Program-made: the position numbers and the translations under genes | Source of the DNA: a bacterium | GTDB taxonomy: Bacteria > Patescibacteriota > Patescibacteriia > UBA1558 > S5-K13 | Direction of reading: 5' to 3' | Length of the DNA: 64,000 nucleotides | NCBI GenBank assembly: GCA_029555085.1 | Contig: JAKPTO010000026.1 | Coordinates: 37,217 to 101,216, forward strand | Shown: positions 1 through 64,000 of the stretch, in pieces | How the letters are laid out: each line of letters starts with the position of its first letter | How positions within the stretch are numbered: the stretch's first letter is position 1 | The notes under the pieces: generated by a model | Told to the model about the DNA's origin: nothing | The model's input: the letters and a program-made list of their open reading frames with translations, nothing else | The model's database searches: none

Positions 1-1983
1 CAAGTCCTGTTTGATCTGTTAATGCCTTCATAATCTCAATGTCAATTTTTTTAAGTTTATCAATTGGCGCGTATGAGAAAAAATCAATTGAACCGATTAT
101 TTTATTTTCAGAATACATTGGAACAGCTATAGCTGATTTAGCATTTAATTCTTTTTGCATTTTATCAGCTTGATCTTTTGTTATTGCTGGTTTAAACACA
201 TCAAATACTGAACTACTTTTTTCTATATTACCAGAAGTCATTGCTTTTATAGCTAAATTATCTTTATTACTAAAGGATACACTATATTCATGGGGTTTTT
301 TTGGTAAAAATCCTACAACTTTTTTTATATCTTCATCAATTGTCATTGCTCCTATATACATAGCTTTTCCATCCTCGTCTATAAAATTAATTACACCAGC
401 CACAAATCCCATTTCTTTTTTTATACTGGTTGCTATAAATGAAGCAACCTCTTGAAAGTCTAAACTTCTTGTAATAACATTGCTAATTTTTTGTAGCGCT
501 GTTAAGTATTTATTTTTAGTTTCTAAATCTATATTTACTTGTCTCAAACTAAGAGTTGCTCGTTCAACTCTTTCTTGTAAATGAAGGTTAAGGTCTTGAA
601 TTTCATTATATAATTTTGCTTTTTCAAGTGCCATAGCAACTTGTGGTGTTAGAACTGATAATAAACCAATATCTTCTTCAGAAAAAGTATCTCCTGATAA
701 TTTCTTATCAATACAAAGCAATGCTGTTATTTGATTTTCAGAAACAATAGGAGCAATTAATCCTATTTTCATCTTATCTAATCTATCTACAATGGATAAT
801 AATCTTTGTTTTTCAAGGTCATTTTTTTGTTCTCTTGCTAATCTATCTAACTCTTCCACAACTATAATTTGTTTTTTTTCTTGTAAATAATTTATTATCT
901 CATCGTTTTTTGTAAAAAATATATCTCCTGATTCAAAACCCTTATACATTCCTGTTACAGTATTTTGATATAAAAAATTGACATCTCTACATTTTATAGA
1001 TTTTTCAAGCTCCTCGGACAAATCAATAAATAATTTTTTAAGTTCAATTTCTTTTGCTATTATAAATCCTAATTTTTTCAAAACATCCTGATAGTCAATT
1101 TTATCCTTAAAAAATATTTTATCAGTGATTCGCGCAAGAAAACGCTTTAATGGGTCGAATCCCAAAACTATAGCAAAAGAAACAAATACTGAAACAAATA
1201 TTTTAGAAAAACCCTCTGCTTCAAAAAATTGACCAGTAATAAATGTTATTGATGTAAAAGCAAAAGTCACGATACCAACAAGAAGAAAATATAGAATGCT
1301 TTTTGAAACAACAACGCGTATGTCCATAAGACGATACCTAGCTATAGCGTAACCAATTCCCAATATATAAAACATTGTACAAAAAGATCCAAAAGGGTAG
1401 ATATTTATTAATTGTGGAAAAAAATTAGTAACTCCGCCACCAAAACTAATTAATGCCGTTACTAAAACATATATTGCTTGTTGTTTTTTTAACCCACTTA
1501 ATTTTTTATAATTCCTTAAAAGGATATATATCGATAAAAAAACTAAAACACTAAAAAATAATGGAAAAATCGGATAAATAATTCCTGGATCTATCCAATG
1601 TCTAAAACCAAATTTGGGAGAAATCCCCAATTTAAATAACTTTGTAAAACTTAACAAAGATAATACGCACCCGAATGATAAAAAAATCCTAAAAACGATT
1701 TTATTAACTCCTTTATAAATATCTAATAAAACCAGCACAAACAAAAAGAAAAAAATCGGTATATATATAGCACTAAAATCTAAAAGATACTGACAAAATA
1801 ATGCAATATTATATTTTTCAAAAAAAACAACACCAAATAAACCAAAAGACCATACCGATGTTGAGAAACTAACACAGGACCAAGACACATTCAAAAGAGA
1901 TCTCTTGTTTTTTGAAATTACAAAAATACCAATAAATAAACCAAGTATAGATGTAATTAAAGACGATAATCCAAAAAATGACA
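1..1983 (-). CDS. Multi-pass membrane protein with cytoplasmic GAF-like sensor repeats (probable sensor kinase/signalling protein), truncated by window start (C-terminus outside window)
   Basis: There is no stop codon in the minus-strand frame from ATG (revcomp at 1981-1983) to position 1. The translation begins MSFFGLSSLITSILGLFIG... with about 7 hydrophobic helices, followed by coiled-coil and GAF-like segments. It is absent from the ORF track because it runs off the window edge. Confidence 0.4.
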
Positions 1984-1988
1984 TATTT

Positions 1989-2645
1989 TTAATTTAATAA
2001 AATTTTATTCAAATTTTTTTGACTAATAATTTTTTCCATATATTTATCTGGATTAACAATGAATGGATTTTCAACAATCGACAACAAATGTAAATCTGAT
2101 AAATGATCGCCATATGCATAGCTCCCACTTAAAGAAAGATTTTTTTCTTTTAAAAATTCAAGTACAGCTTGTTTTTTTTGAACCCCATAAATAACATTTC
2201 CTTCTATTGTTCCAGAATAAAATCCATTATTTTTTTGTAATTTTGTAGCTATGCAAAAATCCATTTCCAAAAAATCTGATATAATTTTAACAAGTGGATA
2301 GATAGATGCTGAAAGTAGAATAGTTATTGCGCCCCTTTCTTTGTGATAATTCAGTATATCAAAAATTTTTTTATAAATTCTTTTCTTAATTTCGGAATTA
2401 AAAAAATCTGTCAATATTTTTTCTAAAGCCACCTCGCTCCAGCCATTAAAAAATTTAAAAACTTTTTCTCTTATTTTTATAACATTTTGCACTAATCCTA
2501 ATTTATAAAAAATAAACCAAATTAATACATAACTATAAAGAAAAAACCCTATTTTCTTGTTTTTAAAAAGGTATTTAATTAAAAATTTTTGAGACTGTCC
2601 CTTTATAACAGTATCATCTAAATCAAAAAACACTACATAGCCCAT
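1989..2645 (-). CDS. HAD-superfamily hydrolase (HAD-IB/phosphoserine-phosphatase-like)
   Basis: N-terminal FFDLDDTVI (DxD nucleophile motif) and C-terminal GDHLSD. Operonic with PlsC and an acyl-CoA ligase. Confidence 0.55.
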   Translation of the reverse strand: MGYVVFFDLDDTVIKGQSQKFLIKYLFKNKKIGFFLYSYVLIWFIFYKLGLVQNVIKIREKVFKFFNGWSEVALEKILTDFFNSEIKKRIYKKIFDILNYHKERGAITILLSASIYPLVKIISDFLEMDFCIATKLQKNNGFYSGTIEGNVIYGVQKKQAVLEFLKEKNLSLSGSYAYGDHLSDLHLLSIVENPFIVNPDKYMEKIISQKNLNKILLN

Positions 2646-2652
2646 AAATTAT

Positions 2653-3237
2653 TTAAATTACTAAATTTAATATTTCACTCCTCAATCTCTCAGTTAAATC
2701 ATTTTCATCTAGATCGTTTAAAACAATTTTTTTTCCTATATTAATATCACATTTCTTTAACTTCGGATATTTATCAAATCTAGACATTATTTCAAACGCC
2801 CCTTTTATACCAACTGGTATTATTGGAACATTTACATTTTTAGCAATTCTAACAGCGCCATTATAAAACTTTCCGAGTTTACCATCACTAGATCTAGTGC
2901 CTTCAGGAAATATTCCAATTGCTCTACCTTGCTTTAAATATTCGATTGCTTTATTAAGTGATTCTGATTTATCCTTTGAATTTCTGTCAACTTTTATCTG
3001 CTTTGTAGATTTAACAAGCCAACTCCACTGCCATTTTTGAAAAAATACCTCCCCTGCTAAAAAATATATTCTTCTTGGGCAAACAGCTATAAGAGTAAGA
3101 AAATCAAAATAGCTTGAATGATTTGCACATATTACAAATGGTCCTTTTTTGGGAATATTTTCAATTCCCTTAACACTTCTTACCCAAACCAACCTAATTA
3201 ATGTTCCAATTGTATATTTTAAAATCCAGTAAATCAT
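2653..3237 (-). CDS. plsC: 1-acyl-sn-glycerol-3-phosphate acyltransferase (PlsC family)
   Basis: HxxxxD acyltransferase motif (CANHSSYFDF) and FPEGTRS motif. Length 194 aa. Confidence 0.7.
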   Translation of the reverse strand: MIYWILKYTIGTLIRLVWVRSVKGIENIPKKGPFVICANHSSYFDFLTLIAVCPRRIYFLAGEVFFQKWQWSWLVKSTKQIKVDRNSKDKSESLNKAIEYLKQGRAIGIFPEGTRSSDGKLGKFYNGAVRIAKNVNVPIIPVGIKGAFEIMSRFDKYPKLKKCDINIGKKIVLNDLDENDLTERLRSEILNLVI

Positions 3238-5064
3238 TTAATTATAAAAACTTCTTATTATTTTATTAAAATGCTCTATTATGGTTTCTCTTTTTATTTT
3301 TAAAGTTGGTGTAAGCTCATCATGTTTTTCATCAAATTGGCGTGACACAAGATAAAAATGAACAATCTGCTCGTACCTAGAAAAACCTTTTAATAAATTA
3401 TTAATCCTATCCCTATAAAAAATTTGTATTTTATCCAAATTTAAATAACTTTTTTCATTATCAACTGCTATATTATTCAAAGAGCAATATTTTTCTATTT
3501 CCTCAAAGTCCGGAACAATTAATGCTATTAGAAATTTTTCATTATTACCGATAACAATGGATTGATTTATATACTTATCATAATTCAACACTAATTCAAT
3601 ATTTCCAGGCACAACATTTTTCCCAGTTGATAAAACTATTACTTCTTTTTTTCTTCCGATTATATTTAAAAACCCATCTTTATCCAAAAATCCCAAATCC
3701 CCAGTATAAAACCATCCGTCAGTATCTATTACTTTTTCAGTTGATTCTTTATCATTATAATATTCCTTCATTACAGAGCTACCGCGAACTAAAATTTCTT
3801 TATCATTGTTTATTTTTACTTCTAAATTTTCCAACACAAATCCAACTGTTCCAAGTTTGTATTCATTCGTTTTATTTACAGAAATAATTGGCGAAGTTTC
3901 TGTGACCCCATATCCTTCTATTATTTTTATACCGACATCTTCAAAAAATCTAGCAATTCTTTTATCCAAACTTGATCCCCCTGATATTGCTAATCTTAAA
4001 TTCCCTCCAAATATATTTCTAATTTTTCTAAAAACAATCTTGTCTAAAATACCACATAAAATTAGTAAAAAAAAATTTATTTTTTTATTGTGTCTTTTAA
4101 GTGAGTTTAATTTGCTTTGATTTTTTATTGCAAAATAAAATAAATTATTTTTAAACTTTGAGTCACTTCTTAAATTATCATGAATTTTATCAAAAATTTT
4201 CTCAAAAATTCTAGGCACAGAAATAATTACCGTTGGCTTAGCTAGTTTTATATCATCAATAAGTGTTTTTGGGCTTCTGCTATAATATATTGAAACACCT
4301 GAAACTAACGGAAGAAATTGTCCCGCTACCCTCTCTAGTACATGTGACAGTGGTAAAAATGAAAAAAATATATCATTACTACATGTAGGCGTGTATTTTA
4401 AAACATTTTCTATATTGCTCAATATATTATAATTAGTAAGTACGGCGCCTTTTGGCATGTCAGTTGTTCCAGATGTGTATATTATTGTTGTAACAAGATT
4501 TTTATCGTTTATTGGTTCTATCTTTTTATTATTTTCAACTTTTAAAATATCATCAAAATATTTAACATTTTCTTTCTCAACTTTGTCAAAGGATATTATT
4601 TGTAAATCATCTATTAAATGCTCATCAATTCCATAAAAAACATTTAATAATTTGTCGTTTGATATAAAAATTATTTTGGGTTTTGTTTGTGAAATAATGT
4701 AGTCAATATATTTAGTTCCATAAGTTGTATGAATTGGAACTAAAATTAATCCCAAATAATTACAAGCTAAGTCAACAGTAGGCCACTCCCATCTGTTTTC
4801 AGAAAAAATTACAACCTTATCTCCTTTTTGTAATTTATTCTCAACGAAATAAGAAACTAATTTTAGAATATTTTCATTTAAACTTTTATAACTAATTTTT
4901 CTATAATTACCATTTTCTATGTATGCTAAAGCAGTATTACTTGGATATGTAATAACATTTTTTTTAAAATTAAGATATATGGTATTTTGATCCATTAATT
5001 TAGGTGATTTATATTTTAATTGTACCATAATTGGCCTAAAATAAAAAGAAAAAAACGAAGTCAA
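3238..5064 (-). CDS. Long-chain fatty acid--CoA ligase (AMP-binding enzyme)
   Basis: AMP-binding signature IYTSGTTDMPKGAVLTN, a GYGVTE motif, and C-terminal K of LKIKRE. Length 608 aa. Confidence 0.75.
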   Translation of the reverse strand: MTSFFSFYFRPIMVQLKYKSPKLMDQNTIYLNFKKNVITYPSNTALAYIENGNYRKISYKSLNENILKLVSYFVENKLQKGDKVVIFSENRWEWPTVDLACNYLGLILVPIHTTYGTKYIDYIISQTKPKIIFISNDKLLNVFYGIDEHLIDDLQIISFDKVEKENVKYFDDILKVENNKKIEPINDKNLVTTIIYTSGTTDMPKGAVLTNYNILSNIENVLKYTPTCSNDIFFSFLPLSHVLERVAGQFLPLVSGVSIYYSRSPKTLIDDIKLAKPTVIISVPRIFEKIFDKIHDNLRSDSKFKNNLFYFAIKNQSKLNSLKRHNKKINFFLLILCGILDKIVFRKIRNIFGGNLRLAISGGSSLDKRIARFFEDVGIKIIEGYGVTETSPIISVNKTNEYKLGTVGFVLENLEVKINNDKEILVRGSSVMKEYYNDKESTEKVIDTDGWFYTGDLGFLDKDGFLNIIGRKKEVIVLSTGKNVVPGNIELVLNYDKYINQSIVIGNNEKFLIALIVPDFEEIEKYCSLNNIAVDNEKSYLNLDKIQIFYRDRINNLLKGFSRYEQIVHFYLVSRQFDEKHDELTPTLKIKRETIIEHFNKIIRSFYN

Positions 5065-5091
5065 AATAATGTCCCATTTTTATAAAAAATA

Positions 5092-5589
5092 TTATTCAAA
5101 CCATTGTATTGTATAGCCATTTGGCGCCTCTTTTGTAAAATCTCTATGAGGACAAACACCAAAACCAGTATTATCAAATTTCCTTTCAAATGAAACAATT
5201 TGAAATATTGCAAAAGATTTTTTACATCCGTATTCTCCTTCTTGGAATTTATGATATCTGTAATGAAAATTTTGATTATTTAAGGGATCCGACACATCGG
5301 ATAAAAAAAATTTCTCAATTAAATTTCTAAATAATGTTTTCCTGGCATCTATTGTTTCATAACTAACATCCCACTCATTTTGTGTTTGATTGTCTGGTAA
5401 CTGATCAAACTCTAACTTATATAATTCAATTGCTGTTCTTATTTGTTGCGCATTCTCCATTCTTATCGTGTCTCTAATTTTTTTTTGTTGACTTTTTGTA
5501 TACAATCCAATAATTATTGTTGAACAAAGAATAATTGAAACTAAAATTAAAATATTTAAAATAGATTTTGTGCCTTTCTCTGTTTCCAT
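5092..5589 (-). CDS. Pilin-like/pseudopilin-like membrane protein
   Basis: N-terminal TM helix followed by RDTIRMENAQQIRTAIELYKLEF, which resembles the conserved post-helix region of type IV pilins. Confidence 0.4.
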   Translation of the reverse strand: METEKGTKSILNILILVSIILCSTIIIGLYTKSQQKKIRDTIRMENAQQIRTAIELYKLEFDQLPDNQTQNEWDVSYETIDARKTLFRNLIEKFFLSDVSDPLNNQNFHYRYHKFQEGEYGCKKSFAIFQIVSFERKFDNTGFGVCPHRDFTKEAPNGYTIQWFE

Positions 5590-5678
5590 TAAATTTCCAA
5601 ATAAATACTTATATATAAATTATATAATTTTTTCAATAAAAAAACCACCCTAAACTAAGTAGAGTGATTTTTATAAAA

Positions 5679-6341
5679 TTATTTTTGTGATTCTTCTTTT
5701 GTTTCCTCTGGTTCTTTGGTTTTTTCAGTTGTCTCTGGTGTTTCTGATTTTTCTTCTTCTACTGTCTCTGCCTTAGCTGGTTTCGCTATTACTATTGGTT
5801 GGTCTCCGTCAGTTAAAATTTCAACTCCGGACGGAACTTCTAAATCTGAAACTAAAATCATATCATTATAATTTTCAAGTTTAGATATATCTACTTCAAT
5901 TGATGAAATAATTTGACTTGCGAGACATTCAATTTCAATACGATCCATTGCTTTCACAAGAATCGCTCCTAGTTCTTTTACGGCTTTTGATTCGCCTGAA
6001 AAATTAATTGGGATTTCAACTGTCAATTTATTTTTTGCATCAAATCTATACAAATCAGCATGAATTATTGATCCAGTGATATGATCTTTGGCTATATCAT
6101 GTATAATTACTGGGATTTTTTTGTCTTCAAATTCTAAATTTAAAACCTGTGACTCACCCGTGGTATTAAAAATTTTCATAAACTCAGAATAAGAAACCTG
6201 CAAATTTAAATTTTCATGCTTTGGACCATAAACAACAACAGGTAAATACCCAGACGCTATGAGATTTTTCGCGCTTAAGCCACCAAAATTTTCTCTTTTT
6301 TGCGCTTTTAAGATTAATTCTGTCATTTTTTTAGCTTTCAA
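5679..6341 (-). CDS. rplY: 50S ribosomal protein L25 / general stress protein Ctc
   Basis: bL25 fold sequence (LKAQKRENFGGLSAKNLIASGYLPVVVYG...) with an acidic C-terminal extension typical of the Ctc form. Confidence 0.75.
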   Translation of the reverse strand: MKAKKMTELILKAQKRENFGGLSAKNLIASGYLPVVVYGPKHENLNLQVSYSEFMKIFNTTGESQVLNLEFEDKKIPVIIHDIAKDHITGSIIHADLYRFDAKNKLTVEIPINFSGESKAVKELGAILVKAMDRIEIECLASQIISSIEVDISKLENYNDMILVSDLEVPSGVEILTDGDQPIVIAKPAKAETVEEEKSETPETTEKTKEPEETKEESQK

Positions 6342-6459
6342 GGTTTCGACTTTCAGCTTTCAATTAGCTAAAAACAAAACTCTAACTTAATTATTATAAT
6401 TATCTCATTATAAAACAAGACAAAATTTATGTCAATAATAAATTGTAAGTTAAAAAATT

Positions 6460-7560
6460 TTACAATACACCTTTTTCTATATTTTTCCTTATAATTCTCA
6501 TTAATTCCAAATAAAATTCTATATTATTTAAAGTTCCAAGTCTCATGGCTAAAGCATCTTCCACTTTAAACAAGTGATGTAAGTAAGATTTAGAATATAA
6601 TTTCAACTCATCAATATTTGAATTTTTATTTATAGCGGATTTATCTTTTTTGAATTCAGCATTTGTTATGTTTATAGTTTTATAAAATTTTCCTCTCAAA
6701 TTCTTATTTGTAAAATAATACAATCTTCCATGACGCGCTTCGCGTGTTGGAATTACACAATCAAACATATCTACTCCATTTTTAACAGCAGTTAAAATAT
6801 TATCAGGATAACCAACTCCCATTAAATATCTAGGACTTTTTTCTGGGAGCTTGTCTTTTAAAAATTTTAAAATTCCATACATTTCTTTATTTGTTTCACC
6901 AACAGCGAGTCCACCTATTGCATATCCATCAAATCCTATTTTCATAAGATCGTCTAAACTTTTTTTTCTTAAATCTTTATTTAGTGCTCCCTGAACAATG
7001 CCAAATAATAAATTTTTATTTTTAGGATCAAACTTTTTCTTGGACTCTTTACACTTTTTAGCCCAAATATTTGTTATATTAAGCGCTTTTTCTGTTGTTT
7101 GATAATCTGATTTTGAATCAATACACACATCTAATACCATTTGAATATCTGAATCCAAAACACTTTGAATTTTCATAACTTTTTCTGGAGTAAATAAATG
7201 ATTTGACCCGTCATAGGTTGATTTAAAATTAACACCTTCATTAGTAATTTTTCTAATTTTAGAAAGTGAAAAAACTTGAAAACCGCCAGAATCAGTAAGT
7301 ATTGGTTTTTTGTAATTTATAAAATTATTTAGAGATCCAAACTTTTTTATAACTTCTAATCCTGGTTTTAAATATAAATGATATGTATTTGCTAAAATTA
7401 TATCTGGATTTAATTTTTCTATGTCAGAAAAACTGAGCGACTTTATAACTCCACGAGTTGCTATTGGCATAAAAAATGGGGTATCTATTCTACCCAATTT
7501 TGTTTTTAAAATTCCAATTCTCGCACTGGATATTTTTGATTTTTTTAGTATTTTAAACAT
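6460..7560 (-). CDS. tgt: Queuine tRNA-ribosyltransferase
   Basis: LTDSGGFQVFSL motif, DTPFFMPIATRG, and C-terminal zinc-site region. Length 366 aa. Confidence 0.85.
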   Translation of the reverse strand: MFKILKKSKISSARIGILKTKLGRIDTPFFMPIATRGVIKSLSFSDIEKLNPDIILANTYHLYLKPGLEVIKKFGSLNNFINYKKPILTDSGGFQVFSLSKIRKITNEGVNFKSTYDGSNHLFTPEKVMKIQSVLDSDIQMVLDVCIDSKSDYQTTEKALNITNIWAKKCKESKKKFDPKNKNLLFGIVQGALNKDLRKKSLDDLMKIGFDGYAIGGLAVGETNKEMYGILKFLKDKLPEKSPRYLMGVGYPDNILTAVKNGVDMFDCVIPTREARHGRLYYFTNKNLRGKFYKTINITNAEFKKDKSAINKNSNIDELKLYSKSYLHHLFKVEDALAMRLGTLNNIEFYLELMRIIRKNIEKGVL

Positions 7561-9555
7561 TTATAAATCAATTACTCTTTCTTTTCCGCTAGCTTTTTTA
7601 TCTCCTACTAATTCTGATGTTAAATAAGGAAAATCTTTACTAATTTTAGCTCCAGAAAATGAATCCATTCCGGAAATATTAGTTTGATTAATTAATGTAA
7701 CTATTTTATCTTTATGATTTTTTTCTGGTGTTAACAATATATTAAATTTCCCTGTATAATCTTTTGACTTTTCTAATGTTTTAATTTGCCAAACAACTTC
7801 TCGTGTTTCAGAATTATAAACCATATTTCCTTTTCCATAAACATTGGCCTCTCCCCAATCGACATTTGGAGGTAAAATTGTTTTCACATAAACATCATTT
7901 AAATCATTAGTTGGGGACTTTATCTGCCAAACAACTTCGTATGTTGTAGTTTCTCCGACAACTGGTGGAAGTGGACCAGAACCAACAGCAAGTCCGTTTT
8001 CATCGTAATATCTAACTTTTGATGACGCTTCTATTGGACTATTTAATTTATTAATTATTGTATTGGATAATACTTCTTTTTCCTCTGAAGATGCATTTTT
8101 ATATTTTAATTTTGCTTCTGATTTAACTAAATAATCTGTACTTCCTATATATTCATCATCAAATTGATGTAATTTAATTGAAATATTTATTTTTCCCTCT
8201 TGATTTTTTGCTAATTTTGCTAAAGATGGTATAGAATTTTTATCCCAAGTTATTGATAAATTATCTTCATTAAAATCTCCATTAAAATTATCTTGTAATG
8301 TTTCTTTGTCTAAATATTTTGAATCCAATTTTAAATTAATTACAATATTAGTTATTGCATCTTCTGAATTATTCTTATAATGTAATTCATATTTTAATTC
8401 ATCTCCCCAGTTCACAACTGCGTCAATTGGATTATTGTTTATGGAAATTTGCAAAGGAACATCAGAAGGAACAGACAATGTATCTTTTGAAACTTTTATA
8501 TATGGAATCCATTCTAAAACTAAATCGTTCTCTAAATTATGCTCAATACTATATAGAGATTTTATTTCAATTATGGCATTAAATGTTGATGTCGTATTAT
8601 TTGCTAAATCTAAAAATCCTGAGACCTTTATTTCACCGGAAGATTTTTTTTGCAAATCTCCCAAATTCCAAGTATTTTCTGATATTTGCTCTAGAGAATC
8701 GGCATTTACTTCGGATACAGAAAAACCACTTGGATATTCAAATCTAATTCTCGCATTTAATAAATTATTATCAGAAATATTTTTATATAAAATCTTATAA
8801 GCAACTCTATTGTTATTTCCAATCTCAGATGGCGAATCAATGCTCAATTCCATTAATGTTTTTTCTATTTTTATTGTGTGACTAACTTTTGTTTCAAAAT
8901 TTGAACTAAAATTTACGGGCTCATAAGCAATCGCGGATTCTATATTAAGCTCATCGTTGGTGTTTCCAATTACCTGAATATCTAAATTAATCTTTCCGTC
9001 TTCACCTGGATCCAAATCTCCTATTTTCCACAAATTAGCTCCTAAATTATCTGGTTCCTTACTTGAAGATACATAATAAACTCCTTCGGGATAATTTATG
9101 CGAAGTTCAACATTTTTCACTTTTACTTGTTCTTTATTTTCATATTTTATTGTGAGTCCAACTTTATGCCCAGAAATTACAGAATCTTCTCCGGAAATTT
9201 CTAACACCACGCCATTTCCACTTAGTGGCTTAAAATTATTAAAAAAATTCCAACCCAAATAACTTACAATAGCAACTGCTAAAAGAATAAAAATAATAAT
9301 CCATAATGATCTCATGCCTTTGTTTTTACCTTTATCAAATGTGGAAATGTTTTTTCTTCTACCCCAAATATTATAAATATCATCAGTGGAACCAACTTTA
9401 TCGTGATTGGGATTTTTTATACCTTTTAATTGCCTTTTAACAGGCATTCTTGGTTCCGCATAACTTTTACGGTTTCTTTTCTCTGAAGAAATTTTTTTTA
9501 TATTTACTCCATCGCCTAAATTTGGTTTTGATTTTGGATTCAATGTTTTTGACAT
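7561..9555 (-). CDS. Large membrane-anchored surface protein (repeat/Ig-like domains), hypothetical
   Basis: Basic N-terminus, then a TM helix (LWIIIFILLAVAIVSYLGW), then about 550 aa of beta-rich repeated modules. Confidence 0.4.
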   Translation of the reverse strand: MSKTLNPKSKPNLGDGVNIKKISSEKRNRKSYAEPRMPVKRQLKGIKNPNHDKVGSTDDIYNIWGRRKNISTFDKGKNKGMRSLWIIIFILLAVAIVSYLGWNFFNNFKPLSGNGVVLEISGEDSVISGHKVGLTIKYENKEQVKVKNVELRINYPEGVYYVSSSKEPDNLGANLWKIGDLDPGEDGKINLDIQVIGNTNDELNIESAIAYEPVNFSSNFETKVSHTIKIEKTLMELSIDSPSEIGNNNRVAYKILYKNISDNNLLNARIRFEYPSGFSVSEVNADSLEQISENTWNLGDLQKKSSGEIKVSGFLDLANNTTSTFNAIIEIKSLYSIEHNLENDLVLEWIPYIKVSKDTLSVPSDVPLQISINNNPIDAVVNWGDELKYELHYKNNSEDAITNIVINLKLDSKYLDKETLQDNFNGDFNEDNLSITWDKNSIPSLAKLAKNQEGKINISIKLHQFDDEYIGSTDYLVKSEAKLKYKNASSEEKEVLSNTIINKLNSPIEASSKVRYYDENGLAVGSGPLPPVVGETTTYEVVWQIKSPTNDLNDVYVKTILPPNVDWGEANVYGKGNMVYNSETREVVWQIKTLEKSKDYTGKFNILLTPEKNHKDKIVTLINQTNISGMDSFSGAKISKDFPYLTSELVGDKKASGKERVIDL

Positions 9556-9558
9556 TTT

Positions 9559-10182
9559 TTAAAAAGAATTTAATTTTTTTTCTAAAACTTTTTCAAAATA
9601 TGTTTTTATATAATTTAAAATTATCAATTTATCATAGTTTAATTTTAACACTAATTGTCTATTTTTTAAATATGTATTTTCAGTAAAAATATCAATAATT
9701 CTCATTTCTTTCTTATTTAAAGAGATTTTGTTTTTTTCATAAAATCCAAATTTCTTCATAATACACAATAAATAACATATTTCTAAATCTGACTCATTGT
9801 ATAAATTAGAATTTACATCTTTTAAAAACTCAACTGTATTTTTGTAAATATATTTTTCCTGCATATTTTCTGGCAAAAAATTAAGTAAAATTTCTGACAT
9901 TTTATTAAAAGACAAAAATGCTCTAAAATTTTTATTTACATCAAAAGAATTTATAACGCTAACCTGCGCTATTTTATTAATTGTCTTTCCTTGTGATAAC
10001 ATAAAAAGACATAAATTACCGGGCATTAAAAATCCAGATAACTTACTTTTTGGAGATGAAACTGATTTTGCAACAGCACTAATAAGTCCATTTTCAAAAG
10101 TAAAAATACGATAAAATTTATCTTCATCTTTAAAATTTTTCGCATACAGGATTATTCCTTGCGTTATATATTCACTATTCAT
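9559..10182 (-). CDS. recO: DNA repair protein RecO-like (short form)
   Basis: N-terminal OB-fold pattern GIILYAKNFKDEDKFYRIFTFENGLISAVAKSVSSPKSKLSGFL resembles the RecO N-terminus. Confidence 0.5.
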   Translation of the reverse strand: MNSEYITQGIILYAKNFKDEDKFYRIFTFENGLISAVAKSVSSPKSKLSGFLMPGNLCLFMLSQGKTINKIAQVSVINSFDVNKNFRAFLSFNKMSEILLNFLPENMQEKYIYKNTVEFLKDVNSNLYNESDLEICYLLCIMKKFGFYEKNKISLNKKEMRIIDIFTENTYLKNRQLVLKLNYDKLIILNYIKTYFEKVLEKKLNSF

Positions 10183-10192
10183 TTAGGCCCTA

Positions 10193-13072
10193 TTATTTTA
10201 AACTTATTTCAACTTCAAATTCATTTACCTTTACTTTTTTTTCAATAATTGGAGTATCAATTGATTCAAAAATAATATCTTTTGCTAAAACATCTTTCTT
10301 TAAAGATTGAATATTTTTCTTTATAGATTGAACAAAATTATTGTTCAATATTTTTAAACTAACTATAGCAGTATCTTTGATTGTCAAATTCGCTTGTTTT
10401 CTCAAGGCATTTATGTTTCTCACTAATTCTCGCAAATCTCCCTCGTTCTTTAATTCTTGTGTAATTTCAGTATTTAAATAAACCTCACCAATAGCTAAAT
10501 TTTTATCAAATTTGACCTCTTTTACATTTACTTCTTCTGATATTATATCTAAATACGCCTCTTGTAGTTCTCCGCCTTCTATATTATAAGAAGCAGAAGA
10601 AAGCACTTGCCTAACTTTTATTTGATTCTGGTCTCTCAAATTATGTAATTTCTCAACTATTTTACGAACCTTTTGCATTTCTGATAAAATTTTTAAATCG
10701 TCCTTGCTAAATTTATGTGTATCTCTCCAATTTAATAAATGCACGGATTCTTGATCTCCATAAACCTCTTTATAAATATGCTCCGCTGTGAAAGGAATAA
10801 ATGGAGAAATTGAAACAGCAAATTCCCTAAGAACAAAATTCAAAATTTTTGGAGCGAACTTGTCTTGGTTTTTAAATCTATCTCTCGATCTTCTTATGTA
10901 CCAAGTTGATAATTCCAAAATAAAATCTGAAATATGATCAATACATTTTTTAATATCATAAACCTCCAAACTTTCTGTAATATTATTTTGCAATTGCTTT
11001 ATTTCTAAAATAATCCATTTATCTAATAAATTGTCGCTTTCAATAAACTCTAAATCTGATTCGCTTTTATACATATTATAAAAAGATAAAATATTTGCTA
11101 ATGTTATAAAATATCTTCCATATATACTAGATAAATCTTTTTCAGAAAAACACAAATCGCCAGATTTTACAGCCTGAGATCCCAACAAATAAAAACGCAA
11201 TACATCAGCAGAATATTTCTGTATTATTTCAGTGGGCTCTGGATAATTTTTTAATCTTTTAGACATTTTCTTCCCGTCTTCTGCCAATACCATCCCATTT
11301 ACAACAACATTTTTAAATGCTGGTTTTTTGAATAATGCTGTCGCAAGCACCATAAGTGTATAAAACCAGCCCCTTGTTTGATCCTGACCCTCAGCTATAA
11401 AATCTGCTGGAAAATTTTTATCAAACCATTCTTTATTCTCAAATGGGTAATGTATTCCAGCGTATGGCATAGATCCGGATTCAAACCAACAATCTAAAAC
11501 ATCTGGGATTCTTTTTATTTTTTTAGAACATTTTTTACAATCAATTTCTATATCATCAATAAAATGCTTATGCAAATCATCTATTTTTTTACCACTTGCT
11601 TGTTCTAATTCCTCTTTTGAACCAAATACTACAATTTCTCCACAATCACATTTCCAAACAGGAATTGGTGCTCCCCAATACCTTTGACGAGATATTGACC
11701 AATCTCTTGCCCCTTCTAACCATTTGCCAAATCTTCCATCTTTAAAAGATTCTGGAATCCAATTTGTTTGTTTATTTGCATGAATTAAGTCTTTTTTAAT
11801 TTTTGTAACTTCGACAAACCATGATTTAGTTGCATAATTTAAAAGTGGACTATCGCATCTCCAACAATGAGGATAACTATGTTCATATTTTTCTTTAGAA
11901 AAAGCCAAATTTTTTGAATCAAGAAATTTTAAAATTTCTACATCCACTTTTTGATGATTGTCTTTTGGTTTTACATATTGACCAGCAAAATCTTTTACAT
12001 CACTTGTAAACTTTCCTTGAGAATCAACATGTTGTATAAATGGAAGTTTCATCTCTTTTCCCAAATTCATATCATCTTCACCATATGCTGGCGCAATATG
12101 AACAATTCCAGTTCCATCTTCAATTGTTACGAAATCCGCATTATAAATTTTATAAATATTTTCTTTATTTTTTAAATTTTTATCCACAAAATAATCAAAT
12201 AATGGTTTGTATGATTTACCAACAAGTTCCGCGCCTTTAAACTCCTTTATAATAGAAGGATTTACAAATTGATCTTTAAATACTTCATATCTGTCTTTTG
12301 CCAAAATATAAACATCATCTCCTGAGCTAATTTTTAAATAATGAATATGTTTCCCAACTGCCAAGGCAACATTACCTGGCAATGTCCATGGAGTTGTTGT
12401 CCACGCCAACACAAAAGTATTTGGCGAATCAACAAGTTCAAACTTAGCAGTTACTGAAATATCTTTTATGTCTTTATATCCCTGAGCTACTTCAAAATTT
12501 GATAATGTGGTTCCACAATGAGGACAAATATGCATGGATTTATAACCCTCATATATAAGTCCCTTTTTCCATAGTTCTTTAAAAACCCACCAAACAGATT
12601 CCATGTAGTTTACATCCATTGTTTTATAATCATCTTGCATATCAACCCACCTACCAATCATTGGAATAAACTTTCTCCACTCCCCAGCGTATTTCATAAC
12701 ACTTTTTCTACAATATTCATTAAAATCATGAACAGAATACTTTTCTTCTATTTCTTTTTTACCATTTAATCCCAATTCTGATTCAACTTCATTTTCAACT
12801 GGAAGTCCGTGACAATCCCAACCCCATTTTCTCCTAACATAATATCCCTGCATTGTTTTAAATCTAGGAATTACATCTTTTATAATAGACGCAACTATAT
12901 GACCATAATGAGGCAACCCATTTGCAAATGGCGGACCATCGTAAAAAGAAAAATCACCTTTTGTAGATTTTTTCAAAGATTTTTCGAAAATTTTATTTTC
13001 TTCCCAAAAATTTAAAATATCACGCTCTTTTTCGTATAAAGTAGATATTTTCTGATTATTATTTTTTTCCAT
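10193..13072 (-). CDS. ileS: Isoleucine--tRNA ligase
   Basis: HIGH motif (PHYGH), KMSKR motif, and TTPWTLP editing-domain signature. Length 959 aa. Confidence 0.9.
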   Translation of the reverse strand: MEKNNNQKISTLYEKERDILNFWEENKIFEKSLKKSTKGDFSFYDGPPFANGLPHYGHIVASIIKDVIPRFKTMQGYYVRRKWGWDCHGLPVENEVESELGLNGKKEIEEKYSVHDFNEYCRKSVMKYAGEWRKFIPMIGRWVDMQDDYKTMDVNYMESVWWVFKELWKKGLIYEGYKSMHICPHCGTTLSNFEVAQGYKDIKDISVTAKFELVDSPNTFVLAWTTTPWTLPGNVALAVGKHIHYLKISSGDDVYILAKDRYEVFKDQFVNPSIIKEFKGAELVGKSYKPLFDYFVDKNLKNKENIYKIYNADFVTIEDGTGIVHIAPAYGEDDMNLGKEMKLPFIQHVDSQGKFTSDVKDFAGQYVKPKDNHQKVDVEILKFLDSKNLAFSKEKYEHSYPHCWRCDSPLLNYATKSWFVEVTKIKKDLIHANKQTNWIPESFKDGRFGKWLEGARDWSISRQRYWGAPIPVWKCDCGEIVVFGSKEELEQASGKKIDDLHKHFIDDIEIDCKKCSKKIKRIPDVLDCWFESGSMPYAGIHYPFENKEWFDKNFPADFIAEGQDQTRGWFYTLMVLATALFKKPAFKNVVVNGMVLAEDGKKMSKRLKNYPEPTEIIQKYSADVLRFYLLGSQAVKSGDLCFSEKDLSSIYGRYFITLANILSFYNMYKSESDLEFIESDNLLDKWIILEIKQLQNNITESLEVYDIKKCIDHISDFILELSTWYIRRSRDRFKNQDKFAPKILNFVLREFAVSISPFIPFTAEHIYKEVYGDQESVHLLNWRDTHKFSKDDLKILSEMQKVRKIVEKLHNLRDQNQIKVRQVLSSASYNIEGGELQEAYLDIISEEVNVKEVKFDKNLAIGEVYLNTEITQELKNEGDLRELVRNINALRKQANLTIKDTAIVSLKILNNNFVQSIKKNIQSLKKDVLAKDIIFESIDTPIIEKKVKVNEFEVEISLK

Positions 13073-13303
13073 ATATTTTTATTCTATTCTAATAAAAAAT
13101 TAAATTTATACTTGTTTAATTTAACAACAAAATCACAATAAATCAAGACTAAAAAAACAACATTTTTATTAACTCCAGCGCTTTATTTTTTTTATTATGA
13201 CGACTTTTTCTGATAACTTTTGACTTATTATTTGTTTCAAAACCAAAACTTGATGATATTATTGTTTTTTTTCTTTTTGATTTCATAATATTTTAATTAA
13301 AAA

Positions 13304-13531
13304 TTATTGTTTATTTTTCAAATATGATTTTATTTCGGCAATTGTAAAACGTTTATTGGTTTGGAGCCGTTCTATTTCTTTTATTGTTTTTAATGCTTTA
13401 CTTTTTTCATATAAACGATACCCGCCTCTTGTAAAAGAATCGGGTTTTAATAAACCCTCCTTGGTATAAAAATGTATTGCCGATGGCAATCTATTTATAT
13501 GAGACGCGAGTTCTCCAATTTTTAGTAACAT
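13304..13531 (-). CDS. MerR-family HTH transcriptional regulator (short)
   Basis: LKIGELASHINRLPSAIHFYTKEGLL matches the MerR N-terminal HTH. Confidence 0.55.
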   Translation of the reverse strand: MLLKIGELASHINRLPSAIHFYTKEGLLKPDSFTRGGYRLYEKSKALKTIKEIERLQTNKRFTIAEIKSYLKNKQ

Positions 13532-13681
13532 TGTTATTTATTATTTTCATTAAGGTAGAATTAATCTTTGCTCTGCTCTACTACAATTATATATTAAAAA
13601 ATTAAAAGTGTAAAGTATGTATTATCACTTTATACTTTATGGTTATAAAAATAAAAAAACTTCTAAATTAAAAGTTAAAAA

Positions 13682-13716
13682 TAAAAAAATCTCCCTATTG
13701 AGCTAGGGAGATTTTG
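13682..13716 (-). terminator. Rho-independent terminator hairpin (atctcccta/tagggagat) flanked by A/T runs
   Basis: 9-bp perfect stem with a 6-nt loop, immediately downstream of the 13728..14207 minus-strand CDS. A T-run follows on the minus strand. Confidence 0.6.
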
Positions 13717-13727
13717 AAAAGCTAGTA

Positions 13728-14207
13728 TTATTTGTTTTGCTCTGCGATATACTGATTAATTGCTGTTACTACTTTTCCGTCTGTCTTTAATTCTTCTATA
13801 AAAATAACATGAGCTTTATTTATAGACATTTCATCTTTTGGTCCATGTAATTCATTTCCTAATTTTACTAAAGATAGTCCTTGTTGTTGCTGTGTTGAAT
13901 CAGCTGGTTGTAATGCTGTTGTTACTTGTAAGTAGTATATATTCCTTAAAGTAACTTCTTCGTTGGTATTTTTTACAACATTGCCAAAGTAAACCTGACC
14001 GTTTGATAAAAATACTGCTTGCCATTTACCATTAGATCCATCTTTATCAATACCTAGAATATTAAATTTTGTAAATCTAGATACTCCATAAAGACATACT
14101 AGTATAACAGCAATAACAATTACTACTGTCATTATCCATCTAAAAATGGATTTCTTTTCTACTGGTTCTGTTACTTTTGTTGTAACATTTTCCGTTTTTT
14201 TGTCCAT
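13728..14207 (-). CDS. Single-pass membrane protein, hypothetical
   Basis: N-terminal TM helix (IMTVVIVIAVILVCLYGV) followed by an extracytoplasmic domain of about 110 aa. Confidence 0.35.
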   Translation of the reverse strand: MDKKTENVTTKVTEPVEKKSIFRWIMTVVIVIAVILVCLYGVSRFTKFNILGIDKDGSNGKWQAVFLSNGQVYFGNVVKNTNEEVTLRNIYYLQVTTALQPADSTQQQQGLSLVKLGNELHGPKDEMSINKAHVIFIEELKTDGKVVTAINQYIAEQNK

Positions 14208-14350
14208 ATTTTTGACCTTTCTTTATGATTATATTTAATTATTTTATAGAGATATTATAACACCTTTAAATAATTTTTTAAAGATGCTTTAACTACTATA
14301 TTTTTGGCTTATTTAAGCCATTTTATATATAAAATAATGTATAAATAAAT

Positions 14351-14773
14351 TTATTTGGTTTTTTCTACATACAAAGGAGCCACTCCTATTATCTTATCTG
14401 TGCTTGGTCTATATAAAATTACTTTCATGGATTTTGTATATATAAGCAAATTATCGCCATTTTCTGCATTCTCAAAAAAAGGATAATCTTTTAATTTTTC
14501 TTCATTTAAAACATTTGCAACCTGAGGAATTTCATCAGATGGCAATTCTATTAATCTTGAAACTCGTTTTATTATTTTTTCTGATCGTCCTCTATCTCCC
14601 ATATTTAGTTTGTAAGAATTTGATTTGATTTTTTTGTAAACAACTACAACGCCAAAACATATTCCAACAATTAAAATAATTATAATTATTATTTTAAATA
14701 ATTTTTTAAAATTAAAACTTTTCTTCTTTTTCTTTGAAAGTATTCTTAGATCTAGAACTCTATTTTTACTCAT
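14351..14773 (-). CDS. Single-pass membrane protein, hypothetical
   Basis: Lys-rich N-terminus, TM helix (IIIIIILIVGICFGVVVVY), then a small extracytoplasmic domain. Confidence 0.35.
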   Translation of the reverse strand: MSKNRVLDLRILSKKKKKSFNFKKLFKIIIIIILIVGICFGVVVVYKKIKSNSYKLNMGDRGRSEKIIKRVSRLIELPSDEIPQVANVLNEEKLKDYPFFENAENGDNLLIYTKSMKVILYRPSTDKIIGVAPLYVEKTK

Positions 14774-14812
14774 GATGTTTATTTTCTAATTGGATTAGAT
14801 GTTTAATATAAT

Positions 14813-17800
14813 TTATTCTTCTATTGTCTCTATTGTGACTTCTGTTTCTGTTATTGTTGTTTCTGTTGTTTCCTCTGCCGAAGTTTCCTGTTCTGTGGTT
14901 GTATCTGTTTGAGTTGTGTCTATTGAGGTTTCCGTGGTTTGATTACCTGATGAGATATCATCCTCTATTGTAGTTTCTGTTGTGTCTTCTATTGGAGTTT
15001 CTTGTTCTGTGGTTGTTTCTGTTTGAGTTGTGTCTATTGAGGTTTCTGTGGTTTGATTACCTGATGAGATATTGTCCTCTGTTGTTGTTTCTGTTGTGTC
15101 TTCTATTGGAGTTTCTTCTATTAAACCCTGCTCTGTTGAAGATGAAATCAATTCTGATGTTCCATCGCTACTAAATATCATTCCCTTGTATGCTCCGAAT
15201 GAATGCCAGTCAAATATCACATCAGTTTCTTGAGTATTTTCTATCTTTATCACAAAACCATTCTTTGTAACTTCGTCTATATAATAACCGCCATTGATTA
15301 ATGCGCGTGGAGAAATCGTTATAACTGGATCATTTCTATATTCATGCTCAAACATGACTGCTGTACTTGTTGCGCCTGTTAAAATCTTTGCTTGACCAAC
15401 CGTATCACGACCTAAATCAACTAATCCCTCAACTTGCAATGCGCCAGACAATACCAAATCTTCTAATGCGTCAAGCGACATTCCAAATTGCGCTCTAATT
15501 TCATTAATTTGTTGCTGTTGTTCTTGTATTGCTGAAACCATTACTGGCGTAAATGATTCATAGTCAATTGATTTGTTTCCACTTTCATCAATATTTAAAA
15601 GTTCTGGCGCAATTTCTTCTACTTGAGTTGTTATAAATCCTAATTTATTAATTTGTGTTTCATTTTCTATCCATACGAAATTTACTGCTTCAATGTCTGT
15701 TAATTTATTAAGCGAAATTATTCCATCTAATTGATCTATTGTTGCATTTTCTACAATTTGTTCTGAAGATGGGACAGAATTATTTAATTGATTTCTTAAA
15801 TTAGTAATTTCATTATTCAATGAATCAAATCTTTGTTCTATGTTATATGAATCTATAATGCTTTGTATTTCTGAAATATTTTCATCTTTTGCTTCTAAGA
15901 CCTTAGTTGTCACCTCTTTTTCAATTTCATTCACTGTTACACTCTTATTGTTTCTTGAAATTAATACATTTATAGTTCCAAAATCTCCACTAAATGATTC
16001 AAGCGCAACTCCGACTGTTGAGTCGCCCTGATTTGCTTTCATTAAATATCCTTGTCTTGATGCACTTGTCAAAGAATCACCCGGATTAATATCTCCATTT
16101 TCATTTGAGACAAATGCTGGAATCTGACCTAAAAGCGCTACTAATTTATAATTTGGATTATTTTTGTATTCTTCTTTTGAATTTCCTATAAATCCAGGCT
16201 TGGTTGAAATAATTCCAATAATATTTGAATCACTTGATGTGGCGCACCTTGATATAGCATTGTTATTTGCAAAGTCAATACATACAACCTCTCCTGATGA
16301 AATATTTGTATTATTAGTATAAAAATATTCTGCATAGTCAGCTGCTGGTGTGTCATAACCAGTATCAGCTAAAACTAAGCCATCGGAGCTAACCGTAAAG
16401 ACATTATCCCCTTCCGAATTCTGCAAAACAAATCCCAATACTTTTTCCTTTCCAAGATTTTTTATCGTGGTTCGACCAATATAATCTACTGAAAAAAGAG
16501 TTTCTTCGTATTCCACCCTACTTTGTATCTCAAATAAATTAGCGGAAGGGTGAGCTGATGTATTTACTACTTTTAACACCGGAACATGCCCCAAGTCACT
16601 AACTATTGTAGCTGATTTAATTAATTCTATAGGTACATCCGCGATTATTTTAGATTGCGATAGTGTTAAAGGGGAAACATTATTGGTTTCATCTCTAAAT
16701 TCTAATGTCCCATATGCATATGAAGAAGAATGTGGTCTTATTGCCCAAGTAGATGTTCCTACGTGAATTTCTTCTGCCCAAAGATCAGTCCATCTATAAT
16801 CTGATGAACCAAGAGTATAGGTTAAATTTGACTCAGGAACAATATCTCGCATAGTTGATGTTCCTGTTACATTGAGTGTTCCAGCACCTGTATTTATTAC
16901 TAAATCTGTTCCGTTCCATAAAATATTTGCATCTTGATCTTCTCCGAGATAGAGAGCAGCATTATCTTCGTCTATATAAACATTACCTGTAGCAAAAGCT
17001 CGAAAATTAGCAAGATCTGCACGTGAATGACCTAACCATATCTTAGACGACGGTTGAGTGGCAAAAAAACTAGAGAGAGTATATATAAGACCATTAACTC
17101 TAAGAGCGCTACCAAAATATGAATGACCTTTTACATCTAAAGTTCCTTCTACATATAAATCATTATCATCAAGTTCAAGGGTACTAACTCCGCTATTTGA
17201 TATTGCATTATATGGTAACGCGCTTACTCCACCTATATTAAATACATTATTATTAGCAAATACTATATGACCACCTGTAGTATTTATTGTTAAATCTCCT
17301 GAAGAATCAGTTCCAAATGTTGTTGAAGTTGCAGAATTGTATCCTAGTGTCAATTGTGGTGAAGTTGAGTTTACTACATGAAGCGCGGATGACGGCGCTG
17401 TAATACCGATACCGACATTACCACCATTAAAATATGATGCACCCCTAGAATGCAGTAAAATAGTCGAGTCATTAGATGAATTTCTCATGGTAAGGGATGT
17501 ATTAGATCCGCTACGCAACAAAACTCCTCCTGAACTAGGCACAATATTTAACTGGCCAGACGCTCTAATTTCCTGATTTCCAGATGATGGGAAAAATGAT
17601 ATAGATCTAGTTTTAGTAGAATCATAAAAATAAACATCTCCAGTAACATCTAGAGTTGCTTGCGGATCATTTGTCCCAATTCCGACCCTTCCTGAATTAT
17701 AATAAATACCATTACCATATGCGTTTGGGGTCCACCGGGATGACACAATTGGCGATCCGTTTATAGAAAATCCGGCTGCATCTACTATTCCAGTTGAAGC

Positions 17801-20356
17801 AGTGATAGTTGCACGACCGCCGACTGATAAGTTATTCGTTAGTGTAGTGGCACCGTTTAAAGTTATAGTATCGTCACTATTTGCATATAAAATTCTTCCC
17901 CAATCACCATCACTGGCTCCATATTTTACAAACGCAGTTCCTCCACCCACGCCATAAGAACCCATTGGTGCGGTATAACCAGCAGCAAGATGTTCATCTG
18001 ATATAACAATATTCATTTCTCCTCCATAACCATCTACAACAAAACTTGCTATTGTATTAACATTACTATCAACTACTGTTAGCGCATACTGTGGTGTTGT
18101 GGTACCGATTCCGACGTTGCCTGATCCGACATTAACTGCTATGTTATTATAATGCATTATATCGTTGTAACCGCTAATATCTACAGCCTCATAAACTACC
18201 ATTGGTGCATCTCCCGCTAAATCATATATACCAAACTCATCGTTGCTAAACATTCCACCATTACCAATATAAAAACCTCCTTTGCTATAATCGCCACTTT
18301 CAAAACTAGCAATCATATCTGTACTTGAAACATGTAAACCGCTCAGAGGATCTGTCGTCCCTATCCCAACATTTCCTGAGTTATAGTAAATATCAGATCC
18401 ATTTGTAATCCACTGAGATGATACAATTGGCGAGCCATTTATAGAAAATCCGGCTGCATCTACTATTCCGGTTGAAGCGGTGATAGTTGCGCGACCGCCG
18501 ACTGATAGATCGCCTATAAACGAAGAAGCGCCTGATTGTAATATTTTTAATACTGTACCACCATAATAATAAGCATTCTCACTAGTATCATACACGGCTA
18601 TATAAGTATCATCACCCTTATTAATTAAACCTATTTCATCAGTTATGGCGCCAGAAACCAATGCTACTGGACCATATAAACCATTAGCAATTATCTCTGA
18701 TCCAAAATCAGCAATTCCCGTTAAAGCAGTAATAGTTACCTTGCCTCCTATTGATATATCTCCGGTAAAATTAGCTCCTGATAAAAGTGCATAAGAAGTT
18801 GAAGCAGCAGTCCACACAGGATCTAATTCTGTAATTAAACTTCCAAGTGGTGAACCATTCCAATAAAGATCTCCACCTAGATTATATAATGTATCTACTG
18901 TTACAGCTGGAGTTGAAGATGCGATATTCAAACCATTATTTGTTACTACTAATCCCATTGCGGTTGTTGTTGCAAACGAAGAACTTCCAGTTACTATTAA
19001 ACTAGCAGATGAATATAAATCTGATGATAAATTTACAGGACCGTCAAAAGTATTTATTCCCGTCCATGTATTATTATCAGATAAAGACACCCCTCCCCCA
19101 TTTTGAACTATCGTAGTTCCACCACCAATAAAATTATATACGCCCCCAGTAAAAGACCCGTCCTCCCCTTTATCTCCTTTGTCTCCTTTTTCGCCAGTAT
19201 CTCCTTTTGGTCCAGCATCTCCCTTGTCTCCTTTTTCACCTTTTACCAAAATTGTTTTTTGGATAACCTGCGTATCACCATTTGCTGTATGATAATTTTG
19301 AATTATTTGGGGTTGAACTTTGTCGGTAGCCCCGAGATAAATATTTTTTATCTCCTGCGTTTCAGCTGCATCTCTTATAAATCGAACAACGCTATCCCTA
19401 AGAACTAAATTTATTGATAAAACTTTATTCGCAAATTTTTTTGATATATTCTCAGAATAATCTCTATATTTATTTAAAGAAACAAGAGAATTAATTATTT
19501 TCTGTAAAAATGTTAGCTTAGATGAAATATTGACAGACACCTCGCTTGCGCCAAGTACTCTATGAGATGGGTTATTTTCTGTATAATAATTATCTTTTTT
19601 ATTTAAAAACGCTCTTGGGTTAAAATATGAAATCCTATCAACAACAGAATGAGCTAATTCTTTATAATTATTTTTATAGCGTTTTAATAAATTAAAATTA
19701 TTAAGTTGTGAATTTCTTAAAAATTTACCAAAATTTGTTAATTTATTTTTTATGTTTGAAAATTGATATTTGTAAGCATTGGAAAATTTCTCAGAAGAAA
19801 GTGATAAAATTCTTTCTACTTTATTTTGATTTTCTCCATAAGTACCGAGAGCAGAAGGAATAAAAAATCTCATTGTCAAAATTAATAAAAAACTTATAGC
19901 TAAAAAATTTGCCAATCCAATTAATTGATTCGGAGAATGTGGTTTTGGGGATCTAAACTTTGAAGATTTTAAATTAGAATATTTTTTAGACTTATCAAAT
20001 TTAAAAAATGTAAAAACTGACAATAAAAAATTTCTAAAAATGTTTACTATATGATAAAAAGTTTTTTTAAATTTTTCTTTATTAAAAAAATGAATTTCTG
20101 CTAAAAGTATGTCTGGTAAATTTGGTTTTCTATTAAGTGAAACATCTTCATACTGAATTTGAAAATTCATCTCACTATTCTTCTCTTCATACTCTTTCAA
20201 GTAGCTTTTTTTCGTAAACCATATTCCATCAATTTTCTCTGCTTTTAATTTTCCCTGCCTCGCGCGAAGAGATAAATATTCTTGTGAATATGAACAATAC
20301 TTTGTCGCCTGTGACAAAGTAATGTATGGTTCTATTTGTTGATTTTGTTCGTCCAT
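14813..20356 (-). CDS. Giant membrane-tethered fibre protein: N-terminal HTH-like domain, TM helix, collagen-like GXY repeats, beta-helix repeat region, C-terminal tail-fibre intramolecular chaperone (peptidase S74) domain, Thr/Glu-rich tandem repeats
   Basis: HTH_17/excisionase-like N-terminus (YITLSQATKYCSYSQEYLSLRARQGKL...IDGIWF). TM helix LIGLANFLAISFLLILTMRFFIP. Collagen-like GEKGDKGDAGPKGDTGEKGDKGDKGEDG. Repeated LSVGGRATITASTGIVDAAGFSINGSPIVSS. S74-like GFITTQVEEIAPELL...IDYESFTPVMVSAIQEQQQQINEIRAQ. Confidence 0.6.
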   Translation of the reverse strand: MDEQNQQIEPYITLSQATKYCSYSQEYLSLRARQGKLKAEKIDGIWFTKKSYLKEYEEKNSEMNFQIQYEDVSLNRKPNLPDILLAEIHFFNKEKFKKTFYHIVNIFRNFLLSVFTFFKFDKSKKYSNLKSSKFRSPKPHSPNQLIGLANFLAISFLLILTMRFFIPSALGTYGENQNKVERILSLSSEKFSNAYKYQFSNIKNKLTNFGKFLRNSQLNNFNLLKRYKNNYKELAHSVVDRISYFNPRAFLNKKDNYYTENNPSHRVLGASEVSVNISSKLTFLQKIINSLVSLNKYRDYSENISKKFANKVLSINLVLRDSVVRFIRDAAETQEIKNIYLGATDKVQPQIIQNYHTANGDTQVIQKTILVKGEKGDKGDAGPKGDTGEKGDKGDKGEDGSFTGGVYNFIGGGTTIVQNGGGVSLSDNNTWTGINTFDGPVNLSSDLYSSASLIVTGSSSFATTTAMGLVVTNNGLNIASSTPAVTVDTLYNLGGDLYWNGSPLGSLITELDPVWTAASTSYALLSGANFTGDISIGGKVTITALTGIADFGSEIIANGLYGPVALVSGAITDEIGLINKGDDTYIAVYDTSENAYYYGGTVLKILQSGASSFIGDLSVGGRATITASTGIVDAAGFSINGSPIVSSQWITNGSDIYYNSGNVGIGTTDPLSGLHVSSTDMIASFESGDYSKGGFYIGNGGMFSNDEFGIYDLAGDAPMVVYEAVDISGYNDIMHYNNIAVNVGSGNVGIGTTTPQYALTVVDSNVNTIASFVVDGYGGEMNIVISDEHLAAGYTAPMGSYGVGGGTAFVKYGASDGDWGRILYANSDDTITLNGATTLTNNLSVGGRATITASTGIVDAAGFSINGSPIVSSRWTPNAYGNGIYYNSGRVGIGTNDPQATLDVTGDVYFYDSTKTRSISFFPSSGNQEIRASGQLNIVPSSGGVLLRSGSNTSLTMRNSSNDSTILLHSRGASYFNGGNVGIGITAPSSALHVVNSTSPQLTLGYNSATSTTFGTDSSGDLTINTTGGHIVFANNNVFNIGGVSALPYNAISNSGVSTLELDDNDLYVEGTLDVKGHSYFGSALRVNGLIYTLSSFFATQPSSKIWLGHSRADLANFRAFATGNVYIDEDNAALYLGEDQDANILWNGTDLVINTGAGTLNVTGTSTMRDIVPESNLTYTLGSSDYRWTDLWAEEIHVGTSTWAIRPHSSSYAYGTLEFRDETNNVSPLTLSQSKIIADVPIELIKSATIVSDLGHVPVLKVVNTSAHPSANLFEIQSRVEYEETLFSVDYIGRTTIKNLGKEKVLGFVLQNSEGDNVFTVSSDGLVLADTGYDTPAADYAEYFYTNNTNISSGEVVCIDFANNNAISRCATSSDSNIIGIISTKPGFIGNSKEEYKNNPNYKLVALLGQIPAFVSNENGDINPGDSLTSASRQGYLMKANQGDSTVGVALESFSGDFGTINVLISRNNKSVTVNEIEKEVTTKVLEAKDENISEIQSIIDSYNIEQRFDSLNNEITNLRNQLNNSVPSSEQIVENATIDQLDGIISLNKLTDIEAVNFVWIENETQINKLGFITTQVEEIAPELLNIDESGNKSIDYESFTPVMVSAIQEQQQQINEIRAQFGMSLDALEDLVLSGALQVEGLVDLGRDTVGQAKILTGATSTAVMFEHEYRNDPVITISPRALINGGYYIDEVTKNGFVIKIENTQETDVIFDWHSFGAYKGMIFSSDGTSELISSSTEQGLIEETPIEDTTETTTEDNISSGNQTTETSIDTTQTETTTEQETPIEDTTETTIEDDISSGNQTTETSIDTTQTDTTTEQETSAEETTETTITETEVTIETIEE
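14880..15125. repeat. Intragenic tandem repeat, about 117 bp x 2, encoding a Thr/Glu-rich C-terminal repeat
   Basis: Near-identical DNA unit (ttctgtggttgt.tctgtttgagttgtgtctattgaggttt...) appears twice. It corresponds to the protein repeat ETPIEDTTETT.EDNISSGNQTTETSIDTTQT.TTTEQ. Confidence 0.7.
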
Positions 20357-20759
20357 ATTGACAAGCTTGTATGAAATTTTATTTTTGTTTTAGATTTCAT
20401 ATCTTCTATTATTATATATAATTATATATAATTTACCCGATATATTCAATACTTTTTATCCGATATATTATTTTTTATACCCGATACGGTTTTTATCCCT
20501 TTATTTAAAGGACAAAAATCATATGGGATAAATTTTTATAAAATAAGACAAAGCATATAAATTTGACAAATTTTCAATAAAAAAATAATATTTTTCAAAA
20601 CCCAAATAAATTACCTATACAAATATTTATAGAAGTGGAAAACTATATAACCAATTTAGTTTAAAAATTAAATAAAATTACCTGAAAGTTAGAGTGCTTA
20701 CTTTATTATTTTTAACAAAGGCGCTATACTAAAATTATAAATATATCAAAAAATAATAT

Positions 20760-21218
20760 ATGGAAAAATTAATAATTTTGAATAAAAAAATTGACTACGA
20801 ATATGAAATCAAAGAAAAATTTGTAGCTGGATTAGTTTTGTTTGGCGATGAAGTTAAGTCAATAAAAAATTCTTCATTTGACATGAAAGATTCGTATATA
20901 AAAATTTCATCTGAGTCCGAAGTTCTTCTTCTCAATTTTAAAATTTCTCCATACAAAAAATCAAATTTAAACTTATTGAAACACAAACCCAATAGATCCA
21001 TAAAATTACTACTCAAAAAATCTGAAATTAAAAAATTAAATTCTCTTTTAAAAGAAAAATCCTACACTGCCATTCCTAAAAAAATTTTTGTAAAAAACAA
21101 TTTTATAAAAGTTGAAATTGCTGTTGTAAGGGGAAAGAAAAAATATGAAAAAAGAGAATTTATAAAAAATAAAGAAATTAAAAAAGATCTACAAAAAAAT
21201 TATAAACTTCATAGTTAA
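20760..21218 (+). CDS. smpB: SsrA-binding protein SmpB
   Basis: FVAGLVLFGDEVKSIKN, ISPYKK and C-terminal basic tail match the SmpB family. It lies adjacent to the tmRNA. Confidence 0.8.
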   Translation: MEKLIILNKKIDYEYEIKEKFVAGLVLFGDEVKSIKNSSFDMKDSYIKISSESEVLLLNFKISPYKKSNLNLLKHKPNRSIKLLLKKSEIKKLNSLLKEKSYTAIPKKIFVKNNFIKVEIAVVRGKKKYEKREFIKNKEIKKDLQKNYKLHS

Positions 21219-21521
21219 ATTTTTTAATAAAAAATTTTTAAAAACCATCTTGTACAAATTTTGTGTTCAATTTAAAATGTCTAAAATTATCAAAATTACA
21301 CCCTTAAAATTATCAAATTTCACATAAACAATCTTCTTTAAAATTTCTAAAATACTAAAAAATTATATAAATTAAAAATAAAATTTTTTATATTTTTATA
21401 AAAAATATCCACTCCTAAATAGTACATATAAAATTTATTACATTTGGCGATTGACAGATGATAAAAATTGCTGTATACTAATCCTATAAATTATACGCAT
21501 AAAATTGTATAATTTTTTTAT

Positions 21522-21912
21522 GGGGATGTATCAATTTGATGCATAAAAAATTTGTTCTTTGGCAAGTCAAGTTTTGCGAAACTTGTAAAAAACGCTAAAT
21601 CATAAATGTCAAATCATTTATAGAAAAAGTTAAAGTTGCATTTAGTAATCCAGCTTTCAACTTTTCAATTGCTTAATCTTTTTTAAAAATTAAGCCATCC
21701 TCTATCTTCATACTCGATGGGGATTTACGAGGGTGTTATATTTTCGAGTTATACTATGGTAATTTCCATGTGCCATAGTGAAAACTTATGGAATATATAA
21801 ATAATATTTTTCTTATTTATAGTTATTTATAGAATTTTAAAAATAAGATAAACTTGTAGATAAAGAATGAATTGTTAGGCAGACAGGGGTTCAAATCCCC
21901 TCATCTCCACCA
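21522..21912 (+). ncRNA. ssrA: tmRNA (ssrA)
   Basis: 5' GGGGATG pairs with 3' CATCTCC-A-CCA to form a tRNA-like acceptor stem. The 3' T-arm GGGGTTCAAATCCCC is canonical. Length about 391 nt, immediately downstream of smpB. Confidence 0.8.
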
Positions 21913-22053
21913 TAATTTATTATTACCCAAATCTTTGATATAATAAATATGGTTTAATAATTAACCAAAAAACATATAAACAAATTTTTAAACAATAGAA
22001 ATACTAATAATTCTAAAAAATATAGAATTAATAACCAAATAAGTATAGACAAG

Positions 22054-22509
22054 GTGTTTGTGATAGGTTCTAATGGTGAAAAATTGGGAATCATGGACAC
22101 GCATTCCGCTATTACAAAAGCAAAAGAATCAGGACTTGATCTAGTTGAAGTTTCTCCAAATGCTAATCCTCCGGTATGTAAAATAGTTGATTTCGGACAA
22201 TTTCAATACAGTAGATCAAAAAAACAAAAAACCAACAAGCCAAAAAAGGTTGAAATAAAAGGAATAAGATTGTCTCTAACCATAGGAAAACATGATTTAG
22301 AGGTAAAAAGAAATCAGGCAAAAAAATTTCTATCACAAAAAGATAAGGTTCGTATAGAATTAATGTTAAGAGGTAGAGAAAGGCAGCATGTAAATAAAGC
22401 AAAAGATGTAGTAAATGAATTTTTATCGGAAATAATAGATGATATATCCATAGAACAAGATATGCGCTATATGTCTGGAAAACTATCAATGATTATAAAA
22501 TCTAAATAA
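22054..22509 (+). CDS. infC: Translation initiation factor IF-3 (likely starts upstream at a non-AUG codon, e.g. ATT 22027)
   Basis: GEKLGIMDTHSAITKAKESGLDLVEVSPNANPPVCKIVDFGQFQY matches IF3. The frame is open upstream to a stop at 22015-22017 and contains an ATT at 22027. Confidence 0.85.
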   Translation: MFVIGSNGEKLGIMDTHSAITKAKESGLDLVEVSPNANPPVCKIVDFGQFQYSRSKKQKTNKPKKVEIKGIRLSLTIGKHDLEVKRNQAKKFLSQKDKVRIELMLRGRERQHVNKAKDVVNEFLSEIIDDISIEQDMRYMSGKLSMIIKSK

Positions 22510-22595
22510 GTAAATTGAAAAAATATAAAGTTAAATACCTACAATAGAACAGGAAAATTATAAATATTGACATAAGCATTTTAAAACTAAAATAT

Positions 22596-22781
22596 ATGCC
22601 AAAATTAAAGACATACAAAACATTATCAAAACGAATAAGAATTACAAAAAACGGTAAAGTCATAAGAAGGAGTAAATCACAGGATCATTTTAATACTAGA
22701 GAAACTGGAAAGACAAAAAGAAATAAAAGGAAAGATGTAAAAGTCTCGGATGTTTATTCAAAAAACATAAGTAAATTATAA
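22596..22781 (+). CDS. rpmI: 50S ribosomal protein L35
   Basis: MPKLKT..., 61 aa, basic. Sits in the infC-rpmI-rplT operon order. Confidence 0.8.
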   Translation: MPKLKTYKTLSKRIRITKNGKVIRRSKSQDHFNTRETGKTKRNKRKDVKVSDVYSKNISKL

Positions 22782-22823
22782 TACTTAAGCATTGTTTTAG
22801 TGCTTAATTAGGAAATAAATTAT

Positions 22824-23171
22824 ATGCCAAGAGTAAAAAGAGGTGTTACACATCTTAAAAAAAGAAAAAAAATATTGAAAAAAGCTAAGGGTTATAAATG
22901 GGGAAGAAAATCCACAATAAGAGCAGCAAAAACAGCTGTTAAAAAGGCCGGGCAACATGCGCTTCATGATAGAAGAAAGAAAAAGGGCGTTATGAGATCC
23001 TTGTGGACAACAAAACTCAACGCAGCGCTTAGAAAATATGAAATATCATATAGCAAATTTATAGACATGCTAAAAAAGCAGAACATAGAATTAGATAGAA
23101 AAATACTTGCTGAAATAGCAGAAAAAAATCCAGAAATATTTGAAAAAATAGTAAAATCTATTCAGAAATAA
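22824..23171 (+). CDS. rplT: 50S ribosomal protein L20
   Basis: MPRVKRGVTHLKKRKKILKKAKGY...SYSKFI...LDRKILAEIA matches bL20. Confidence 0.85.
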   Translation: MPRVKRGVTHLKKRKKILKKAKGYKWGRKSTIRAAKTAVKKAGQHALHDRRKKKGVMRSLWTTKLNAALRKYEISYSKFIDMLKKQNIELDRKILAEIAEKNPEIFEKIVKSIQK

Positions 23172-23195
23172 GAAAAACCTTTGGGTTTTTCTGTT

Positions 23196-23272
23196 GGAGC
23201 GGTAGTTCAGTTGGTTAGAACGCCTGCCTGTCACGCAGGAGGTCGAGGGTTCGAGTCCCTTCCGTTCCGCCA
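23196..23272 (+). tRNA. tRNA-Asp (anticodon GTC), CCA encoded
   Basis: Manual fold: acceptor GGAGCGG/CCGTTCC with one G-U pair, D-arm TAGTTCAGTTGGTTAGAAC, anticodon loop cTGTCAc, T-arm GAGGGTTCGAGTCCCTT, discriminator G, then CCA. Confidence 0.8.
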
Positions 23273-23443
23273 GAAAAATCTAAATATATAAAATAAATAC
23301 TCTATCAAATGTAGGGTTTTTATTTTTTACAAAAAGGGACGAGAAGTTTATCCCGCCGTATGGCGGGAAGTCCCTTCCGTTCCGCCAGAAGAATCTAAAT
23401 ATATAAAATAAATACTCTATCAAATGTAGGGTTTTTATTTTTA
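23255..23443 (+). repeat. Direct repeat, 74 bp x 2 (period 115 bp). It comprises the last 18 nt of tRNA-Asp plus 56 bp downstream, with a GC-rich hairpin between the copies.
   Basis: Copy 1 at 23255-23328 and copy 2 at 23370-23443 are identical except for one a/g difference. The spacer carries the hairpin gggac...cccgccgtatggcggg...gtccc. Confidence 0.7.
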
Positions 23444-23649
23444 TACAGATATTGCAAAACACATACCTTTATTTGACTCAAAGCGTTAATATGTTAAAAT
23501 AAACAATTAAATATTAAATGTTATATTATTTATTGTGAGAATAAACCAATAACAAATACAAATATCTTTAAAATAAAAAAACCTGTTAAAAAAGCAATAG
23601 AATTGATATAATTTATAAATAAAATAATAAAATACTAAATAAAAACTAT

Positions 23650-25335
23650 ATGACAAAAAAGAAGAAAACAATATTTATAATATTCTCTATTATTATACTT
23701 ATAATAGTATCTAGTTTTATTTTTAAAAAACCAAACACGACTTATACTACTGAAAAAGTACAAAGAAAAGACCTAAAACAAACTGTTAGTGAAACTGGGA
23801 CTATTAAATCCTCTGACGAAATAGAACTAAATTTTCAAAATACTGGAAAAATAACAAAAATCCTTGTAAATGTTAATGATAAAGTAAAAGAAAATCAAAT
23901 CTTAGCAGAATTAGATCATAGAAGCTTAGATATATCTGCAAAAAATGCAATCGCAAGCTTAGATATAGCAAAAGCTAATTTAAATAAACTAGTATCTGGC
24001 GCAACCCAACATGAAATAAATACACAACAAATTGCTGTTAATAAAGCTGAAACAGAATACAAATCTGCTTTAAATGAATTAGAAGAAGCCAAGGCAAGTA
24101 TAATAAAAACCTCTAAACAAGCAGAAACAGATGCTCTAATTTCAATTGATACAAATATTTCAAAAGCGCAAATAGCTGTCGATAATATCAACACAATTTT
24201 AAATGATAATGATGCTCAATATCTCTTGGGTGTTAAAAATTCATCAATACTTTATCAGACAAAAAATTCCTACAATGATGCAAAACTACTAATTTCAAAT
24301 GCTAAATCCTCTATCAATACAGCAAAAAATACTAAAACTAGAAATGATATAAAGCTAGCCATAAATAAAACAATCGAAGCTTTGGATTCAACATTTAGCG
24401 CATTAACAAATTCTTATCAAATGCTTGAAGATTCAATTATTTCCTATCAATTCACACAAGCAAAGTTGGATTCCTATAAATCTATAATTAGCACTCAACA
24501 AATAACCATATCCAATGCTCTATCCTCTGTTAAAAATTCGTTAAATATATTAAACAACACAGAACTAAGTAGCGACGGACTAACTATTTCAGGAAGTCAA
24601 ACAATTGCAACAGCTCAATCGAGAGTTGATTCTTCTTACCAAGCTTTTCAATTAATAAAAGCTCAACTTGATGAATTAAAAGCTCCTGCAAGAAGTCAAG
24701 ATGTTATTTTATATCAAGCACAGGTAAGGCAAGCTGAGGCCAATCTAGAATCCATACAAAATCAAATTGAATACAATATAATAAGAGCGCCAATTAATGG
24801 AACAATAACTCAAATTGAATATAAAAAAGGAGAACAATTTTTAGCTACAAAACCAGCAATAAAAATGCTATCTGAAAATAAATTAGAAATAGAAGTCGAT
24901 ATTTCAGAGTCAGATATTACAAAAATAAAAATTAATGATCCAACTGAAATAACCCTAGACGCTCTAACATCTGAAGAAAAACTATACGGAAAAGTTTATA
25001 ATATAGACCCAGCTGAAACAACAATTCAAGATGTAATTTACTATAAAACCAAAATCAGCTTTGATATTCCAGAAGAATTAGTGGAGAATATAAAACCTGG
25101 AATGACAGCAAATGTAATAATTACAACAAAAAATAAAGCAAATGTGCTAGTTATTCCATCTCGCGCTGTTATAGAGAAAAATGGGGATGGAAAATTTGTA
25201 AAAATATTAGAAAATAAAAAAGAAAAGGAAGTATCTGTAAAAACAGGAATATATGGCGATGATGGAATGGTAGAAATTTTATCAGGACTAAAAGAAGGAC
25301 AAGGAATAATAACTTCAACAAACACAAAAAAATAA
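23650..25335 (+). CDS. Efflux transporter periplasmic adaptor subunit (HlyD/MacA/YknX family)
   Basis: N-terminal TM helix, long coiled-coil region, and C-terminal beta-barrel (VLVIPSRAVIEKNGDGKFVKIL...VKTGIYGDDGMVEI). Confidence 0.65.
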   Translation: MTKKKKTIFIIFSIIILIIVSSFIFKKPNTTYTTEKVQRKDLKQTVSETGTIKSSDEIELNFQNTGKITKILVNVNDKVKENQILAELDHRSLDISAKNAIASLDIAKANLNKLVSGATQHEINTQQIAVNKAETEYKSALNELEEAKASIIKTSKQAETDALISIDTNISKAQIAVDNINTILNDNDAQYLLGVKNSSILYQTKNSYNDAKLLISNAKSSINTAKNTKTRNDIKLAINKTIEALDSTFSALTNSYQMLEDSIISYQFTQAKLDSYKSIISTQQITISNALSSVKNSLNILNNTELSSDGLTISGSQTIATAQSRVDSSYQAFQLIKAQLDELKAPARSQDVILYQAQVRQAEANLESIQNQIEYNIIRAPINGTITQIEYKKGEQFLATKPAIKMLSENKLEIEVDISESDITKIKINDPTEITLDALTSEEKLYGKVYNIDPAETTIQDVIYYKTKISFDIPEELVENIKPGMTANVIITTKNKANVLVIPSRAVIEKNGDGKFVKILENKKEKEVSVKTGIYGDDGMVEILSGLKEGQGIITSTNTKK

Positions 25336-26048
25336 TGCTTATACAAATCAAAGATATAAAAAAAGAATATTCTAATGATGAAGTAGTAACTGAGATACTT
25401 CACGGATTATCTTTTGAAATTAAAAAAGGTGAATTTGTTTCCATTATGGGTCCATCTGGATCTGGTAAATCAACACTCATGCATATTTTAGGACTTCTGG
25501 ATAGACCTACAACTGGAACATATTTTTTTGAAAATCAAGATGTTTTAAAATTAACTGATGATGAATTGGCAAATTTGAGAAACAAAAAAATAGGATTTGT
25601 TTTTCAAGCTTTTCATTTACTACCAAAAACACAAGTAATAGATAATGTGATGCTTCCACTCATATACTCTGAAGAAAAAACAAATCACAATGAAAAAGCA
25701 AAACAAGTACTAGAAAGTGTTGGACTATCACACAGAATGTATCACTACACGAATCAAATTTCTGGTGGAGAAAAGCAAAGAGTCGCTATCGCAAGAGCTC
25801 TTGTAAACAATCCCGATGTTATTTTTGCTGATGAACCAACTGGAAACTTGGACTCAAAATCAGGAAAGCAAATTATGGAAATTCTACAAGATTTAAATGA
25901 CAAGGGCCATACCATTATTCTCGTAACTCATGAAACATACACCGCGGAACACGCTCATAGAATTATAAAAATTGTAGATGGACTCATAACTGAAGATTAT
26001 AAAGTTTCCAATAGGCGCTTAGCAAAAAACGAAAACGGCATAAAATAA
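25335..26048 (+). CDS. ABC transporter ATP-binding protein (MacB/LolD-type)
   Basis: Walker A GPSGSGKST, signature LSGGEKQRVAIARAL, Walker B VIFADEPTGNLD, and an H-loop. Confidence 0.85.
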   Translation: MLIQIKDIKKEYSNDEVVTEILHGLSFEIKKGEFVSIMGPSGSGKSTLMHILGLLDRPTTGTYFFENQDVLKLTDDELANLRNKKIGFVFQAFHLLPKTQVIDNVMLPLIYSEEKTNHNEKAKQVLESVGLSHRMYHYTNQISGGEKQRVAIARALVNNPDVIFADEPTGNLDSKSGKQIMEILQDLNDKGHTIILVTHETYTAEHAHRIIKIVDGLITEDYKVSNRRLAKNENGIK

Positions 26049-26049
26049 T

Positions 26050-27303
26050 ATGTTTAATTTTCTAAAACAATGCGCCAAACTAGCTATTAATTCACTTCTA
26101 GCTAATAAGACAAGAAGTTTTTTGACTATGCTTGGAATTATAATTGGGGTGTCTGCCGTTATAATTATTACTTCAATTGGAAGCGGTGCTCAAGATTTAA
26201 TTCTCTCTGAAATTAAAATACTTGGAACTGATACTATAAGCATTATGCCTGGCAAAGCAGAAGAAAATGGACCACCAGCTTCTGTCATGGGGATAATAAT
26301 TACAACCCTAACATACGAAGATGCAAAGGCGCTTCTCGAGAAAAAAAATTCTCAGCACATTATTAATGTTGCTGCTTACTCAAACACAAATGCGAATGTT
26401 TCCTGGGGTTCCCAGAGTTCAAACTTTGATATAATAGGAACAAATGTAGGTCACTTAACAATGAATAATTTTAATGTCGAAAGTGGGAGATTTTTTACAA
26501 TCGACGAGGAGAGTAATTTGGCAAAAATAGCAGTTTTGGGTAGTCAAGCGAAAGAAGATTTATTTGGGGATTCTGATGCTATAGGAGAAAAAATAAAAAT
26601 TAAAAAACAGGTCTTTGAGGTAATAGGGATACTAGAAGAAAAAGGAACAGTTGCTTTTCAAAATTATGATGACAAAATTTTTATTCCTATAAAAACAATG
26701 CAAAAATTAATTGTTTCCTCAGATGCTGTTGGGATTATAAGAGCAAAAGTAGACAACGAGAAAAATCTTCCTCTTGCTATAAAAGATGCTGAAACTACAC
26801 TTCGCGAAAGACATGATATAAGAGATAATTCTGGAGAGGATGATGATTTTACTGTTAGTAGTCCCGCAGAAGCACTTGAGGCGATTGAAACTGTTACGGG
26901 TGCTTTAAAATTTTTCTTAGCTGCGATGGGGGCAATTTCACTTATTGTGGGTGGAATTGGAATTATGAATATAATGCTTGTAAATGTCAGCGAACGCACA
27001 AATGAAATAGGTCTTAGAAAAGCAATCGGAGCAAAAAATAACAATATCTTAGTTCAATTTTTAATAGAATCAACAATAATAACACTTTCTGGTGGAATTA
27101 TAGGAATAATATTTGGGATACTTGTTTCTCTGCTTGTTAGTGTTATTGCTCAAGCACTAGATTATAATTGGGGATTCCATGTTTCAATGCTCTCAATAAT
27201 TATGGGAATTATTGTTTCAAGCTCTATAGGAATAATTTTTGGACTATACCCAGCGAAAAAAGCTAGTAAACTTGATCCAATAGAAGCATTAAGATATGAA
27301 TAA
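26050..27303 (+). CDS. ABC transporter permease, FtsX/MacB-type
   Basis: N-terminal TM helix, periplasmic domain of about 220 aa, C-terminal FtsX 3-TM bundle (NIMLVNVSERTNEIGLRKAIGA). Confidence 0.75.
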   Translation: MFNFLKQCAKLAINSLLANKTRSFLTMLGIIIGVSAVIIITSIGSGAQDLILSEIKILGTDTISIMPGKAEENGPPASVMGIIITTLTYEDAKALLEKKNSQHIINVAAYSNTNANVSWGSQSSNFDIIGTNVGHLTMNNFNVESGRFFTIDEESNLAKIAVLGSQAKEDLFGDSDAIGEKIKIKKQVFEVIGILEEKGTVAFQNYDDKIFIPIKTMQKLIVSSDAVGIIRAKVDNEKNLPLAIKDAETTLRERHDIRDNSGEDDDFTVSSPAEALEAIETVTGALKFFLAAMGAISLIVGGIGIMNIMLVNVSERTNEIGLRKAIGAKNNNILVQFLIESTIITLSGGIIGIIFGILVSLLVSVIAQALDYNWGFHVSMLSIIMGIIVSSSIGIIFGLYPAKKASKLDPIEALRYE

Positions 27304-28582
27304 TATGATAAGAATAAAAAATTCAATAAAACTCGCTATTAATTCAATGAAAACAAATAAGGGAAGAACTCTTCTTACTATTTTAGGTATGGTAATTGGT
27401 GTAATGAGTATTGTTGTGGTTTTTTCAGCTGGAGAGGGATTAAAGAAATTAATCATAAAACAAATTGAATCCTTCGGTACTGATATTATTGAAATTGAAA
27501 CAAGAATCCCTGTGGGGAAAAATAAAATGGGCAATGAATCACATGAATCAGCCATGAGTATGGCTCAAGGAGTTCGAATAACAACACTAACATTAAAAGA
27601 TGTAGAAGATATAAAAAAAATACCAAATATAGATGGCGGTTATGGTGCGTTAATGGGGCAAGAACTCGCAACCTATGGTAGTAAAAGAAAAAAAGCGTCT
27701 CTTTTTGGAGTTAGTGCTGATTTTATAAACATTGATAAAAGTGAAATAAATAAAGGTAGATTTTTTACCAATGCAGAAGATGAGTCGCTCACAAAGGTTG
27801 TAGTACTAGGCGCTGGAATAAAAGAAGATTTGTTTGGTGACTCAGATGCAATAGGAAATTATATAAATTTAGGAAAATCAAAATACAGAGTAATTGGAAT
27901 AATGAAAGAAAAAGGAGCTGCCATGGGAATGGACTTTAACAGATATATATATCTTCCCGTGCAAACTCTTCAAAAAAAAATCATGGGGATAGATTATTTA
28001 ATGTATACTATATATAAATTAAAAAACTCTGAAATCACAGATGAAACAGTAAAAGAAGTAAAAATTATCTTAAGAGAAAATCATGATATAAATAATCCCG
28101 ACGATATAGTGGGTGTAGATGATTTTACTGTTGTAACAATGGAAGAAATGATGAAAACCGTCAATAGTATTACAAAATATGTAACCGGCTTACTTCTTGC
28201 AATAGTAATAGTTTCTCTTGTGGTTGGTGGTGTGGGGATTATGAATATAATGTATGTAATAATAAGCGAAAGGACATTTGAAATTGGCCTTAGAAAAGCA
28301 CTAGGAGCAAAAAATAAAGATATTATGTGGCAATTTCTCATGGAAGCAATAATAATATCAATTCTAGGGGCAATTTTAGGTATTATTCTAGGTATTCTAC
28401 TATCACTACTTATAACTTTTGCTGCAAATGCTTATGGTCTTTCCTCGAGTTTTAAAATACCCATTTACGCTCTTTTCATATCTCTAATATTTGCGGTTTC
28501 CACTGGTCTTTTATTTGGTGTTTTTCCTGCAAAAAAAGCTGCGGAACTTAATCCAATAACAGCTCTTAGAAATAAAAATTAA
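27296..28582 (+). CDS. ABC transporter permease, FtsX/MacB-type (second paralog)
   Basis: Same architecture as the previous gene (NIMYVIISERTFEIGLRKALGA). The start overlaps the upstream gene. Confidence 0.75.
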   Translation: MNNMIRIKNSIKLAINSMKTNKGRTLLTILGMVIGVMSIVVVFSAGEGLKKLIIKQIESFGTDIIEIETRIPVGKNKMGNESHESAMSMAQGVRITTLTLKDVEDIKKIPNIDGGYGALMGQELATYGSKRKKASLFGVSADFINIDKSEINKGRFFTNAEDESLTKVVVLGAGIKEDLFGDSDAIGNYINLGKSKYRVIGIMKEKGAAMGMDFNRYIYLPVQTLQKKIMGIDYLMYTIYKLKNSEITDETVKEVKIILRENHDINNPDDIVGVDDFTVVTMEEMMKTVNSITKYVTGLLLAIVIVSLVVGGVGIMNIMYVIISERTFEIGLRKALGAKNKDIMWQFLMEAIIISILGAILGIILGILLSLLITFAANAYGLSSSFKIPIYALFISLIFAVSTGLLFGVFPAKKAAELNPITALRNKN

Positions 28583-28611
28583 CCTATGGGCAAGCTCGAA
28601 GGTTGAAAAAA

Positions 28612-29508
28612 TTATTTATACATTTCATCAACCCATTCACCAATTTTTACAACTGCATCTTCACTGTCACTTCTTTTATAAACCGACAAAACCGCAACAC
28701 AAATTTTCTTTTTCATGGGAGTTATATAACCAGCTGTAACATGAAATCTTGTTTCATTCAAAAAACCAGTTTTAGCTCCAAAATAATTCTGGGGATTATT
28801 TCTTAAATCATATACAGTGTGTTTTAAATTTATTTGTCTCCCCTCTCTTGTTGTGAAAGTATATTGTGGCTTGGAAGAATACTCGCTTATGTTTTCATTT
28901 GAAAATGCATGACATGTTACTATTGCCATGTCGCGAGCACTTGTTAAATTTTTCATTGACAATCCCGATGGATCGTCAATTAATGTTTTTGTAAGTCCCC
29001 ACTCGCTTGCAATTTTTCCCATATTTTCTAAAAATTGAGTTTTTGAAATTTCTGTAATTTTTGATAATTTATTTGCAGAATTATTTGCTGAAGCAATTAA
29101 AGTCGAAGCAAAAATATCTTTTATTTTTATTCTTTCTGTTGATTTTAATTTCAGAGTTACAAAAGAATCCCTTGGTCCAACATATTGCCTAAGATCTCCT
29201 TCGCTGTCTTGCCATGTTAAATTATAAGTTTTATTCCATAATGGAAAATGTTTTACAAACTCACTTGCGGTTATTAATTTCATCAAACTTGCGCTTGGCA
29301 TCTGACGCTCTTCTTGATGAAAATATAGCGGTTTCAAAGTTTCATATTCTATAACAGCTGCAGAAATATATGGAACATCTTTTCCGGTTTTCTCTTTATA
29401 CCAATTTGTAAAATCAACATAATTATCTTTTTTCTCTAAAGCAAAACAATTTGCAGGAATTGCAACTATTAAAATAAATAAAAAAATGATTAAAAATTTA
29501 TTTCGCAT
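28612..29508 (-). CDS. D-alanyl-D-alanine carboxypeptidase (serine peptidase S11, PBP5-like)
   Basis: Signal peptide, SxxK motif (PSASLMK), and beta-lactamase/transpeptidase-like fold pattern. Confidence 0.55.
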   Translation of the reverse strand: MRNKFLIIFLFILIVAIPANCFALEKKDNYVDFTNWYKEKTGKDVPYISAAVIEYETLKPLYFHQEERQMPSASLMKLITASEFVKHFPLWNKTYNLTWQDSEGDLRQYVGPRDSFVTLKLKSTERIKIKDIFASTLIASANNSANKLSKITEISKTQFLENMGKIASEWGLTKTLIDDPSGLSMKNLTSARDMAIVTCHAFSNENISEYSSKPQYTFTTREGRQINLKHTVYDLRNNPQNYFGAKTGFLNETRFHVTAGYITPMKKKICVAVLSVYKRSDSEDAVVKIGEWVDEMYK

Positions 29509-29719
29509 AAAACAATTATATCACAAAAATATTCTTTAGAAAATTATTATAAATCTTCACATCCTGAACCATTCCAAAATATCCACTGTATTTAAATTAT
29601 CCTCTCTTACAACTCACCCATTCAAAACAAAAATTAATCCTAAAAATAAAATTAATTTTTTCATATTATTTATTTTATTTACTTTTTATTATTATTTTTA
29701 ATATATTCCTCCAATACTT

Positions 29720-30016
29720 TTATATGCTCCCCCCTATCGCATAAACGAACATTTCACTTTGCTTCTTAACAACATATCGCATAAGCACAAATCCAAATCC
29801 ACTAGTAATGGTAATGGTCATATTAAGAAATTTCTTATTGTCAAAAATAAGAAAAGAAAATATTCCCCAAAATATTCCTAATTTAAAAATAAAAGAGAGG
29901 AAACGCGGAAACATTTTCATGAAAAATTGATAAATATTTAGAACAATCAATACTGGTTTTTCTATGGGCAGATATTTAAATATCTCTAAAAAATTATCTT
30001 TTTCAACTTGATTCAT
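29720..30016 (-). CDS. Small membrane protein, hypothetical
   Basis: 98 aa with two or three hydrophobic helices. Confidence 0.3.
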   Translation of the reverse strand: MNQVEKDNFLEIFKYLPIEKPVLIVLNIYQFFMKMFPRFLSFIFKLGIFWGIFSFLIFDNKKFLNMTITITSGFGFVLMRYVVKKQSEMFVYAIGGSI

Positions 30017-30107
30017 TTAAATTAGCTATATTATTTATTTGAATTATCTTGATTTAATTATATCAATAATTTTAAGAAAATACATTATCCTCTTGTCATG
30101 TTTCATA

Positions 30108-30148
30108 GTGGGGAAAATAAAAGCTCTCTGAAAATTTTTCAGAGAGCT
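30108..30148 (-). terminator. Rho-independent terminator (13-bp stem agctctctgaaaa/ttttcagagagct)
   Basis: Perfect palindrome immediately downstream of the M23-peptidase gene stop, followed on the minus strand by a T-rich tract. Confidence 0.6.
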
Positions 30149-30154
30149 CATGAA

Positions 30155-32746
30155 TTATTTACTAAAAACCAGTTTCTTGTCAAAAGAAAATCCGTTTACA
30201 TTTACCCGACAAATATAAACACCGCTTGAGCAAATTTTTCCTGAATCATCTTTTGAATCCCAGTTAATAGTTGCTGATTTGGATTTTGTGGGGACAAACT
30301 TTTTTACAAGTTGTCCTTTGATGTTATAAATCGAAATTTGAACTTCAGATGGTTCTTTTGTGTCTTCTATATCAAACATTAAGCTTACTGTGGAGTTAAA
30401 TGGATTTGGAAATATTTCAAATTTCTTTTTTAATAAATTCACTGTTTGACTTGGTGCGAGTATAAGTGACACATCATCAATCCAAACAGGAACATCTTGT
30501 TCTCCCAAATTCCATGAAATGCGTGCAATTCCAGAACTTGTGGCAGTAAAGCTCATTGTATAATTTTGCCAATCAGTTCCAGTGCTCACAACTTGCCATA
30601 GGCCAAAATTATTCCAGGGAGAATTTTCATTATATAACTCTACCTGGATTTGTCTTTGTGAGGTAGATTTCGCCCAGAAAGACAAAGTATAATTTTGACC
30701 CGATACAATGTTTAAATTCTGGTACAATTGAACCTCGAAGTGCAAACCATTTTGATTGGGATCAATAAATATTGAGTTATTCCCTGAATGGTAAATAGAA
30801 TTATCAATATAATAACTCGCTGTGGAATTGAGATCGCCAACCTCAAATGGTGCAAAATTTCCTGTTTCAAAACCAGGATTTATTATTAAATTATCTCCTT
30901 CTGTTTCCATATCAGATATTTTTTCAAAAACAACATTATCAAAATATTTACAACCAGCTGACTCGCCAATCATAAAATTCAAACGCGCTAATTGATCAGT
31001 TGTATTTGCTATAAAAATATACTGATATTTTTTCCAAGTTGAAGTGAGATTAATCTCTTTCCATAGACCATAATTATTCCATGGATCATTGTTGTTTTGT
31101 ATGCAAAATTTAATTCCCGATGCAGGATTGGATTTTGCCCAAAAAGAAACATTATATGACTCGCCTGATTCAATTTCAACAAGTTGCATAAGTTCTTCTT
31201 CGTAAAATAATCCGGAATCACCAATATTGATTTCTGCTTTAAAGTTTCCATCAACGCAATCACCGGATGTTATATCGAAACTTGCGCTATTTCTACTGTC
31301 ATTTAAAATCCAATAATTACAAATTCCAGAATCAAATCCACCGTCTTCGAAGTCACCACCCTGATAATCAACCATTCCACCACCAGCAAAATATTGAATA
31401 TTTTCTCCGGATTGAAATGAATTAACATCGCTATCGGAAACTTCTAAAACATTAGCAAAATTAAACCCATAGGTATTGAAGGTTGATTCGTCTATAATGA
31501 GACGACGCAATCCATTTTCTATATAATAACAAGCTGGACCTGGACCAGAAATTAATTTTCCATCCATGATTTTTTCATAGCTTACAAATGGCGCAATCTG
31601 ATAATAATTTAAAACATTTTGAGTAACTACTATATTAAAATTTGAATGATAATAGTTAATCATATAAACATTGTCAGAAAGCAATCTCAGAAGAATCTTT
31701 TGTCCAGTGTATGAAGAAGAAACTTCAATCCCTCGTTTAATAACATATCGTTCGTTCATGTTATTTACATTTTGCAATACTGTTCCGTATGGATAATCGC
31801 TTGAAGATGTAAGTTCAGATCCTTCCGCAAATTGAGATAAATATGAACTTGTTGTTGGAATCCAAACATCCGCAGAGTATCCTAATTGTTGCCAATTATT
31901 TACCCTTCGCTTCACAATTGTCGTAGAATTGTTTGACTGATAATCAAATACCCATCTCTGAGAATTCTCATCATAAACACAAGTTCCAACTTTTGGACTA
32001 ATATCAGGACCAATTGAAAATGAATTGAATTCTTCTTGACTAATTTCAACTGCATCAGACCAGTCAAATCCCCAAGTATAAAAAGGTGTCTCACTAGTAA
32101 ATCGTTGCATTTGCCTGTCACGAATCCAATAATAATTTGGAGTATTAGTTACATGAACCAATAAATCATCTGGTAGAATTCTTGGTTGTGAAACAACAAT
32201 GCCTGGGAGTGATGGCGGGTTTGATACGAAATAATGTTTATCTGGATTACAACCATTATTATATTGTTGTGTGTTGTTACTATACCAACCATAGGGATCA
32301 ATTGGTTCATTATTATAGTAAACACCAAAGTGAAGGTGAGGGTTGGTTGAATAACCAGTGTCACCCACCTTTCCTATAAATTGTCCTTGGTAAACAAATT
32401 CTCCGACAGAAACAGTTGCAGTATGGTAAAGCATGTGCGCGTATATTGTTTTGTAACCATTTCCATGGTCTATTTTCACATAATTACCATAATCCGTTCC
32501 TGTTCCATCTGGAATATCTCTTTGCACCGCAATAACCTGTCCACCATAAGCAGAAAGAATTCTTGTTCCCTCTACTGCGGAATAATCAATTCCGTAATTA
32601 TAGTTATAACTATAACTAGGTGGATATTGCCAACCAGATGAAATTATAAAATTTCCTTCAATGGGGAGTGTGAATATATGATCCACACCGAACAAATAAC
32701 CACAACACATTGTGATTATTACTAGAATTGTCATGAGAGTTTTCAT
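30155..32746 (-). CDS. Secreted peptidase M23 (LytM-type) with carbohydrate-binding-module-like domains and a T9SS-type C-terminal sorting domain
   Basis: Signal peptide. M23 motifs: HxxxD region and HLHFGVYY (HxH). CBM4/9-like segments. C-terminal roughly 85 aa IFPNPFNSTVSLMF...ISIYNIKGQLV...INWDSKDDSGKICSSGVYICRV...KKLVFSK matches the Por_Secre_tail pattern. Confidence 0.65.
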   Translation of the reverse strand: MKTLMTILVIITMCCGYLFGVDHIFTLPIEGNFIISSGWQYPPSYSYNYNYGIDYSAVEGTRILSAYGGQVIAVQRDIPDGTGTDYGNYVKIDHGNGYKTIYAHMLYHTATVSVGEFVYQGQFIGKVGDTGYSTNPHLHFGVYYNNEPIDPYGWYSNNTQQYNNGCNPDKHYFVSNPPSLPGIVVSQPRILPDDLLVHVTNTPNYYWIRDRQMQRFTSETPFYTWGFDWSDAVEISQEEFNSFSIGPDISPKVGTCVYDENSQRWVFDYQSNNSTTIVKRRVNNWQQLGYSADVWIPTTSSYLSQFAEGSELTSSSDYPYGTVLQNVNNMNERYVIKRGIEVSSSYTGQKILLRLLSDNVYMINYYHSNFNIVVTQNVLNYYQIAPFVSYEKIMDGKLISGPGPACYYIENGLRRLIIDESTFNTYGFNFANVLEVSDSDVNSFQSGENIQYFAGGGMVDYQGGDFEDGGFDSGICNYWILNDSRNSASFDITSGDCVDGNFKAEINIGDSGLFYEEELMQLVEIESGESYNVSFWAKSNPASGIKFCIQNNNDPWNNYGLWKEINLTSTWKKYQYIFIANTTDQLARLNFMIGESAGCKYFDNVVFEKISDMETEGDNLIINPGFETGNFAPFEVGDLNSTASYYIDNSIYHSGNNSIFIDPNQNGLHFEVQLYQNLNIVSGQNYTLSFWAKSTSQRQIQVELYNENSPWNNFGLWQVVSTGTDWQNYTMSFTATSSGIARISWNLGEQDVPVWIDDVSLILAPSQTVNLLKKKFEIFPNPFNSTVSLMFDIEDTKEPSEVQISIYNIKGQLVKKFVPTKSKSATINWDSKDDSGKICSSGVYICRVNVNGFSFDKKLVFSK

Positions 32747-32934
32747 TTTTACCTCCTATGAAAATTTCTCAATTTCTTTAAAAATGTTTCGAGAATAAAA
32801 AATCGCCAAAAAAATCTGATAAATCAAATTAAGTTTGGCGACCCTGATTTTGAAATTATAAAAACCCAAGTCTCTTGTTAAAATTTAACAAGAATTAATA
32901 AATCGCTTTTCCTCGCTTTTATTTAATTGTTAAT

Positions 32935-33480
32935 CTACTTATTTATTAAAAAATCTTTAAATATACCCAAACTACCCACTCTAAATAAACCTATATTTTC
33001 TACTGTTTCGCAACCAACCATCACTGGGGCATATTCGTCTCTACATGTGCTAGCTCTACAATTATCACCTGCATATTTATACTCTACAAACATATTTTGC
33101 TTTATTAGTTGCTCTGTTAATGCAAACGGGAAAACACTACTAACAGAATAAATACCTCTTGGAACCTCTAATCTGTAACCTTTTTTATTTCTATATTTAG
33201 AATTAATTACTTGATTAGGTGTGCAATAATAATTATTTGTTTCTATATTTTTCGCGCAAACCAAAGATCCATCTGGAACAATTTCTGATGGATAGCTTAA
33301 TTCTCCCTCAATTGCCCCCATACAATTTTCTGATTGTATTTTTGTTGCTTCTCTTTCATCTGAAATACTCTGTGTATTGTTTATAATATTTTCTTGATTT
33401 TTACTATCATAAATTACAATATATATAACAAGTGATATAAATAGTATTATTGAAATAATTATTAATATTTTTTTCCACAT
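32935..33480 (-). CDS. Secreted cysteine-rich small protein, hypothetical
   Basis: Signal/anchor helix, then 8 Cys residues in about 130 aa. Confidence 0.35.
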   Translation of the reverse strand: MWKKILIIISIILFISLVIYIVIYDSKNQENIINNTQSISDEREATKIQSENCMGAIEGELSYPSEIVPDGSLVCAKNIETNNYYCTPNQVINSKYRNKKGYRLEVPRGIYSVSSVFPFALTEQLIKQNMFVEYKYAGDNCRASTCRDEYAPVMVGCETVENIGLFRVGSLGIFKDFLINK

Positions 33481-33575
33481 AAATTTATTTAATTTTATTA
33501 ATTATAAATTAAAAATACTTTTATAAATTAAAGATACTTCGATTTTTAAAAAATGTAAATACCAATTATTAACAT

Positions 33576-33608
33576 AAAAAAAGGCGTCGTATTACTACGA
33601 CGCCTTTT
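33576..33608 (-). terminator. Rho-independent terminator (stem ggcgtcgta/tacgacgcc), bidirectional
   Basis: GC-rich 9-bp stem flanked by an A7 run and a T4 run, 27 bp downstream of the 1707-aa gene stop. Confidence 0.65.
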
Positions 33609-33634
33609 AGATTTTAATAAAAATAACCAAATTT

Positions 33635-36600
33635 TTATTTTTTATATAAAGTGGAAACAAATCTTTGCATTCTGTCATTCAATACATCTAAAGCAATTCT
33701 TGTACTTTCTGGTGCGTTTTTTGGTATGCTCTTTAATGTGAGTTCCCAAAATTTTATCTCAAAATTATTTAACTTACTACTACCTGTTCTTTCCAGCTTT
33801 ATATCGCTTAATAATTTAAATGCTTTATCGTGTACAATGTCTTTATTAGCACTCTCCGTAATTATTCTATATAATTCAGTACCTCGTTCTCGGCTATAAA
33901 AAAATGTTCCAACTGAACTAACATCTGATGTCTGTTTAATAATGGAACCATTTTCATCAAATACTTGTTTAAGTGTTCCGCTTCTTCCCGCCTCCTTAAA
34001 AGTAACGAGCTTTGTATAATCATCGAGCCATTTCTCTGTTATTGTTCCTGTATTTGTTTTTATAATTTCTATATTTGGCTCGGAAATCAATTCTTGAAAA
34101 TTATTCTCTGTAATTTGCTCTAAGCCGGGACTTTGTGGATCAAGATCTGCATAATATTCCCCATGGTCTTTTTGAATTTCCAACACCCGATTATTACCAA
34201 CATTCGTTTCAAATTTAACTGGAATATTGTCTTCAACATCTTTCAATGCCTCTTCCAACTCAGAAAATGTATTAACTCTTTTAACTCCTAGTATCTCTGT
34301 TTGATTTTGAGCTATAGGCACACGATCTAATATATCTTCGACAGGTGTCCGTCCTGATATACCTTTGGTAGGCACATGATCTGGCTCAATAGTCAAATTT
34401 TGAACTGAGGATACTTGGTCTGATATATCTTCTATATTTGACTCAGAAATCAATTCTTGAAAATTATTCTCTGTAATTTGCTCTAAACCAGGGAGATTAG
34501 GATTAAAGTCTGTGTAATATTCTCCATTGTCCTCTATAATCCGTACAACATTACCACCAATTTCTACATCAGCCGAAGCACCTGCCTCTTTAAACTGAAA
34601 TACTTCTTTCAAATCAGAAAAATCCCTAACCACTGGAACCTCTGATGTTTCTATAGGTACATTAGTCAATGTATCTGGGGTGACTTCTATACTTTCTGTA
34701 GGTACATGATCTAACATATCTTCAGTGGGTACATGATCTGGTTTAATAACTGGGATTTCTGTATTACCATTATTAAACTCATCTTGCAACCTCGCTATTT
34801 GAAAATTTAACTCCTCTCCAGTATTTTGCTGTTGTGAAAGTAATTCTCGAGTTGCATTTAGTTCCTCAGATATCTTCGCTTGTATATTGGATGGAATATT
34901 TGGATCATCTAGCATTTCTTCTAATCTGGTAATTGATAATTTTGACTTTATTATATCATCATTTAACTCAAAATATTTACTTTGTAGCTCTTCTATTTGC
35001 TCAGGATAATTTGACTTAACTATATCTTCTACGGGTAGCACTTCTCTTACATTTGTTGGTCTGACAATTTCTGAAACATTAGGACCATGTTTGGGCTTAA
35101 TGACGCCCATTACATTATCTACATAATGTTTGTAAAAACTTTCATAAGACTTGGGTTTGACAAAGGCAAAAACCTCGTTAGTTTCTGGATCAACGACAAC
35201 TCTTGCTCCCGGCGCAACAACATTTGCATCAAAATTTTTAAGAATCAATGGTTCGCCATTAGGTCCAGAAGTAACAAGTGTCATTTTTGAACCACGAGGC
35301 ATGCTTATACCCAAAGTTTCAGAAACACTAGAGCCCTTAGCTACTGGAACGCCTTGATCTGCCAACTCTTGAATACGTTGAGGGTTCAAACCCTTAATAT
35401 CTTGAAAATTAGATACATCTGATTTTTTTGGAGAAAAACTTTGTGATGCCTCATTTATATCATCCGCTCGACTTGTTGAGATAACCTGATCTTTTTTACC
35501 AAAAACAGAGTTCTTCAAATTCTCAAAAGACTTTCCTAATCTCTCCATTCTTGAAACTATATCAGCATAACTTACAAAATTATCTTTCATGTTTTCCAAT
35601 ACATTACCCTGAGTAAATGTTTTGGTAAAACATTGTACCATGTTATCCACACTTGCACCAGATGTTTGTATTCCTGATAAAGCTTGCGTTCCCATACCAA
35701 GAGCCATTAATAATTCCCCCCAAGCTCTCATCATGGTAGTTTTTTTATCAAAACCTTTTAATTTTCTAACATCACTATGTTTTTTTAATTTATCATTTTC
35801 TACATAAAAACTTGATTCATATCGTTTTCCAGATAATCCATAATATGTTTCTAAAAACATTGTTTTAAATGCATCTCCAAGATATTGATGTGCTTTCATT
35901 TTTTCGCCAACCTTATTCCAGGAATATTCCTTTTGATATTTCAATGCTGATTTATCTAATTTTCCACCAAATGCAAATATTCCATACATAGCACCTCGAA
36001 GTCCAGCCGCACCTATCCCGCCACCAAAAACCATAGCCGTATTAAGTGCATCTTTTACAAGTATACTTCCATTTACTGTTCCTTGTATATAATCTTGCAA
36101 AATATAATCTATTTTTTTTGACCTTTGTTTTCTTAAATCATTTTTTGATTCCAAATTCGTAAGTAGAACTTTGTTTAATCTATTTCTCATTGTCATCTGA
36201 TCATGATCAGAAATAATATACAATAACTTTTCTTTATCTGTTAATGAACCTTCGTTAAACTTTTTTTCTATTTCTTGTCTTTTTTCTTTTGGTAAATCAT
36301 AATAATTCTGAGATCTGGCATTCTTTATCATTTCATTATATTGCATTGCTTTTTCTTTTACATCATCTACAGAAATTTTTTCATTTTTTATAAAATTTTC
36401 TCTAATTTTATTATTCTCCATTGAAAGAGTTTTTATTTTACGCTCTAATTCTTCTCTTTCTGTTTCATCTTTTGTGTTTTTATATATCTCTACATATCTA
36501 GATATTGCAGCAACTCTTCTTTTGTAATTATCATCTTGGTAAAGCTTCTGAAATTTTTCCTTATTAGAAGAAATCAACTCTGCTAAATCGCTTGTTTTCT

Positions 36601-38758
36601 TTTCTGCCTCAACCCTATCTTTCTTTGTTTCACTTTTTTGATCAAAATATTTATACACATCTGTTCTCTTGCCAAGAGCAAAATTAATTTTTCCTCCACT
36701 TATTTTATCAAGTCCATGCGCAAGTCCAGCGCCAATCCAATCACCAATGGCTTTAACACCAAACATTGAACCGATAATATTATATATTCCCTTACCTGTT
36801 GCTGCGCATAAGGCCCTCTTTTCTTCTTTTTCTTCTGGTGTTTTTGGTTTCTTAAAAATCAAATCAAAAGTTTTCTTAACCCTATCCTTAAATTTAACTT
36901 TTATCTGTTCTTCTTTTAACTCTTCATTGATAATATGTTCTTCCGGCGTATTAGATTGAATTTCTTTTTCTGATTCAAAATTATTGTAAGTAGATGTCCA
37001 TTTTATTTCTTGTCCCCATTCTGGACTGGTATGGGTAGATGTCCATTTTGCTTCCTGTCTCTCTCCTTGACTCGTATTAGTTTCCCATTGTTGTTCTTGA
37101 TTAGTATTAGATATTGTCTCTGGTTTTATTTCTTTTATTCCAAGTACATTGCTTATATATGTATTTGTATTTTCAAGAAGACTTGGTGCTATTTTTGTCA
37201 CAAAATTTACAATAAAAGACTCATTACCCTCCCTACCCTCATCTTCTACTCTATCCTTAGCTTCTAAAAATTTTCTTACCTCAATAATCTGATTATCGCT
37301 TAGTCTACTCAACTTGTACTTTAAAATATCAACTCCGGTATTTTCTAATTCTAAATGTTTATTAAAAAATTTTTCCTCTGTTTTCGGCAAATCGTCTTCA
37401 AAGACTTGTTTTTCTTTAATAACCTCCTCTTCTGATTTTTCAAAATTCTCTGATTTTGAAGTCTCTTCTTTTTCTGATTTAATCTTTTCTTCTGAATTTC
37501 CTAACAACTCTTTAACTTTATCTCTTAAACCGTATGCTCTAGTAACGAAATTAATATGATAGCTTTCGTGTCTCACTTGATCAATTATCTGCTTCAATTC
37601 CTCTGGACTATATTTTTCTTTGGTACCATCTATTGTCCCAATTTCTTCTATGGCAGAAAATAATTCCTCAAAATTTTTAGCATTGCTAATTTTTGCTTTT
37701 TGATTTTCTAGTAACTCTACAACCTTATCTCTTAAACCGTATGTTCTAGTAACATAAGTATTGCGAAGATCTCCATTCCTTACTTGGTTAATGATCTGCT
37801 TCAATTCCTCTGGACTATATTTTTCTTTGGTACCATCTATTGTCCCAATTTCTTCTATGGCAGAAAATAATTCCTCAAAATTTTTAGCATTGCTAATTTT
37901 TGCTTTCCTATCTTCTTCTGTTTCTATTGTATTTTTTTTATTTTTCCCCTCAATTTCTTTTTTAGATTCACTTTCTCTCATCATTTCAATGAGTTTTTTT
38001 GCATGCATTTTAGCCCATTGAATTTGTCCTTCATTATTTTCATAATCTAAACCTGCTTCTGGGTTAGGATGATTATCTTTTTCCCTATTTTCTATATCAT
38101 GTTGTTTCCAACTCATAAGAATTTTATACGCAATAGCTGTTTCTAAATCATTTGTAGTATCTCTATACATGTCATAATGTTTGTAATAATCATTAAAAAT
38201 GCCTTTATAATCTATACCCGTTTCCATATCTGGATTTTCAAAAAAATTCTTATACACTTTTTCAACTTCAGATTCCATATATTTATAATCTTCTGGATTG
38301 TCTGGTAATTCTGTTTTTATAACTCTCTCTGGAACCTGATCTAAAACATTGAGATCTTTTTCTGATTCAAATTTTTCATCTATTTTTTCTTGTCCATCTT
38401 CGGGGATTTCTTTCGCATACTCGTCTGATGCTGATATAATTTCTTTTGCCCTTTTTATTCTCTTATTAATCTCAGGGACTAATTTTCTTAAATCTTCTAA
38501 ATAATTAAAAAAAAGAGAACGATCTTCATCAAATGTTTCTTGGTCACTCGATATAAGTATATATTGATCTGCACTAAATGATATATCCGACCTAATTTCT
38601 TCGAGTAATTCTTCACCCCTATTTAATATTTTCTCTAAAGCTTGTTTCTTAAATCTTATGAATCCATCTGGGTTATTATTATCTATAAATTCTCTGTATT
38701 GCTCATTCTTATCAACTAAATTTTTTAAATTCTCTGTAGGTTGTTTTATTTTATCCAT
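33635..38758 (-). CDS. Giant repeat-containing protein (1707 aa): coiled-coil N-terminal region, Gly-rich amphipathic/hydrophobic central segments, repeat-rich C-terminus. Function unknown.
   Basis: No signal peptide. A roughly 70-aa module (KAKISNAKNFEELFSAIEEIGTIDGTKEKYSPEELKQII.QVR) is duplicated. Gly-zipper-like segments GIGAAGLRGAMYGIFAFGG. C-terminal repeats PGLEQITENNFQELISE.NIE appear twice. Confidence 0.5.
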   Translation of the reverse strand: MDKIKQPTENLKNLVDKNEQYREFIDNNNPDGFIRFKKQALEKILNRGEELLEEIRSDISFSADQYILISSDQETFDEDRSLFFNYLEDLRKLVPEINKRIKRAKEIISASDEYAKEIPEDGQEKIDEKFESEKDLNVLDQVPERVIKTELPDNPEDYKYMESEVEKVYKNFFENPDMETGIDYKGIFNDYYKHYDMYRDTTNDLETAIAYKILMSWKQHDIENREKDNHPNPEAGLDYENNEGQIQWAKMHAKKLIEMMRESESKKEIEGKNKKNTIETEEDRKAKISNAKNFEELFSAIEEIGTIDGTKEKYSPEELKQIINQVRNGDLRNTYVTRTYGLRDKVVELLENQKAKISNAKNFEELFSAIEEIGTIDGTKEKYSPEELKQIIDQVRHESYHINFVTRAYGLRDKVKELLGNSEEKIKSEKEETSKSENFEKSEEEVIKEKQVFEDDLPKTEEKFFNKHLELENTGVDILKYKLSRLSDNQIIEVRKFLEAKDRVEDEGREGNESFIVNFVTKIAPSLLENTNTYISNVLGIKEIKPETISNTNQEQQWETNTSQGERQEAKWTSTHTSPEWGQEIKWTSTYNNFESEKEIQSNTPEEHIINEELKEEQIKVKFKDRVKKTFDLIFKKPKTPEEKEEKRALCAATGKGIYNIIGSMFGVKAIGDWIGAGLAHGLDKISGGKINFALGKRTDVYKYFDQKSETKKDRVEAEKKTSDLAELISSNKEKFQKLYQDDNYKRRVAAISRYVEIYKNTKDETEREELERKIKTLSMENNKIRENFIKNEKISVDDVKEKAMQYNEMIKNARSQNYYDLPKEKRQEIEKKFNEGSLTDKEKLLYIISDHDQMTMRNRLNKVLLTNLESKNDLRKQRSKKIDYILQDYIQGTVNGSILVKDALNTAMVFGGGIGAAGLRGAMYGIFAFGGKLDKSALKYQKEYSWNKVGEKMKAHQYLGDAFKTMFLETYYGLSGKRYESSFYVENDKLKKHSDVRKLKGFDKKTTMMRAWGELLMALGMGTQALSGIQTSGASVDNMVQCFTKTFTQGNVLENMKDNFVSYADIVSRMERLGKSFENLKNSVFGKKDQVISTSRADDINEASQSFSPKKSDVSNFQDIKGLNPQRIQELADQGVPVAKGSSVSETLGISMPRGSKMTLVTSGPNGEPLILKNFDANVVAPGARVVVDPETNEVFAFVKPKSYESFYKHYVDNVMGVIKPKHGPNVSEIVRPTNVREVLPVEDIVKSNYPEQIEELQSKYFELNDDIIKSKLSITRLEEMLDDPNIPSNIQAKISEELNATRELLSQQQNTGEELNFQIARLQDEFNNGNTEIPVIKPDHVPTEDMLDHVPTESIEVTPDTLTNVPIETSEVPVVRDFSDLKEVFQFKEAGASADVEIGGNVVRIIEDNGEYYTDFNPNLPGLEQITENNFQELISESNIEDISDQVSSVQNLTIEPDHVPTKGISGRTPVEDILDRVPIAQNQTEILGVKRVNTFSELEEALKDVEDNIPVKFETNVGNNRVLEIQKDHGEYYADLDPQSPGLEQITENNFQELISEPNIEIIKTNTGTITEKWLDDYTKLVTFKEAGRSGTLKQVFDENGSIIKQTSDVSSVGTFFYSRERGTELYRIITESANKDIVHDKAFKLLSDIKLERTGSSKLNNFEIKFWELTLKSIPKNAPESTRIALDVLNDRMQRFVSTLYKK
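37520..37950. repeat. Intragenic tandem duplication, unit about 213 bp x 2, with a stretch of about 130 bp that is 100% identical
   Basis: The sequence ttatctgcttcaattcctctggactatatttttctttggtaccatctattgtcccaatttcttctatggcagaaaataattcctcaaaatttttagcattgctaatttttgcttt occurs at about 37578 and again at about 37790. Confidence 0.75.
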
Positions 38759-38775
38759 ATTTTTGTAATTAAATT

Positions 38776-38964
38776 TTATTTATTTAAAAATTTCTTTCTA
38801 ATATTTTCTAATTTTTTCTGAGTCATCAATGTTTCTATTTTTTTTACAATATCGTTTCTTTTTTTTGAAATAATAGATAATTCCGCCATTATAATATTTA
38901 ATTCTTTATCAACTTCCTCTATAAGATCCTTATAATTCTTTATTTTTGTTTTTATTTCTTCCAT
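38776..38964 (-). CDS. Small coiled-coil protein, hypothetical
   Basis: 62 aa, charged and helical. Directly upstream of the giant gene on the same strand. Confidence 0.25.
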   Translation of the reverse strand: MEEIKTKIKNYKDLIEEVDKELNIIMAELSIISKKRNDIVKKIETLMTQKKLENIRKKFLNK

Positions 38965-38974
38965 GTATTTATAT

Positions 38975-39292
38975 TTATTTTTTACTCCTTTTAAAAATAG
39001 AATCTAGTTCTGTTATTGTTTTTTCATCAATTTTTTTCTCTTTCTCGGCATATTCAATTGCCAATTGTTCTAATTTATTTTCCAATTCAATATTTAATAA
39101 GTCTAATTGCTCAGATGCAAATTTATTCTCAAGCGTCATTGCTACTTCTGCTACCTTTTCCGGAGGGAGATTATTTAATATCTCTATAAATAATTCCTTT
39201 GCATCATCGGATATATTCATAGAAGCTAACAAAAAACCCAGCTTTTTACCAAAACCGCCTATCAATTCTTGGTCATTTATTTTTTTGCTCAT
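38975..39292 (-). CDS. Small acidic protein, hypothetical
   Basis: 105 aa ORF, co-directional with the giant gene. Confidence 0.3.
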   Translation of the reverse strand: MSKKINDQELIGGFGKKLGFLLASMNISDDAKELFIEILNNLPPEKVAEVAMTLENKFASEQLDLLNIELENKLEQLAIEYAEKEKKIDEKTITELDSIFKRSKK

Positions 39293-39296
39293 ATTG

Positions 39297-40073
39297 TTAT
39301 TTTAATAATAAATTATACAATTTTTTATATTTTTTGTCAATAAATAAAAAATAACTCGCAAATAATATAAAAATTAAAGCCATTATTTGCGGAAATCTAA
39401 TTCCGAAAATATGAAGTGTTGTATCAATTCTTAAAAATTCCATAAAAAACCTAATAATTCCATAACCAAAAACATACAACAAAAATATTCTTCCTTCTTT
39501 GTAATGTCTCTTAAATACTCTCATTAGTATAAAAAATAAAATTAAATTTAAAATAAATTCATATGCAAATATGGGATGATGATGAAACCCTGTTTTTTGT
39601 ATATATATTGCCCATGGCACATTTGAAACTTTTCCATACAATTCTGAGTTAAAAAAATTACCCCATCTCCCAATTGCTTGCCCAAGTGGAACAACAAGAG
39701 CAAAAATATCTAAATATTTTAGCGAATTCAATTTATGCTTTTTACAATAAAAATAAACAGTTAATATTCCAGCTATTATTGCTCCTTGAATTGCTATACC
39801 GCCACGCCAAATTCTAAAAATCTCCCAAAAATTATACTTATAATATTTAAAATCGAAAAACAATACTGAGTAAATTCTAGCCCCAATTATTCCAAAAATT
39901 ATAATATAAAAATATAAATTTTCTAAATGATTTTTATCAATTTCACTGCCCCTGGATAATCTTTCTATTAAATACATACACAATAAAATACCAAAAACTA
40001 CTATAATTCCGTAAAAATATACATTGATTAACCCAAGGCGCAGTAATATTGGATGTGGATTTGCATTTATCAT
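39297..40073 (-). CDS. lgt: Prolipoprotein diacylglyceryl transferase
   Basis: Multi-TM protein with the Lgt signature GIIGARIY...GNFFNSELYG and overall Lgt topology. Length 258 aa. Confidence 0.7.
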   Translation of the reverse strand: MINANPHPILLRLGLINVYFYGIIVVFGILLCMYLIERLSRGSEIDKNHLENLYFYIIIFGIIGARIYSVLFFDFKYYKYNFWEIFRIWRGGIAIQGAIIAGILTVYFYCKKHKLNSLKYLDIFALVVPLGQAIGRWGNFFNSELYGKVSNVPWAIYIQKTGFHHHPIFAYEFILNLILFFILMRVFKRHYKEGRIFLLYVFGYGIIRFFMEFLRIDTTLHIFGIRFPQIMALIFILFASYFLFIDKKYKKLYNLLLK

Positions 40074-40783
40074 TGATTTGTTGTATTTTTAATTGCTTCT
40101 AAAATTTGTTCCCAAATTTGTTTATTTATAACACCCTGAAATAACTCCCCGTTTACAAAAAATGTTGGCGCTCCATTTACACCCGCTTTCAAGCCCAATT
40201 GAACATCAGAATAAATAAGGGATTCATATTTTTTCGAAAGATAACAGTCTTTAAATTTATTAACATCAAGATGAATATCCTTTGCAAACTGCATAAATGC
40301 AGATTCTCCTAAAATTCTCTGATTTTCAAATAATTTATCGTGCATTTCCCAAAACTTTCCTTGTTCATTTGCACAGCTTGATGCTAATGCGGGAGTTATA
40401 TCATCCGATATTGGAAAATATCTGTATATTAATTTTACACTATCTTTATTATCATTGACAAAATTTTTTAAATCTACATATGCAGACAAGCAGTATGGAC
40501 AATTAAAATCTGAAAACTCAACTATCGTCATGATTGGAGATGAGGCCCCTCTCTGAGGAGAAGTTTTAGATTCCAACTCTTCTCTTTTAACTTTTTCTTT
40601 TGGGGTATTTGATGTGTTGCTATATGCAGAATAAAGAGTTAAGTCACTATTATGCATAATAATTGAACCGTCTTCTATTGCTTTTTTATAATCAAATACT
40701 TTTTTGACAAATAAAATAGCTACTGTCAAAAAAAAGATTAAAAAAACCCCTAAGAATATATGCCATTTTTTAATTTTAATCAT
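40070..40783 (-). CDS. DsbA-like thiol:disulfide oxidoreductase (membrane-anchored thioredoxin fold)
   Basis: N-terminal TM helix, CxxC active site (FNCPYC), and a DsbA-like C-terminal helical insertion. Confidence 0.7.
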   Translation of the reverse strand: MIKIKKWHIFLGVFLIFFLTVAILFVKKVFDYKKAIEDGSIIMHNSDLTLYSAYSNTSNTPKEKVKREELESKTSPQRGASSPIMTIVEFSDFNCPYCLSAYVDLKNFVNDNKDSVKLIYRYFPISDDITPALASSCANEQGKFWEMHDKLFENQRILGESAFMQFAKDIHLDVNKFKDCYLSKKYESLIYSDVQLGLKAGVNGAPTFFVNGELFQGVINKQIWEQILEAIKNTTNQ

Positions 40784-40789
40784 ATGATT

Positions 40790-42214
40790 TTATTTATTTA
40801 TAAAATTTTTTTCTAAATTCCATGCTAATTTCAAAACATTTTCCTCGTCCATATATTTTCCCATAATTTGTAATCCTATTGGCAAGTCATTTGATTTTAG
40901 AGGTATTGAAATTGCTGGAATATCCGCGATACTTGCTGAAACTGTAAATATATCAGAAAAATACATTTTTAGTGGATCTTTTAATTTTTCTCCGATTTTA
41001 AAAGCTTTCGTTGGTGTGGTTGGAGTAATAATAAAATCTACATTTTTAAAAATTTCGTTCAATTTATTTTTTATATCGCCTTGAACTAACATTGCTCTAT
41101 TATAATAAGCTTCTTTATATCCACTTGATAAAACATAATTTCCTATTAAAATTCTTCTTTTAACTTCATCTCCCATACCCATTGTTCTATTTTTTTTGTA
41201 TGCATCGTCTAAAGAATCATACACCTTGGAATCAAAACCATATCTAAACCCATCATATTTCGCTAGATTTGAGGAACTTTCCGCTGGCTGAATTATACAG
41301 TAGGCAGCAAGAGCTTCATCAATAAAAGACATGTTTATTTCTTTTATTTTTATTTTTGCTCCCCTTAAATCTTTAATTAATTTGTCAAAAGACTCTAATA
41401 TGTTTTTATCTGTTACAAAATTATCAAAATTTTTTGGTATTCCTATTGTTATATTTTTTATTTTTGATTTTATATTACGAATATTAACTTTTTTAGTATT
41501 TAAATTTGTTGCATCATCGTCGTCTTTACCAACAATTACATTAAATAAGATTGCACAATCAAGAGAAGAATTAGCAATTGGTCCTATTTGATCAAATGAG
41601 GAGGCAAGTGAAATAAGTCCATTTCTTGAAATTCTTCCATAGCTTGGTTTTAATCCACAAACTCCGCAAAAACTAGCCGGCTGTCTTATGGAACCGCTAG
41701 TATCACTTCCTAAAGCAACAGCACAATGACCAGAGGCAACTGAAACAGCGCTACCACCAGACGAACCACCAGAAACTCTTTTTCTATCATGAGGATTTAA
41801 TACAGGACCAAAAAATGATGTCTCATTCGATGATCCCATTGCAAACTCATCCATATTTGTTTTACCAAGAATAATAACACCACTTTGTTTTAATTTTTTA
41901 ATAACATATGCATCGTACGAAGCCACATAATTAGACAACATTTTTGAACCAGCAGTTGTCTTGTGATCCTTAACTAAAATATTATCTTTTATGGCTATCG
42001 GAACTCCTTCTAATAATTCTAGTTTTTTACCGCTTTTAATTTTTTCATCAATTTTTTGTGCTTGTTCTATTGAATCATTCTCAAAAATAGTAATAAAATC
42101 ATTCAAATTATCTGACTTAATTTTTTTTATACAATCTTTTATCAAATCAACACAAGAGATTATTTTATTGTTTAACTCTCTATTAATTTTCTCTATTGTA
42201 AAATTATTATTCAT
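40790..42214 (-). CDS. gatA: Glutamyl-tRNA(Gln)/Aspartyl-tRNA(Asn) amidotransferase subunit A
   Basis: Amidase signature GGSSGGSAVSVASG and Ser-cisSer-Lys triad context. Length 474 aa. Adjacent to gatC. Confidence 0.85.
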   Translation of the reverse strand: MNNNFTIEKINRELNNKIISCVDLIKDCIKKIKSDNLNDFITIFENDSIEQAQKIDEKIKSGKKLELLEGVPIAIKDNILVKDHKTTAGSKMLSNYVASYDAYVIKKLKQSGVIILGKTNMDEFAMGSSNETSFFGPVLNPHDRKRVSGGSSGGSAVSVASGHCAVALGSDTSGSIRQPASFCGVCGLKPSYGRISRNGLISLASSFDQIGPIANSSLDCAILFNVIVGKDDDDATNLNTKKVNIRNIKSKIKNITIGIPKNFDNFVTDKNILESFDKLIKDLRGAKIKIKEINMSFIDEALAAYCIIQPAESSSNLAKYDGFRYGFDSKVYDSLDDAYKKNRTMGMGDEVKRRILIGNYVLSSGYKEAYYNRAMLVQGDIKNKLNEIFKNVDFIITPTTPTKAFKIGEKLKDPLKMYFSDIFTVSASIADIPAISIPLKSNDLPIGLQIMGKYMDEENVLKLAWNLEKNFINK

Positions 42215-42218
42215 AGAT

Positions 42219-42491
42219 TTACAAAACCTTCTTTACTCTTAGTAAATTATCCTTTTTGTCAGCAAATTGTGATATAAGTAAATCGCTTTGGGATGTTTTA
42301 ATTTTATCTTTTCTTAAATTTGTATATTTACTATTATTGGATTTTATTTTTTCTGAGATTGGATACTGCTGAACTTTTTTTACATAATTTAAAATATTGT
42401 TAATATCTTTCAATAAAGTACTTTCCTCTTTTTTAGAAAGTTGTATTTTTGAAAACTCAGCAAGTTTTAAAATTTCTTTTTTCGTTAACAT
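42219..42491 (-). CDS. gatC: Glu/Asp-tRNA amidotransferase subunit C
   Basis: 90 aa. MLTKKEILKLAEFSKIQLSKKE pattern and position immediately upstream of gatA. Confidence 0.7.
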   Translation of the reverse strand: MLTKKEILKLAEFSKIQLSKKEESTLLKDINNILNYVKKVQQYPISEKIKSNNSKYTNLRKDKIKTSQSDLLISQFADKKDNLLRVKKVL

Positions 42492-42495
42492 GTTT

Positions 42496-44511
<2,016 letters not shown>

Positions 44512-45348
44512 CTAATTAAAATCTTTTAACAAAGATTCTTCAGAAAATATAACATAATCAAATAACCCAGATAAAGGATCTTCTCTTCTTAAACTAACAG
44601 ACAATGCTTGTCTATTAGCATTTTCTATATCTCCTCCGGGATATTGACCAATTGTTTTTATTACATATATATTTTTAAACTTCAGAGAATTATTATCTCC
44701 ATCAAATGCTTGAATTTTTAAATCATGAATATCACAAAATAAAGCTTTGACTCTAAATTGATAAATCTTATTTGGATCTAAACTAGAACCGCCAATTTCA
44801 GTTATTGAATCACTTGACTCGTTTAGTAAAGATTTATAAACATGTTGCGATTCGCCCCCCGCGCTCCAAACAATACTTCCTCCGGACTTCCATTCATTTA
44901 CTGTAAGTTCTATCCAAGAACTATTTGGCGACTCTTCGGTGGAACAATTATCCTCCCAAGAAATTGAAAGATAAGATAGATTACTCGCCTCCCCTAAATC
45001 CTCTAAATTGTAAAGGTCGAATTGAAAAAATTGATTTTTTTTGAGACCTATATTTATACTTTGAATATCGTCATCTACTGTTCTAATTATGGAACTATCA
45101 AAGCCATTAAAAAAATAACTGTCGGTATTTAATTTTTCTGGAATTATGTTTTTTTGCCTTAAATAGTATATTGCTTGTTCATTGCCTGATTCTGCAGCAT
45201 AAAAAGCAATATTTGCATTATCAACGCTTTTAGATTGCTTAATTTGCCTTAAAGAGAATCTTGATACATAAAGAACACTTACCAAAATAGAAGTCATAAT
45301 TAAAAACGCTAATAAAAGAGCTGATCCATTTTTAACTTTAATTGTCAT
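44512..45348 (-). CDS. Minor pilin / PilX-like pseudopilin, hypothetical
   Basis: N-terminal hydrophobic segment GSALLLAFLIMTSILVSVLYV. Position at the end of the pilin gene cluster. Confidence 0.4.
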   Translation of the reverse strand: MTIKVKNGSALLLAFLIMTSILVSVLYVSRFSLRQIKQSKSVDNANIAFYAAESGNEQAIYYLRQKNIIPEKLNTDSYFFNGFDSSIIRTVDDDIQSINIGLKKNQFFQFDLYNLEDLGEASNLSYLSISWEDNCSTEESPNSSWIELTVNEWKSGGSIVWSAGGESQHVYKSLLNESSDSITEIGGSSLDPNKIYQFRVKALFCDIHDLKIQAFDGDNNSLKFKNIYVIKTIGQYPGGDIENANRQALSVSLRREDPLSGLFDYVIFSEESLLKDFN

Positions 45349-45350
45349 AA

Positions 45351-45911
45351 TTATTTTATATAATTTCTTGCACTTACTGTTGTTTGTAATAAAATTTCTG
45401 CACCATCTCTATTATCAACAAATGTCATAACAATTGTTACAAGTGTTTGCTTGTTTAAATCCCCAGCAAGCTTTTCTGTTGATATAGTTGGGCTAATATA
45501 AAAATACATATCTTTCACGCTAACACTATTTCCAGTTACATCACTCCAACCAGAATCATTATATTTAACTTGCAGAAAAGTATTGTTTTTTCCTCCAACT
45601 AATTTTACTTGTTTTCGAAAAAAAATCTTATTACCGGAATTATCTTCTAGAGCCAACTCTGTTATTGGGTTTTTTACTGTAAAATCTGGATAATAAGAAT
45701 AATCAACATTACCCAATCTTACTTCTCTAGATATATAATCCATTGCGAACCTCATCTCATTTTGTACCCTTTGCATTGCTATAATCTTTGTATTTGCCTT
45801 CATTGTTAATATGTACACACCAATACAAATCGTTGAAACAATACTAAAAATAGCAGTCGCGACAATCATTTCAAGTAATGTAAATCCTGGTTTTTTATAT
45901 ATTTTTTCCAT
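45351..45911 (-). CDS. Type IV pilin-like protein (prepilin N-terminal methylation motif)
   Basis: KPGFTLLEMIVATAIFSIV is the class III signal peptide G|FTLxE. Confidence 0.7.
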   Translation of the reverse strand: MEKIYKKPGFTLLEMIVATAIFSIVSTICIGVYILTMKANTKIIAMQRVQNEMRFAMDYISREVRLGNVDYSYYPDFTVKNPITELALEDNSGNKIFFRKQVKLVGGKNNTFLQVKYNDSGWSDVTGNSVSVKDMYFYISPTISTEKLAGDLNKQTLVTIVMTFVDNRDGAEILLQTTVSARNYIK

Positions 45912-45922
45912 AAATTAAAATA

Positions 45923-46582
45923 CTATTTCCAATTATATATCCTTTCTTGTATCTGGGTTGTTTTGATCGAACCTCCATCGTTCCAACCAACTAAAGAAGT
46001 TACCTGTAGGCCTATAAAATTTGTAGGATCTTCGCATTCTGATTCTGGTGATGTATTAATTATTTCATCTTCCCATTCATCATTATAACAAATCGCATCT
46101 ATATATATTATTCTATAAAAATTAGCATCCGACAATTGATAAGAATCTAATCCCTCCATAGAATCTTTATGAACATATATTTTTTGATTTGGCGATTCTT
46201 CTGGCCAAGCTAAGAACAATTTACATTGTCCAGTCTCAAGACATTTATCCCAAGGTATGCTAATGTATTCTAAAATATATCCATCTTGATCTTCCCTGGG
46301 ATACTTATTATCTAATATAAATGTTCTTGAATCTCCATCAATTGCTAAATCCGGTAATAATCCACTGCTCCACGCTAATCCATCAATCCAATTTGAATCT
46401 CTTATATTTCTAACAACTTCCACTCCTTCTCTGGCTAAGTTCGTGGCTTTAAGCATATTATGATTGAAACGCTCAACCCTAAGATTCGCCACAACTAAAT
46501 TCATAATAGATAAAATACCTACCACTGCTATATAAATAGCTATTACTACCTCCAATATTCCCTGTGCTTTACTTTTTTTCAT
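45923..46582 (-). CDS. Type IV pilin-like / pseudopilin
   Basis: N-terminal AQGILEVVIAIYIAVVGILS hydrophobic helix with a conserved Glu. Confidence 0.5.
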   Translation of the reverse strand: MKKSKAQGILEVVIAIYIAVVGILSIMNLVVANLRVERFNHNMLKATNLAREGVEVVRNIRDSNWIDGLAWSSGLLPDLAIDGDSRTFILDNKYPREDQDGYILEYISIPWDKCLETGQCKLFLAWPEESPNQKIYVHKDSMEGLDSYQLSDANFYRIIYIDAICYNDEWEDEIINTSPESECEDPTNFIGLQVTSLVGWNDGGSIKTTQIQERIYNWK

Positions 46583-46584
46583 AT

Positions 46585-47166
46585 TTAATTATTTAAAAAT
46601 TCAGACCATGTTTTACCAGAACCTGGAGTAATGTTTATTACCCATTTCCCCGGTGCCTTAGTACTGCCTAAAAATATCTGACAAGACAAAACATTTTCAT
46701 CTTTATTTTCATCTATAATAATAGACATTAAACCTTTTGGCATTGAAAAATTAATATCTAATGATTCTAATTCTTTTTCTTCGTATCCAAGTTCTGATTC
46801 ATCTTTAATTTTACACCGTAACTGATCAAAATAAAACTGACTTTCTAAAATATTTTCTGAATAAATTAAATTTTCATTATAAAAACCATAAACACCAATA
46901 TCTGCGTAAATATTATATGAATATGAACCATTTACATCCTTTAAAAAAATTATTCCATAACCATTAATAGGTACTGTATTTTGAATTTTTTGACCTGTTA
47001 GTGAAAGATTTTTTGTAAATCCTATTGAATCTTCTATGTCATAAGCTGTTAAACGAAATTCATTTATTCTTCTTGTATATCCATAATCAAGAATAACAAC
47101 ACTTAAGAGAATTACAAATATACCAATCGCAACTACAACCTCTATTATTGTAAAAGCTTTTTTCAT
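46585..47166 (-). CDS. Type IV pilin-like / pseudopilin
   Basis: MKKAFTIIEVVVAIGIFVILLSV is the prepilin motif. Confidence 0.65.
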   Translation of the reverse strand: MKKAFTIIEVVVAIGIFVILLSVVILDYGYTRRINEFRLTAYDIEDSIGFTKNLSLTGQKIQNTVPINGYGIIFLKDVNGSYSYNIYADIGVYGFYNENLIYSENILESQFYFDQLRCKIKDESELGYEEKELESLDINFSMPKGLMSIIIDENKDENVLSCQIFLGSTKAPGKWVINITPGSGKTWSEFLNN

Positions 47167-47960
47167 ATAATTAATAAATTAATATACCAATTCAATAATT
47201 GCTCTCCGAAAAGAAAAGAAATAAACATTGCAAAAGAAATAAATGGTCCAAGAGGAATTTTTAATTTAGTTTTTTCTTTTTTAGATTTAGATAATAAAAG
47301 AAAAATACCAATTATTGCTCCGGAAAAGTAAGTAATCAATAACGCCACAATTGTAATTTTAAATCCCAAAAGCGCACCCATAAAAACCCCGAGCAATATG
47401 TCTCCACTACCAAGCCATTTTCCTTTTGAAATAACATATTGTATACCAAAAAAAATTACTCCGAGAACAATCCCATAAAAAATATTTAAAATATTATTTT
47501 TCATTATTAAATTAAAAATAATAGATAAAACTATCCCCAAATAAACTATAAAATCCACTATTAAATAGTATTTCAAATCATAAATAAATATAAAAGACAA
47601 AATAAATACAAGTATTAAATAAAATATAAAGCTAATAATTAATTGACCATGAAGCCAAAGTCCAGAAACAAAGAAAAACCAATATCCGAATGAAAATAAA
47701 ATTCCTAGAATTACCTCAACAAAAAAATTCTCAAATTGAATCTTTGATTTACAATATCTACATTTCCCAAGTAAAACAATGTAAGAAAAAACTGGAATTA
47801 AATCTAAAATCCCCAATGTTTTTTTACAATTAAGACAATACGATCTATTAAGTATTGATTTTTCTTCATTTATTCGATAAATCAAGCAATCTAAAAAACT
47901 ACCAAAAACAGCCCCTAAAATAAAAAATAGTATATAGAACATACCATTATTATAGCACAA
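47163..47960 (-). CDS. pilD: Prepilin peptidase (A24 family, PilD-like)
   Basis: N-terminal Cys-tetrad Zn-binding region (CLNCKK...CRYCKSKI), multiple TM helices, and a catalytic Asp context. Confidence 0.75.
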   Translation of the reverse strand: MCYNNGMFYILFFILGAVFGSFLDCLIYRINEEKSILNRSYCLNCKKTLGILDLIPVFSYIVLLGKCRYCKSKIQFENFFVEVILGILFSFGYWFFFVSGLWLHGQLIISFIFYLILVFILSFIFIYDLKYYLIVDFIVYLGIVLSIIFNLIMKNNILNIFYGIVLGVIFFGIQYVISKGKWLGSGDILLGVFMGALLGFKITIVALLITYFSGAIIGIFLLLSKSKKEKTKLKIPLGPFISFAMFISFLFGEQLLNWYINLLII

Positions 47961-47996
47961 AATCTCGGATTATAATATTTATATTTTCATCCAAAA

Positions 47997-48614
47997 TTAC
48001 TTCAAAATTGTACCTGTTTTTATATACCAGATATAAATATCTAACTCTCCCTGACTCATATCCAATTTTTTGCATATTTTATGCATTTTTTTCTCTATTT
48101 CAATATATCTCTTTGGTGTTAATGTTTTATATTCAGCTATTATTCCGTTATCAATCAAACTACTAATAATATGCCTATCTAAAATAGCATAATCAAAAAA
48201 ACCAACATTTCTTAAAAAATGCGACGATTCCTTCATCCCAAGACCTTTTATATTTTTCAAAAGCCACATTCTTTTATCATTTTCTTCTAATAAAATATCT
48301 TTGATGTTTTTATACTTTCTTGCCAAAACAATACGATTCGCGCGTTGAGGCCAAAATCTATGACCTGATTTTTTCAAAAATCTTGCTAATTTTTCTTCAT
48401 TCCAATTTAAAAAACCATTCGGAGTTAATTTTTTTTGAATTTCAATTGACTCTTTTGCTTTCCAATTTGAAGTTAATAAACAATAACAAAGTTCAAAAAA
48501 CCATTCATTGTTTGATTTTTTGTTTAAAATTAAAAAATCTTTTAATCTTCTATCAATTTTATTTTTGATTTTTGATTTTCTTATTTCTTGAATTTTGTTT
48601 ATTAATTTTTTCAT
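47997..48614 (-). CDS. ogg: N-glycosylase/DNA lyase, archaeal-type 8-oxoguanine glycosylase (Ogg2 family, HhH-GPD)
   Basis: The stretch KSNNEWFFELCYCLLTSNW...GHRFWPQRANRIVLARKYKNIKDIL...NIKGLGMKESSHFLRNVGFFDYAILDRHI...YIWYIKTGTILK gives a near-collinear match to the MJ0724-type Ogg. The probable start is the internal Met (MKKLINKIQEI); the ORF-track start at 48686 would overlap nth by 128 bp. Confidence 0.65.
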   Translation of the reverse strand: MKKLINKIQEIRKSKIKNKIDRRLKDFLILNKKSNNEWFFELCYCLLTSNWKAKESIEIQKKLTPNGFLNWNEEKLARFLKKSGHRFWPQRANRIVLARKYKNIKDILLEENDKRMWLLKNIKGLGMKESSHFLRNVGFFDYAILDRHIISSLIDNGIIAEYKTLTPKRYIEIEKKMHKICKKLDMSQGELDIYIWYIKTGTILK

Positions 48615-49269
48615 AATGTAAACAATAATTTTTAATTTTACAAATATTACATTTTGGACCAATTGGCCTACAAATATTTTGACCAAACAATACTAATACA
48701 AAATTTATTTTTTTCCAGTACAACTTATCTAAATTTTTTCTTAAAAACATTTCGGTTTCATACGGAGTCCTTGTGTTTAAATATCCAATTCTATTTAATA
48801 TTCTATGAACATGCGTATCCACACAAATTGCTGGTTTTTTTAAAACTGTAGAAATATATAAATTTGCTGTTTTTCTCCCAATTCCTGGAAGTTTTATAAG
48901 TTCATCGATAGTTTCCGGAATTTTAGAATTGAAATCCTTATTTAAAACAAAACATAATTTTTTTAAATTTTTTGCTTTTGTTTTATAAAAACCAACTGGA
49001 TAAATCAATTTTTGTATTTGTAGATTTGTTAATTTTTGCAAATCTTTACAGTTGCTTACTTTTTCAAATAATCTTAATGATGACTCAAGAGTTGTTTTGT
49101 CTTTTGTTCGTGACGATAAAATTATTGAAATTAAAATCTGAAAATTGTTAAATTTTTTAGAATACAAAAAATCAACAGCAGGAAGTTCAAATTCACTAAC
49201 CTGCTGTGACAATAAATCAAGTATTTTTTCTATTTTTACTTTGATTTCCATAATCCATGAAGATTGCAA
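48559..49269 (-). CDS. nth: Endonuclease III
   Basis: HhH-GPD region (LPGIGRKTANLY...VDTHVHRI) and C-terminal 4Fe-4S cluster C-x6-C-x2-C-x5-C (CRPIGPKCNICKIKNYC). Confidence 0.8.
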   Translation of the reverse strand: MQSSWIMEIKVKIEKILDLLSQQVSEFELPAVDFLYSKKFNNFQILISIILSSRTKDKTTLESSLRLFEKVSNCKDLQKLTNLQIQKLIYPVGFYKTKAKNLKKLCFVLNKDFNSKIPETIDELIKLPGIGRKTANLYISTVLKKPAICVDTHVHRILNRIGYLNTRTPYETEMFLRKNLDKLYWKKINFVLVLFGQNICRPIGPKCNICKIKNYCLHYEKINKQNSRNKKIKNQK

Positions 49270-49637
49270 TATGCTCTAACCGTAACAATATTTGCTTTAG
49301 CGTAGAAGTCTGCTTCTGGTTTATCTCCTGGATTTAAAAATTTCTTCCCAGACTTTCCATCATCAGTATTAATTTCAATCCACTCTATAAAATGAGATTC
49401 TTCCATTGGATGTTCAGTTGATCCAACCTTAACTTTGTAACCAAATTCTGTTTTTTCTATAATTGGAACATGTTTTTCATTACCCTGATCTTGTGATTTT
49501 TCTCCTTCTAATCTCATAGCCGTCCCACAACAAACAAGTGATTCTGCTCCAATGTTTAAAACCTCAATAACATTGCCACAAATATCACATTTATAAATCT
49601 GTTTTTTCTTTGTCATAATATTTAAATTAATAATCAA
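49236..49637 (-). CDS. dfx: Desulfoferrodoxin / superoxide reductase (2Fe-SOR)
   Basis: N-terminal desulforedoxin motif CDICGN...CCG and C-terminal neelaredoxin-like EKHVP...HPMEESHFIEWIE. The probable true start is the internal MTKKKQ (49616). Confidence 0.8.
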   Translation of the reverse strand: MIINLNIMTKKKQIYKCDICGNVIEVLNIGAESLVCCGTAMRLEGEKSQDQGNEKHVPIIEKTEFGYKVKVGSTEHPMEESHFIEWIEINTDDGKSGKKFLNPGDKPEADFYAKANIVTVRAYCNLHGLWKSK

Positions 49638-49692
49638 TTATAAAATTTTAAATACTAAGTAACCAAAATGGAAATTTGATTATTAGTTGTTG

Positions 49693-50262
49693 TTACTTGG
49701 ACATTGTTTCAAAATATGCTTTTGGGTGTTTACATGCTGGACATTCTTCTGGGGCATTTTCTGATTCATGAACATAACCACAATTTCTACAAACCCAATA
49801 AACTTTTTCTGATCTTACAAAAGTAGTATTGTTTTCTAAATGTTCTAAAAATTTCTTATACTTTTCTTCATGATGTCGTTCTGCCTCGGCAATACTCCTA
49901 AGTCTAATTGCAATATCTTTTAAACCCTCGCGTTCTGCTATATCAGCAAATTCTGGATACATTGATGTATGTTCATAATTTTCTCCAGCAATTGCTGCTT
50001 TTAAATTCGCAATTGTATCACCTAAAACAGTAGGACATTCTGAATCAACTTTTATAGCTTCTCCACTATTTTGAGTTAATTCGTTTATAAGTTTCATTAG
50101 AACTTTTGCATGTTCTTTTTCTTGATCTGCTGTTAGTGTAAAGTTAGCTGAAATCTCTTCAAATCCCTCTTTTTTAGCAACAGAAGCATAATAAGTATAT
50201 CTATTTCTAGCTTGTGATTCACCTATAAAAGCTTTTGCTAAATTTTTAATTGTTTCTTGCAT
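49693..50262 (-). CDS. rbr: Rubrerythrin
   Basis: Diiron four-helix region (ExxH motifs: EKEHAKV, ERHHEEKY) and C-terminal rubredoxin-like CxxC...CxxC (CRNCGY...CPACKHP). Confidence 0.8.
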   Translation of the reverse strand: MQETIKNLAKAFIGESQARNRYTYYASVAKKEGFEEISANFTLTADQEKEHAKVLMKLINELTQNSGEAIKVDSECPTVLGDTIANLKAAIAGENYEHTSMYPEFADIAEREGLKDIAIRLRSIAEAERHHEEKYKKFLEHLENNTTFVRSEKVYWVCRNCGYVHESENAPEECPACKHPKAYFETMSK

Positions 50263-50339
50263 AATTTTTTAATTAATTATTAATATTTTAAGTATATCAA
50301 ATTCAAACAGCATTATAAAGCGTTGTTAATAGCGTATAA

Positions 50340-51554
50340 TTATTGATAATATTTATTTCTATTATAGTTAAATTCAAAAGATTTATTAAAATCAGATACT
50401 AATGATGGAATATTTGAAACCATAATTGACTCATCGTTTCTAAAAAATCCCCCAGAACTCCAATTATTTGTTCCAAAAAGAGCTATTTTATCATCAAAAA
50501 TCATTAGATGATGGTGTAAAAAAGAATTTAAATTTTGTTCATTAAATATTTGTTTTAATTCTTTATTTCTATTTTCATCAGTCAAAATTTCTAAATTATC
50601 TAAATGATTTTGCTTTTTCTTTTTTATCATAAAATTAAATACGGAACCATCTACTGAAAAATTATAATCATCTGTTAAAATTTTTACACTAATCTTTTTT
50701 GATGCTAATAATAAATCTTCTGCAATATCTCTATCTGTCATAAGCCAAATCATGGATTTTATGTTGTCCTTTGAATTCTCAATCAGATTCAACATTCTAT
50801 CCTTGATACCAGTATTTATTCTTTGTGGAGTAAACCAAATTTCTAAAAATCCTTCTGGATATTTTATAAGAGCAGCGAATGGATTATATTCTTTTGATAA
50901 TTTATCTCTTCCGCGTAAACCAGAAAATATTCTATCAAATTCCTCTCCATATATTTCAATAATTTCTGGCCTGTCAGTTTCTAAAATAAAACTCGGATCA
51001 TATTTATCTTGAATATAAGTAAAATTATAAGAACTAAAGAGTAATTTCTGGGTCTCCTCGCCTCTATCAATTATTATAAATTTATGATGCATGTATTCTG
51101 ATTTTTGAGTATTAATGTTCCTAGACAAAATATCTTTTCTTGTAATATTATCTCGCTTTTCTGAAAACAATCTATTATTTATATCTCTATGCACATCACT
51201 AAAAACTAATTTTATATTCACTCCTCTGTCTGATGCTTTATAAATTGCATCTCTTATCCTTTCGTCGTTCATAGAATAAATAGCCACTTCAATGGTTTTT
51301 TGTGCAGAATTTATAGAATCAATAACAATTTTTGACAAAATGTTTTGTCCAAATTCATCATTAAAATGTAAACTCCCTGAAAATGGTTCTGTGATTTCTA
51401 TGATTTTCGCAGGCCTAAATTCTACTATTCTTCTCTTCGAAAAAGATGTAAAAAATAAGTATATAAAAATTCCCATTGTAATTAATAAAAGAATTGGAAT
51501 TGCCCAAAAAATAAATGTCTTATGTGATTTTTCTAATTTCATCACCCAGCTCAT
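50340..51554 (-). CDS. Membrane-anchored phospholipase D superfamily protein (cardiolipin-synthase-like), two HKD-type motifs
   Basis: N-terminal TM helix. Motif 1 is HHKFIIIDRGEE...SSYN (HxKxxxxD...GSxN-like). Motif 2 is HHHLMIFDDKIALFGTNN, which is Cls-like but has His where the Lys is expected. Confidence 0.6.
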   Translation of the reverse strand: MSWVMKLEKSHKTFIFWAIPILLLITMGIFIYLFFTSFSKRRIVEFRPAKIIEITEPFSGSLHFNDEFGQNILSKIVIDSINSAQKTIEVAIYSMNDERIRDAIYKASDRGVNIKLVFSDVHRDINNRLFSEKRDNITRKDILSRNINTQKSEYMHHKFIIIDRGEETQKLLFSSYNFTYIQDKYDPSFILETDRPEIIEIYGEEFDRIFSGLRGRDKLSKEYNPFAALIKYPEGFLEIWFTPQRINTGIKDRMLNLIENSKDNIKSMIWLMTDRDIAEDLLLASKKISVKILTDDYNFSVDGSVFNFMIKKKKQNHLDNLEILTDENRNKELKQIFNEQNLNSFLHHHLMIFDDKIALFGTNNWSSGGFFRNDESIMVSNIPSLVSDFNKSFEFNYNRNKYYQ

Positions 51555-53235
51555 ATTTTTGCTGATAAGTTAAATAATTATTATTTTCTTTTGAAAATAC
51601 TATAATAATAGAATCTTCAAGTTTTTCACTTAATATTTCTATTATTTTTATAATATCATTATAATTCAAATCAATCCAAATATTGTCAATAATAATAAGT
51701 TGTTTTTTATTAACTATGCAATGGAGCGCTTGAAGAGCAAAGCATGAAACATTATTATTAAAAGCCAACACACAAGAAGAATTAACATTATTTATAGAAG
51801 ATATTTTTGATGCAATAAATTGATTTTCAGATATTACCTTGATCACATTTTCAATTTCAGAAGAATTAATTTGTTCTTTATCTTTCCCTAAAATAAACTC
51901 CATCAAACTTTTTTCTGAAAATATTTTAGGATCGAAAAAATATGCGCCACAGAATAATTTTTGCCATATTGGATAATCATATCTTTTATTGTCTATTTTC
52001 ACCTTCATTGCCTTGGGATTATAAATACGCATTCCTGCAAAAATTTTAGCCAAACTTGTTTTTCCTGAAAAATTCTCTCCAAAAAATAAAATTCTTTCTG
52101 ATTTTTTAAAATGAAAATCTAGATTTCTGAAATATTTACCATCTTTAAATAATTTTGTTTTTTTTGCGTGAAACAATATTTCATTATGAATTTTTAAAGT
52201 ATTTTTTCTACGCAAAACTGCTCCTTTTTGCAATACTGTTAAAAACAAACCCAATCTTGCTGGAAAAAAATATAAACCAACTCTTAGCGCTTGATTAAGT
52301 GTTCTTGGAAAATAGAACATTAAAAATAAAAATAAAAATCTATTATCTCTACCAAGTAAATTTATAAAAGAAAAAAACTCATTTGTAAAAAAATTGCTTA
52401 AAATTACAATTATCAAAACTATCACAAATACAATTTTTGCGCTTATTCCAATCCAAAGATTTCTTCTAATGCGAAAAAAAGAATCTATATTAACAAGACG
52501 ATCAAACTTTTGTAGCACACTATCTTCATTATTAAAATTTTTATTAAAATATTTTTCTGATAAGCTAATATCGATATGTTTTATTATTTGTGAATAAAAA
52601 GTGACTTCTTGCGAAATATATTTTTTTGCAACATAATAAGCTATTATTCCTATAAGAATAGAAAGTGCCACGAAAAAAACGAAAACAATAAATAAATTTA
52701 ATCCTATTAAATATGCAATGAGCATTGCCACAGAAAAATATATGAACCATCTAATTATTCCAAAAAAAACAATTGATACACCCATTGAAACAAGCGATAA
52801 TTGATAAGAAATTTTTGCTATTAACCTACCCTGCCTTTCGTTGTTCATTGTTTCAACGGGTCTATCAATAAATGATTTAAATATTCTGCGCCTAATATCA
52901 TTTGCAAATAATACCACAATAGTTTTTTCTTGTTTTATAGAAAAAAATGAACTTATGATAAACAACAATATAAAAATAGCAAAAAATTGCCAAAAAAATG
53001 GGTCTAAAATACTATTTAGCTGAGATAATTTATTTCTACTAAATACAATAAGAAACGCTTCTATTACACAGGAAACAAAAATTAAAAGAACAAGACGCAA
53101 AATATAAAATTTATATTTTTTAAAAAAATCTCGTAAATACCCGTAATGTAAAAACGATAATTTTATATCTTTGTATTTATTCCTTGTTTTTCTAATTTCT
53201 TTTATTAATCTAATTTGTTCTTTTATTTCTTTCAT
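51520..53235 (-). CDS. ABC-exporter-like protein (6-TM domain plus degenerate nucleotide-binding domain)
   Basis: TMD followed by Walker A GENFSGKTS. No recognisable LSGGQ signature. Walker B is LIIIDN (Asp-Asn, not Asp-Glu). The H-loop His is not evident. Overlaps the RT gene by 26 nt and the PLD-like gene by 35 nt. Confidence 0.55.
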   Translation of the reverse strand: MKEIKEQIRLIKEIRKTRNKYKDIKLSFLHYGYLRDFFKKYKFYILRLVLLIFVSCVIEAFLIVFSRNKLSQLNSILDPFFWQFFAIFILLFIISSFFSIKQEKTIVVLFANDIRRRIFKSFIDRPVETMNNERQGRLIAKISYQLSLVSMGVSIVFFGIIRWFIYFSVAMLIAYLIGLNLFIVFVFFVALSILIGIIAYYVAKKYISQEVTFYSQIIKHIDISLSEKYFNKNFNNEDSVLQKFDRLVNIDSFFRIRRNLWIGISAKIVFVIVLIIVILSNFFTNEFFSFINLLGRDNRFLFLFLMFYFPRTLNQALRVGLYFFPARLGLFLTVLQKGAVLRRKNTLKIHNEILFHAKKTKLFKDGKYFRNLDFHFKKSERILFFGENFSGKTSLAKIFAGMRIYNPKAMKVKIDNKRYDYPIWQKLFCGAYFFDPKIFSEKSLMEFILGKDKEQINSSEIENVIKVISENQFIASKISSINNVNSSCVLAFNNNVSCFALQALHCIVNKKQLIIIDNIWIDLNYNDIIKIIEILSEKLEDSIIIVFSKENNNYLTYQQKYELGDEIRKIT

Positions 53236-54427
53236 AATGAAAGTCTAAATAAAAATTATATAATGATTTTATTTTTAAATATTCTATCTCTTTTCTTAAC
53301 AACCTTCTGTTGCGTGGTGAATATTTACCAAATATAAAATCTGTTAAAATACGGAAAAAATCTTCTGATAATTTTTTTATTTGTTCTGAGTTATTGATTT
53401 GTGGTTTATCTTTTATAATTTTTTGAAATTGGTAGTTAAAATTTTTTTCTGGATGTCCCATAATCCTTCTCAGTAAATACTTTTTTTTACTTAAATTATA
53501 ATTTTTATATTTTAAAATACTTTTCCAACCAGCAATAATACGCTTAATATATGATTTTTCTAAACTAATAATTCCTGAATTAAAGCAGTAGCCTAAAAAA
53601 GAAAAATTTTCTTTTGCATCACCAATAAATAATTTGCTATTATTTATTGTTAAATTTCTAATATTCAAATCTTTGATAATTTCTAATTTTAATTTATTTA
53701 GCTTGTCTATGTTATTATCAAAAATACCTATATCATCTCCTATTCTTATATAAAATGAACATTGTTTTTGATATTTATGATCAAGGTCTGTTAAATATAA
53801 ATTATTAAAAAGTGCTATTAGTGGAACACCCTGGACAAGACCTATATCAGGTGCTTCTATCTTACCATTTTTATATATTTTATTAAAAATAAATAATTTT
53901 AATAAATCTAATATTTTTCTATCTTCAAAAATGTTTTCCAGTTGTGAGTATAAAACATTCTTATCAATCAAGTCAGAATAGTTTTCCAAATCTAACACTA
54001 ATGCTTTGTCTGTAGAAAAATTTTTCCTATATCTATGGCAAAAATTTTTTGCTGCAAAATATGGTGGCTTGCCCGGCCTATATGAAAACAATCTTTTTGA
54101 AAAAACTTTTTCAAATTCTGGTAATAAAACTCTATAAATTGCCTGTGCTTTTATACGATCTTTTATATTATAAATAAAAATATCCCTGAATTTCTCGGGA
54201 TTATTTTTTTTAGGAATTGAAACAATAAGTGCTGGCTCAATTTCCCTATTTTCAACTAATTCTTTTTGACAAATATCTATAAGCTCCTTTGAATTTAAAT
54301 CTCTGTCTTGTATTGAAATATTATCCAAACCGTGATATCTAAAACTTTTACTATCTATAGAAAATTTTTCCACTATATCTAAATAAGCAGATCGAATATT
54401 ATCATAAGATACAATTTTATTAAACAT
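53210..54427 (-). CDS. Free-standing reverse transcriptase (group-II-intron-like / unclassified bacterial RT) with atypical 'IGDD' catalytic motif
   Basis: Motif 1 SIPKKNNPEKFRDIF. Motif 2 RIKAQAIYRVLLPEF. Motif A LVLDLENYSDLID. Motif B GLVQGVPLIALFNNLYLTDLD. Motif C FYIRIGDDIGIF. Motif 7 FSFLGYCF. Thumb/X-like IIAGWKSILKYKNY. Confidence 0.7.
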   Translation of the reverse strand: MFNKIVSYDNIRSAYLDIVEKFSIDSKSFRYHGLDNISIQDRDLNSKELIDICQKELVENREIEPALIVSIPKKNNPEKFRDIFIYNIKDRIKAQAIYRVLLPEFEKVFSKRLFSYRPGKPPYFAAKNFCHRYRKNFSTDKALVLDLENYSDLIDKNVLYSQLENIFEDRKILDLLKLFIFNKIYKNGKIEAPDIGLVQGVPLIALFNNLYLTDLDHKYQKQCSFYIRIGDDIGIFDNNIDKLNKLKLEIIKDLNIRNLTINNSKLFIGDAKENFSFLGYCFNSGIISLEKSYIKRIIAGWKSILKYKNYNLSKKKYLLRRIMGHPEKNFNYQFQKIIKDKPQINNSEQIKKLSEDFFRILTDFIFGKYSPRNRRLLRKEIEYLKIKSLYNFYLDFHYERNKRTN

Positions 54428-54694
54428 ATTTTTAAAAATCGTCCTCAGGATATATAATAAAAATACTATATATTAATAAATCTAATGAAGACCCCCGTCC
54501 ACAAACTGGTTACAACCGTTTCCATTTTAATTAATTCGATATTAACGAATATAAAAAATTAAAACTAAAACGATTATTAATATCTCCTAAAATAGGAGTT
54601 TTGAGGATGATTTTTAAAAGTACATAATATATTATAGCATGTCAATAAAGCGTATGTAAAGAATAAATATATAATTTTGTGATATAATTAATCT

Positions 54695-56758
54695 ATGAAT
54701 CTAGATACAACACTTGATAAAATCTACGGAATAGGTCCAACAATCTATAAAAAATTACAAAAAATCGGATTAAATACAATATCTGATGCTATTTTTTATT
54801 ATCCATTTAGATATGAAGATTTTTCCCATTTAAAACAAATAAATGAGCTTGTAAATGAAGAATCTGCCACTATAAAAGGAAAAATCATACTTTTAAACAA
54901 TAAGAGATCTCCTAGAAAAAAAATGAATATCACTGAAATGCTTTTAGGAGATGATTCCGGACAAATTCAGATAATTTGGTTTAATCAACCATATATTAAA
55001 AATATATTACAAATTGGAGATGAGATATTTGTTTCAGGTGTTGTAAAAAAATCACTTTTGGGATTATCACTTATAAATCCAAATTATGAAAAAACTAATA
55101 GAGACACATCACACACTGCAAGAATTATTCCTATATATCCATCAACAGAGCATTTATCACAGAAACAACTTAGATACATAATAAAACAATCCTTGTCTTG
55201 TATAAATGAATTACATGAAAGGTTACCAAGTCAAATTATTAAAAAAGAAAATTTAATAGAAATAAAAGAGGCAATAAAACAAATTCACTTTCCAGATAAT
55301 TATAAAAAATTAGATCTTGCAAAAAAAAGATTATCATTTGATGAAATATTTTTATTATCATGTTTATCAAAATTTATTAAAAAACAAAATATTGAATTAA
55401 GCGCTCCTCAAATTAATTTCAAGGAAAAACAGATAAAAGATTTAGTAAAAAAAATTCCATTTAAATTAACAGAAGATCAAAGAAAGGCAACCTGGCAAAT
55501 TCTAAAAGATATTAGCCACAAAATTCCAATGAATAGACTTCTTGAAGGCGATGTAGGAAGTGGAAAGACAATTGTTTCTTTTATCTGCGCTTACAATGTA
55601 ATCTTGAACAAATATCAAGCAATTTTAATGTCTCCTACTCAGATTTTAACAAAACAACACTTTGAAAATGCTGTAAAATTTTTCAAGGACTATGATATTA
55701 ATATTTTACTTTTTACAAACTCTGACAGATTATTATTTAATGGAAAAAAACAATTAGCACAAAAATTAACAAAAAAAGAAATTAATAAGTTTGTCAAAAA
55801 ATCTGATTTTATAATAGGAACTCATTCTTTAATTCAGCAAAATGTAGAATTCAAAAATATTGGGCTCATAATAATTGACGAGCAACACAGATTCGGAGTT
55901 AAGCAGCGTCAAGAATTAACAAAAAAATCAGATATTAGTCCACACTTTTTATCAATGACTGCAACTCCAATTCCAAGATCTCTAGCGCTTACAATTTATG
56001 GAGATTTAGATATTTCAAAAATTTTACAAAAACCAGCAAACAGAAAAAAAATTATTACAAAATTTGTATATTCTCGCAACAGAACAAAAGCTTATGAATT
56101 TATTTATAACCAGATCCAAAACGGCAGACAAGTTTTTGTTGTGTGTCCACTTATAAATGAATCGGATAAATTAGGAGTAAAATCCGTAATGAGTGAATAT
56201 GAAAAATTAAGCAACGACATTTTTCCAAATTTAAAAATAGAATATTTACATGGAAAAATGAAAGAAACAGAAAAGCAAAAAATTCTAAAAAGTTTTTCTG
56301 ACAATGAAACAAAAATTTTAGTATCAACTTCTGTTATTGAGGTTGGAATTGATTTTCCAAATGTAACAATAATGATAATTGAAGGTGCTGATAGATTTGG
56401 ATTGGCATCACTCCATCAATTTCGAGGTCGTGTTGGTCGCGGAGAACATCAATCATTTTGCTTTTTATTTTCTGAATCAAACTCAGAAAAATCCCGTAAA
56501 CGTTTAGAAATATTAACAAAAACAGATAATGGATTTGAACTCGCAGAATATGATTTAAAATTTCGTGGAAGTGGAGATTTGTATGGAATAAAACAATCAG
56601 GATTTATGAATGGAGTGAAAATTGCAGATTTATCAGATTTAGAATTAATCAAAAAATGCAATATTTGGGCTCAATATATTTTTGAAAAAGGTCTTGAAAA
56701 ATTCCCTCAAATAAAAAAAGAGATAGAATTACTATCTTCTGATATTCACTTGGAATAA
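54695..56758 (+). CDS. recG: ATP-dependent DNA helicase RecG
   Basis: N-terminal wedge/OB domain. Helicase motif I GDVGSGKT, motif II IIDEQHRFG, motif VI QFRGRVGRG, and a TRG region. Length 687 aa. Confidence 0.85.
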   Translation: MNLDTTLDKIYGIGPTIYKKLQKIGLNTISDAIFYYPFRYEDFSHLKQINELVNEESATIKGKIILLNNKRSPRKKMNITEMLLGDDSGQIQIIWFNQPYIKNILQIGDEIFVSGVVKKSLLGLSLINPNYEKTNRDTSHTARIIPIYPSTEHLSQKQLRYIIKQSLSCINELHERLPSQIIKKENLIEIKEAIKQIHFPDNYKKLDLAKKRLSFDEIFLLSCLSKFIKKQNIELSAPQINFKEKQIKDLVKKIPFKLTEDQRKATWQILKDISHKIPMNRLLEGDVGSGKTIVSFICAYNVILNKYQAILMSPTQILTKQHFENAVKFFKDYDINILLFTNSDRLLFNGKKQLAQKLTKKEINKFVKKSDFIIGTHSLIQQNVEFKNIGLIIIDEQHRFGVKQRQELTKKSDISPHFLSMTATPIPRSLALTIYGDLDISKILQKPANRKKIITKFVYSRNRTKAYEFIYNQIQNGRQVFVVCPLINESDKLGVKSVMSEYEKLSNDIFPNLKIEYLHGKMKETEKQKILKSFSDNETKILVSTSVIEVGIDFPNVTIMIIEGADRFGLASLHQFRGRVGRGEHQSFCFLFSESNSEKSRKRLEILTKTDNGFELAEYDLKFRGSGDLYGIKQSGFMNGVKIADLSDLELIKKCNIWAQYIFEKGLEKFPQIKKEIELLSSDIHLE

Positions 56759-56793
56759 ATTAAGAATATAAAATAAGCTAAACAATTCAAAAC

Positions 56794-58131
56794 TTAAATT
56801 AAAAACTTTTTAAGTTCTTTTATATTTTTGATACAATTCAAATTAATTCCTTTTACATCAACTGCTTTTTCAAAACTTGGAATAATTATATTTTTAAATC
56901 CTAAATTCACTGCTTCTTTTATTCTCTCTTTTGTTTTTGGTATTTGTCTAATTTCTCCATTGAGTCCTACTTCACCAAAAAATACTGAATTTTCCATAAT
57001 TTTTTTATTTTCATATGATGAATAAATTGCCACCGCAACCGCTAAATCAAGCGCGCGGTCCGAAACTTTGAAGCCACCAGTTAAATTAATATAAACATCA
57101 TATAAATTTAATTTTAAATCTAATTTTGATTGAAGTACTGCTATAAGTAATTCTAATCTTTTCTGATCATAACCAGATACGGTTCTTTTTGGATAACCAA
57201 AATTTGTTTTTGATACAAGTGCTTGAAGTTCTAACATTAAAACCTGATTTCCTTCTATAATAGAAGTAATTGCCGTGCCTGAACTTTCTGGATTAATTGA
57301 TGACAAATAAATTTTTGATGGATTTATCACTTCTTTAAATCCTGATTTTGTCATCTCTAAAATTACCGACTCATCAGTTGCTCCAAATCTATTTTTAACA
57401 GATTTCAAAATTCTAAATCTATGCAATCTATCACCTTCAAGACTCAGTACGCAATCAACTAAATGTTCCATTGTTTTAGGTCCCGCTAAATCACCTGATT
57501 TATTTACATGACTTATGATGAGAGTTGCAATATTAAATTTTCTTGCAATTTCCATAATTTTTACAGTACAAGCCCTTACTTGCGCGACTCCACCTGGATC
57601 GCTTTCAATCTCACTCGTGTAAAGTGTTTGAATTGAATCTATAATTAAAAAATCTGGTTTGATTTTTAATATTCCAGCTAGAATTATTTCTATATTATTT
57701 TCTGCCAAAAACTTTACTACTTTACTATCAACTTCCAATCTATCAAAACGAGATTTTACTGAACTTGCACTCTCTTCTCCTGAAACATATAAAGTATTTA
57801 AACTCTTGTTTATAATTTGAGAAATAATTGTAGATTTTCCAATCCCCGGCTCACCACCAAGTAAAACCAAAGAAGAAGGAACTAATCCTCCTCCGACTAC
57901 TTTATCAAAATAAGTTAATCCTGTTTTTATTTTTTTAACTTGTTCATTTTTTATTTTTGACAAATCTATGAAATCAACTTTTAAATCTTTTAAATTTTCT
58001 GTTTTGTCTTTTCTTTCGTCTTCGATAAATGTTTCTTTTTCTAATGTTCCCCAAGCACCACACTCAATACACTTTCCAGCCCATTTCGGAAATTGTGCTC
58101 CACATTTTGAACATGAATATATTGTTTTCAT
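56794..58131 (-). CDS. radA: DNA repair protein RadA/Sms
   Basis: N-terminal C4 zinc finger (CSKCGAQFPKWAGKCIECGAWGT), Walker A GGEPGIGKST, KNRFG motif, and a Lon-like C-terminal domain. Confidence 0.9.
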   Translation of the reverse strand: MKTIYSCSKCGAQFPKWAGKCIECGAWGTLEKETFIEDERKDKTENLKDLKVDFIDLSKIKNEQVKKIKTGLTYFDKVVGGGLVPSSLVLLGGEPGIGKSTIISQIINKSLNTLYVSGEESASSVKSRFDRLEVDSKVVKFLAENNIEIILAGILKIKPDFLIIDSIQTLYTSEIESDPGGVAQVRACTVKIMEIARKFNIATLIISHVNKSGDLAGPKTMEHLVDCVLSLEGDRLHRFRILKSVKNRFGATDESVILEMTKSGFKEVINPSKIYLSSINPESSGTAITSIIEGNQVLMLELQALVSKTNFGYPKRTVSGYDQKRLELLIAVLQSKLDLKLNLYDVYINLTGGFKVSDRALDLAVAVAIYSSYENKKIMENSVFFGEVGLNGEIRQIPKTKERIKEAVNLGFKNIIIPSFEKAVDVKGINLNCIKNIKELKKFLI

Positions 58132-58157
58132 TTAATTATATTAGTTTTATATTTATA

Positions 58158-59570
58158 TTATCTACCGATTCCCTTTCTTGCTATATTCTCAAATCCTAAT
58201 TCTTTGCATTTATTATAACGAGCTAATTTTAAATTACCAGTAGAAATAGCCCACTGACTCGTTGTGCCTCCAGCATATCTTCTAAAACAAAGTTCCAAGT
58301 TACCATCTTTACAATACTGATGTTTCCATCCTAAAACAAAAGCTTCTAAATTAGAATCAATAGTTAATAATGAATCAAAACTAAAACACTTATTTTGATA
58401 TATAAAACCATTATTATTATTACATAAAATATCTTGTTTAGAATGGTAAGTAATTTGACCCAAACCCAATCCAAATGTATAACCTTTTTTATTTATATAG
58501 TTTTTCCAATTAGAAATAGAGACCCCTGGAATATTTTTATCATAAACATACTTAGAGCAATTAGGATTATTACACAACTCTCTTTTATTGCTATTAATTT
58601 TTCCTGCCAACCAATCCTTGCAACAAGAAGGATAAAGATTACATATATGTGCCCTGCGAGCAATAATATCACAAGCCGTGTCTCTAGTAACAGCCGAGTC
58701 ATTGCCAAATGCTCTTGGGTCTCCTCCTGATTCTTGATGAATTACAGCATAATAAATACACTCATCTATATTGTTCCACTTAGCAGACTTTTGAATACCA
58801 ACAATTACTTCCTCAGAAAAAATATGACTATCACCAACAGATTTTATATTAGACCCAGATCCAATATAAGAACCACTACTAGCTAATTCATATCTATCAA
58901 CTTCAATAGGTATAATCTTCTCCACCTTTATTGGTACTATATTCAACAAGGCTGGATTTATTGTTTGGAGTATCAAAACAGAAGAAACGCATAAAACAAA
59001 CCCTATTAAAGCATTTTGTAGTCTTGATTTAGCTTCCCCTATTTTACTCTGATTTCCTCCTGCTAATACCCACTGAAAACCAGCCAATATTATTGCTAAA
59101 ACAGCCACGATTCCTGATAAATATATTAAATATCTAAAAAGTACTACTAAAAAATCTCCAATCAAAGCACCGCTTACCTCTACTTCACTTCTAAAACCTG
59201 GTATTCCGACTTCTGGAGTAAATGATATAGATTTTGGTTCCCCAGGAGTTTCATCTACGCCTTCATTTGAATTATTTTGACAATCAGAAGCCCATTGTTT
59301 AATAGCCTCCTGTTTATAGTGATTACGAAATTCAATATCATGCACAACTTCAGCTGGAAATCCAGCTGCCGTATTCTGCAACTCCCTATCCATCCAAGTC
59401 GTATACAAACCCTGATAATCAACGCTAGATTTATTTAAATCAGTGGCCGGACAATAACTCGGCCTTAAGTATTTTAAATTGGGATCATCCGGTAACTGTG
59501 CCTCTACGCCTCTAAAAAAAAACAGAAACGCTACACTAAAAATAAATAAATATCTCCTTATCTTATTCAT
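58158..59570 (-). CDS. Secreted/membrane protein: TrbC/VirB2-like pilin-type hydrophobic hairpin fused to a lytic transglycosylase (SLT/VirB1-like) domain
   Basis: Signal peptide. Two long hydrophobic helices (ALIGDFLVVLFRYLIYLSGIVAVLAIILAGFQWVLAGG and ALIGFVLCVSSVLILQTINP). SLT motifs VIHQESGGDPRAFG (catalytic Glu-Ser) and GLGLGQIT. Cys-rich. Confidence 0.5.
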   Translation of the reverse strand: MNKIRRYLFIFSVAFLFFFRGVEAQLPDDPNLKYLRPSYCPATDLNKSSVDYQGLYTTWMDRELQNTAAGFPAEVVHDIEFRNHYKQEAIKQWASDCQNNSNEGVDETPGEPKSISFTPEVGIPGFRSEVEVSGALIGDFLVVLFRYLIYLSGIVAVLAIILAGFQWVLAGGNQSKIGEAKSRLQNALIGFVLCVSSVLILQTINPALLNIVPIKVEKIIPIEVDRYELASSGSYIGSGSNIKSVGDSHIFSEEVIVGIQKSAKWNNIDECIYYAVIHQESGGDPRAFGNDSAVTRDTACDIIARRAHICNLYPSCCKDWLAGKINSNKRELCNNPNCSKYVYDKNIPGVSISNWKNYINKKGYTFGLGLGQITYHSKQDILCNNNNGFIYQNKCFSFDSLLTIDSNLEAFVLGWKHQYCKDGNLELCFRRYAGGTTSQWAISTGNLKLARYNKCKELGFENIARKGIGR

Positions 59571-59574
59571 ATTT

Positions 59575-60237
59575 TCATTTGATAATTGATTTTATAATAT
59601 TTTCCAAATTTTCTTGAGTTATCTCACCTTCAAATTTTTGTTGATTTATAAAAATTGTTGGAATTTGCTCTACTTTAAGCACATATGCCTCCACTATATT
59701 ATTATCTATATCTTCCAAGTACTTCTGCGAAGAATAACATGATACAAATTTATTTGTATCCATTTTTAATTTTTCTGAAATTCTTTTATATAAATCTAAA
59801 GAAAATTTTTCATCGGTATTTAGTAACTCATTATTATATTCCCAATATTTATCCTGCTCAAGAGAACAACGAGCCGCTAGAGCTGAACCCTTTGAAAAAA
59901 TATTTGTAGAAAGTGGCAAATCTTTCCAAACCAAATTAACATCTTTTGGATATTTTTTTATTATTTCATCTATAATATTCAAAATATTTTTTGTTTCACT
60001 TGTTTCATAATCAGTAAATAAATAAATACTAACCTGTGTATTCCTCTCTCCTTTAATTGGATCATTTATAAATGATGATAATAAATATTTTTCTTGGGTC
60101 GTGGTTTCCACAATTTGCTTTTCATTTTTAATTTTTATAATCTTATAAAAATTAAACAAATTATAAAATAAAAAACTAAGACCTATTAGAATAAAAATCA
60201 TTACAATAATTGAAATTATTTTGTCTTGCTTGTTCAT
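59575..60237 (-). CDS. DsbA-like thioredoxin-fold membrane protein lacking the CxxC active site
   Basis: N-terminal TM helix and DsbA-like layout, but the expected CxxC position reads FTDYETSE (no Cys). Confidence 0.4.
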   Translation of the reverse strand: MNKQDKIISIIVMIFILIGLSFLFYNLFNFYKIIKIKNEKQIVETTTQEKYLLSSFINDPIKGERNTQVSIYLFTDYETSETKNILNIIDEIIKKYPKDVNLVWKDLPLSTNIFSKGSALAARCSLEQDKYWEYNNELLNTDEKFSLDLYKRISEKLKMDTNKFVSCYSSQKYLEDIDNNIVEAYVLKVEQIPTIFINQQKFEGEITQENLENIIKSIIK

Positions 60238-60265
60238 TTTTTTATCAAATATTGAATATTAAATT

Positions 60266-61501
60266 TTATTTCAAATCAATACTATATAGATACCCAGTAG
60301 ATGAATCTATATAATACATCTGTGAATCATTCTGATTCGTATATATCTTATCTATTGAAATTCTATTATTATTTACCATTGGCTGGGCAATTATTTGCTG
60401 ATTTCCTGTTGATATATTTATTTTATAAATAGAATAAGGAATTCCACTTGCTAAACCCGGATTAAGCCCAGCTCCTCTTGGCATAGAATCTGGCACAGCA
60501 CAATAAACAACATCATTATTTGATTGACTAAAAGAACATTTATTTATCCAGGTATTTATTCCCATAGATACCTTCCCATAACCCAAATCGTCTCCCTGAC
60601 CATTTGCAAACCACAAAGTTGGCTTAAAATCGCTTCTCTGTGATGTAACATTATATAGAAGTTTATCGCCTTGCGTATTCCACATACCATCAAAATTAAA
60701 ACCATCAACAACCAATGATCTTAAATTTTTATCATCTTCATTGATAAAATATATTTCCTGTCTTTCTAAATCATATTGTTTTCTAAAGGTTGCCATCACC
60801 TCGCCATTTGGGCTCCAAATATTTTTTATATTCCTTGCCTGATCAGCTATCGGCCTTATAAATTTGAAATTACTCGCGTCTGAATTAGAAGTGACTAAAT
60901 AATTCTGATCTTCATAATCACCCATCCATTTATAAGACAATTTATCACCTGTTTCAGAAAAAGCAAAGTCTTGAGTTTCTTGTGGAAATCTTGCTATAAA
61001 TTCTTCTCTTTCAAAATCATACAATACTTTTGTATTATCTGGATATTCTAAAATTGCTTGATTTTTTGTGGGTGAAAAAGTTGCATTAGTTACAGAATAA
61101 AATTTCCTATCAGATAATTTAGAAATAGTACCATCCCCTGAAACCTTGAAAAAACTCTGATTCAAATTATCATAATACACAACTCCATTATTTACTGCGC
61201 TATAAGTGTTTATGCTTGCTATATTTTTACCAACAACTTCTTGAGAATTTGTTACTAGCTCTTCATCTGTTCCCATAATTTCTGGTTTAGTTGTGATAAT
61301 TGTCTCGCCTCCAGTATCTATTATCTGCGGACCACCAATACCAACATCTGGAAACCCTACATCACTAGGCGTGGTATCAATTGGTGAAGAAATTGGTTCT
61401 TGCTTTCTTGCAAAAAATGTAAAATAAATAAGAAAAGCCATTCCGATACTAACCGCTAAAAAAAGTAATATTAAAATTATTTTTTTTGTATTTTCAGGCA
61501 T
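60266..61501 (-). CDS. Membrane-anchored extracytoplasmic beta-rich protein (possibly beta-propeller), hypothetical
   Basis: N-terminal TM helix, then about 370 aa rich in Gly/Asn/Tyr/Asp repeats (TolB-like flavour). Confidence 0.3.
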   Translation of the reverse strand: MPENTKKIILILLFLAVSIGMAFLIYFTFFARKQEPISSPIDTTPSDVGFPDVGIGGPQIIDTGGETIITTKPEIMGTDEELVTNSQEVVGKNIASINTYSAVNNGVVYYDNLNQSFFKVSGDGTISKLSDRKFYSVTNATFSPTKNQAILEYPDNTKVLYDFEREEFIARFPQETQDFAFSETGDKLSYKWMGDYEDQNYLVTSNSDASNFKFIRPIADQARNIKNIWSPNGEVMATFRKQYDLERQEIYFINEDDKNLRSLVVDGFNFDGMWNTQGDKLLYNVTSQRSDFKPTLWFANGQGDDLGYGKVSMGINTWINKCSFSQSNNDVVYCAVPDSMPRGAGLNPGLASGIPYSIYKINISTGNQQIIAQPMVNNNRISIDKIYTNQNDSQMYYIDSSTGYLYSIDLK

Positions 61502-61619
61502 TGTAATTTTATTATTTTATAAAATATTTAAATTAATTTTTTATAATTTATCATCAATCGCCACCAAATATTGATAAAAAATACTATCCATTCTTTCACA
61601 GTTAAACTTTTCAACGTTT

Positions 61620-62513
61620 CTAAGTAACCCCTAGTAAATCCCCTATTGCAGACTTTAGTAAGTCTAATAAATCTTTTATAGCATCGATAGGATCTGTTAA
61701 AATATACCCTATTAAAAATAATAGTAAAAATATAATTGTCAAAAGTGCTATAATTATAGCTCCTATAAGAACAAAAGCTATCATTGCTCCATGGTTCATT
61801 TTATCCTTACCTTCTAATATTTCTTTTGTCGCTAGGGCTGGATTTGTTATAGAAACAAAATGACAAAATAACTGACTACCCATTATATATTTACCTATAA
61901 AATGAAATGCCAAATAAAACCATGTTAAACCATAACTATCGATTAAATGTTCATAAGAAAACTTATAGGCGGCAAAAGATGCTAACTTTAATTTGTTTTT
62001 AGCTTTTGTTTTAGCATCAGCTGCCTTTTTCTTAATATTAGCAATTCCCTGTCCTAATTTACTATTTCTTAATTTCTCTTTTTGTCTTTCTAAAAATCTT
62101 GCCTTTTGTTTTGCCTGTTCAAGAGCTGCTTTTGGATTTTCATCTGGATCAATGGTTTGAGAAATTTCTGAATTATCATTCTGAGCATTGACATTATCTG
62201 AATTATCTTGATTTGTATCTGATTGCCTGTAGTCTGGTTGTTGATTTATTGCACCAATGGTACTTAAAGGTAAATCGCTATTGCTTGGCCTAACTAATCC
62301 ACTCTCACCCTCTCTTTTCGCAGTCTCCCTACCCTGTCTTAACTGTGAAATAGGCCCCCTTAAATCTTCTGGGGTCGACGCCTCTTCCAAAAATTCTGTT
62401 CCATATTTTATAGAGGATTTAACTCCCCCAGTAATACCACCAACTTCATTTCTAACTGCACCAGCAACAGTTTTAAAGCGTCTCCCAATAGTTGATGATG
62501 CTTTACTTGGCAT
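61620..62513 (-). CDS. Hypothetical protein with charged N-terminal region and C-terminal TM helices
   Basis: ORF of 297 aa with a C-terminal hydrophobic hairpin (MIAFVLIGAIIIALLTIIFLLLFLIGYIL). Confidence 0.3.
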   Translation of the reverse strand: MPSKASSTIGRRFKTVAGAVRNEVGGITGGVKSSIKYGTEFLEEASTPEDLRGPISQLRQGRETAKREGESGLVRPSNSDLPLSTIGAINQQPDYRQSDTNQDNSDNVNAQNDNSEISQTIDPDENPKAALEQAKQKARFLERQKEKLRNSKLGQGIANIKKKAADAKTKAKNKLKLASFAAYKFSYEHLIDSYGLTWFYLAFHFIGKYIMGSQLFCHFVSITNPALATKEILEGKDKMNHGAMIAFVLIGAIIIALLTIIFLLLFLIGYILTDPIDAIKDLLDLLKSAIGDLLGVT

Positions 62514-62517
62514 AATA

Positions 62518-63081
62518 TTATTTCCATGAAACAGAATCTACTAACCATTTATCATTTACAAAAACTAATGACAAATCTGCTTTTTTATAAAAAGTTGCTT
62601 CTTCTCCGTTTTTCGATTCTATTTGCTGTAATTGAAGAGAAACAAGCGCCGAATTATTATCTAACTCTAAAATCGTTGCATTTATAAGTTTAGTAGTTAT
62701 TCCATAATAATTTTTATTATCTGAAAAATTAGCATTACTTGATATATAATTTTTTGCCTGACTATACATATGATCAGTTATCATTGGAGAAATAAGTTCA
62801 TAAAAATCTTCTGTTTGATTTGACCACGATCCATAGCGTTCTATAAAATTTCTCGCAGTTTCGATTACTAATGAATTTTCATCAATTTTTGCATTAGATT
62901 CAAATTCTAATGAGTTAAATTCTTCTTTTTTAGGTTCTTCCATAACCTGCTGTGGCGGAATCTGATCCTCTGGTTTTATAATTTCCTGTTTTGGTTTTTT
63001 AAAAAATATAATTAAAAAAGTCAGCAATATAATTATTATTAAAATAACCAAGATAATTATTTGTTTTTTATTTATTTGCAT
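62518..63081 (-). CDS. Single-pass membrane protein, hypothetical (T4SS-module neighbour)
   Basis: N-terminal TM helix (IIILVILIIIILLTFLIIFF) and a periplasmic domain of about 140 aa. Confidence 0.3.
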   Translation of the reverse strand: MQINKKQIIILVILIIIILLTFLIIFFKKPKQEIIKPEDQIPPQQVMEEPKKEEFNSLEFESNAKIDENSLVIETARNFIERYGSWSNQTEDFYELISPMITDHMYSQAKNYISSNANFSDNKNYYGITTKLINATILELDNNSALVSLQLQQIESKNGEEATFYKKADLSLVFVNDKWLVDSVSWK

Positions 63082-63113
63082 ACAATTTTATTTCAATTAA
63101 TTATTATATTAAA

Positions 63114-64000
63114 TTAATTTTGAATCCTATTTAATTGTTCAAATTCTTTTTTTGCGGCTTCTATTTCAAGTAATTGTCTTGGATCTGATGTGATTAGTTG
63201 ATCCTCTGTGTACGATGCTTCAATTTGAATAGCAACATGTTTATTTCCAGCAAAAAATATTCCCTGACCAACTTTTCCTTGTAATAATAAATATTTTTCT
63301 TCCTGGGTTAATAAAAATGTTTTTTGTATTAACTCAATAGCCGCTGGAGATTGTTTTAATAATAATTGCAAAGCCGAATTTGTAACTATTGCTTGTCCAT
63401 ACGGAGAAATCAAGAAATCATTCACATCCTGAGTTATAGTTGTCACTCCTAAATAATATTTTCTACATCTTTTGACAAGTGAAAAAATAAACTTAGCGCT
63501 ATCTTCGTGTTGCATTAACCACCAAGCCTCATCAATAATTAATATTCTTTTTTTCATACTTGACCGAACTATATTCCATATATAATTTATTATTGTATAA
63601 ATTGCTATAGGACGAAGTTCATCTTCTAAATCTCTAACACTGAAAACCACTAACTGATTTGATATATTAACATTGGTTGGGCTATTAAATAATCCGGAAA
63701 ATGTTCCTTCTGTATATTTTTTAATTCTCTGAGCTAAATTTTCTCCCCCCTGAATTCCTTCTAAAACTTCCTCAAAATCTTTCATAAGTGGAGATTCTAT
63801 ATTGTCTATATCACTGTCTTCAGTTATATCTTTTTTTGCGTATGTTTCTACTAATGCTCTATCAACAATTGAATCTTCCAGATGCGTCAAATCTCCAACC
63901 ATTAATCTAGTCAATCCCTTTAGAGTTATAACTGCGCTTCTTATTATATCACCAATTCTCATTTCCTTTGTAAGTCCACGCGGTAAATCAAATGGATTTA
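63114..64000 (-). CDS. VirB4/TrbE-family type IV secretion ATPase, C-terminal portion (N-terminus beyond window end)
   Basis: ILIIDEAWWLM (Walker B-like DEAW), RKYYLGVTTITQDVNDFL and IVTNSALQLLLKQSPAAIELI match the VirB4 C-terminal ATPase region. The frame stays open to position 64000. Confidence 0.5.
   Translation of the reverse strand, partial: NPFDLPRGLTKEMRIGDIIRSAVITLKGLTRLMVGDLTHLEDSIVDRALVETYAKKDITEDSDIDNIESPLMKDFEEVLEGIQGGENLAQRIKKYTEGTFSGLFNSPTNVNISNQLVVFSVRDLEDELRPIAIYTIINYIWNIVRSSMKKRILIIDEAWWLMQHEDSAKFIFSLVKRCRKYYLGVTTITQDVNDFLISPYGQAIVTNSALQLLLKQSPAAIELIQKTFLLTQEEKYLLLQGKVGQGIFFAGNKHVAIQIEASYTEDQLITSDPRQLLEIEAAKKEFEQLNRIQN

What the first reader, a model, noticed from the sequence alone, without database searches (positions are those of the whole stretch)
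50340..54427. Translationally coupled operon: orphan reverse transcriptase (IGDD) + pseudo-ABC exporter + membrane PLD/Cls-like protein (candidate novel RT-based system)
The 405-aa ORF at 53210..54427 carries the full RT motif set: 1, 2, A, B, C, motif 7 and a maturase-like thumb. Three things argue against known RT contexts. (i) There is no room for group II intron RNA domains: only 267 bp lie upstream and the stop overlaps the next gene. (ii) Motif B is 'QG...', not the DGR 'SQ' type, and no template/variable repeat pair is visible. (iii) The catalytic motif is F-Y-I-R-I-G-D-D, i.e. 'IGDD' where YADD/YxDD is expected. The only precedent I recall is the repair-associated G2L4 RT with YIDD. 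The RT stop overlaps an ABC-exporter-like gene by 26 nt, which in turn overlaps a membrane PLD-family gene by 35 nt. That is the classic organisation of defence-associated RT systems (DRT/Abi/retron: RT plus effector). A membrane PLD plus a membrane-spanning pseudo-ATPase is not a described effector combination. The PLD protein may alternatively be a housekeeping cardiolipin synthase, which weakens the defence reading.
Basis: partly seen in the sequence, partly recalled or inferred. Interest (0 to 1): 0.8.

Follow-up and report, generated by a model that had tools for sequence, protein, structure and literature searches.

The report
New RT–RNA–membrane system in Patescibacteria
A reverse transcriptase in tiny uncultured bacteria (Patescibacteria) is always encoded with its own folded, pseudoknotted RNA, a catalytically dead ABC-exporter look-alike and a membrane-anchored PLD enzyme. 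This is a four-part system that matches no described reverse-transcriptase family, and its job (probably conflict or defence) is still unknown.

Summary
Three overlapping minus-strand genes encode an RT (53210-54427; motif C IGDD), an ABC-exporter-like protein (51520-53235) and a PLD (50340-51554).

- **Linkage:** All 72 related loci keep RT→ABC→PLD; the PLD is missing only at three contig ends. RT identity falls as low as 34%, flanks differ, and some genomes hold 2-3 copies.
- **Missed fourth part:** The 267-bp "spacer" encodes a ~190-nt structured RNA (54620-54428). It has a closing stem, hairpins and a loop-strand pseudoknot with heavy covariation: 90-95% paired against 30-49% in controls. 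Every true copy lies directly 5' of the RT.
- **RT:** It forms a discrete Patescibacteria-only clade nearest group II, RT-Cas1 and TOTE RTs. It is not a group II intron, retron, DGR or any known DRT/UG group that could be tested.
- **ABC-like protein:** It has a full type IV exporter fold but lacks the catalytic Glu, the signature motif and the H-loop His.
- **PLD:** Two domains, with the second motif H-x-H. It is probably extracytoplasmic and resembles PLD3/4 in architecture. It is not a cardiolipin synthase.

Best reading: an ncRNA-guided RT coupled to a membrane effector pair, like DRT9/DRT10 or retrons in logic. A defence role is plausible but unproven, because the genomic context looks housekeeping and inheritance looks vertical.

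The parts
54631..54660 (-). Sigma-70-like promoter (TTTACA, 18-nt spacer, TG-extended TATAAT). It would place the transcription start at about the 5' end of the RNA's closing stem.
   Evidence: the best-scoring site in the 6-kb region (11 of 12 matches, with TG). This is a consensus match only; it was not shown to be functional.
54428..54620 (-). Conserved structured ncRNA of about 190 nt, the fourth component of the module. It comprises closing stem P1, hairpin P2, long hairpin P3, variable hairpin P4, a conserved single strand, hairpin P5, and a pseudoknot.
   Evidence: MFE -54.3 against -32.2 kcal/mol for shuffles, z = -5.5. RNAalifold: 15 of 21 pairs compensatory. Covariance-model hit at 54428-54615, 126.5 bits, the only hit in the 64-kb window. 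90.1% of cells paired against 39-46% for slid controls, and 32 of 36 pairs have double changes. The same architecture appears in the distant clade on an unfitted alignment: 95% paired, 36 of 43 pairs compensatory. No Rfam family matches.
54602..54619 (-). P1 5' arm (UUUUAAAAAUCAUCCUCA).
   Evidence: Pairs with 54430-54447. 11 of 12 modelled pairs show compensatory changes. Coordinates checked.
54430..54447 (-). P1 3' arm (UGAGGACGAUUUUUAAAA). In nearly all loci it ends 7-9 nt before the RT start codon.
54577..54583 (-). Pseudoknot 5' strand (AUAUUAA).
   Evidence: Pairs with the P3 apical loop. This helix was not part of the covariance model, yet it is 95.6% paired with 6 of 7 pairs compensatory. 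In the distant clade it is 100% paired with 5 of 6 pairs compensatory. At least 8 distinct compensatory sequence variants occur.
54514..54575 (-). Long hairpin P3. Its apical stem is UUCG/CGAA (54546-54549 / 54535-54538). Its 7-nt loop UUAAUAU (54539-54545) is the 3' strand of the pseudoknot.
   Evidence: Apical stem: 4 of 4 pairs compensatory, 97% paired. The lower helices P3a and P3b are supported in the distant clade: 5 of 7 and 6 of 6 pairs compensatory. Window fold.
54474..54489 (-). Conserved single strand (UUCAUUAGAUUUAUUA; family consensus CUCAUUGGAUUUAAU). It lies directly 3' of the variable, mostly GC-rich hairpin P4. It is a candidate template or protein-contact site.
   Evidence: Near-invariant columns. 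The CUCAUUG core is also kept in the distant clade. Its role is inferred. A DRT10-type A-B-A' repeat is NOT enriched: 78% against 76% in shuffles.
54450..54473 (-). Hairpin P5.
   Evidence: 9 of 10 pairs compensatory, 93% paired.
53210..54427 (-). Reverse transcriptase, 405 aa. It is a compact group-II-like RT with motif C R-I-G-D-D, an invariant motif A Asp146, and an invariant C-terminal S388-x-Y390.
   Evidence: The family scores at least 234 bits to its own profile, and the next RTs score about 150 bits.
51520..53235 (-). ABC-exporter-like membrane protein, 571 aa. It has an N-terminal K/R-rich helix, 6 TM helices and a degenerate NBD that keeps ATP-binding residues but lacks hydrolysis and signature motifs. 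It overlaps the RT stop by 26 nt.
   Evidence: AF2 model pLDDT 82. Foldseek gives full-length matches to PglK, PCAT1, MsbA, TmrAB and TM287/288, TM about 0.6.
50340..51554 (-). Membrane-anchored two-domain PLD-superfamily phosphodiesterase, 404 aa. It has a K/R-rich N-terminal tail, one TM helix and a catalytic domain predicted to be extracytoplasmic. HKD motif 1 is intact; motif 2 is H-x-H-x4-D. It overlaps the ABC-like gene by 35 nt.
   Evidence: AF2 model pLDDT 93.5. Foldseek: bacterial PLD 7e0m 1e-20, PLD3/PLD4 about 1e-18, vaccinia F13, PLD1/2 and PssA. Topology indicators: 5.8 K/R residues on the N-side against 2.1 after the TM helix, and 0.14% Cys in the ectodomain against 0.47-0.99% in the cytoplasmic parts.

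Best explanation
**What it is (shown).** This is a four-part module restricted to Patescibacteria and laid out as one compact transcription unit. In order: a promoter, a ~190-nt pseudoknotted ncRNA, a catalytically intact group-II-like RT, a type IV ABC-exporter homologue with a hydrolysis-dead NBD, and a membrane-anchored two-HKD PLD.

**How it most likely works (inferred by analogy with DRT9, DRT10, DRT2, UG27 and retrons).**
1. The RT binds the RNA encoded immediately upstream of it. Each paralogue has its own co-varying RNA version.
2. The RT reverse-transcribes part of that RNA. The conserved single strand next to the P4 stem-loop is my candidate template.
3. Priming may use a protein hydroxyl. 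The invariant C-terminal S388/Y390 is a lead only.
4. The RNP, or its cDNA, is read by the cytoplasmic NBD-like domain or the K/R-rich tails of the membrane pair. That domain can probably still bind a nucleotide but cannot hydrolyse ATP.
5. The ABC-like dimer then acts as a transmembrane transducer or gate, not a pump. It would control the PLD phosphodiesterase anchored beside it on the outer face. The precedent is FtsEX-type ABC proteins that control extracellular hydrolases.

**Most likely biological role.** A conflict or defence system (abortive infection or exclusion) whose effector attacks membrane phospholipid or nucleic acid at the cell surface.
For: **Obligate linkage of the three genes.** All 72 related loci fetched at that point carry RT and ABC-like in the same order with overlapping genes. 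The PLD is absent only at three contig ends. RT identity goes down to 34% and the flanks are unrelated. Several genomes hold 2-3 paralogous modules.

**The RNA is real and tied to the RT.**
- Covariation statistics support the structure.
- The pseudoknot is supported without having been modelled.
- Every true RNA copy lies directly 5' of an RT. This includes 3 of 3 true hits in an RNA-only metagenome scan.
- Tandem, diverged RNA copies occur in 5 loci.
- One locus has 2 kb of pilin genes between the RNA and the RT.
- Three loci have a terminator-like hairpin between the RNA and the RT.
- The last three points argue for a discrete RNA partner.

**The RT is under selection for catalysis.** Motif A Asp and GDD are invariant.

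**The nearest RT relatives are domesticated conflict-system RTs.** They are RT-Cas1, RT-AEP (TOTE) fusions, and the UG26 and UG17 profiles.

**Characterised parallels exist.** DRT10 is a UG17 RT plus an upstream ncRNA plus a membrane protein, and primes on a C-terminal Ser or Tyr (PMC12632851). UG27 has ncRNA arrays (doi 10.64898/2026.09.22.753630).

**Partner proteins.**
- PLD-type proteins are recurrent defence components, with a DrmC hit at 1e-14.
- The NBD keeps its binding residues but loses its catalytic residues across the family.
- The fold assignments are firm.
Against: **No direct evidence of activity.** Nothing here shows cDNA, RNA binding or any phenotype.

**The genomic context is not defence-like.**
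- No defence genes recur nearby.
- In this window the module sits among RecG, RadA, Ogg, EndoIII, rubrerythrin and SOR.
- Synteny is kept across species-level genomes, and RT sub-clades follow taxonomy.
- There is no sign of carriage on phages.

**An outward-facing PLD is an odd suicide effector**.

**No recognisable template signature.** A-B-A' repeats are not enriched, and no poly-U template loop like that of DRT9 was recognised.

**The RNA's features also fit a cis-regulatory leader or riboswitch.** It is always in the 5' UTR, its P1 3' arm lies 7-9 nt from the AUG, some loci have terminators, and some have tandem copies.

**UG38 membership could not be tested.** UG38 is a small CPR-specific UG group. 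No sequences were available.
Confidence: 0.45

Rival explanations
1. **Lineage-specific cellular (non-defence) function at the cell envelope.** The RT-RNA particle makes a nucleic-acid product. That product is handed to the exporter-like protein and processed by the surface PLD. Alternatively, the ABC/PLD pair scavenges or remodels host lipids or nucleic acids for an episymbiont that cannot make its own, with the RT-RNA as an integral but unknown cofactor.
For: - Inheritance looks vertical and synteny is conserved.
- Flanks are housekeeping or cell-surface genes. The distant clade has conserved synteny with giant tail-fibre-like proteins and small membrane-anchored proteins.
- The PLD is predicted to face outward and shares its architecture with the membrane-anchored 5' exonucleases PLD3/4. 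Its best NCBIfam hits are NucT nuclease models.
- The middle protein has an exporter fold.
- The module is absent from phage contigs.
Against: - The NBD lacks the catalytic Glu, the signature motif and the H-loop His, so ATP-driven transport is unlikely.
- Two or three divergent paralogous modules in genomes well under 1 Mb, each with its own RNA variant, look more like diversifying conflict systems.
- The family is small: roughly 45-50 clusters at 50% identity among 1.84 billion representatives. It is therefore not a core Patescibacteria function.
- No known housekeeping process in bacteria needs an RT.
Confidence: 0.3
2. **The upstream RNA is only a cis-acting leader.** It would be a riboswitch or an RT-binding autoregulatory element, like domain IVa of group II introns. 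It would control the operon, and the RT would copy some other, unidentified template.
For: - The RNA is always in the 5' UTR on the same strand.
- Its P1 3' arm ends 7-9 nt before the AUG and is purine-rich.
- Some loci have a terminator-like hairpin right after it.
- Tandem arrangements exist, as they do for some riboswitches.
- A multi-helix junction closed by P1 with a loop-strand pseudoknot is typical aptamer architecture.
- No A-B-A' template signature was found.
- In L008 the RNA precedes a longer operon of pilins followed by the RT.
Against: - The RNA is found only with this RT module and never upstream of other genes. Riboswitch classes normally control varied genes.
- The paralogous modules carry RNA versions that differ in P1 and pseudoknot sequence.
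- The terminator in L053 does not overlap P1, so no obvious switch exists.
- In L008 the RT has lost its adjacent leader yet stays intact.
- Every characterised domesticated bacterial RT with an adjacent conserved structured RNA uses that RNA as template or scaffold (PMC12632851; PMC9226505).
Confidence: 0.2
3. **A retron.** The closing stem would be the a1/a2 repeat pair, the RNA would be msr-msd, and the ABC-like and PLD proteins would be the effectors.
For: - An upstream structured RNA closed by a long terminal stem, followed by the RT and effector genes, is the retron layout.
- JGI annotates homologues as 'retron-type RT'.
Against: - Retron RT profiles match only weakly. RT_IX gives 8e-6 and RT_II-A gives 3e-5, against 7e-39 to 2e-31 for a generic RT profile and UG26.
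- Retron Ec86 scores 4e-6 in the PDB profile search, against 1e-31 for group II RTs.
- The position after the 5' arm is a conserved AAAAC, not a branching G.
- The retron-typical VTG and NAxxH motifs are not visible in the alignment (the motifs themselves are from my own knowledge).
- The pseudoknotted multi-hairpin fold is unlike msr-msd.
Confidence: 0.04
4. **A decayed mobile group II intron or a DGR.** In this reading the neighbours are chance or passenger genes.
For: - The closest solved relatives of the RT are group II intron RTs: GsI-IIC at 1e-31.
- In the distant clade a tail-fibre-like giant gene lies directly upstream of the RNA and RT, which is a DGR-like layout.
Against: - No intron RNA domain matches at E <= 5 in 49500-55500, and none reaches gathering threshold in the window.
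- The RT stop overlaps the next gene, so no domains V/VI can follow.
- TIGR04416 scores 125 bits against a 300-bit cut-off.
- No template/variable repeat is present in any of 57 loci. The only repeats found are tandem RNA copies and pilin paralogues.
- Linkage is obligate across the family.
- No Avd gene is seen in the three-gene module.
- Motif B is QG.
Confidence: 0.02

Closest known systems
DRT10 (UG17, formerly G2L3, RT + upstream ncRNA + SLATT membrane protein; PMC12632851) and its relative DRT9 (UG28 RT + ncRNA)
   Same: - The logic is the same: a compact RT, a conserved multi-stem-loop RNA encoded next to it, and a membrane protein partner.
- The RT descends from the group-II-like part of the RT tree.
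- The UG17 profile hits this RT at 4e-25, the Drt9 profile at 9e-16, and the PDB chain 9ioa, which I presume is DRT9, at 9e-13.
- A conserved Ser/Tyr lies near the RT C-terminus here too (S388, Y390). In DRT10 the equivalent residue is the protein primer.
- A conserved single strand sits just 3' of a stem-loop, which is where the DRT10 template lies.
   Different: - The profile scores (86-107 bits) are far below family level; this family scores at least 234 bits to its own profile.
- No SLATT protein is present. The partners here are an ABC-exporter homologue and a PLD.
- The RNA has a closing stem and a pseudoknot and matches no known model.
- The A-B-A' template pattern is not enriched.
- Hosts are Patescibacteria and the module is not in defence islands.
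- No cDNA or defence data exist for this system.
Group II intron RTs and group-II-like (G2L) RTs, including G2L4
   Same: - They are the best sequence relatives among solved structures: GsI-IIC RT at 1e-31, other group II RTs at 1e-28, and TIGR04416 at 4e-36 over the RT domain.
- The broad G2L definition fits: an RT of the group II type with no intron ribozyme.
- G2L4 is, like this RT, a stand-alone cellular RT with an altered motif C.
   Different: - No intron RNA domains are present, and no GIIM/maturase profile hit was found.
- G2L4 matches only at 7e-9 over the palm and thumb. It has YIDD where this family has [IVL]GDD. To my knowledge it has no dedicated RNA or membrane partners.
- Membership of one of the published G2L clades could not be tested, because no sequences or profiles were available.
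CRISPR-associated RTs (RT-Cas1, Cas6-RT-Cas1) and RT-AEP fusions of TOTE conflict systems
   Same: They are the nearest outgroups in both profile searches: Cas6-RT-Cas1 at 3e-26, the Cas1_IIIb profile at 2e-29, and RT-Cas1 and RT-TPR-AEP-MuGam proteins at about 145-157 bits.
   Different: No cas genes or CRISPR arrays are present in the window, and the RT has no fused Cas1 or AEP domain. Here the RT is a separate 400-aa protein with its own RNA.
Retrons
   Same: The layout is shared: a structured RNA with a long terminal stem, then the RT, then effector genes. Retron effectors include ABC/SMC-type ATPases and membrane proteins.
   Different: - The RT is not of the retron clade.
- There is no branching-G context.
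- The RNA fold is pseudoknotted.
- The ABC-like protein is a membrane exporter homologue, not a soluble OLD/SMC-type ATPase.
Type IV ABC exporters (MsbA, PglK, PCAT1, TM287/288) and mechanotransmitting ABC proteins (FtsEX)
   Same: - The middle protein matches type IV exporters over the full-length fold, with 6 TM helices, coupling helices and an NBD.
- FtsEX (from my own knowledge) is a precedent for an ABC protein that regulates an extracytoplasmic hydrolase instead of transporting a substrate.
   Different: - The catalytic Glu is Asn, there is no LSGGQ, and the H-loop His is lost in essentially the whole family. The usual ATP-sandwich hydrolysis cycle therefore cannot run.
- FtsEX belongs to a different ABC fold type and is an active ATPase.
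PLD3/PLD4 (membrane-anchored 5' exonucleases), NucT/Nuc-type PLD nucleases, DISARM DrmC
   Same: - The architecture matches PLD3/4: a short cytoplasmic tail, a single TM anchor and a two-HKD catalytic domain on the far side of the membrane. Foldseek gives about 1e-18 and TM 0.63.
- Each half hits NucT models, down to 3e-16.
- DrmC models hit at 1e-14.
   Different: - Sequence identity is only 11-14%.
- The second motif is H-x-H-x4-D instead of H-x-K-x4-D, invariantly.
- The substrate is unknown, and fold alone cannot separate nuclease from lipid enzymes. A bacterial phospholipase D, PLD1/2 and PssA score almost as well.

Membership tests
Mobile group II intron | RT ORF embedded in domain IV of a six-domain ribozyme, with domains I-III upstream and V-VI downstream | tested here: not met
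   Rfam has no group II family at gathering threshold in the window, and none at E <= 5 in 49500-55500. Only about 190 nt of unrelated structured RNA lie upstream. The RT stop overlaps the next gene by 26 nt.
Mobile group II intron | RT/maturase reaches the equivalog score, and the maturase (X/GIIM) domain is recognisable | tested here: not met
   TIGR04416 scores 124.9 bits against a 300-bit cut-off and matches only model positions 18-273 of 353. No GIIM hit was found in Pfam.
G2L (group-II-like) RTs, broad sense | RT most similar to group II intron RTs, but without intron RNA structure | tested here: met
   The best PDB and NCBIfam relatives are group II RTs, and no intron RNA is present. 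This is a descriptive category, not a clade assignment.
G2L4 | Close sequence relationship to G2L4, and the YIDD motif C | tested here: not met
   G2L4 structures (9d4s, 9d5x) match at only 7e-9 over residues 195-306. Motif C is [IVL]GDD in all 30 aligned members.
Retron | RT belongs to the retron RT clade | tested here: not met
   The best retron RT profiles are RT_IX at 8e-6 and RT_II-A at 3e-5. Ec86 scores 4e-6 in the PDB profile search.
Retron | msr-msd RNA with terminal a1/a2 pairing and a conserved branching G just after the 5' arm | tested here: not met
   A terminal stem is present. However, the 5' arm is followed by a conserved AAAAC and then hairpin P2, with no conserved G. The fold also has a pseudoknot.
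Retron | Production of branched msDNA | not testable with these tools
   This needs nucleic-acid extraction or sequencing from expressing cells.
DRT / UG-Abi RT groups (DRT1-10, UG1-39 as in PADLOC v2) | Family-level match to one group's RT profile | tested here: not met
   The best hits are UG26 at 107 bits, UG17 at 86 bits, UG4 at 68 bits, UG27 at 61 bits and Drt9 at 56 bits. Members of this family score 234-560 bits to their own profile, and other RTs score about 150 bits.
UG38 (CPR-specific UG group, PMC9226505) | Sequence membership of the UG38 clade | not testable with these tools
   No UG38 hit appears among the PADLOC matches. I cannot confirm that PADLOC holds a UG38 model, and the paper's supplementary tables are not held. 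The paper describes no ABC or PLD partners for UG38.
DRT10 / DRT9 mechanism (works-like test) | ncRNA encoded next to the RT with conserved stem-loops | tested here: met
DRT10 / DRT9 mechanism (works-like test) | Template loop with an A-B-A' repeat (DRT10) or a conserved poly-U (DRT9), placed just 3' of a stable stem-loop | tested here: inconclusive
   A conserved single strand does lie directly 3' of hairpin P4. However, A-B-A' repeats are no more frequent than in shuffles: 78% against 76%, and for repeats of at least 4 nt 35% against 26%. No long U-run is present in that strand.
DRT10 / DRT9 mechanism (works-like test) | Protein priming from a conserved C-terminal Ser or Tyr | not testable with these tools
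   An invariant S388 and Y390 lie about 15 residues from the C-terminus. This is a lead only. Testing it needs biochemistry or a complex model.
Diversity-generating retroelement | Template repeat / variable repeat pair near the RT | tested here: not met
   No such repeat is present in the window or in 57 loci searched by sensitive blastn. The only hits are tandem RNA copies and pilin paralogues.
CRISPR-associated RT | Adjacent cas genes or a CRISPR array, or fusion to Cas1 | tested here: not met
   The window has no CRISPR-like arrays. The RT is a stand-alone 405-aa protein. No cas genes appear among the recurrent neighbours.
Functional ABC exporter (type IV) | TMD-NBD half-transporter fold | tested here: met
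   The profile search gives PCAT1 at 2e-12, plus MsbA, TM288 and PglK. Foldseek gives full-length matches at TM about 0.6.
Functional ABC exporter (type IV) | Catalytic motifs: Walker B Glu, the LSGGQ signature and the H-loop His | tested here: not met
   Walker B reads IIIDN with a nearly invariant Asn. There is no signature motif, and the H-loop position is Ser or Ala. Walker A Lys and Walker B Asp are invariant.
PLD superfamily | Two HKD (HxKx4D) motifs on a two-domain PLD fold | tested here: met
   PLDc_2 x2 at 3.8e-31. Motif 1 (H156, K158, D163) is invariant. Motif 2 is a variant (H347-x-H349-x4-D354) and is also invariant. The fold is confirmed at pLDDT 93.5, with matches to PLD structures at 1e-20.
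   The NCBIfam cardiolipin synthase model gives E = 0.022 and 13.5 bits against a 787-bit cut-off. NucT-type models score better, at 3e-16. The gene never occurs without the RT and ABC-like genes in the loci examined.
Known riboswitch or cis-regulatory RNA families | Match to a curated RNA family | tested here: not met
   No Rfam match, even at E <= 5. Ligand binding cannot be tested here.

The most novel reading that the evidence does not exclude
The RT-RNA particle is a telomerase-like or DRT10-like machine. Its RNA core consists of a closing helix, a pseudoknot and a conserved single strand beside a boundary stem-loop. Its DNA product is not used inside the cell. Instead it is passed to the hydrolysis-dead ABC-exporter homologue and presented to, or processed by, the outward-facing PLD3/4-like phosphodiesterase. 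That would be an RT-driven nucleic-acid export or surface-display pathway in episymbiotic Patescibacteria, a use of reverse transcription with no precedent.
Probability: 0.1. Interest if true: 0.95.

Novelty: new variant of a known kind. Interest (0 to 1): 0.75.

Why it matters
**For RT biology.** Domesticated bacterial RTs paired with their own RNAs (retrons, DRT2, DRT9, DRT10, UG27) have each revealed a new way of making DNA, and several have become tools. This module adds several new elements:
- A new RT clade from the group-II-like side of the tree, with an unusual [IVL]GDD active site.
- A new pseudoknotted RNA supported by very strong covariation.
- A partner pair never described with an RT: a hydrolysis-dead ABC-exporter homologue and an outward-facing PLD.

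**For Patescibacteria biology.** It is one of very few RT systems other than DGRs in Patescibacteria (CPR). These organisms have minimal genomes, so retaining 2-3 copies implies strong selection.

**Testability.** The system is compact: about 4.1 kb including the RNA, with a 405-aa RT and a ~190-nt RNA. That makes it directly testable by heterologous expression. If the defence reading is wrong, the alternative (reverse transcription coupled to the cell envelope) would be even more unusual.

Tried and rejected
- **Group II intron RNA.** Rfam at gathering threshold over the whole window and at E <= 5 over 49500-55500 found nothing.
- **DGR template/variable repeats.** I ran the repeat finder, k-mer matching of the RNA against the window, and sensitive blastn of the RNA region against the flanks in 57 loci. 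These found only tandem RNA copies and pilin paralogues.
- **CRISPR arrays.** None in the window.
- **A 14-nt match between the RNA single strand and the RT ORF.** The match (81% over 32 nt, at 53881-53912) is not conserved in position or score in other loci, so it is chance in AT-rich DNA.
- **DRT10-style A-B-A' repeat in the conserved single strand.** Not enriched over shuffles.
- **Defence-island context.** Clustering 464 neighbour ORFs from 62 loci gave no recurrent defence gene.
- **Pilin or type IV pilus association.** Pilin-like genes lie within 6 kb in 11 of 62 loci. By my rough estimate (not computed with a tool) that is about what their abundance in these genomes would give, so I dropped it as a functional link.
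- **Phage carriage.** One IMG/VR hit was found. Its 'viral' signal is a giant tail-fibre-like repeat protein that also flanks chromosomal copies.
- **RNA without an RT.** The metagenome scan with an RNA-only pattern gave 22 hits. Of these, 19 are chance pattern matches with no covariance-model signal, and the 3 real RNAs all precede the module.
- **ABC+PLD pair without an RT.** The long-PLD variants also have the RT and the ABC-like gene upstream.
- **UG38 membership.** Supplementary data are not held.
- **Literature.** Seven full-text searches found no description of this combination. The library lacks most subscription-journal papers, so prior mention elsewhere cannot be excluded.

Full report
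**1. What is in the sequence**

They overlap by 26 nt and 35 nt, and 267 bp separate the RT start from the divergent RecG gene.

- Pfam calls RVT_1 (3e-13) for the RT, ABC_membrane and ABC_tran (both just above threshold) for the middle protein, and two PLDc_2 domains (3.8e-31) for the third.
- The window is about 27% G+C. Its closest protein relatives come from Patescibacteria (Falkowbacteria, Magasanikbacteria, 'Patescibacteria group') metagenome-assembled genomes.

**2. The three genes are one unit**

The RT has 186 relatives at E <= 1e-5 in the 5.8-billion-protein collection. All of the 120 best listed are about 400 aa, apart from one 274-aa fragment. Loci came from exact-protein look-ups and a scan of species-representative genomes (66 loci).

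- A tblastn of the three window proteins against all 72 loci held at that point shows RT then ABC-like then PLD, same order and strand, in every locus. The PLD is missing only in three loci cut by a contig end (L002, L034, L050). RT identity goes down to 34%.
- Flanks differ between loci: NrdD/radical SAM, RNase III/PilB-like ATPase, and RecG/rubrerythrin here.
- Several genomes carry two or three divergent copies. Examples are HGW-Falkowbacteria-1, where the two copies are 60% and 48% identical to the window RT, and one MAG (labelled 'Candidatus Saccharibacteria') with three copies.
- PLD homologues with a C-terminal extension also follow an RT and an ABC-like gene.

**3. The missed fourth component: a structured RNA**

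The 267-bp upstream region holds the best sigma-70-like site in the area (TTTACA, 18-nt spacer, TG-TATAAT; 54660-54631). About 190 nt follow that fold far better than shuffles (-54.3 against -32.2 kcal/mol, z = -5.5). The upstream regions of the other loci share the same blocks.

*Evidence for the structure*
- A 24-sequence alignment gave an RNAalifold consensus with compensatory changes in 15 of 21 pairs.
- A covariance model built on four helices finds the element directly 5' of the RT in 43 of 68 sources at E < 0.01, plus weaker hits. It finds it exactly once in the 64-kb window (54428-54615, 126.5 bits).
- On the model alignment of 37 sequences, 90.1% of cells pair against 39-46% when partners are slid by 1-3 columns. 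32 of 36 pairs have changes on both sides.
- The seven-base pairing between the strand just 5' of the long hairpin (AUAUUAA, 54583-54577) and that hairpin's apical loop (UUAAUAU, 54545-54539) was not in the model. It is nevertheless 95.6% paired, with 6 of 7 pairs compensatory.
- At least eight different complementary sequence pairs occur across the family. This is a pseudoknot.
- For the distant RT clade, a plain MAFFT alignment of 16 upstream regions supports P1, P2, the pseudoknot, three sub-helices of P3, and P5. 95% of cells pair against 30-49% for slid controls, and 36 of 43 pairs are compensatory. One caveat applies: I read that structure off one of the sequences, which inflates the percentage paired but not the double changes.
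- Rfam has no matching family.

*Architecture in window coordinates, minus strand*

| Element | Coordinates |
|---|---|
| P1 | 54619-54602 with 54447-54430 |
| P2 | 54598-54584 |
| Pseudoknot 5' strand | 54583-54577 |
| P3 | 54575-54514 |
| Variable P4 region | about 54513-54490 |
| Conserved single strand UUCAUUAGAUUUAUUA | 54489-54474 |
| P5 | 54473-54450 |

Coordinates were checked.

**4. Is the RNA a partner or just a leader?**

*For a discrete partner RNA*
- It occurs only with this RT. An RNA-only pattern scan of 241 million metagenome records gave 22 pattern hits. Exactly three are true RNAs by the model (137-152 bits), and all three sit directly 5' of RT-ABC(-PLD).
- Five loci have two tandem, diverged copies whose P1 arms have changed in a compensatory way (L014, L019, L035, L042, L072). 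The ncRNA arrays of UG27 systems are a parallel (doi 10.64898/2026.09.22.753630).
- In L008 two pilin-like genes separate the RNA from an intact RT.
- Three loci have a terminator-like hairpin plus U-run between the RNA and the RT start.

*For a leader*
- The RNA is always in the 5' UTR.
- P1 ends 7-9 nt before the AUG.
- The junction-plus-pseudoknot fold resembles riboswitch aptamers.

I cannot exclude a purely cis-regulatory role and keep it as a rival.

**5. The RT**

- Motif A Asp146 and motif C G230-D231-D232 are invariant in 30 diverse members. The residue before the Gly is always I, V or L where Tyr is normally found, and motif B is QGxP. From my own knowledge, an aliphatic residue at this position is also seen in telomerase RT, and G-D-D is the RdRP pattern.
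- Profile comparisons place the family near group II intron RTs (GsI-IIC 1e-31), Cas6-RT-Cas1 (3e-26), and the UG26 and UG17 profiles (2e-31, 4e-25). It lies further from 9ioa (presumably DRT9), DRT2, G2L4 and retron RTs.
- None of these is a family-level match. An exhaustive profile search of 1.84 billion representatives shows roughly 45-50 clusters scoring 234-560 bits, then a drop to a few odd longer or truncated proteins and, from about 157 bits down, generic RTs.
- The first outgroups are tandem RT-RT proteins, RT-TPR-AEP (TOTE) fusions and RT-Cas1.
- The 'maturase-like thumb' is not confirmed by any profile.
- The C-terminal ~115 residues are conserved within the family. They include an invariant S388-x-Y390 about 15 residues from the end. 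This recalls the C-terminal Ser/Tyr protein primer of DRT10 (PMC12632851), but it is a lead, not a test.

**6. The ABC-like protein**

- A family profile hits PCAT1, MsbA, TM288 and PglK.
- The AlphaFold model (pLDDT 82) aligns over its full length with type IV exporters.
- In 31 members the Walker A Lys and Walker B Asp are invariant and an A-loop-like Tyr368 is nearly so.
- The catalytic Glu is Asn, there is no LSGGQ signature, and the H-loop His is Ser or Ala.
- A homodimer of such subunits could bind a nucleotide but could not run the canonical hydrolysis cycle.

**7. The PLD**

- Motif 1 (H156-x-K158-x4-D163) is invariant. Motif 2 is invariantly H347-x-H349-x4-D354, with His in place of Lys.
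- The model is confident (pLDDT 93.5). It matches a bacterial PLD (7e0m, 1e-20), PLD3/PLD4 (about 1e-18), vaccinia F13, PLD1/2 and PssA at TM about 0.63. Fold alone therefore does not decide between nucleic-acid and lipid substrates.
- Sequence profiles favour the NucT and DrmC types (3e-16, 1e-14) over cardiolipin synthase (0.022).
- The N-terminus is a K/R-rich tail followed by one TM helix. The mean K+R count is 5.8 on the N side against 2.1 in the 15 residues after the helix.
- The catalytic domain is nearly Cys-free: 0.14% against 0.47% in the RT and 0.99% in the NBD.
- By the positive-inside rule, and by the Cys depletion of exported proteins in monoderm bacteria (established knowledge), the catalytic domain most likely faces outward. 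This is the layout of PLD3/4.

**8. Context and evolution**

- Clustering 464 neighbour ORFs from 62 loci shows no recurrent defence gene.
- In the window's clade the flanks vary. In this window they are RecG, RadA, a T4SS-pilin-like protein, rubrerythrin, desulfoferrodoxin, EndoIII, Ogg and a prepilin peptidase.
- In the distant clade the synteny is conserved. A giant (1200-1876 aa) tail-fibre-like repeat protein lies upstream. Downstream come a ~196-aa membrane-anchored protein and one or two cupredoxin-like proteins.
- The two closest genomes keep the rubrerythrin/SOR neighbours. Between them and the window, identities are RT 71-73%, ABC-like 66% and PLD 60-62%, against 87-88% for rubrerythrin and 78-82% for SOR.
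- RNA and RT sub-clades follow taxonomy. For example, the AUGCCG/CGGCAU pseudoknot variant occurs in loci that include the Magasanikbacteria-labelled ones.
- Only one IMG/VR contig carries a relative. Its 'viral' signal is the same giant fibre-like protein.
- Overall this looks like old, mostly vertical inheritance with ancient duplication, not like a mobile defence island.

**9. Interpretation**

*Shown:* a four-part module (RNA, RT, ABC-like, PLD) under joint purifying selection, with an active-looking polymerase and a co-evolving RNA.

*Inferred:* the RT uses the RNA as scaffold and template, as in every characterised bacterial RT that has an adjacent conserved RNA. The membrane pair is the output.
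- The NBD cannot power transport, and the PLD is probably outside. I therefore favour a transducer or gate model, with FtsEX-type control of extracellular hydrolases as a precedent from my own knowledge, over pumping.
- A conflict or defence role is the most economical reading of three observations: RT + ncRNA + effector logic, paralogue diversification, and the conflict-system affinities of the nearest RTs.
- The context and inheritance pattern argue against a typical defence island, so I give the defence reading only about 0.4-0.45.
- The main rival (about 0.3) is a lineage-specific envelope function, including the possibility that an RT product is exported.

*Rejected:* the group II intron, DGR and retron readings are rejected on tested features (see the membership table).

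**10. Novelty**

I found no description of this combination in PADLOC, NCBIfam, Rfam or the searchable literature. Two caveats apply:
- Membership in UG38, a small CPR-specific UG group, could not be tested.
- Most subscription-journal papers are outside the library.

I rate it a new variant of a known kind (ncRNA-associated domesticated RT systems), with a new RT clade, a new RNA and a new partner pair.

Noticed in passing
L014:5524-6001; L019:5625-6000; L035:5608-5998; L042:~903-1523; L072:~5375-5990: Five loci carry two tandem, diverged copies of the RNA in front of a single RT. The copies differ by compensatory changes in P1. This recalls the ncRNA arrays of UG27 systems.
   Followed up: partly
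L008:3810-6001: The RNA (3810-3984) is separated from the RT (6001) by two pilin-like genes with an N-terminal methylation motif. A third near-identical paralogue lies just upstream of the RNA. This looks like pilin gene duplication around the RNA.
   Followed up: partly
L053:5975-5996 (also L051, L055): A GC-rich hairpin plus T-run (terminator-like) lies between the 3' arm of P1 and the RT start codon in a few distant-clade loci. It is absent in the window's clade.
   Followed up: partly
L042-L072 (distant clade), e.g. L054:59-5689, L055:10166-10804, L071:2627-3331; also L073:1502-5719: The distant clade has conserved synteny. A giant (1200-1876 aa) protein with NVGIGTTxPxxKLDV tail-fibre-like repeats lies directly upstream. 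A ~196-aa membrane-anchored protein with two 'AIxNxDYxTW' repeats follows about 80 nt after the PLD. One or two cupredoxin-like ~200-aa proteins come next. These could be extra components or just lineage synteny.
   Followed up: partly
P0278, P0285, P0291, P0297, P0301 (locus L074:7001-8476): A sub-family of the PLD carries an extra C-terminal domain of about 90 aa with no Pfam match. It still sits in the RT-ABC-PLD arrangement.
   Followed up: partly
P0349, P0351, P0363 (no locus fetched): The nearest outgroup proteins of 834-858 aa contain two RT domains in tandem, each with a weak GIIM match. This is an RT-RT fusion of unknown context.
   Followed up: no
window 14813-20356 and 33635-38758 (minus strand): Two giant ORFs (1847 and 1707 aa) have no Pfam match at all. 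The first lies in a locally G+C-richer stretch (0.34-0.38 against about 0.27) and has a 114-nt tandem repeat at 14852-15117. The second has a 207-nt tandem repeat at 37506-37906.
   Followed up: no
window 21522-21912 and 23196-23269 (plus strand): tmRNA (91 bits) and a tRNA gene. These are the only Rfam gathering-level hits in the window.
   Followed up: no
window 45923-50262 and 54695-59570: The module is embedded in DNA-repair, oxidative-stress and pilus genes. On one side are RecG (divergent), RadA and a T4SS-pilin-like protein. On the other are rubrerythrin, desulfoferrodoxin, EndoIII, Ogg, a prepilin peptidase and pseudopilins. The EndoIII and Ogg ORFs as listed overlap by 128 nt (48559-48686), probably because of over-long start-codon choices.
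   Followed up: partly
L007-L067 record titles: Many of the source MAGs are titled 'uncultured Gammaproteobacteria bacterium', and single ones are labelled Omnitrophota or Flavobacteriaceae. Their gene content and relatives are Patescibacteria-like, so these are probably placeholder or erroneous taxonomic labels.
   Followed up: no
L073 (IMGVR_UViG_3300001866_000229): The only 'viral' contig with a relative of the RT is probably a chromosomal fragment misclassified because of its tail-fibre-like giant protein. A weak RNA-model hit (12.9 bits) lies just 5' of its RT.
   Followed up: partly

What the first reader, a model, noticed from the sequence alone, without database searches (positions are those of the whole stretch)
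53725..53750. RT catalytic motif reads IGDD instead of YADD/YxDD
Translation of 53735-53749 gives R-I-G-D-D-I-G-I-F, so the aromatic and alanine positions preceding the catalytic DD are Ile and Gly. In well-studied RTs the aromatic residue positions the dNTP, so this is atypical. G2L4 (YIDD) shows that deviations at this motif can shift RT function toward repair, template-switching or non-templated activity.
Basis: seen in the sequence. Interest (0 to 1): 0.55.

Follow-up and report, generated by a model that had tools for sequence, protein, structure and literature searches.

The report
Odd reverse transcriptase with RNA partner
The IGDD motif is real and marks an undescribed family of bacterial reverse transcriptases that has lost both aromatic residues that normally cradle the DNA-building-block sugar, and that always travels with its own folded RNA, a crippled ABC membrane protein and a membrane-anchored nuclease.

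Summary
Confirmed: on the minus strand, ORF 53210..54427 (405 aa) reads F-Y-I-R-I-G-D-D at motif C; IGDD is 53732..53743. It is not an error. All ~120 listed homologs, and every 50%-identity representative scoring E<1e-60, have R-[VI]-G-DD. Relatives outside the family have R-Y-[A/S/C/G]-DD.

The phenylalanine that packs on the incoming nucleotide's sugar (F143 in the GsI-IIC group II intron RT) is Ser in 108/121 members. All catalytic and triphosphate-binding residues are invariant. The predicted fold is a full-length group II intron RT (TM 0.81), but there is no intron.

The gene is part of a fixed module:
- a promoter;
- a ~190-nt pseudoknotted RNA with no Rfam match and very strong covariation;
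- the RT;
- an overlapping type-IV ABC half-transporter with a degenerate ATPase site;
- an overlapping, membrane-anchored tandem NucT-like PLD nuclease whose catalytic part is predicted to lie outside the cell.

The module occurs in 60/60 genome loci, almost all Patescibacteria, in core chromosomal surroundings.

Best reading: an RNA-guided polymerase with altered sugar selectivity, coupled to membrane partners. Whether it serves defence or nucleic-acid handling is open. I found no published description.

The parts
54631..54660 (-). Promoter-like site TTTACA-18 nt-TATAAT with a TG extended -10; predicted transcript start near 54624, just before the RNA
   Evidence: Best-scoring site in 50200..54800, 11/12 matches. 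TGnTATAAT-like boxes sit at the same place in L001, L003, L009 and L012. This is a consensus match only.
54429..54617 (-). Structured non-coding RNA, ~190 nt. Elements: P1 closing stem (54602-54615 with 54434-54447); J1/2 AAAAC; P2 hairpin 54584-54598; pseudoknot 5' strand AUAUUA 54578-54583 pairing with the loop UAAUAU 54539-54544 of hairpin P4 (54535-54549); P3 (54557-54574 with 54515-54532); variable G+C-rich P5 54487-54514; conserved single strand J5/6 54474-54486; P6 hairpin 54450-54473
   Evidence: Covariance model R1 hit, 120 bits, E 9e-22. MFE -53.9 kcal/mol, z -6.4. 46/48 pairs show double changes, 93.9% of cells are paired against 71% when shuffled and ~39% when slid; the pseudoknot is 98.2% paired with 6/6 pairs covarying. 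No Rfam 15 family.
53210..54427 (-). Reverse transcriptase gene, 405 aa, group II intron-like fold, free-standing
   Evidence: RVT_1 3e-13. TIGR04416 124.9 bits, below its cutoff of 300. AlphaFold pLDDT 92.7. Foldseek GsI-IIC RT TM 0.81 over the full length. 186 homologs.
53732..53743 (-). Motif C: I229-G230-D231-D232, in place of Y-A-D-D
53975..53992 (-). Motif A: D146-L-E-N-Y150-S151. S151 occupies the sugar-packing (steric gate) position, F143 of GsI-IIC RT
   Evidence: Ungapped profile alignment to DLEKFF of GsI-IIC and of the E. rectale RT. S in 108/121, T in 4, A in 3. Relatives outside the family have [YF]-F. The role of F143/F150 is taken from 10.1101/2025.01.14.632616.
54080..54082 (-). 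Y116 (invariant) at the position of F110 of GsI-IIC RT, which projects next to the X residue of YXDD
   Evidence: Alignment, invariance, role of F110. That it compensates for the lost aromatics is inference.
51520..53235 (-). ABC half-transporter-like protein, 571 aa: basic N-terminal tail, six TM helices, degenerate nucleotide-binding domain. Its start overlaps the RT stop by 26 nt
   Evidence: ABC_membrane 2.7e-7 and ABC_tran 1.7e-5. Model pLDDT 81.8. Foldseek PglK TM 0.73, then MsbA, PCAT1, TM287/288. Walker A kept; Walker B is D-N in 54/61; no LSGGQ signature; no H-loop His. Homologs occur only alongside the RT.
50340..51554 (-). Membrane-anchored tandem PLD-family (NucT/Nuc-like) nuclease, 404 aa. 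HKD1 is H156-x-K158-x4-D163; HKD2 is H347-x-H349-x4-D354. Its start overlaps the ABC stop by 35 nt
   Evidence: PLDc_2 3.8e-31, two stretches. NCBIfam NucT 3e-16 in both halves, no cardiolipin synthase hit. PDB NucT, Zucchini and Nuc. Motif conservation. One N-terminal TM with K+R of 5.2 on the N side against 2.1 on the C side over 59 homologs, so N-in, catalytic part outside.

Best explanation
IGDD is the genuine, family-wide motif C of an uncharacterised lineage of domesticated, intron-less, group II intron-like reverse transcriptases. The consensus is R-V-G-DD; the window belongs to an Ile sub-branch.

Shown:
- The enzyme keeps every residue needed for catalysis and triphosphate binding.
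- It has replaced the two aromatic residues that contact the sugar and primer end in other RTs: Tyr of YXDD becomes V/I, and the motif A +5 Phe becomes Ser. It has also reduced X to Gly.
- It is always encoded directly behind a ~190-nt pseudoknotted RNA.
- It is always followed by two translationally overlapping genes: an ABC exporter-fold protein with a non-catalytic ATP site, and a membrane-anchored NucT-like nuclease.

Inferred:
- The RT binds the RNA as a ribonucleoprotein and uses part of it as template and/or primer. It makes a short nucleic-acid product with relaxed or altered sugar selectivity, being ribonucleotide-tolerant.
- The closing stem P1 covers the ribosome-binding region, which lets the RNA or RNP also throttle RT translation, as group II intron RTs do at DIVa.
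- The RNP or its product is read out at the membrane by the ABC-like protein, whose cytoplasmic ATP-binding domain and basic N-terminal tail could do this. The ABC-like protein is coupled to the nuclease on the outer face.

Biological purpose, my estimate:
- About 45%: a retron/DRT-style immune or abortive module.
- About 25%: a nucleic-acid uptake or scavenging accessory, a lifestyle need of Patescibacteria.
- The remainder: something else.
For: Motif and family:
- Searches show that [VI]GDD and Y-S in motif A are shared by all members and absent outside the family.
- One search gives the residue-by-residue alignment to YADD and DLEKFF.
- K73, R81, R117, D146, D231, D232, K265 and the LGY motif are 120-121/121; Q199 of motif B is kept in 101/121. 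The protein is therefore under selection as a polymerase.
- Fold.

RNA:
- Strong covariation, including a pseudoknot that was not part of the search model.
- 41 model hits, all on the RT strand upstream of the RT: 37 directly upstream, 3 as the upstream member of a tandem pair, and 1 (L002) 2 kb away.
- In metagenomes, all 6 model-confirmed RNAs are followed by the RT. The 32 chance pattern matches have neither a model hit nor an RT.
- Second tandem RNA copies in L008, L013 and L027, and the RNA 2 kb away behind pilin genes in L002, argue for a trans-acting partner rather than a mere leader.
- YGDD outgroup RTs also have stem-closed upstream regions.

Module:
- RT, ABC and PLD lie in the same order in every locus long enough to show them: 60 genome loci plus 4 metagenome loci.
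- The reading frames overlap.
- The ABC family is found only with the RT.
- Partner identities.

Sugar pocket:
- states that F143/F150 packs on the sugar of the incoming dNTP and that the X residue stacks on the sugar pucker.
- From my own knowledge: MLV RT F155V and HIV-1 RT Y115 mutants incorporate rNTPs, and telomerase naturally has Leu/Val at the Tyr position.
Against: - No biochemical or transcript data exist. Template, primer and product are all unknown.
- No coordinates were available to check whether Y150 or Y116 refills the pocket, so sugar selectivity might be normal.
- The module sits among housekeeping genes (rRNA operon, ftsH, nusB, rnc, recG, radA), is conserved within clades, and occurs once in 2.9 million viral contigs. 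This is unlike typical defence islands.
- A nuclease domain predicted to be outside the cell is hard to wire to a cytoplasmic RT in an abortive-infection scheme.
- The P1 stem abutting the AUG also fits a purely cis-regulatory RNA.
- A homodimer of the degenerate ATP-binding domain could not hydrolyse ATP, so 'transport' is doubtful.
Confidence: 0.55

Rival explanations
1. RNA-synthesising RT. The enzyme has become an RNA-templated RNA polymerase, or a mixed rNMP/dNMP polymerase. [VI]GDD mimics motif C of viral RdRps, and the lost steric gate admits the 2'-OH.
For: G230 is 121/121 and S/T/A occupies the gate position in 115/121. Both changes are specific to the family. Precomputed Pfam RdRp hits on P0082 and P0171 are driven by this motif. 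From my own knowledge: xGDD is the RdRp signature, alphavirus nsP4 reads IGDD, and a single F155V change turns MLV RT into an rNTP user. Patescibacteria may also be short of dNTPs.
Against: Motif B is RT-type (QG..P...N.YL), not the RdRp SG...T...N. Motif A is D-x4-S-D rather than D-x4-D. The fold is closest to DNA-making group II RTs. Y150 and Y116 might still exclude the 2'-OH. There are no data.
Confidence: 0.2
2. The upstream RNA is only a cis-acting leader (riboswitch- or attenuator-like) that controls the operon. The RT works on other substrates.
For: The P1 3' arm ends 1-10 nt before the AUG in most loci and sequesters the ribosome-binding region. No terminator lies between the RNA and the RT.
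Against: There are tandem second copies, and a copy separated from the RT by 2 kb of pilin genes. The RNA is found nowhere except with this RT. The variable P5 hairpin differs between tandem copies. Every other ncRNA-flanked bacterial RT studied uses its RNA as template or scaffold (own knowledge, plus the abstracts seen).
Confidence: 0.12
3. A G2L4-like DNA repair polymerase. A motif C deviation tunes the enzyme for end joining or repair, in keeping with the recG and radA neighbours.
For: recG (54695..56758) is divergent from the RT operon and radA (56794..58131) lies next to recG. L050 has the same neighbours. G2L4 shows that motif C changes can retune a group II-like RT.
Against: The recG/radA adjacency is present in only 2 of 61 loci. 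G2L4 is a weak match (4.7e-10, partial), keeps Tyr and Phe, and has no dedicated RNA or membrane partners. The invariant partners here are membrane proteins.
Confidence: 0.06
4. A polymerase-dead RT fold kept as an RNA-binding or maturase-like scaffold. On this view IGDD reflects decay of the active site.
For: Loss of the Tyr of YXDD is crippling in retroviral RTs (own knowledge). The Pfam maturase domain is not detected.
Against: Both Asp of motif C, the motif A Asp, the triphosphate-binding Lys/Arg, the motif D Lys and the motif E LGY are invariant across sequences only 30-70% identical. Decay would not freeze exactly V-G. Telomerase works with Leu/Val at this position (own knowledge).
Confidence: 0.05
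5. A sequencing or assembly error, or a misaligned motif.
For: None found.
Confidence: 0.01

Closest known systems
Group II intron RTs (GsI-IIC RT, PDB 6AR1; E. rectale maturase)
   Same: Best sequence match (2.8e-33) and best fold match (TM 0.81, full length including thumb and C-terminal domain). RT0-7 motifs are colinear. An RNA structure at the RT start codon recalls the DIVa autoregulation site.
   Different: No intron ribozyme (no Rfam hit; the next gene overlaps the stop). TIGR04416 scores below its cutoff. YADD becomes [VI]GDD, F143 becomes Ser, F110 becomes Tyr. It has fixed ABC and PLD partners.
G2L4 RT (Pseudomonas aeruginosa; YIDD; double-strand-break repair)
   Same: A free-standing group II intron-like RT with a family-specific motif C change coupled to a compensating change elsewhere in the pocket.
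   Different: G2L4 keeps Tyr and the sugar-packing Phe, has the RT3a plug, and has no cognate RNA or membrane partners. Similarity is weak (4.7e-10, TM 0.72).
Retrons
   Same: Layout of promoter, structured ncRNA closed by terminal inverted repeats, RT, then effector genes. Some retron effectors are ATPase plus nuclease pairs or TM proteins.
   Different: The RT is not retron-type (PADLOC retron RT hits only 8e-6 to 3e-5). No conserved branching G next to the closing stem (J1/2 is AAAAC). The RNA has a pseudoknot. The effectors are of different families.
Class 2 UG/DRT systems (DRT2, DRT9, DRT10/UG17; UG26)
   Same: An RT of ~400-500 aa with an upstream ncRNA that templates unusual products. 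UG26 (2e-31) and UG17 (4e-25) are among the better PADLOC hits. DRT9 is the second-best fold match. DRT10 pairs with a membrane protein (SLATT).
   Different: Scores are lower than to group II RTs. There is no defence-island context. The partners (ABC and PLD) and the RNA are different. Protein priming is unknown.
RT-Cas1 / CRISPR-associated RTs
   Same: A related branch of group II-derived RTs (Cas6-RT-Cas1 1e-27; PADLOC Cas1_IIIb 2e-29).
   Different: No cas genes and no array. Those RTs keep [YF]-A-DD.
Viral RNA-dependent RNA polymerases (motif C xGDD)
   Same: The tetrapeptide [VI]-G-D-D and a small residue where RTs have the steric gate.
   Different: Motifs A and B and the fold are RT-type. 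This is convergence at most.
Helicobacter pylori NucT / Salmonella Nuc (PLD-family nucleases) and MsbA/PglK (type IV ABC exporters)
   Same: The partner proteins share these folds and the HKD or Walker A motifs. NucT is an envelope nuclease linked to DNA uptake and purine salvage (own knowledge).
   Different: The nuclease here is a fused tandem with HxH in the second motif and an N-terminal anchor. The ABC protein lacks the catalytic Glu, the signature motif and the H-loop.

Membership tests
Mobile group II intron RT/maturase | Encoded inside a group II intron ribozyme (domains I-VI) | tested here: not met
   Rfam at gathering threshold over the whole window finds only tmRNA and tRNA. An E-value scan of the upstream region finds nothing. 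The ABC gene overlaps the RT stop, leaving no room for domains V and VI.
Mobile group II intron RT/maturase | Curated family score (TIGR04416 cutoff 300 bits) and the YADD motif | tested here: not met
   124.9 bits, covering profile positions 18-273 only. Motif C is IGDD.
Mobile group II intron RT/maturase | RT fingers/palm with N-terminal extension, plus thumb (X) domain | tested here: met
   Foldseek TM 0.81 to GsI-IIC RT over ~436 aligned columns. The Pfam maturase domain is not detected by sequence.
G2L (free-standing group II intron-like RTs), broad sense | Closest to group II intron RTs but without intron RNA | tested here: met
   Placement in a reference RT phylogeny was not done.
G2L4 | YIDD motif, retained F149/F150, and the RT3a insertion | tested here: not met
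   [VI]GDD and Y-S instead. The profile match is only 4.7e-10 over residues 195-308. The RT3a insertion was not examined.
Retron | Retron-type RT sequence | tested here: not met
   PADLOC RT_IX 8.2e-6 and RT_II-A 2.6e-5, against 6.8e-39 for the best generic RT model. Ec86 RT scores 2e-7.
Retron | Upstream ncRNA closed by inverted repeats (a1/a2), with a conserved branching G beside the stem | tested here: inconclusive
   The closing stem is present and covaries. The conserved nucleotides after the 5' arm are AAaAC, with no G. msDNA is not testable here.
UG/Abi class 2 DRT (DRT2/9/10, UG26) | RT belongs to a UG group profile; ncRNA partner; defence-island context | tested here: inconclusive
   UG26 2.1e-31 and UG17 4.3e-25, weaker than group II-type models. 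An ncRNA is present. The context is housekeeping, not a defence island.
Diversity-generating retroelement | Template/variable repeat pair near the RT | tested here: not met
   No direct repeat of 45 nt or more near the RT. The DGR RT is only a mid-rank fold hit.
CRISPR-associated RT | Adjacent cas1 or a CRISPR array | tested here: not met
   No array. The neighbours are the ABC protein, the PLD protein and recG.
Viral RdRp | Motif A D-x4-D, motif B SG..T..N, motif C GDD, on an RdRp fold | tested here: not met
   Only GDD is present. Motifs A and B are RT-type and the fold is RT.
ABC exporter (type IV), for the 571-aa partner | Six-helix TMD plus an NBD with Walker A, signature LSGGQ, Walker B D-E and H-loop | tested here: not met
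   Fold met (TM 0.73 to PglK) and Walker A kept. But Glu becomes Asn in 54/61, and there is no signature motif and no H-loop His. It is therefore ABC-fold but not a canonical ATPase.
PLD-superfamily nuclease (Nuc/NucT), for the 404-aa partner | HxK(x)4D...GSxN motifs; two copies forming one active site | tested here: met
   HKD1 is intact. HKD2 is HxH(x)4D...GTNN in all 57 homologs that cover it. NucT models hit both halves. Nuclease rather than lipid substrate is inferred, not shown.

The most novel reading that the evidence does not exclude
A reverse-transcriptase-fold enzyme that has naturally switched sugar specificity. Guided by its own pseudoknotted RNA, it polymerises ribonucleotides (or mixed or modified nucleotides). 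This would make it a cellular, RT-derived RNA-templated RNA polymerase whose product is handed to a non-hydrolysing ABC conduit and processed by an extracellular nuclease. If so, Patescibacteria would possess a previously unknown nucleic-acid export, uptake or immunity pathway.
Probability: 0.18. Interest if true: 0.92.

Novelty: new variant of a known kind. Interest (0 to 1): 0.72.

Why it matters
Bacterial RTs with dedicated RNAs (retrons, DRT2/9/10, DGRs) have each revealed a new way of making nucleic acid. This family adds three things:
- A natural experiment on the RT active site. Both sugar- and primer-contacting aromatics are replaced, which bears directly on how polymerases choose DNA or RNA building blocks and could yield new enzyme tools.
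- A new, very well supported structured RNA class absent from Rfam.
- A first conserved RT-based module in Patescibacteria. These organisms have tiny genomes, few known defence systems and an obligate need to take nucleic-acid precursors from hosts.

The strict pairing of a cytoplasmic RT-RNA unit with a crippled ABC exporter and an outward-facing nuclease has no described counterpart. It gives a concrete, testable four-part system.

Tried and rejected
- **Sequencing error or misalignment:** rejected by conservation and profile alignment.
- **Group II intron:** no ribozyme.
- **DGR:** no template/variable repeats.
- **CRISPR-RT:** no array and no cas genes.
- **Retron RT and UG38 (the UG group reported from CPR bacteria):** weak hits and no hit respectively.
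- **Phage-borne element:** one doubtful hit in IMG/VR, with the same chromosomal neighbour genes as other loci.
- **Cardiolipin synthase reading of the PLD protein:** no such hit; nuclease models hit instead.
- **Repair role from recG/radA adjacency:** the adjacency is not conserved.
- **Targets of the RNA:** a 12-mer search of the RNA against the window, in both senses, gave only AT-rich chance matches.
- **Extending the RNA model:** R1 did not score the G+C-rich YGDD outgroup RNAs. Their stems were seen only by folding and by eye.
- **Literature:** seven searches found no description of an RT+ABC+PLD module, of VGDD/IGDD RTs, or of Patescibacteria RT systems. The library lacks many subscription papers.
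- **Not identified:** PADLOC's best model, PDLC01136, is labelled only 'RT'. Its source system could not be determined.
Full report
**Observation.** The window is A+T-rich (28.7% G+C). The finding lies inside a minus-strand ORF, 53210..54427, 405 aa.
- Its translation contains ...QCSFYIRIGDDIGIFDNN....
- I227 to G234 correspond to 53726..53749, and IGDD to 53732..53743.
The strand was not stated, and the coordinate range given for the nine residues is off by about 15 nt.

**It is motif C of a reverse transcriptase.**
- Pfam RVT_1 matches residues 71-280 (3e-13).
- The group II intron RT/maturase model TIGR04416 gives 124.9 bits, well below its 300-bit cutoff.
- A profile of the family, searched against PDB sequences, finds GsI-IIC RT (2.8e-33), the Eubacterium rectale maturase (5e-31), Cas6-RT-Cas1 (1e-27), LtrA, DRT9, DRT2, G2L4 (4.7e-10) and Ec86 RT.
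- The printed alignments place efYiR-v-G-DD on LKFCR-Y-A-DD without gaps. Ile/Val therefore replaces Tyr, and Gly replaces Ala.

**It is conserved, not an error.**
- The 5.8-billion-protein search returned 186 homologs, named where named as Patescibacteria, Falkowbacteria or Magasanikbacteria proteins.
- In the query plus the 120 listed homologs, position 229 is V in 109, I in 10 and L in 2. R228, G230, D231 and D232 are each 121/121.
- A filter-free HMMER scan of 1.84 billion 50%-identity representatives gives about 60 family representatives (about 40 of them full length) at E<1e-60, then a sharp fall to generic RTs.
- Every family member reads R-[VIMLC]-G-DD (one VCDD). Everything outside reads R-Y-[A/S/C/G]-DD, with a few borderline R-Y-G-DD proteins.
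- Loss of the Tyr is thus a defining derived character of one family.

**A second, coupled change.**
- Motif A reads D146-L-x-N-Y150-S151-D. It aligns ungapped with D138-L-E-K-F142-F143-D of GsI-IIC RT and with the same motif of the E. rectale RT.
- According to the G2L4 structure paper:
  - F143 (F150 in G2L4, Tyr in HIV-1 RT) packs on the sugar of the incoming dNTP.
  - The Tyr of Y(I/A)DD hydrogen-bonds a base of the bound DNA substrate (G5).
  - The X residue stacks on the sugar pucker.
  - F110 of RT2a projects next to X.
- In this family these four positions are Ser (108/121; Thr or Ala in 7 more), Val/Ile, Gly (121/121) and Tyr116 (121/121) respectively.
- Outside the family, motif A is [YF]-F.
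- All catalytic and triphosphate-binding residues (K73, R81, R117, D146, D231, D232, K265, LGY) are invariant; Q199 is kept in 101/121.
- The pocket is therefore remodelled, not decayed.
- The AlphaFold model (pLDDT 92.7) superposes on full-length GsI-IIC RT at TM 0.81. DRT9, G2L4 and the DGR RT follow.
- I could not inspect coordinates, so whether Y150 or Y116 refills the gate is open.

**No retroelement around it.**
- Rfam finds only a tmRNA and a tRNA in the window, and nothing in the upstream spacer.
- There is no CRISPR array and no template/variable repeat pair.

**A dedicated RNA.**
- The 267-nt spacer upstream of the RT holds the best promoter-like site of the region, TTTACA-18-TGnTATAAT at 54660..54631.
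- It also holds a sequence that folds far better than shuffles: -53.9 kcal/mol, z -6.4.
- The same region in 60 related loci shows a long closing stem whose sequence differs from locus to locus but stays complementary.
- A MAFFT alignment of 14 close loci gave an RNAalifold structure of 42 pairs, 28 with compensatory changes.
- A covariance model built from it finds 41 copies at E<8e-4, always on the RT strand upstream of the RT. The window copy is 54429..54617, 120 bits.
- On that alignment I added a pseudoknot I had seen by eye and that the model does not contain. The single strand after hairpin P2 (GAUAUUAR) pairs with the loop of hairpin P4 (cgUUAAUAUcg).
- The pseudoknot is 98.2% paired and all six pairs covary: AUAUUA/UAAUAU, AUGCCG/CGGCAU, GCAUUA/UAAUGC, GUGUUA/UAACAC, AUAUCA/UGAUAU.
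- Overall, 93.9% of cells pair, against 71% in shuffles and about 39% when partners are slid. 46 of 48 pairs show double changes.
- Conserved unpaired stretches are AAaAC after P1 and cnUCnnUngAuuUaA before P6.

**The RNA and the RT strictly co-occur.**
- A pattern scan of JGI metagenomes for the pseudoknot halves gave 38 loci.
- Six of them are real model hits, and all six are followed at once by the RT, plus ABC and PLD where the contig allows.
- The 32 chance matches have neither a model hit nor an RT.

**The RNA looks like more than a leader.**
- L008, L013 and L027 carry a second tandem copy, differing mainly in the variable hairpin P5.
- In L002 the RNA lies 2 kb upstream, behind pilin-like genes.
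- These cases argue for a trans-acting partner. However, the P1 3' arm abuts the AUG, so a regulatory role is also likely.
- Two R-Y-G-DD outgroup RTs (P0163, P0185) also have 170-230-nt upstream regions closed by long stems. The model does not score them. The RNA-RT pairing seems older than the Tyr loss.

**Fixed protein partners.**
- tblastn of the window's neighbours against the 60 loci shows RT, then a 571-aa protein, then a 404-aa protein. They are on the same strand, usually with overlapping reading frames, in every locus long enough to show them. Only the Peregrinibacteria locus L060 has them divergent.
- recG/radA adjacency recurs only in L050.

*The 571-aa protein:*
- It has weak ABC_membrane and ABC_tran hits.
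- Its model (pLDDT 81.8) matches type IV exporters PglK, MsbA, PCAT1 and TM287/288 at TM about 0.7.
- Walker A is kept, but Walker B is D-N in 54/61 and there is no LSGGQ and no H-loop His.
- Its homologs (69, all E<1e-67) come from the same contigs as the RT homologs.

*The 404-aa protein:*
- It has two PLDc_2 domains.
- It hits NucT nuclease models in both halves, and NucT, Zucchini and Nuc in the PDB. It does not hit cardiolipin synthase.
- HKD1 is intact, and HKD2 is HxHx4D in all 57 homologs covering it.
- It has one N-terminal TM helix. The flanking charges (5.2 against 2.1 K+R over 59 homologs) predict the catalytic part lies outside the membrane.

**Context and distribution.**
- Flanks differ between clades but are conserved within them. 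They are housekeeping genes: rRNA operon, ftsH, nusB, rnc, pilT, a ComEC-like MBL protein and type IV pilin-like genes. In the window they are rubrerythrin, desulfoferrodoxin, recG and radA.
- Several genomes carry two diverged copies: L006 with L028, L012 with L040, L034 with L045, and L036 with L052.
- One locus lies on a 2.96-Mb Longimicrobiales contig (L051), with a covarying pseudoknot.
- Only one hit occurs in IMG/VR.
- PADLOC knows no system with these partners.
- Seven literature searches found no description.

**Interpretation.**
- *Shown:* a distinct RT family with a remodelled sugar pocket; a new pseudoknotted RNA class tied to it; and an invariant ABC-like and nuclease pair.
- *Inferred:* the RT works as an RNP with this RNA and makes a product with relaxed or altered sugar choice; P1 also gates RT translation; and the membrane pair reads out or handles the RNP or its product.
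- *Purpose:* defence-like logic (RT + ncRNA + ATPase-like + nuclease, with duplicated diverged copies) fits best. It conflicts with the housekeeping context and the outward-facing nuclease. A link to nucleic-acid uptake or scavenging is a serious alternative, given the NucT-like enzyme, the pilin, PilT, ComEC-like and RadA neighbours, and the auxotrophy of Patescibacteria.
- The G2L4-type repair reading is weakly supported.
- The most novel reading not excluded is an RT-derived ribonucleotide polymerase.

**Verdict.** The feature is the visible tip of an undescribed four-part RT system: a new variant of the 'domesticated RT plus ncRNA plus effectors' kind.

Noticed in passing
L008:7522-7704, L013:7623-7807, L027:7606-7779; L002:5808-5983: Three loci have a second, tandem copy of the RT-associated RNA that differs mostly in the variable P5 hairpin. 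In L002 the single RNA copy is separated from the RT by ~2 kb of type IV pilin-like genes.
   Followed up: partly
L051 (Longimicrobiales contig CBDFMQ010000002.1, 2.96 Mb), ~7760-12340: The whole RNA-RT-ABC-PLD module occurs in a G+C-rich Gemmatimonadota genome. It has a 27-bp closing stem and a covarying pseudoknot (UUGUCG/CGACAA), suggesting transfer beyond Patescibacteria.
   Followed up: partly
L100:813-4134; L103:297-1807: The nearest outgroup RTs with R-Y-G-DD also have stem-closed upstream regions. P0163 is convergent with, and overlaps, a canonical ABC exporter gene (LLDE, H-loop) and has no PLD gene.
   Followed up: partly
L034-L050, L058 (e.g. L034:5753-6367): In 13 loci of the divergent clade, a ~204-aa protein with one TM helix (cluster c3) lies next to the PLD gene: directly after it in 12 loci, and just upstream of the RT in L046. 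Cupredoxin-like and large surface-protein genes often follow.
   Followed up: no
window 53881-53912 vs 54455-54486: There is a 32-nt, 81% similar direct repeat between the RNA's conserved J5/6-P6 region and the RT coding sequence (LDLLKLFIFNK). It is probably A+T-rich chance.
   Followed up: no
window 33635-38758 (-): A 1707-aa ORF with internal 207-nt and 117-nt repeats. It looks like a giant repetitive surface-type protein typical of episymbiotic bacteria.
   Followed up: no
window 58158-59570 (-), 56794-58131 (-), 54695-56758 (+): A T4SS-pilin-domain protein, radA and recG sit immediately upstream of the module. This adjacency recurs only in L050.
   Followed up: partly
window 49236-50262 (-): Desulfoferrodoxin and rubrerythrin genes follow the PLD gene, which suggests oxidative-stress protection in an anaerobe. 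The arrangement is syntenic in L001, and rubrerythrin lies a few kb downstream in L008 and L011.
   Followed up: no
P0160, P0162, P0170: Proteins of ~830-860 aa with two RT-like stretches, each carrying R-Y-[A/C/G]-DD, score just below the family border. They may be tandem-RT fusions.
   Followed up: no
window 21522-21912 (+), 23196-23272 (+): tmRNA and tRNA-Asp genes; ordinary.
   Followed up: yes

Follow-up and report, generated by a model that had tools for sequence, protein, structure and literature searches.

The window, by which we mean the whole 64,000-nt stretch analysed, ends in six open reading frames (58158..>64000) that all lie on the minus strand at the coordinates given in the preliminary description, separated by intergenic gaps of 4 to 118 nt (Table 1). 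The virB4 frame stays open up to the window edge (63114..>64000), and its continuation can be read on an identical 127-kb metagenome contig, L001. Gene order on L001 is a 359-aa protein without an assigned family, a PrgI/VirB3-like protein, a TrsD-like protein, VirB4, a 187-aa bitopic protein, a 297-aa membrane protein, a 411-aa anchored protein, a DsbA paralogue without CxxC, a fusion of a pilin hairpin to a lytic-transglycosylase-like (SLT) domain, and radA; the 359-aa, PrgI/VirB3-like and TrsD-like genes lie directly upstream of virB4, beyond the window. Promoter and terminator counts in the module equalled those in shuffled sequences, and the scan is therefore uninformative on operon limits. 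Around the reverse-transcriptase gene, no DGR-type repeats emerged beyond AT-rich chance matches.

Table 1. Features of the module and of the second DsbA paralogue (window coordinates, except where contig L001 is named).
Feature	Position	Strand	Match or motif
VirB4 ATPase, C-terminal 295 codons	63114..64000 (runs past edge)	-	P-loop_TraG 4.5e-18
187-aa bitopic membrane protein, N-terminal TM, ~120-aa external domain	62518..63081	-	TM within aa 1-32
297-aa protein, long disordered polar N-terminal region, C-terminal hydrophobic segment aa 238-279	61620..62513	-	
411-aa N-terminally anchored extracytoplasmic protein	60266..61501	-	
DsbA-fold protein, 220 aa, membrane-anchored, without CxxC	59575..60237	-	FTDY-ETSE-T; Thioredoxin_4, DSBA
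Fusion, 470 aa: signal peptide, variable N-region, VirB2-like hairpin, linker, Cys-rich lytic-transglycosylase-like domain	58158..59570	-	
VirB2-like two-helix hairpin, aa 132-212 of the fusion	58935..59177	-	basic loop AGGNQSKIGEAKSR
Lytic-transglycosylase-like domain, aa 250-470 of the fusion, 12 Cys	58161..58823	-	E280-S281, G367-L-G-L-G-Q372-I-T374
Second DsbA paralogue, 237 aa, adjoins lgt	40070..40783	-	intact CPYC
PrgI/VirB3-like protein, two TM segments	L001 3409-3846 (beyond window)		PF12666

The truncated gene had been described as the C-terminal ATPase region of a VirB4/TrbE-type protein whose N-terminus lies outside the window, and the complete protein bears this out. It is 621 aa long (L001 4592-6457), matches P-loop_TraG at 6.4e-30 and passes the curated NCBIfam cut-off of NF045971, 'VirB4-like, CD1110 family' (355.9 bits vs 325, E 4.5e-106). 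Its Walker B motif (RILIIDEAWW) lies inside the window and its Walker A motif (SGAGKS) beyond 64000. The score above the curated threshold of a VirB4-specific model led us to reject an FtsK/HerA-type identity for the protein. The sequence beyond 64000, where an FtsK context or a lack of other T4SS components would have counted against VirB4, instead holds the PrgI/VirB3-like and TrsD-like genes and no FtsK context. The PrgI-like protein scores just above the PF12666 cut-off (27.9 bits vs 27) and aligns with PrgI of pCF10 (hhalign E 9.9e-5). The TrsD-like protein, a separately encoded copy of VirB4's N-domain, matches NF041427 TrsD at 2.3e-8 (under its curated cut-off) and VirB4_plasma (residues 99-246) at 5.1e-10, and has a precomputed PF26593 match. 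Among the genes called in the 64-kb window and in 6 kb beyond it, none encodes a VirB6/PrgH-like polytopic channel protein, a relaxase or a VirD4/TcpA coupling protein, and hhalign of the module's family-less proteins to PrgH gave E 0.08 or worse.

Between virB4 and the dsbA-like gene lie the three co-directional genes that had been called membrane proteins without a known family, a description that holds: each product has a hydrophobic anchor and no family match of its own in Pfam or NCBIfam. The 187-aa protein, also without a PDB family match, is encoded directly after virB4 in all related loci, and its hhalign alignment with PrgL of pCF10 is co-linear over 106 columns at a non-significant E of 0.02-0.05; by position, size and topology only, it is a candidate VirB8/PrgL-like protein. 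The 297-aa protein is encoded by the fastest-evolving gene of the module, with orthologues 28-44% identical and 222 to 328 aa long. The 411-aa protein belongs to a family widespread in Patescibacteria (102 homologous clusters), some members of which carry precomputed matches to PF07676 (PD40), PF26549 or PF26550, and its relatives suggest that it is probably a PD40/TolB-type beta-propeller. PDB profile searches with the 187-aa and 411-aa proteins returned nothing useful.

The next gene encodes a DsbA paralogue that was said to have lost both active-site cysteines, and the alignment agrees. The 220-aa protein passes the cut-offs of Thioredoxin_4 (60 bits vs 23.2, 4.1e-16) and DSBA (30.3 bits vs 25.6, 4.3e-7) and keeps the cis-Pro loop and a Cys124/Cys167 pair, and the CxxC motif is absent from all 15 of 15 orthologues. 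It is 26% identical (E 8e-20) to a second paralogue in the same window, which the preliminary description had missed; ETSE stands where that protein has CPYC, which rules out the 220-aa protein as a functional DsbA. The intact paralogue is probably the real disulfide oxidase of the cell.

The fusion gene is the only PF18895 gene in the window, and its product combines the two parts first proposed for it, a VirB2/TrbC-like hairpin and a VirB1-like SLT domain (ES...GLGQIT). A profile search settled the first part directly: the hairpin matches PF18895 T4SS_pilin over aa 145-203 of the 470-aa protein, at 35.3 bits against a cut-off of 26.6. The SLT domain stays below the gathering cut-off of PF01464 in the fusion itself (13.4 bits vs 21.3, E 0.058), and still does so when the Cys-rich insert, 62 aa with six cysteines between SLT motifs I and II, is removed (19.0 bits). 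Its assignment comes from relatives. Among 102 protein clusters at 50% identity, 30 match Pfam SLT (best 1.8e-9), and in at least 71 the SLT-like domain is fused to a pilin (T4SS_pilin is matched in 71); a distant orthologue, in locus L017, passes both the SLT (27.5 bits vs 21.3) and the T4SS_pilin thresholds. Across 110 sequences, E280, S281, G367, G369, Q372 and T374 are each at least 90% conserved, and E280-S281 and G369-L-G-Q372 are invariant in a 5-sequence alignment. An AF2 model was built on 102 sequences (a 5-sequence model reached a pLDDT of only 46), and aa 250-470 are predicted to have a lysozyme-like fold. Foldseek matches of the domain are weak (E 0.13 or worse), as is a match to IagB, and PDB sequence searches with the full-length fusion profile and the insert-excised domain gave nothing useful. 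Taken across the family, sequence comparison shows aa 250-470 to be a predicted lytic-transglycosylase fold with its catalytic motifs in place. The fusion contains 15 cysteines, compared with 0-2 in every other protein of the module.

Module order is kept, between housekeeping genes, in at least eight MAGs. Radical SAM and methyltransferase genes flank it on one side and radA and recG on the other; in loci L002 to L012 it sits between the methyltransferase gene and radA-recG, and VirB4 is 77-91% identical to that of the window. A Parcubacteria MAG (L018) still shows the core gene order, and the 411-aa gene adjoins the pilin gene both there and in L017, which carries the pilin-SLT fusion without the CxxC-less DsbA. 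We consider it likely that the region makes up the distal two thirds of a Patescibacteria-type T4SS operon that is carried on the chromosome, inherited vertically and related to the MPF-FATA conjugation machinery of Gram-positive bacteria. It corresponds to the known, apparently non-conjugative system of the phylum, which resembles MPF-FATA and has genes for TrsD, VirB3 and VirB2-like pilins close to virB4 (Quinonero-Coronel et al. 2025, PMC12102498).

We envision that VirB4, docked on PrgI and TrsD, would power the building of a membrane channel, perhaps together with a short VirB2-type filament. The hairpin would be inserted with both ends outside, as the signal peptide and the basic, presumably cytoplasmic, loop suggest, and would hold a transglycosylase rich in disulfides on the outer side of the membrane, at the point where the machine has to pass through peptidoglycan; so placed, the fusion would supply the VirB1 function that is reported mostly missing in the phylum. 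The intact DsbA probably oxidises the 12 cysteines of the domain, and the CxxC-less paralogue, encoded 4 nt upstream of the fusion, is probably a redox-inactive chaperone or assembly factor, by analogy with what has been proposed for TraF of the F plasmid. We infer that exchange with a host bacterium upon contact, and not conjugation, is the most likely role of the system. The preliminary description had likewise favoured host interaction or uptake, and this fits the housekeeping flanks, the missing relaxase and coupling protein (T4CP) in the window and its flanks, the phylum survey (PMC12102498) and work on Southlakia epibionticum, which cannot grow epibiotically without its T4SS and pilins (Wang et al. 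2023, PMC10633639; PMC12857230).

Close relatives carry different Cys-rich C-terminal domains where the window has its SLT-like head. One group, marked by 'GPCHCAC...GH', has weak NlpC/P60, Amidase_5 and DUF1287 matches and includes L006, whose VirB4 is 90% identical to that of the window; protein P0006 has a VanY/M15-like domain (Pfam 7.2e-4, LAS motifs aligned to YodJ); and several relatives have non-enzymatic Cys-rich modules. The alternative heads probably include papain-like and M15 wall peptidases. Such variety raises the possibility, which we consider unlikely, that the hairpin is a display scaffold with interchangeable heads aimed at the host bacterium and not at the symbiont's own wall, the T4SS extruding or presenting pilin subunits whose wall-degrading or wall-binding domains breach or grip host peptidoglycan. 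Swaps of enzyme specificity between near-identical machines would be unexpected if the own wall were the target, and reviews have floated the idea of a pilus as a conduit to the host. However, the non-SLT assignments are sub-threshold matches and a PDB profile search with the papain-like domain found no match, Gram-positive T4SS hydrolases, PrgK among them, are assumed to cut the wall of the donor, and it is doubtful that subunits with 250-aa heads can polymerise. A broader and rather doubtful proposal is that Patescibacteria possess a polymorphic 'armed pilin' system built on their VirB2-like pilins, in which a conserved hairpin assembled by the T4SS would bear swappable disulfide-rich heads, a lytic transglycosylase in this locus and, in close relatives, probably a papain-like amidase, an M15 peptidase or Cys-rich binding modules. 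These heads would be shown to the host wall and open it for exchange of nutrients or macromolecules, the redox-dead DsbA being a dedicated chaperone in one clade. If true, this would explain the apparent absence of VirB1 from the T4SSs of the phylum.

Another reading, which we regard as improbable, is ComB- or Ced-like uptake, in which the machine would bring in host DNA or nucleotides. Nucleotide synthesis is lacking in Patescibacteria and their T4SS has been put forward as a route of uptake (PMC11665869), and VirB4 also matches the CedB model (1.8e-15); that match is nevertheless far weaker than the one to the CD1110 family, no Ced- or ComB-specific partners were found, and the locus gives no sign of transport direction. 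It is very unlikely that the fusion and the CxxC-less DsbA are general envelope-maintenance proteins that stand beside T4SS genes by chance. In L017 the block of p411, pilin-SLT and radA does lie 10 kb from virB4, but the hairpin belongs to a T4SS pilin family, adjacency to virB4 is retained in nine loci, and pilin genes lie close to virB4 in 1135 assemblies of the survey (PMC12102498). That the module is part of a conjugative element (ICE or plasmid) transferring DNA, as a VirB4 of the CD1110 conjugative family and conjugation-type PrgI and TrsD might suggest, is scarcely credible and was rejected, given the same housekeeping flanks in genomes with a 77-91% identical VirB4, the lack of a relaxase, T4CP or integrase among the genes called in the window and its flanks, a uniform GC composition (~23-37%) and the rarity of relaxases in the phylum-wide survey (PMC12102498).

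As a T4SS, the module is ordinary for the phylum. The role of the essential T4SS and pilins is among the main open questions on how ultra-small episymbionts live off their hosts, and pilin-SLT fusions and apparently swapped hydrolases offer testable candidates for the wall-crossing step, whether through the symbiont's own wall or the host's. The pseudo-DsbA points to a new accessory factor.

Compared with described Patescibacteria (CPR) T4SSs, the locus shares chromosomal location, an MPF-FATA-related VirB4 with TrsD and PrgI/VirB3 immediately upstream, a PF18895 pilin gene near virB4, and the lack of a nearby relaxase or T4CP. It differs in having a single pilin-type gene, with a lytic-transglycosylase domain, and a CxxC-less DsbA paralogue in the operon, and in that no VirB6 was recognised; the survey reports a similar VirB6 gap in several classes and rarely detected VirB1 (PMC12102498). 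That survey mentions neither the fusion nor the CxxC-less DsbA, and we did not find these two details described in the literature searched, whereas this kind of T4SS is already described. The MPF-FATA prototype, Prg/Pcf of Enterococcus pCF10, shares the CD1110 VirB4 family, a PrgI homologue and the order VirB3, VirB4, then a wall hydrolase and a small bitopic protein. In contrast, pCF10 has a VirB6-like PrgH, the T4CP PcfC, a relaxase and adhesins but no pilin, and its hydrolase PrgK is a plain TM anchor with SLT and CHAP domains; hhalign of the two SLT domains covers 10 columns only, at the GLGLGQ motif. Another monoderm T4SS hairpin protein, the Mycoplasma ICE family NF045849 ('Mbov_0395 family pilin-like conjugal transfer protein'), weakly matches aa 147-204 of the fusion (1.4e-4, below cut-off) but measures ~80 aa and lacks an enzyme domain. 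TraF of the F plasmid, a CxxC-less thioredoxin-fold pilus-assembly protein (PMC11315126), resembles the 220-aa protein as a T4SS accessory beside a redox-active paralogue (TrbB), a functional analogy only: TraF is periplasmic and belongs to a diderm MPF-F system, and the 220-aa protein has no TraF-family (PF13728) match at E 0.1 or better. Finally, the predicted transglycosylase shares the catalytic Glu-Ser and GLxQ motifs of family 1 GH23 enzymes (Slt70, MltC, MltE, MltF; VirB1, EtgA, IagB) and stands apart from them in its six-Cys insert, its 12 cysteines in all and its fused pilin hairpin.

The six ORFs of the module that resembles a type IV secretion system (T4SS) lie where the preliminary description had placed them, all on the minus strand and tightly packed (gaps of 4-118 nt), with 63114-64000 open through to the window edge; GC content is about 28% throughout the window, and the module shows no compositional break. 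The 470-aa pilin-SLT fusion is encoded, identically, on an ENA metagenome contig (ERZ27249272 k141_704445; 127 kb), and 76 blocks of the collection record it, a sign that the organism is often sampled. Beyond window position 64000, this contig carries radical-SAM and methyltransferase genes, p359 (a 359-aa protein that matches no family), a 145-aa protein with two transmembrane segments, a 223-aa protein and the complete, 621-aa VirB4. VirB4 scores 355.9 bits against a curated cut-off of 325 for the NCBIfam CD1110 family of monoderm conjugative ATPases, in agreement with the identity proposed from its C-terminal part, and RefSeq gives the same family name to PrgJ of the Enterococcus plasmid pCF10. 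The 145-aa protein scores above the PrgI cut-off, and a profile of it aligns with pCF10 PrgI (E 9.9e-5); the 223-aa protein has matches both to TrsD and to the N-terminal region of mycoplasma VirB4. An FtsK-like context devoid of other T4SS parts can therefore be dismissed, because the upstream genes are VirB4-, PrgI- and TrsD-like. Of T4SS components, this extension supplied PrgI/VirB3-like and TrsD-like genes; VirD4, VirB6 and a relaxase were not among the genes examined.

Features of the window, with coordinates and strand
Feature	Position	Strand	Remarks
Two giant ORFs	14813-20356, 33635-38758	both -	1847 and 1707 aa; no precomputed Pfam match
tmRNA	21522-21912	+	Rfam, 91 bits; smpB nearby
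tRNA	23196-23269	+	Rfam
863-aa protein	30155-32746	-	Peptidase_M23, two CBM_4_9 domains, Por_Secre_tail
Second DsbA paralogue	40070-40783	-	237 aa; intact CPYC (FSDFNCPYC); directly upstream of lgt (39297-40073)
Type IV pilus cluster	45351-48686 region	-	Prepilin peptidase (Peptidase_A24), then several small proteins, one with N_methyl signal
Reverse transcriptase (RVT_1)	53210-54427	-	405 aa; between recG and ABC-like gene
Pilin-SLT fusion	58158-59570	-	470 aa
Cys-less DsbA	59575-60237	-	220 aa
p411	60266-61501	-	
p297	61620-62513	-	
p187	62518-63081	-	
VirB4, C-terminal part	63114-64000	-	

The locus order (methyltransferase, p359, PrgI, TrsD, VirB4, p187, p297, p411, Cys-less DsbA, pilin gene or genes, radA, recG) recurs in at least eight MAGs whose VirB4 is 77-91% identical to that of the window, and in one Parcubacteria MAG the core genes, PrgI through p411, still follow this order. 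The remainder of the window holds housekeeping genes and a type IV pilus cluster, and a search of these genes for VirD4, VirB6, a relaxase or an integrase found none. We therefore reject a mobile element, given this recurrence and these absences; the module is a chromosomal, vertically inherited system.

The fusion was described as joining a VirB2-like hairpin to a VirB1-like SLT domain, a reading that holds for both halves. By hydropathy, its N-terminal part comprises a signal peptide and a pair of long hydrophobic helices with the basic loop AGGNQSKIGEAKSR between them, a predicted VirB2 topology with both ends outside. The pilin model (PF18895) matches above threshold. The protein's own SLT match is weak, because its Glu-Ser and GLGLGQIT motifs are parted by a 62-aa six-cysteine insert. 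When this insert was excised from four members, SLT was the sole Pfam match in three and the better of two in the fourth, all below threshold. A profile search with the C-terminal domain collected 109 representatives at 50% identity; among the 102 scanned, 71 match T4SS_pilin and 30 match SLT (best 1.8e-9). Conservation reaches 90% or more of 110 sequences at E280, S281, G367, G369, Q372 and T374. A distant orthologue, likewise neighboured by p411 and radA, passes both Pfam thresholds. An AF2 model built on 102 sequences of the family reached a mean pLDDT of 81, with values over 90 in the hairpin and close to 95 across residues 250-470, and Foldseek with this model listed the same enzyme families with weak E-values.

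In several relatives, the C-terminal domain fused to the hairpin (the head) is a different one. The locus L006, whose VirB4 is 90% identical to the window's, and the proteins P0005, P0008 and P0012 carry at the same position a head with invariant GPCHCAC, GD...H and WH and weak, sub-threshold NlpC/P60, Amidase_5 and DUF1287 matches; the head of P0006 is VanY/M15-like (sub-threshold), its LAS motifs aligning to YodJ, and further relatives have Cys-rich heads without enzyme signatures. We treat these non-SLT assignments as leads. All heads are rich in cysteine, which likewise seems to be new: those delimited contain 8-28 cysteines each, whereas other module proteins contain 0-2, which provides a rationale for a Dsb-type partner. 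Such exchangeability of heads between relatives seems to be new, and swapping between near-identical machines favors, if thinly, the host wall over the symbiont's own as target.

Some relatives carry two pilin genes in tandem at this position. Both genes of L002 (8483-9958 and 10001-11389) encode pilin-SLT paralogues, which share 32% and 46% identity with the protein of the window; in L011, 4518-6017 is a full-length pilin-SLT paralogue (35%) and 6047-6715 ends with the contig after the hairpin. Saccharimonadia are reported to have pilin arrays, of which these are small-scale counterparts. In one relative (L007), an AAA_14/DUF4143 ATPase gene (10732-11928) separates the pilin gene from that of the Cys-less DsbA, so this junction tolerates insertions. 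Several MAGs with this typical Patescibacteria locus (L004, L007 and L009-L012) are titled 'uncultured Gammaproteobacteria bacterium' in public records, almost certainly a mislabel.

The three middle genes each encode one hydrophobic anchor and have no relative in Pfam, NCBIfam or PDB, in line with their earlier description as membrane proteins of unknown function. p187 (187 aa) has the position and topology expected for the VirB8-like PrgL, its sole long co-linear alignment among pCF10 T4SS proteins (E 0.02-0.05, not significant). Conservation among the three is highest for p411 (411 aa): its homologues form at least 100 clusters in Patescibacteria, and some of these have PD40-type propeller matches. 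p297 (297 aa) is the module's fastest evolving gene.

Elsewhere in the window, the tmRNA and single tRNA are the only Rfam matches. The type IV pilus cluster is distinct from the T4SS module. The two giant ORFs may encode episymbiont surface proteins or adhesins, and the 863-aa protein is, from its domains, probably a further secreted wall hydrolase; its Por_Secre_tail is unexpected for a monoderm CPR genome. No DGR-type template/variable repeat pair was found at 44-64 kb, around the reverse transcriptase; in the Parcubacteria locus, RVT_1 and bAvd, which likely make up a DGR, lie at a distance of about 5 kb from the T4SS.

Overall, the preliminary observation is confirmed and its interpretation supported, and the system belongs to a published kind. 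A 2025 survey of this T4SS class found VirB4 allied to MPF-FATA, TrsD, VirB3 and VirB2-like pilins near virB4, and relaxases rare; VirB1 was seldom detected, and the pilus was thus said to seem not to need it (PMC12102498). Tn-seq shows that Southlakia epibionticum cannot do without its T4SS and the pilins of this system (PMC10633639; PMC12857230; PMC11665869). The fusion and the Cys-less DsbA are two features not described in the literature searched, being mentioned neither in PMC12102498 nor in full-text searches. What seems new is that VirB1 function may sit hidden in proteins scored as VirB2. Building on the established parts list, topology, conserved catalytic motifs, redox-site loss and chromosomal context, we envision that VirB4, PrgI and TrsD would drive assembly of the hairpin protein in the membrane, that the tethered transglycosylase would cut peptidoglycan where the apparatus crosses a wall, that the intact DsbA would oxidise the head with its dead paralogue as chaperone, and that the T4SS would mediate exchange with a host rather than conjugation.

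The 220-aa protein has a DsbA/thioredoxin fold by Pfam, and alignment of the two window DsbAs places ETSE opposite CPYC, bearing out the loss of both active-site cysteines; a redox-active DsbA and a T4SS-linked Cys-less copy thus occur together in this genome. None of the 15 orthologues, the most distant at 40% identity, has CxxC, yet all keep the cis-Pro loop and the Cys124/Cys167 pair, arguing that the loss is old and that selection maintains the protein for another role. It belongs to a small family (14 clusters; nine of 185,579 GTDB species representatives), whose titled records are Patescibacteria or Ca. Komeilibacteria. A family search did not place it in the TraF family. A precedent for such a Dsb-type partner is TraF of the F plasmid, a pilus-assembly factor that has a thioredoxin fold, lacks CxxC and coexists with the redox-active TrbB (PMC11315126).
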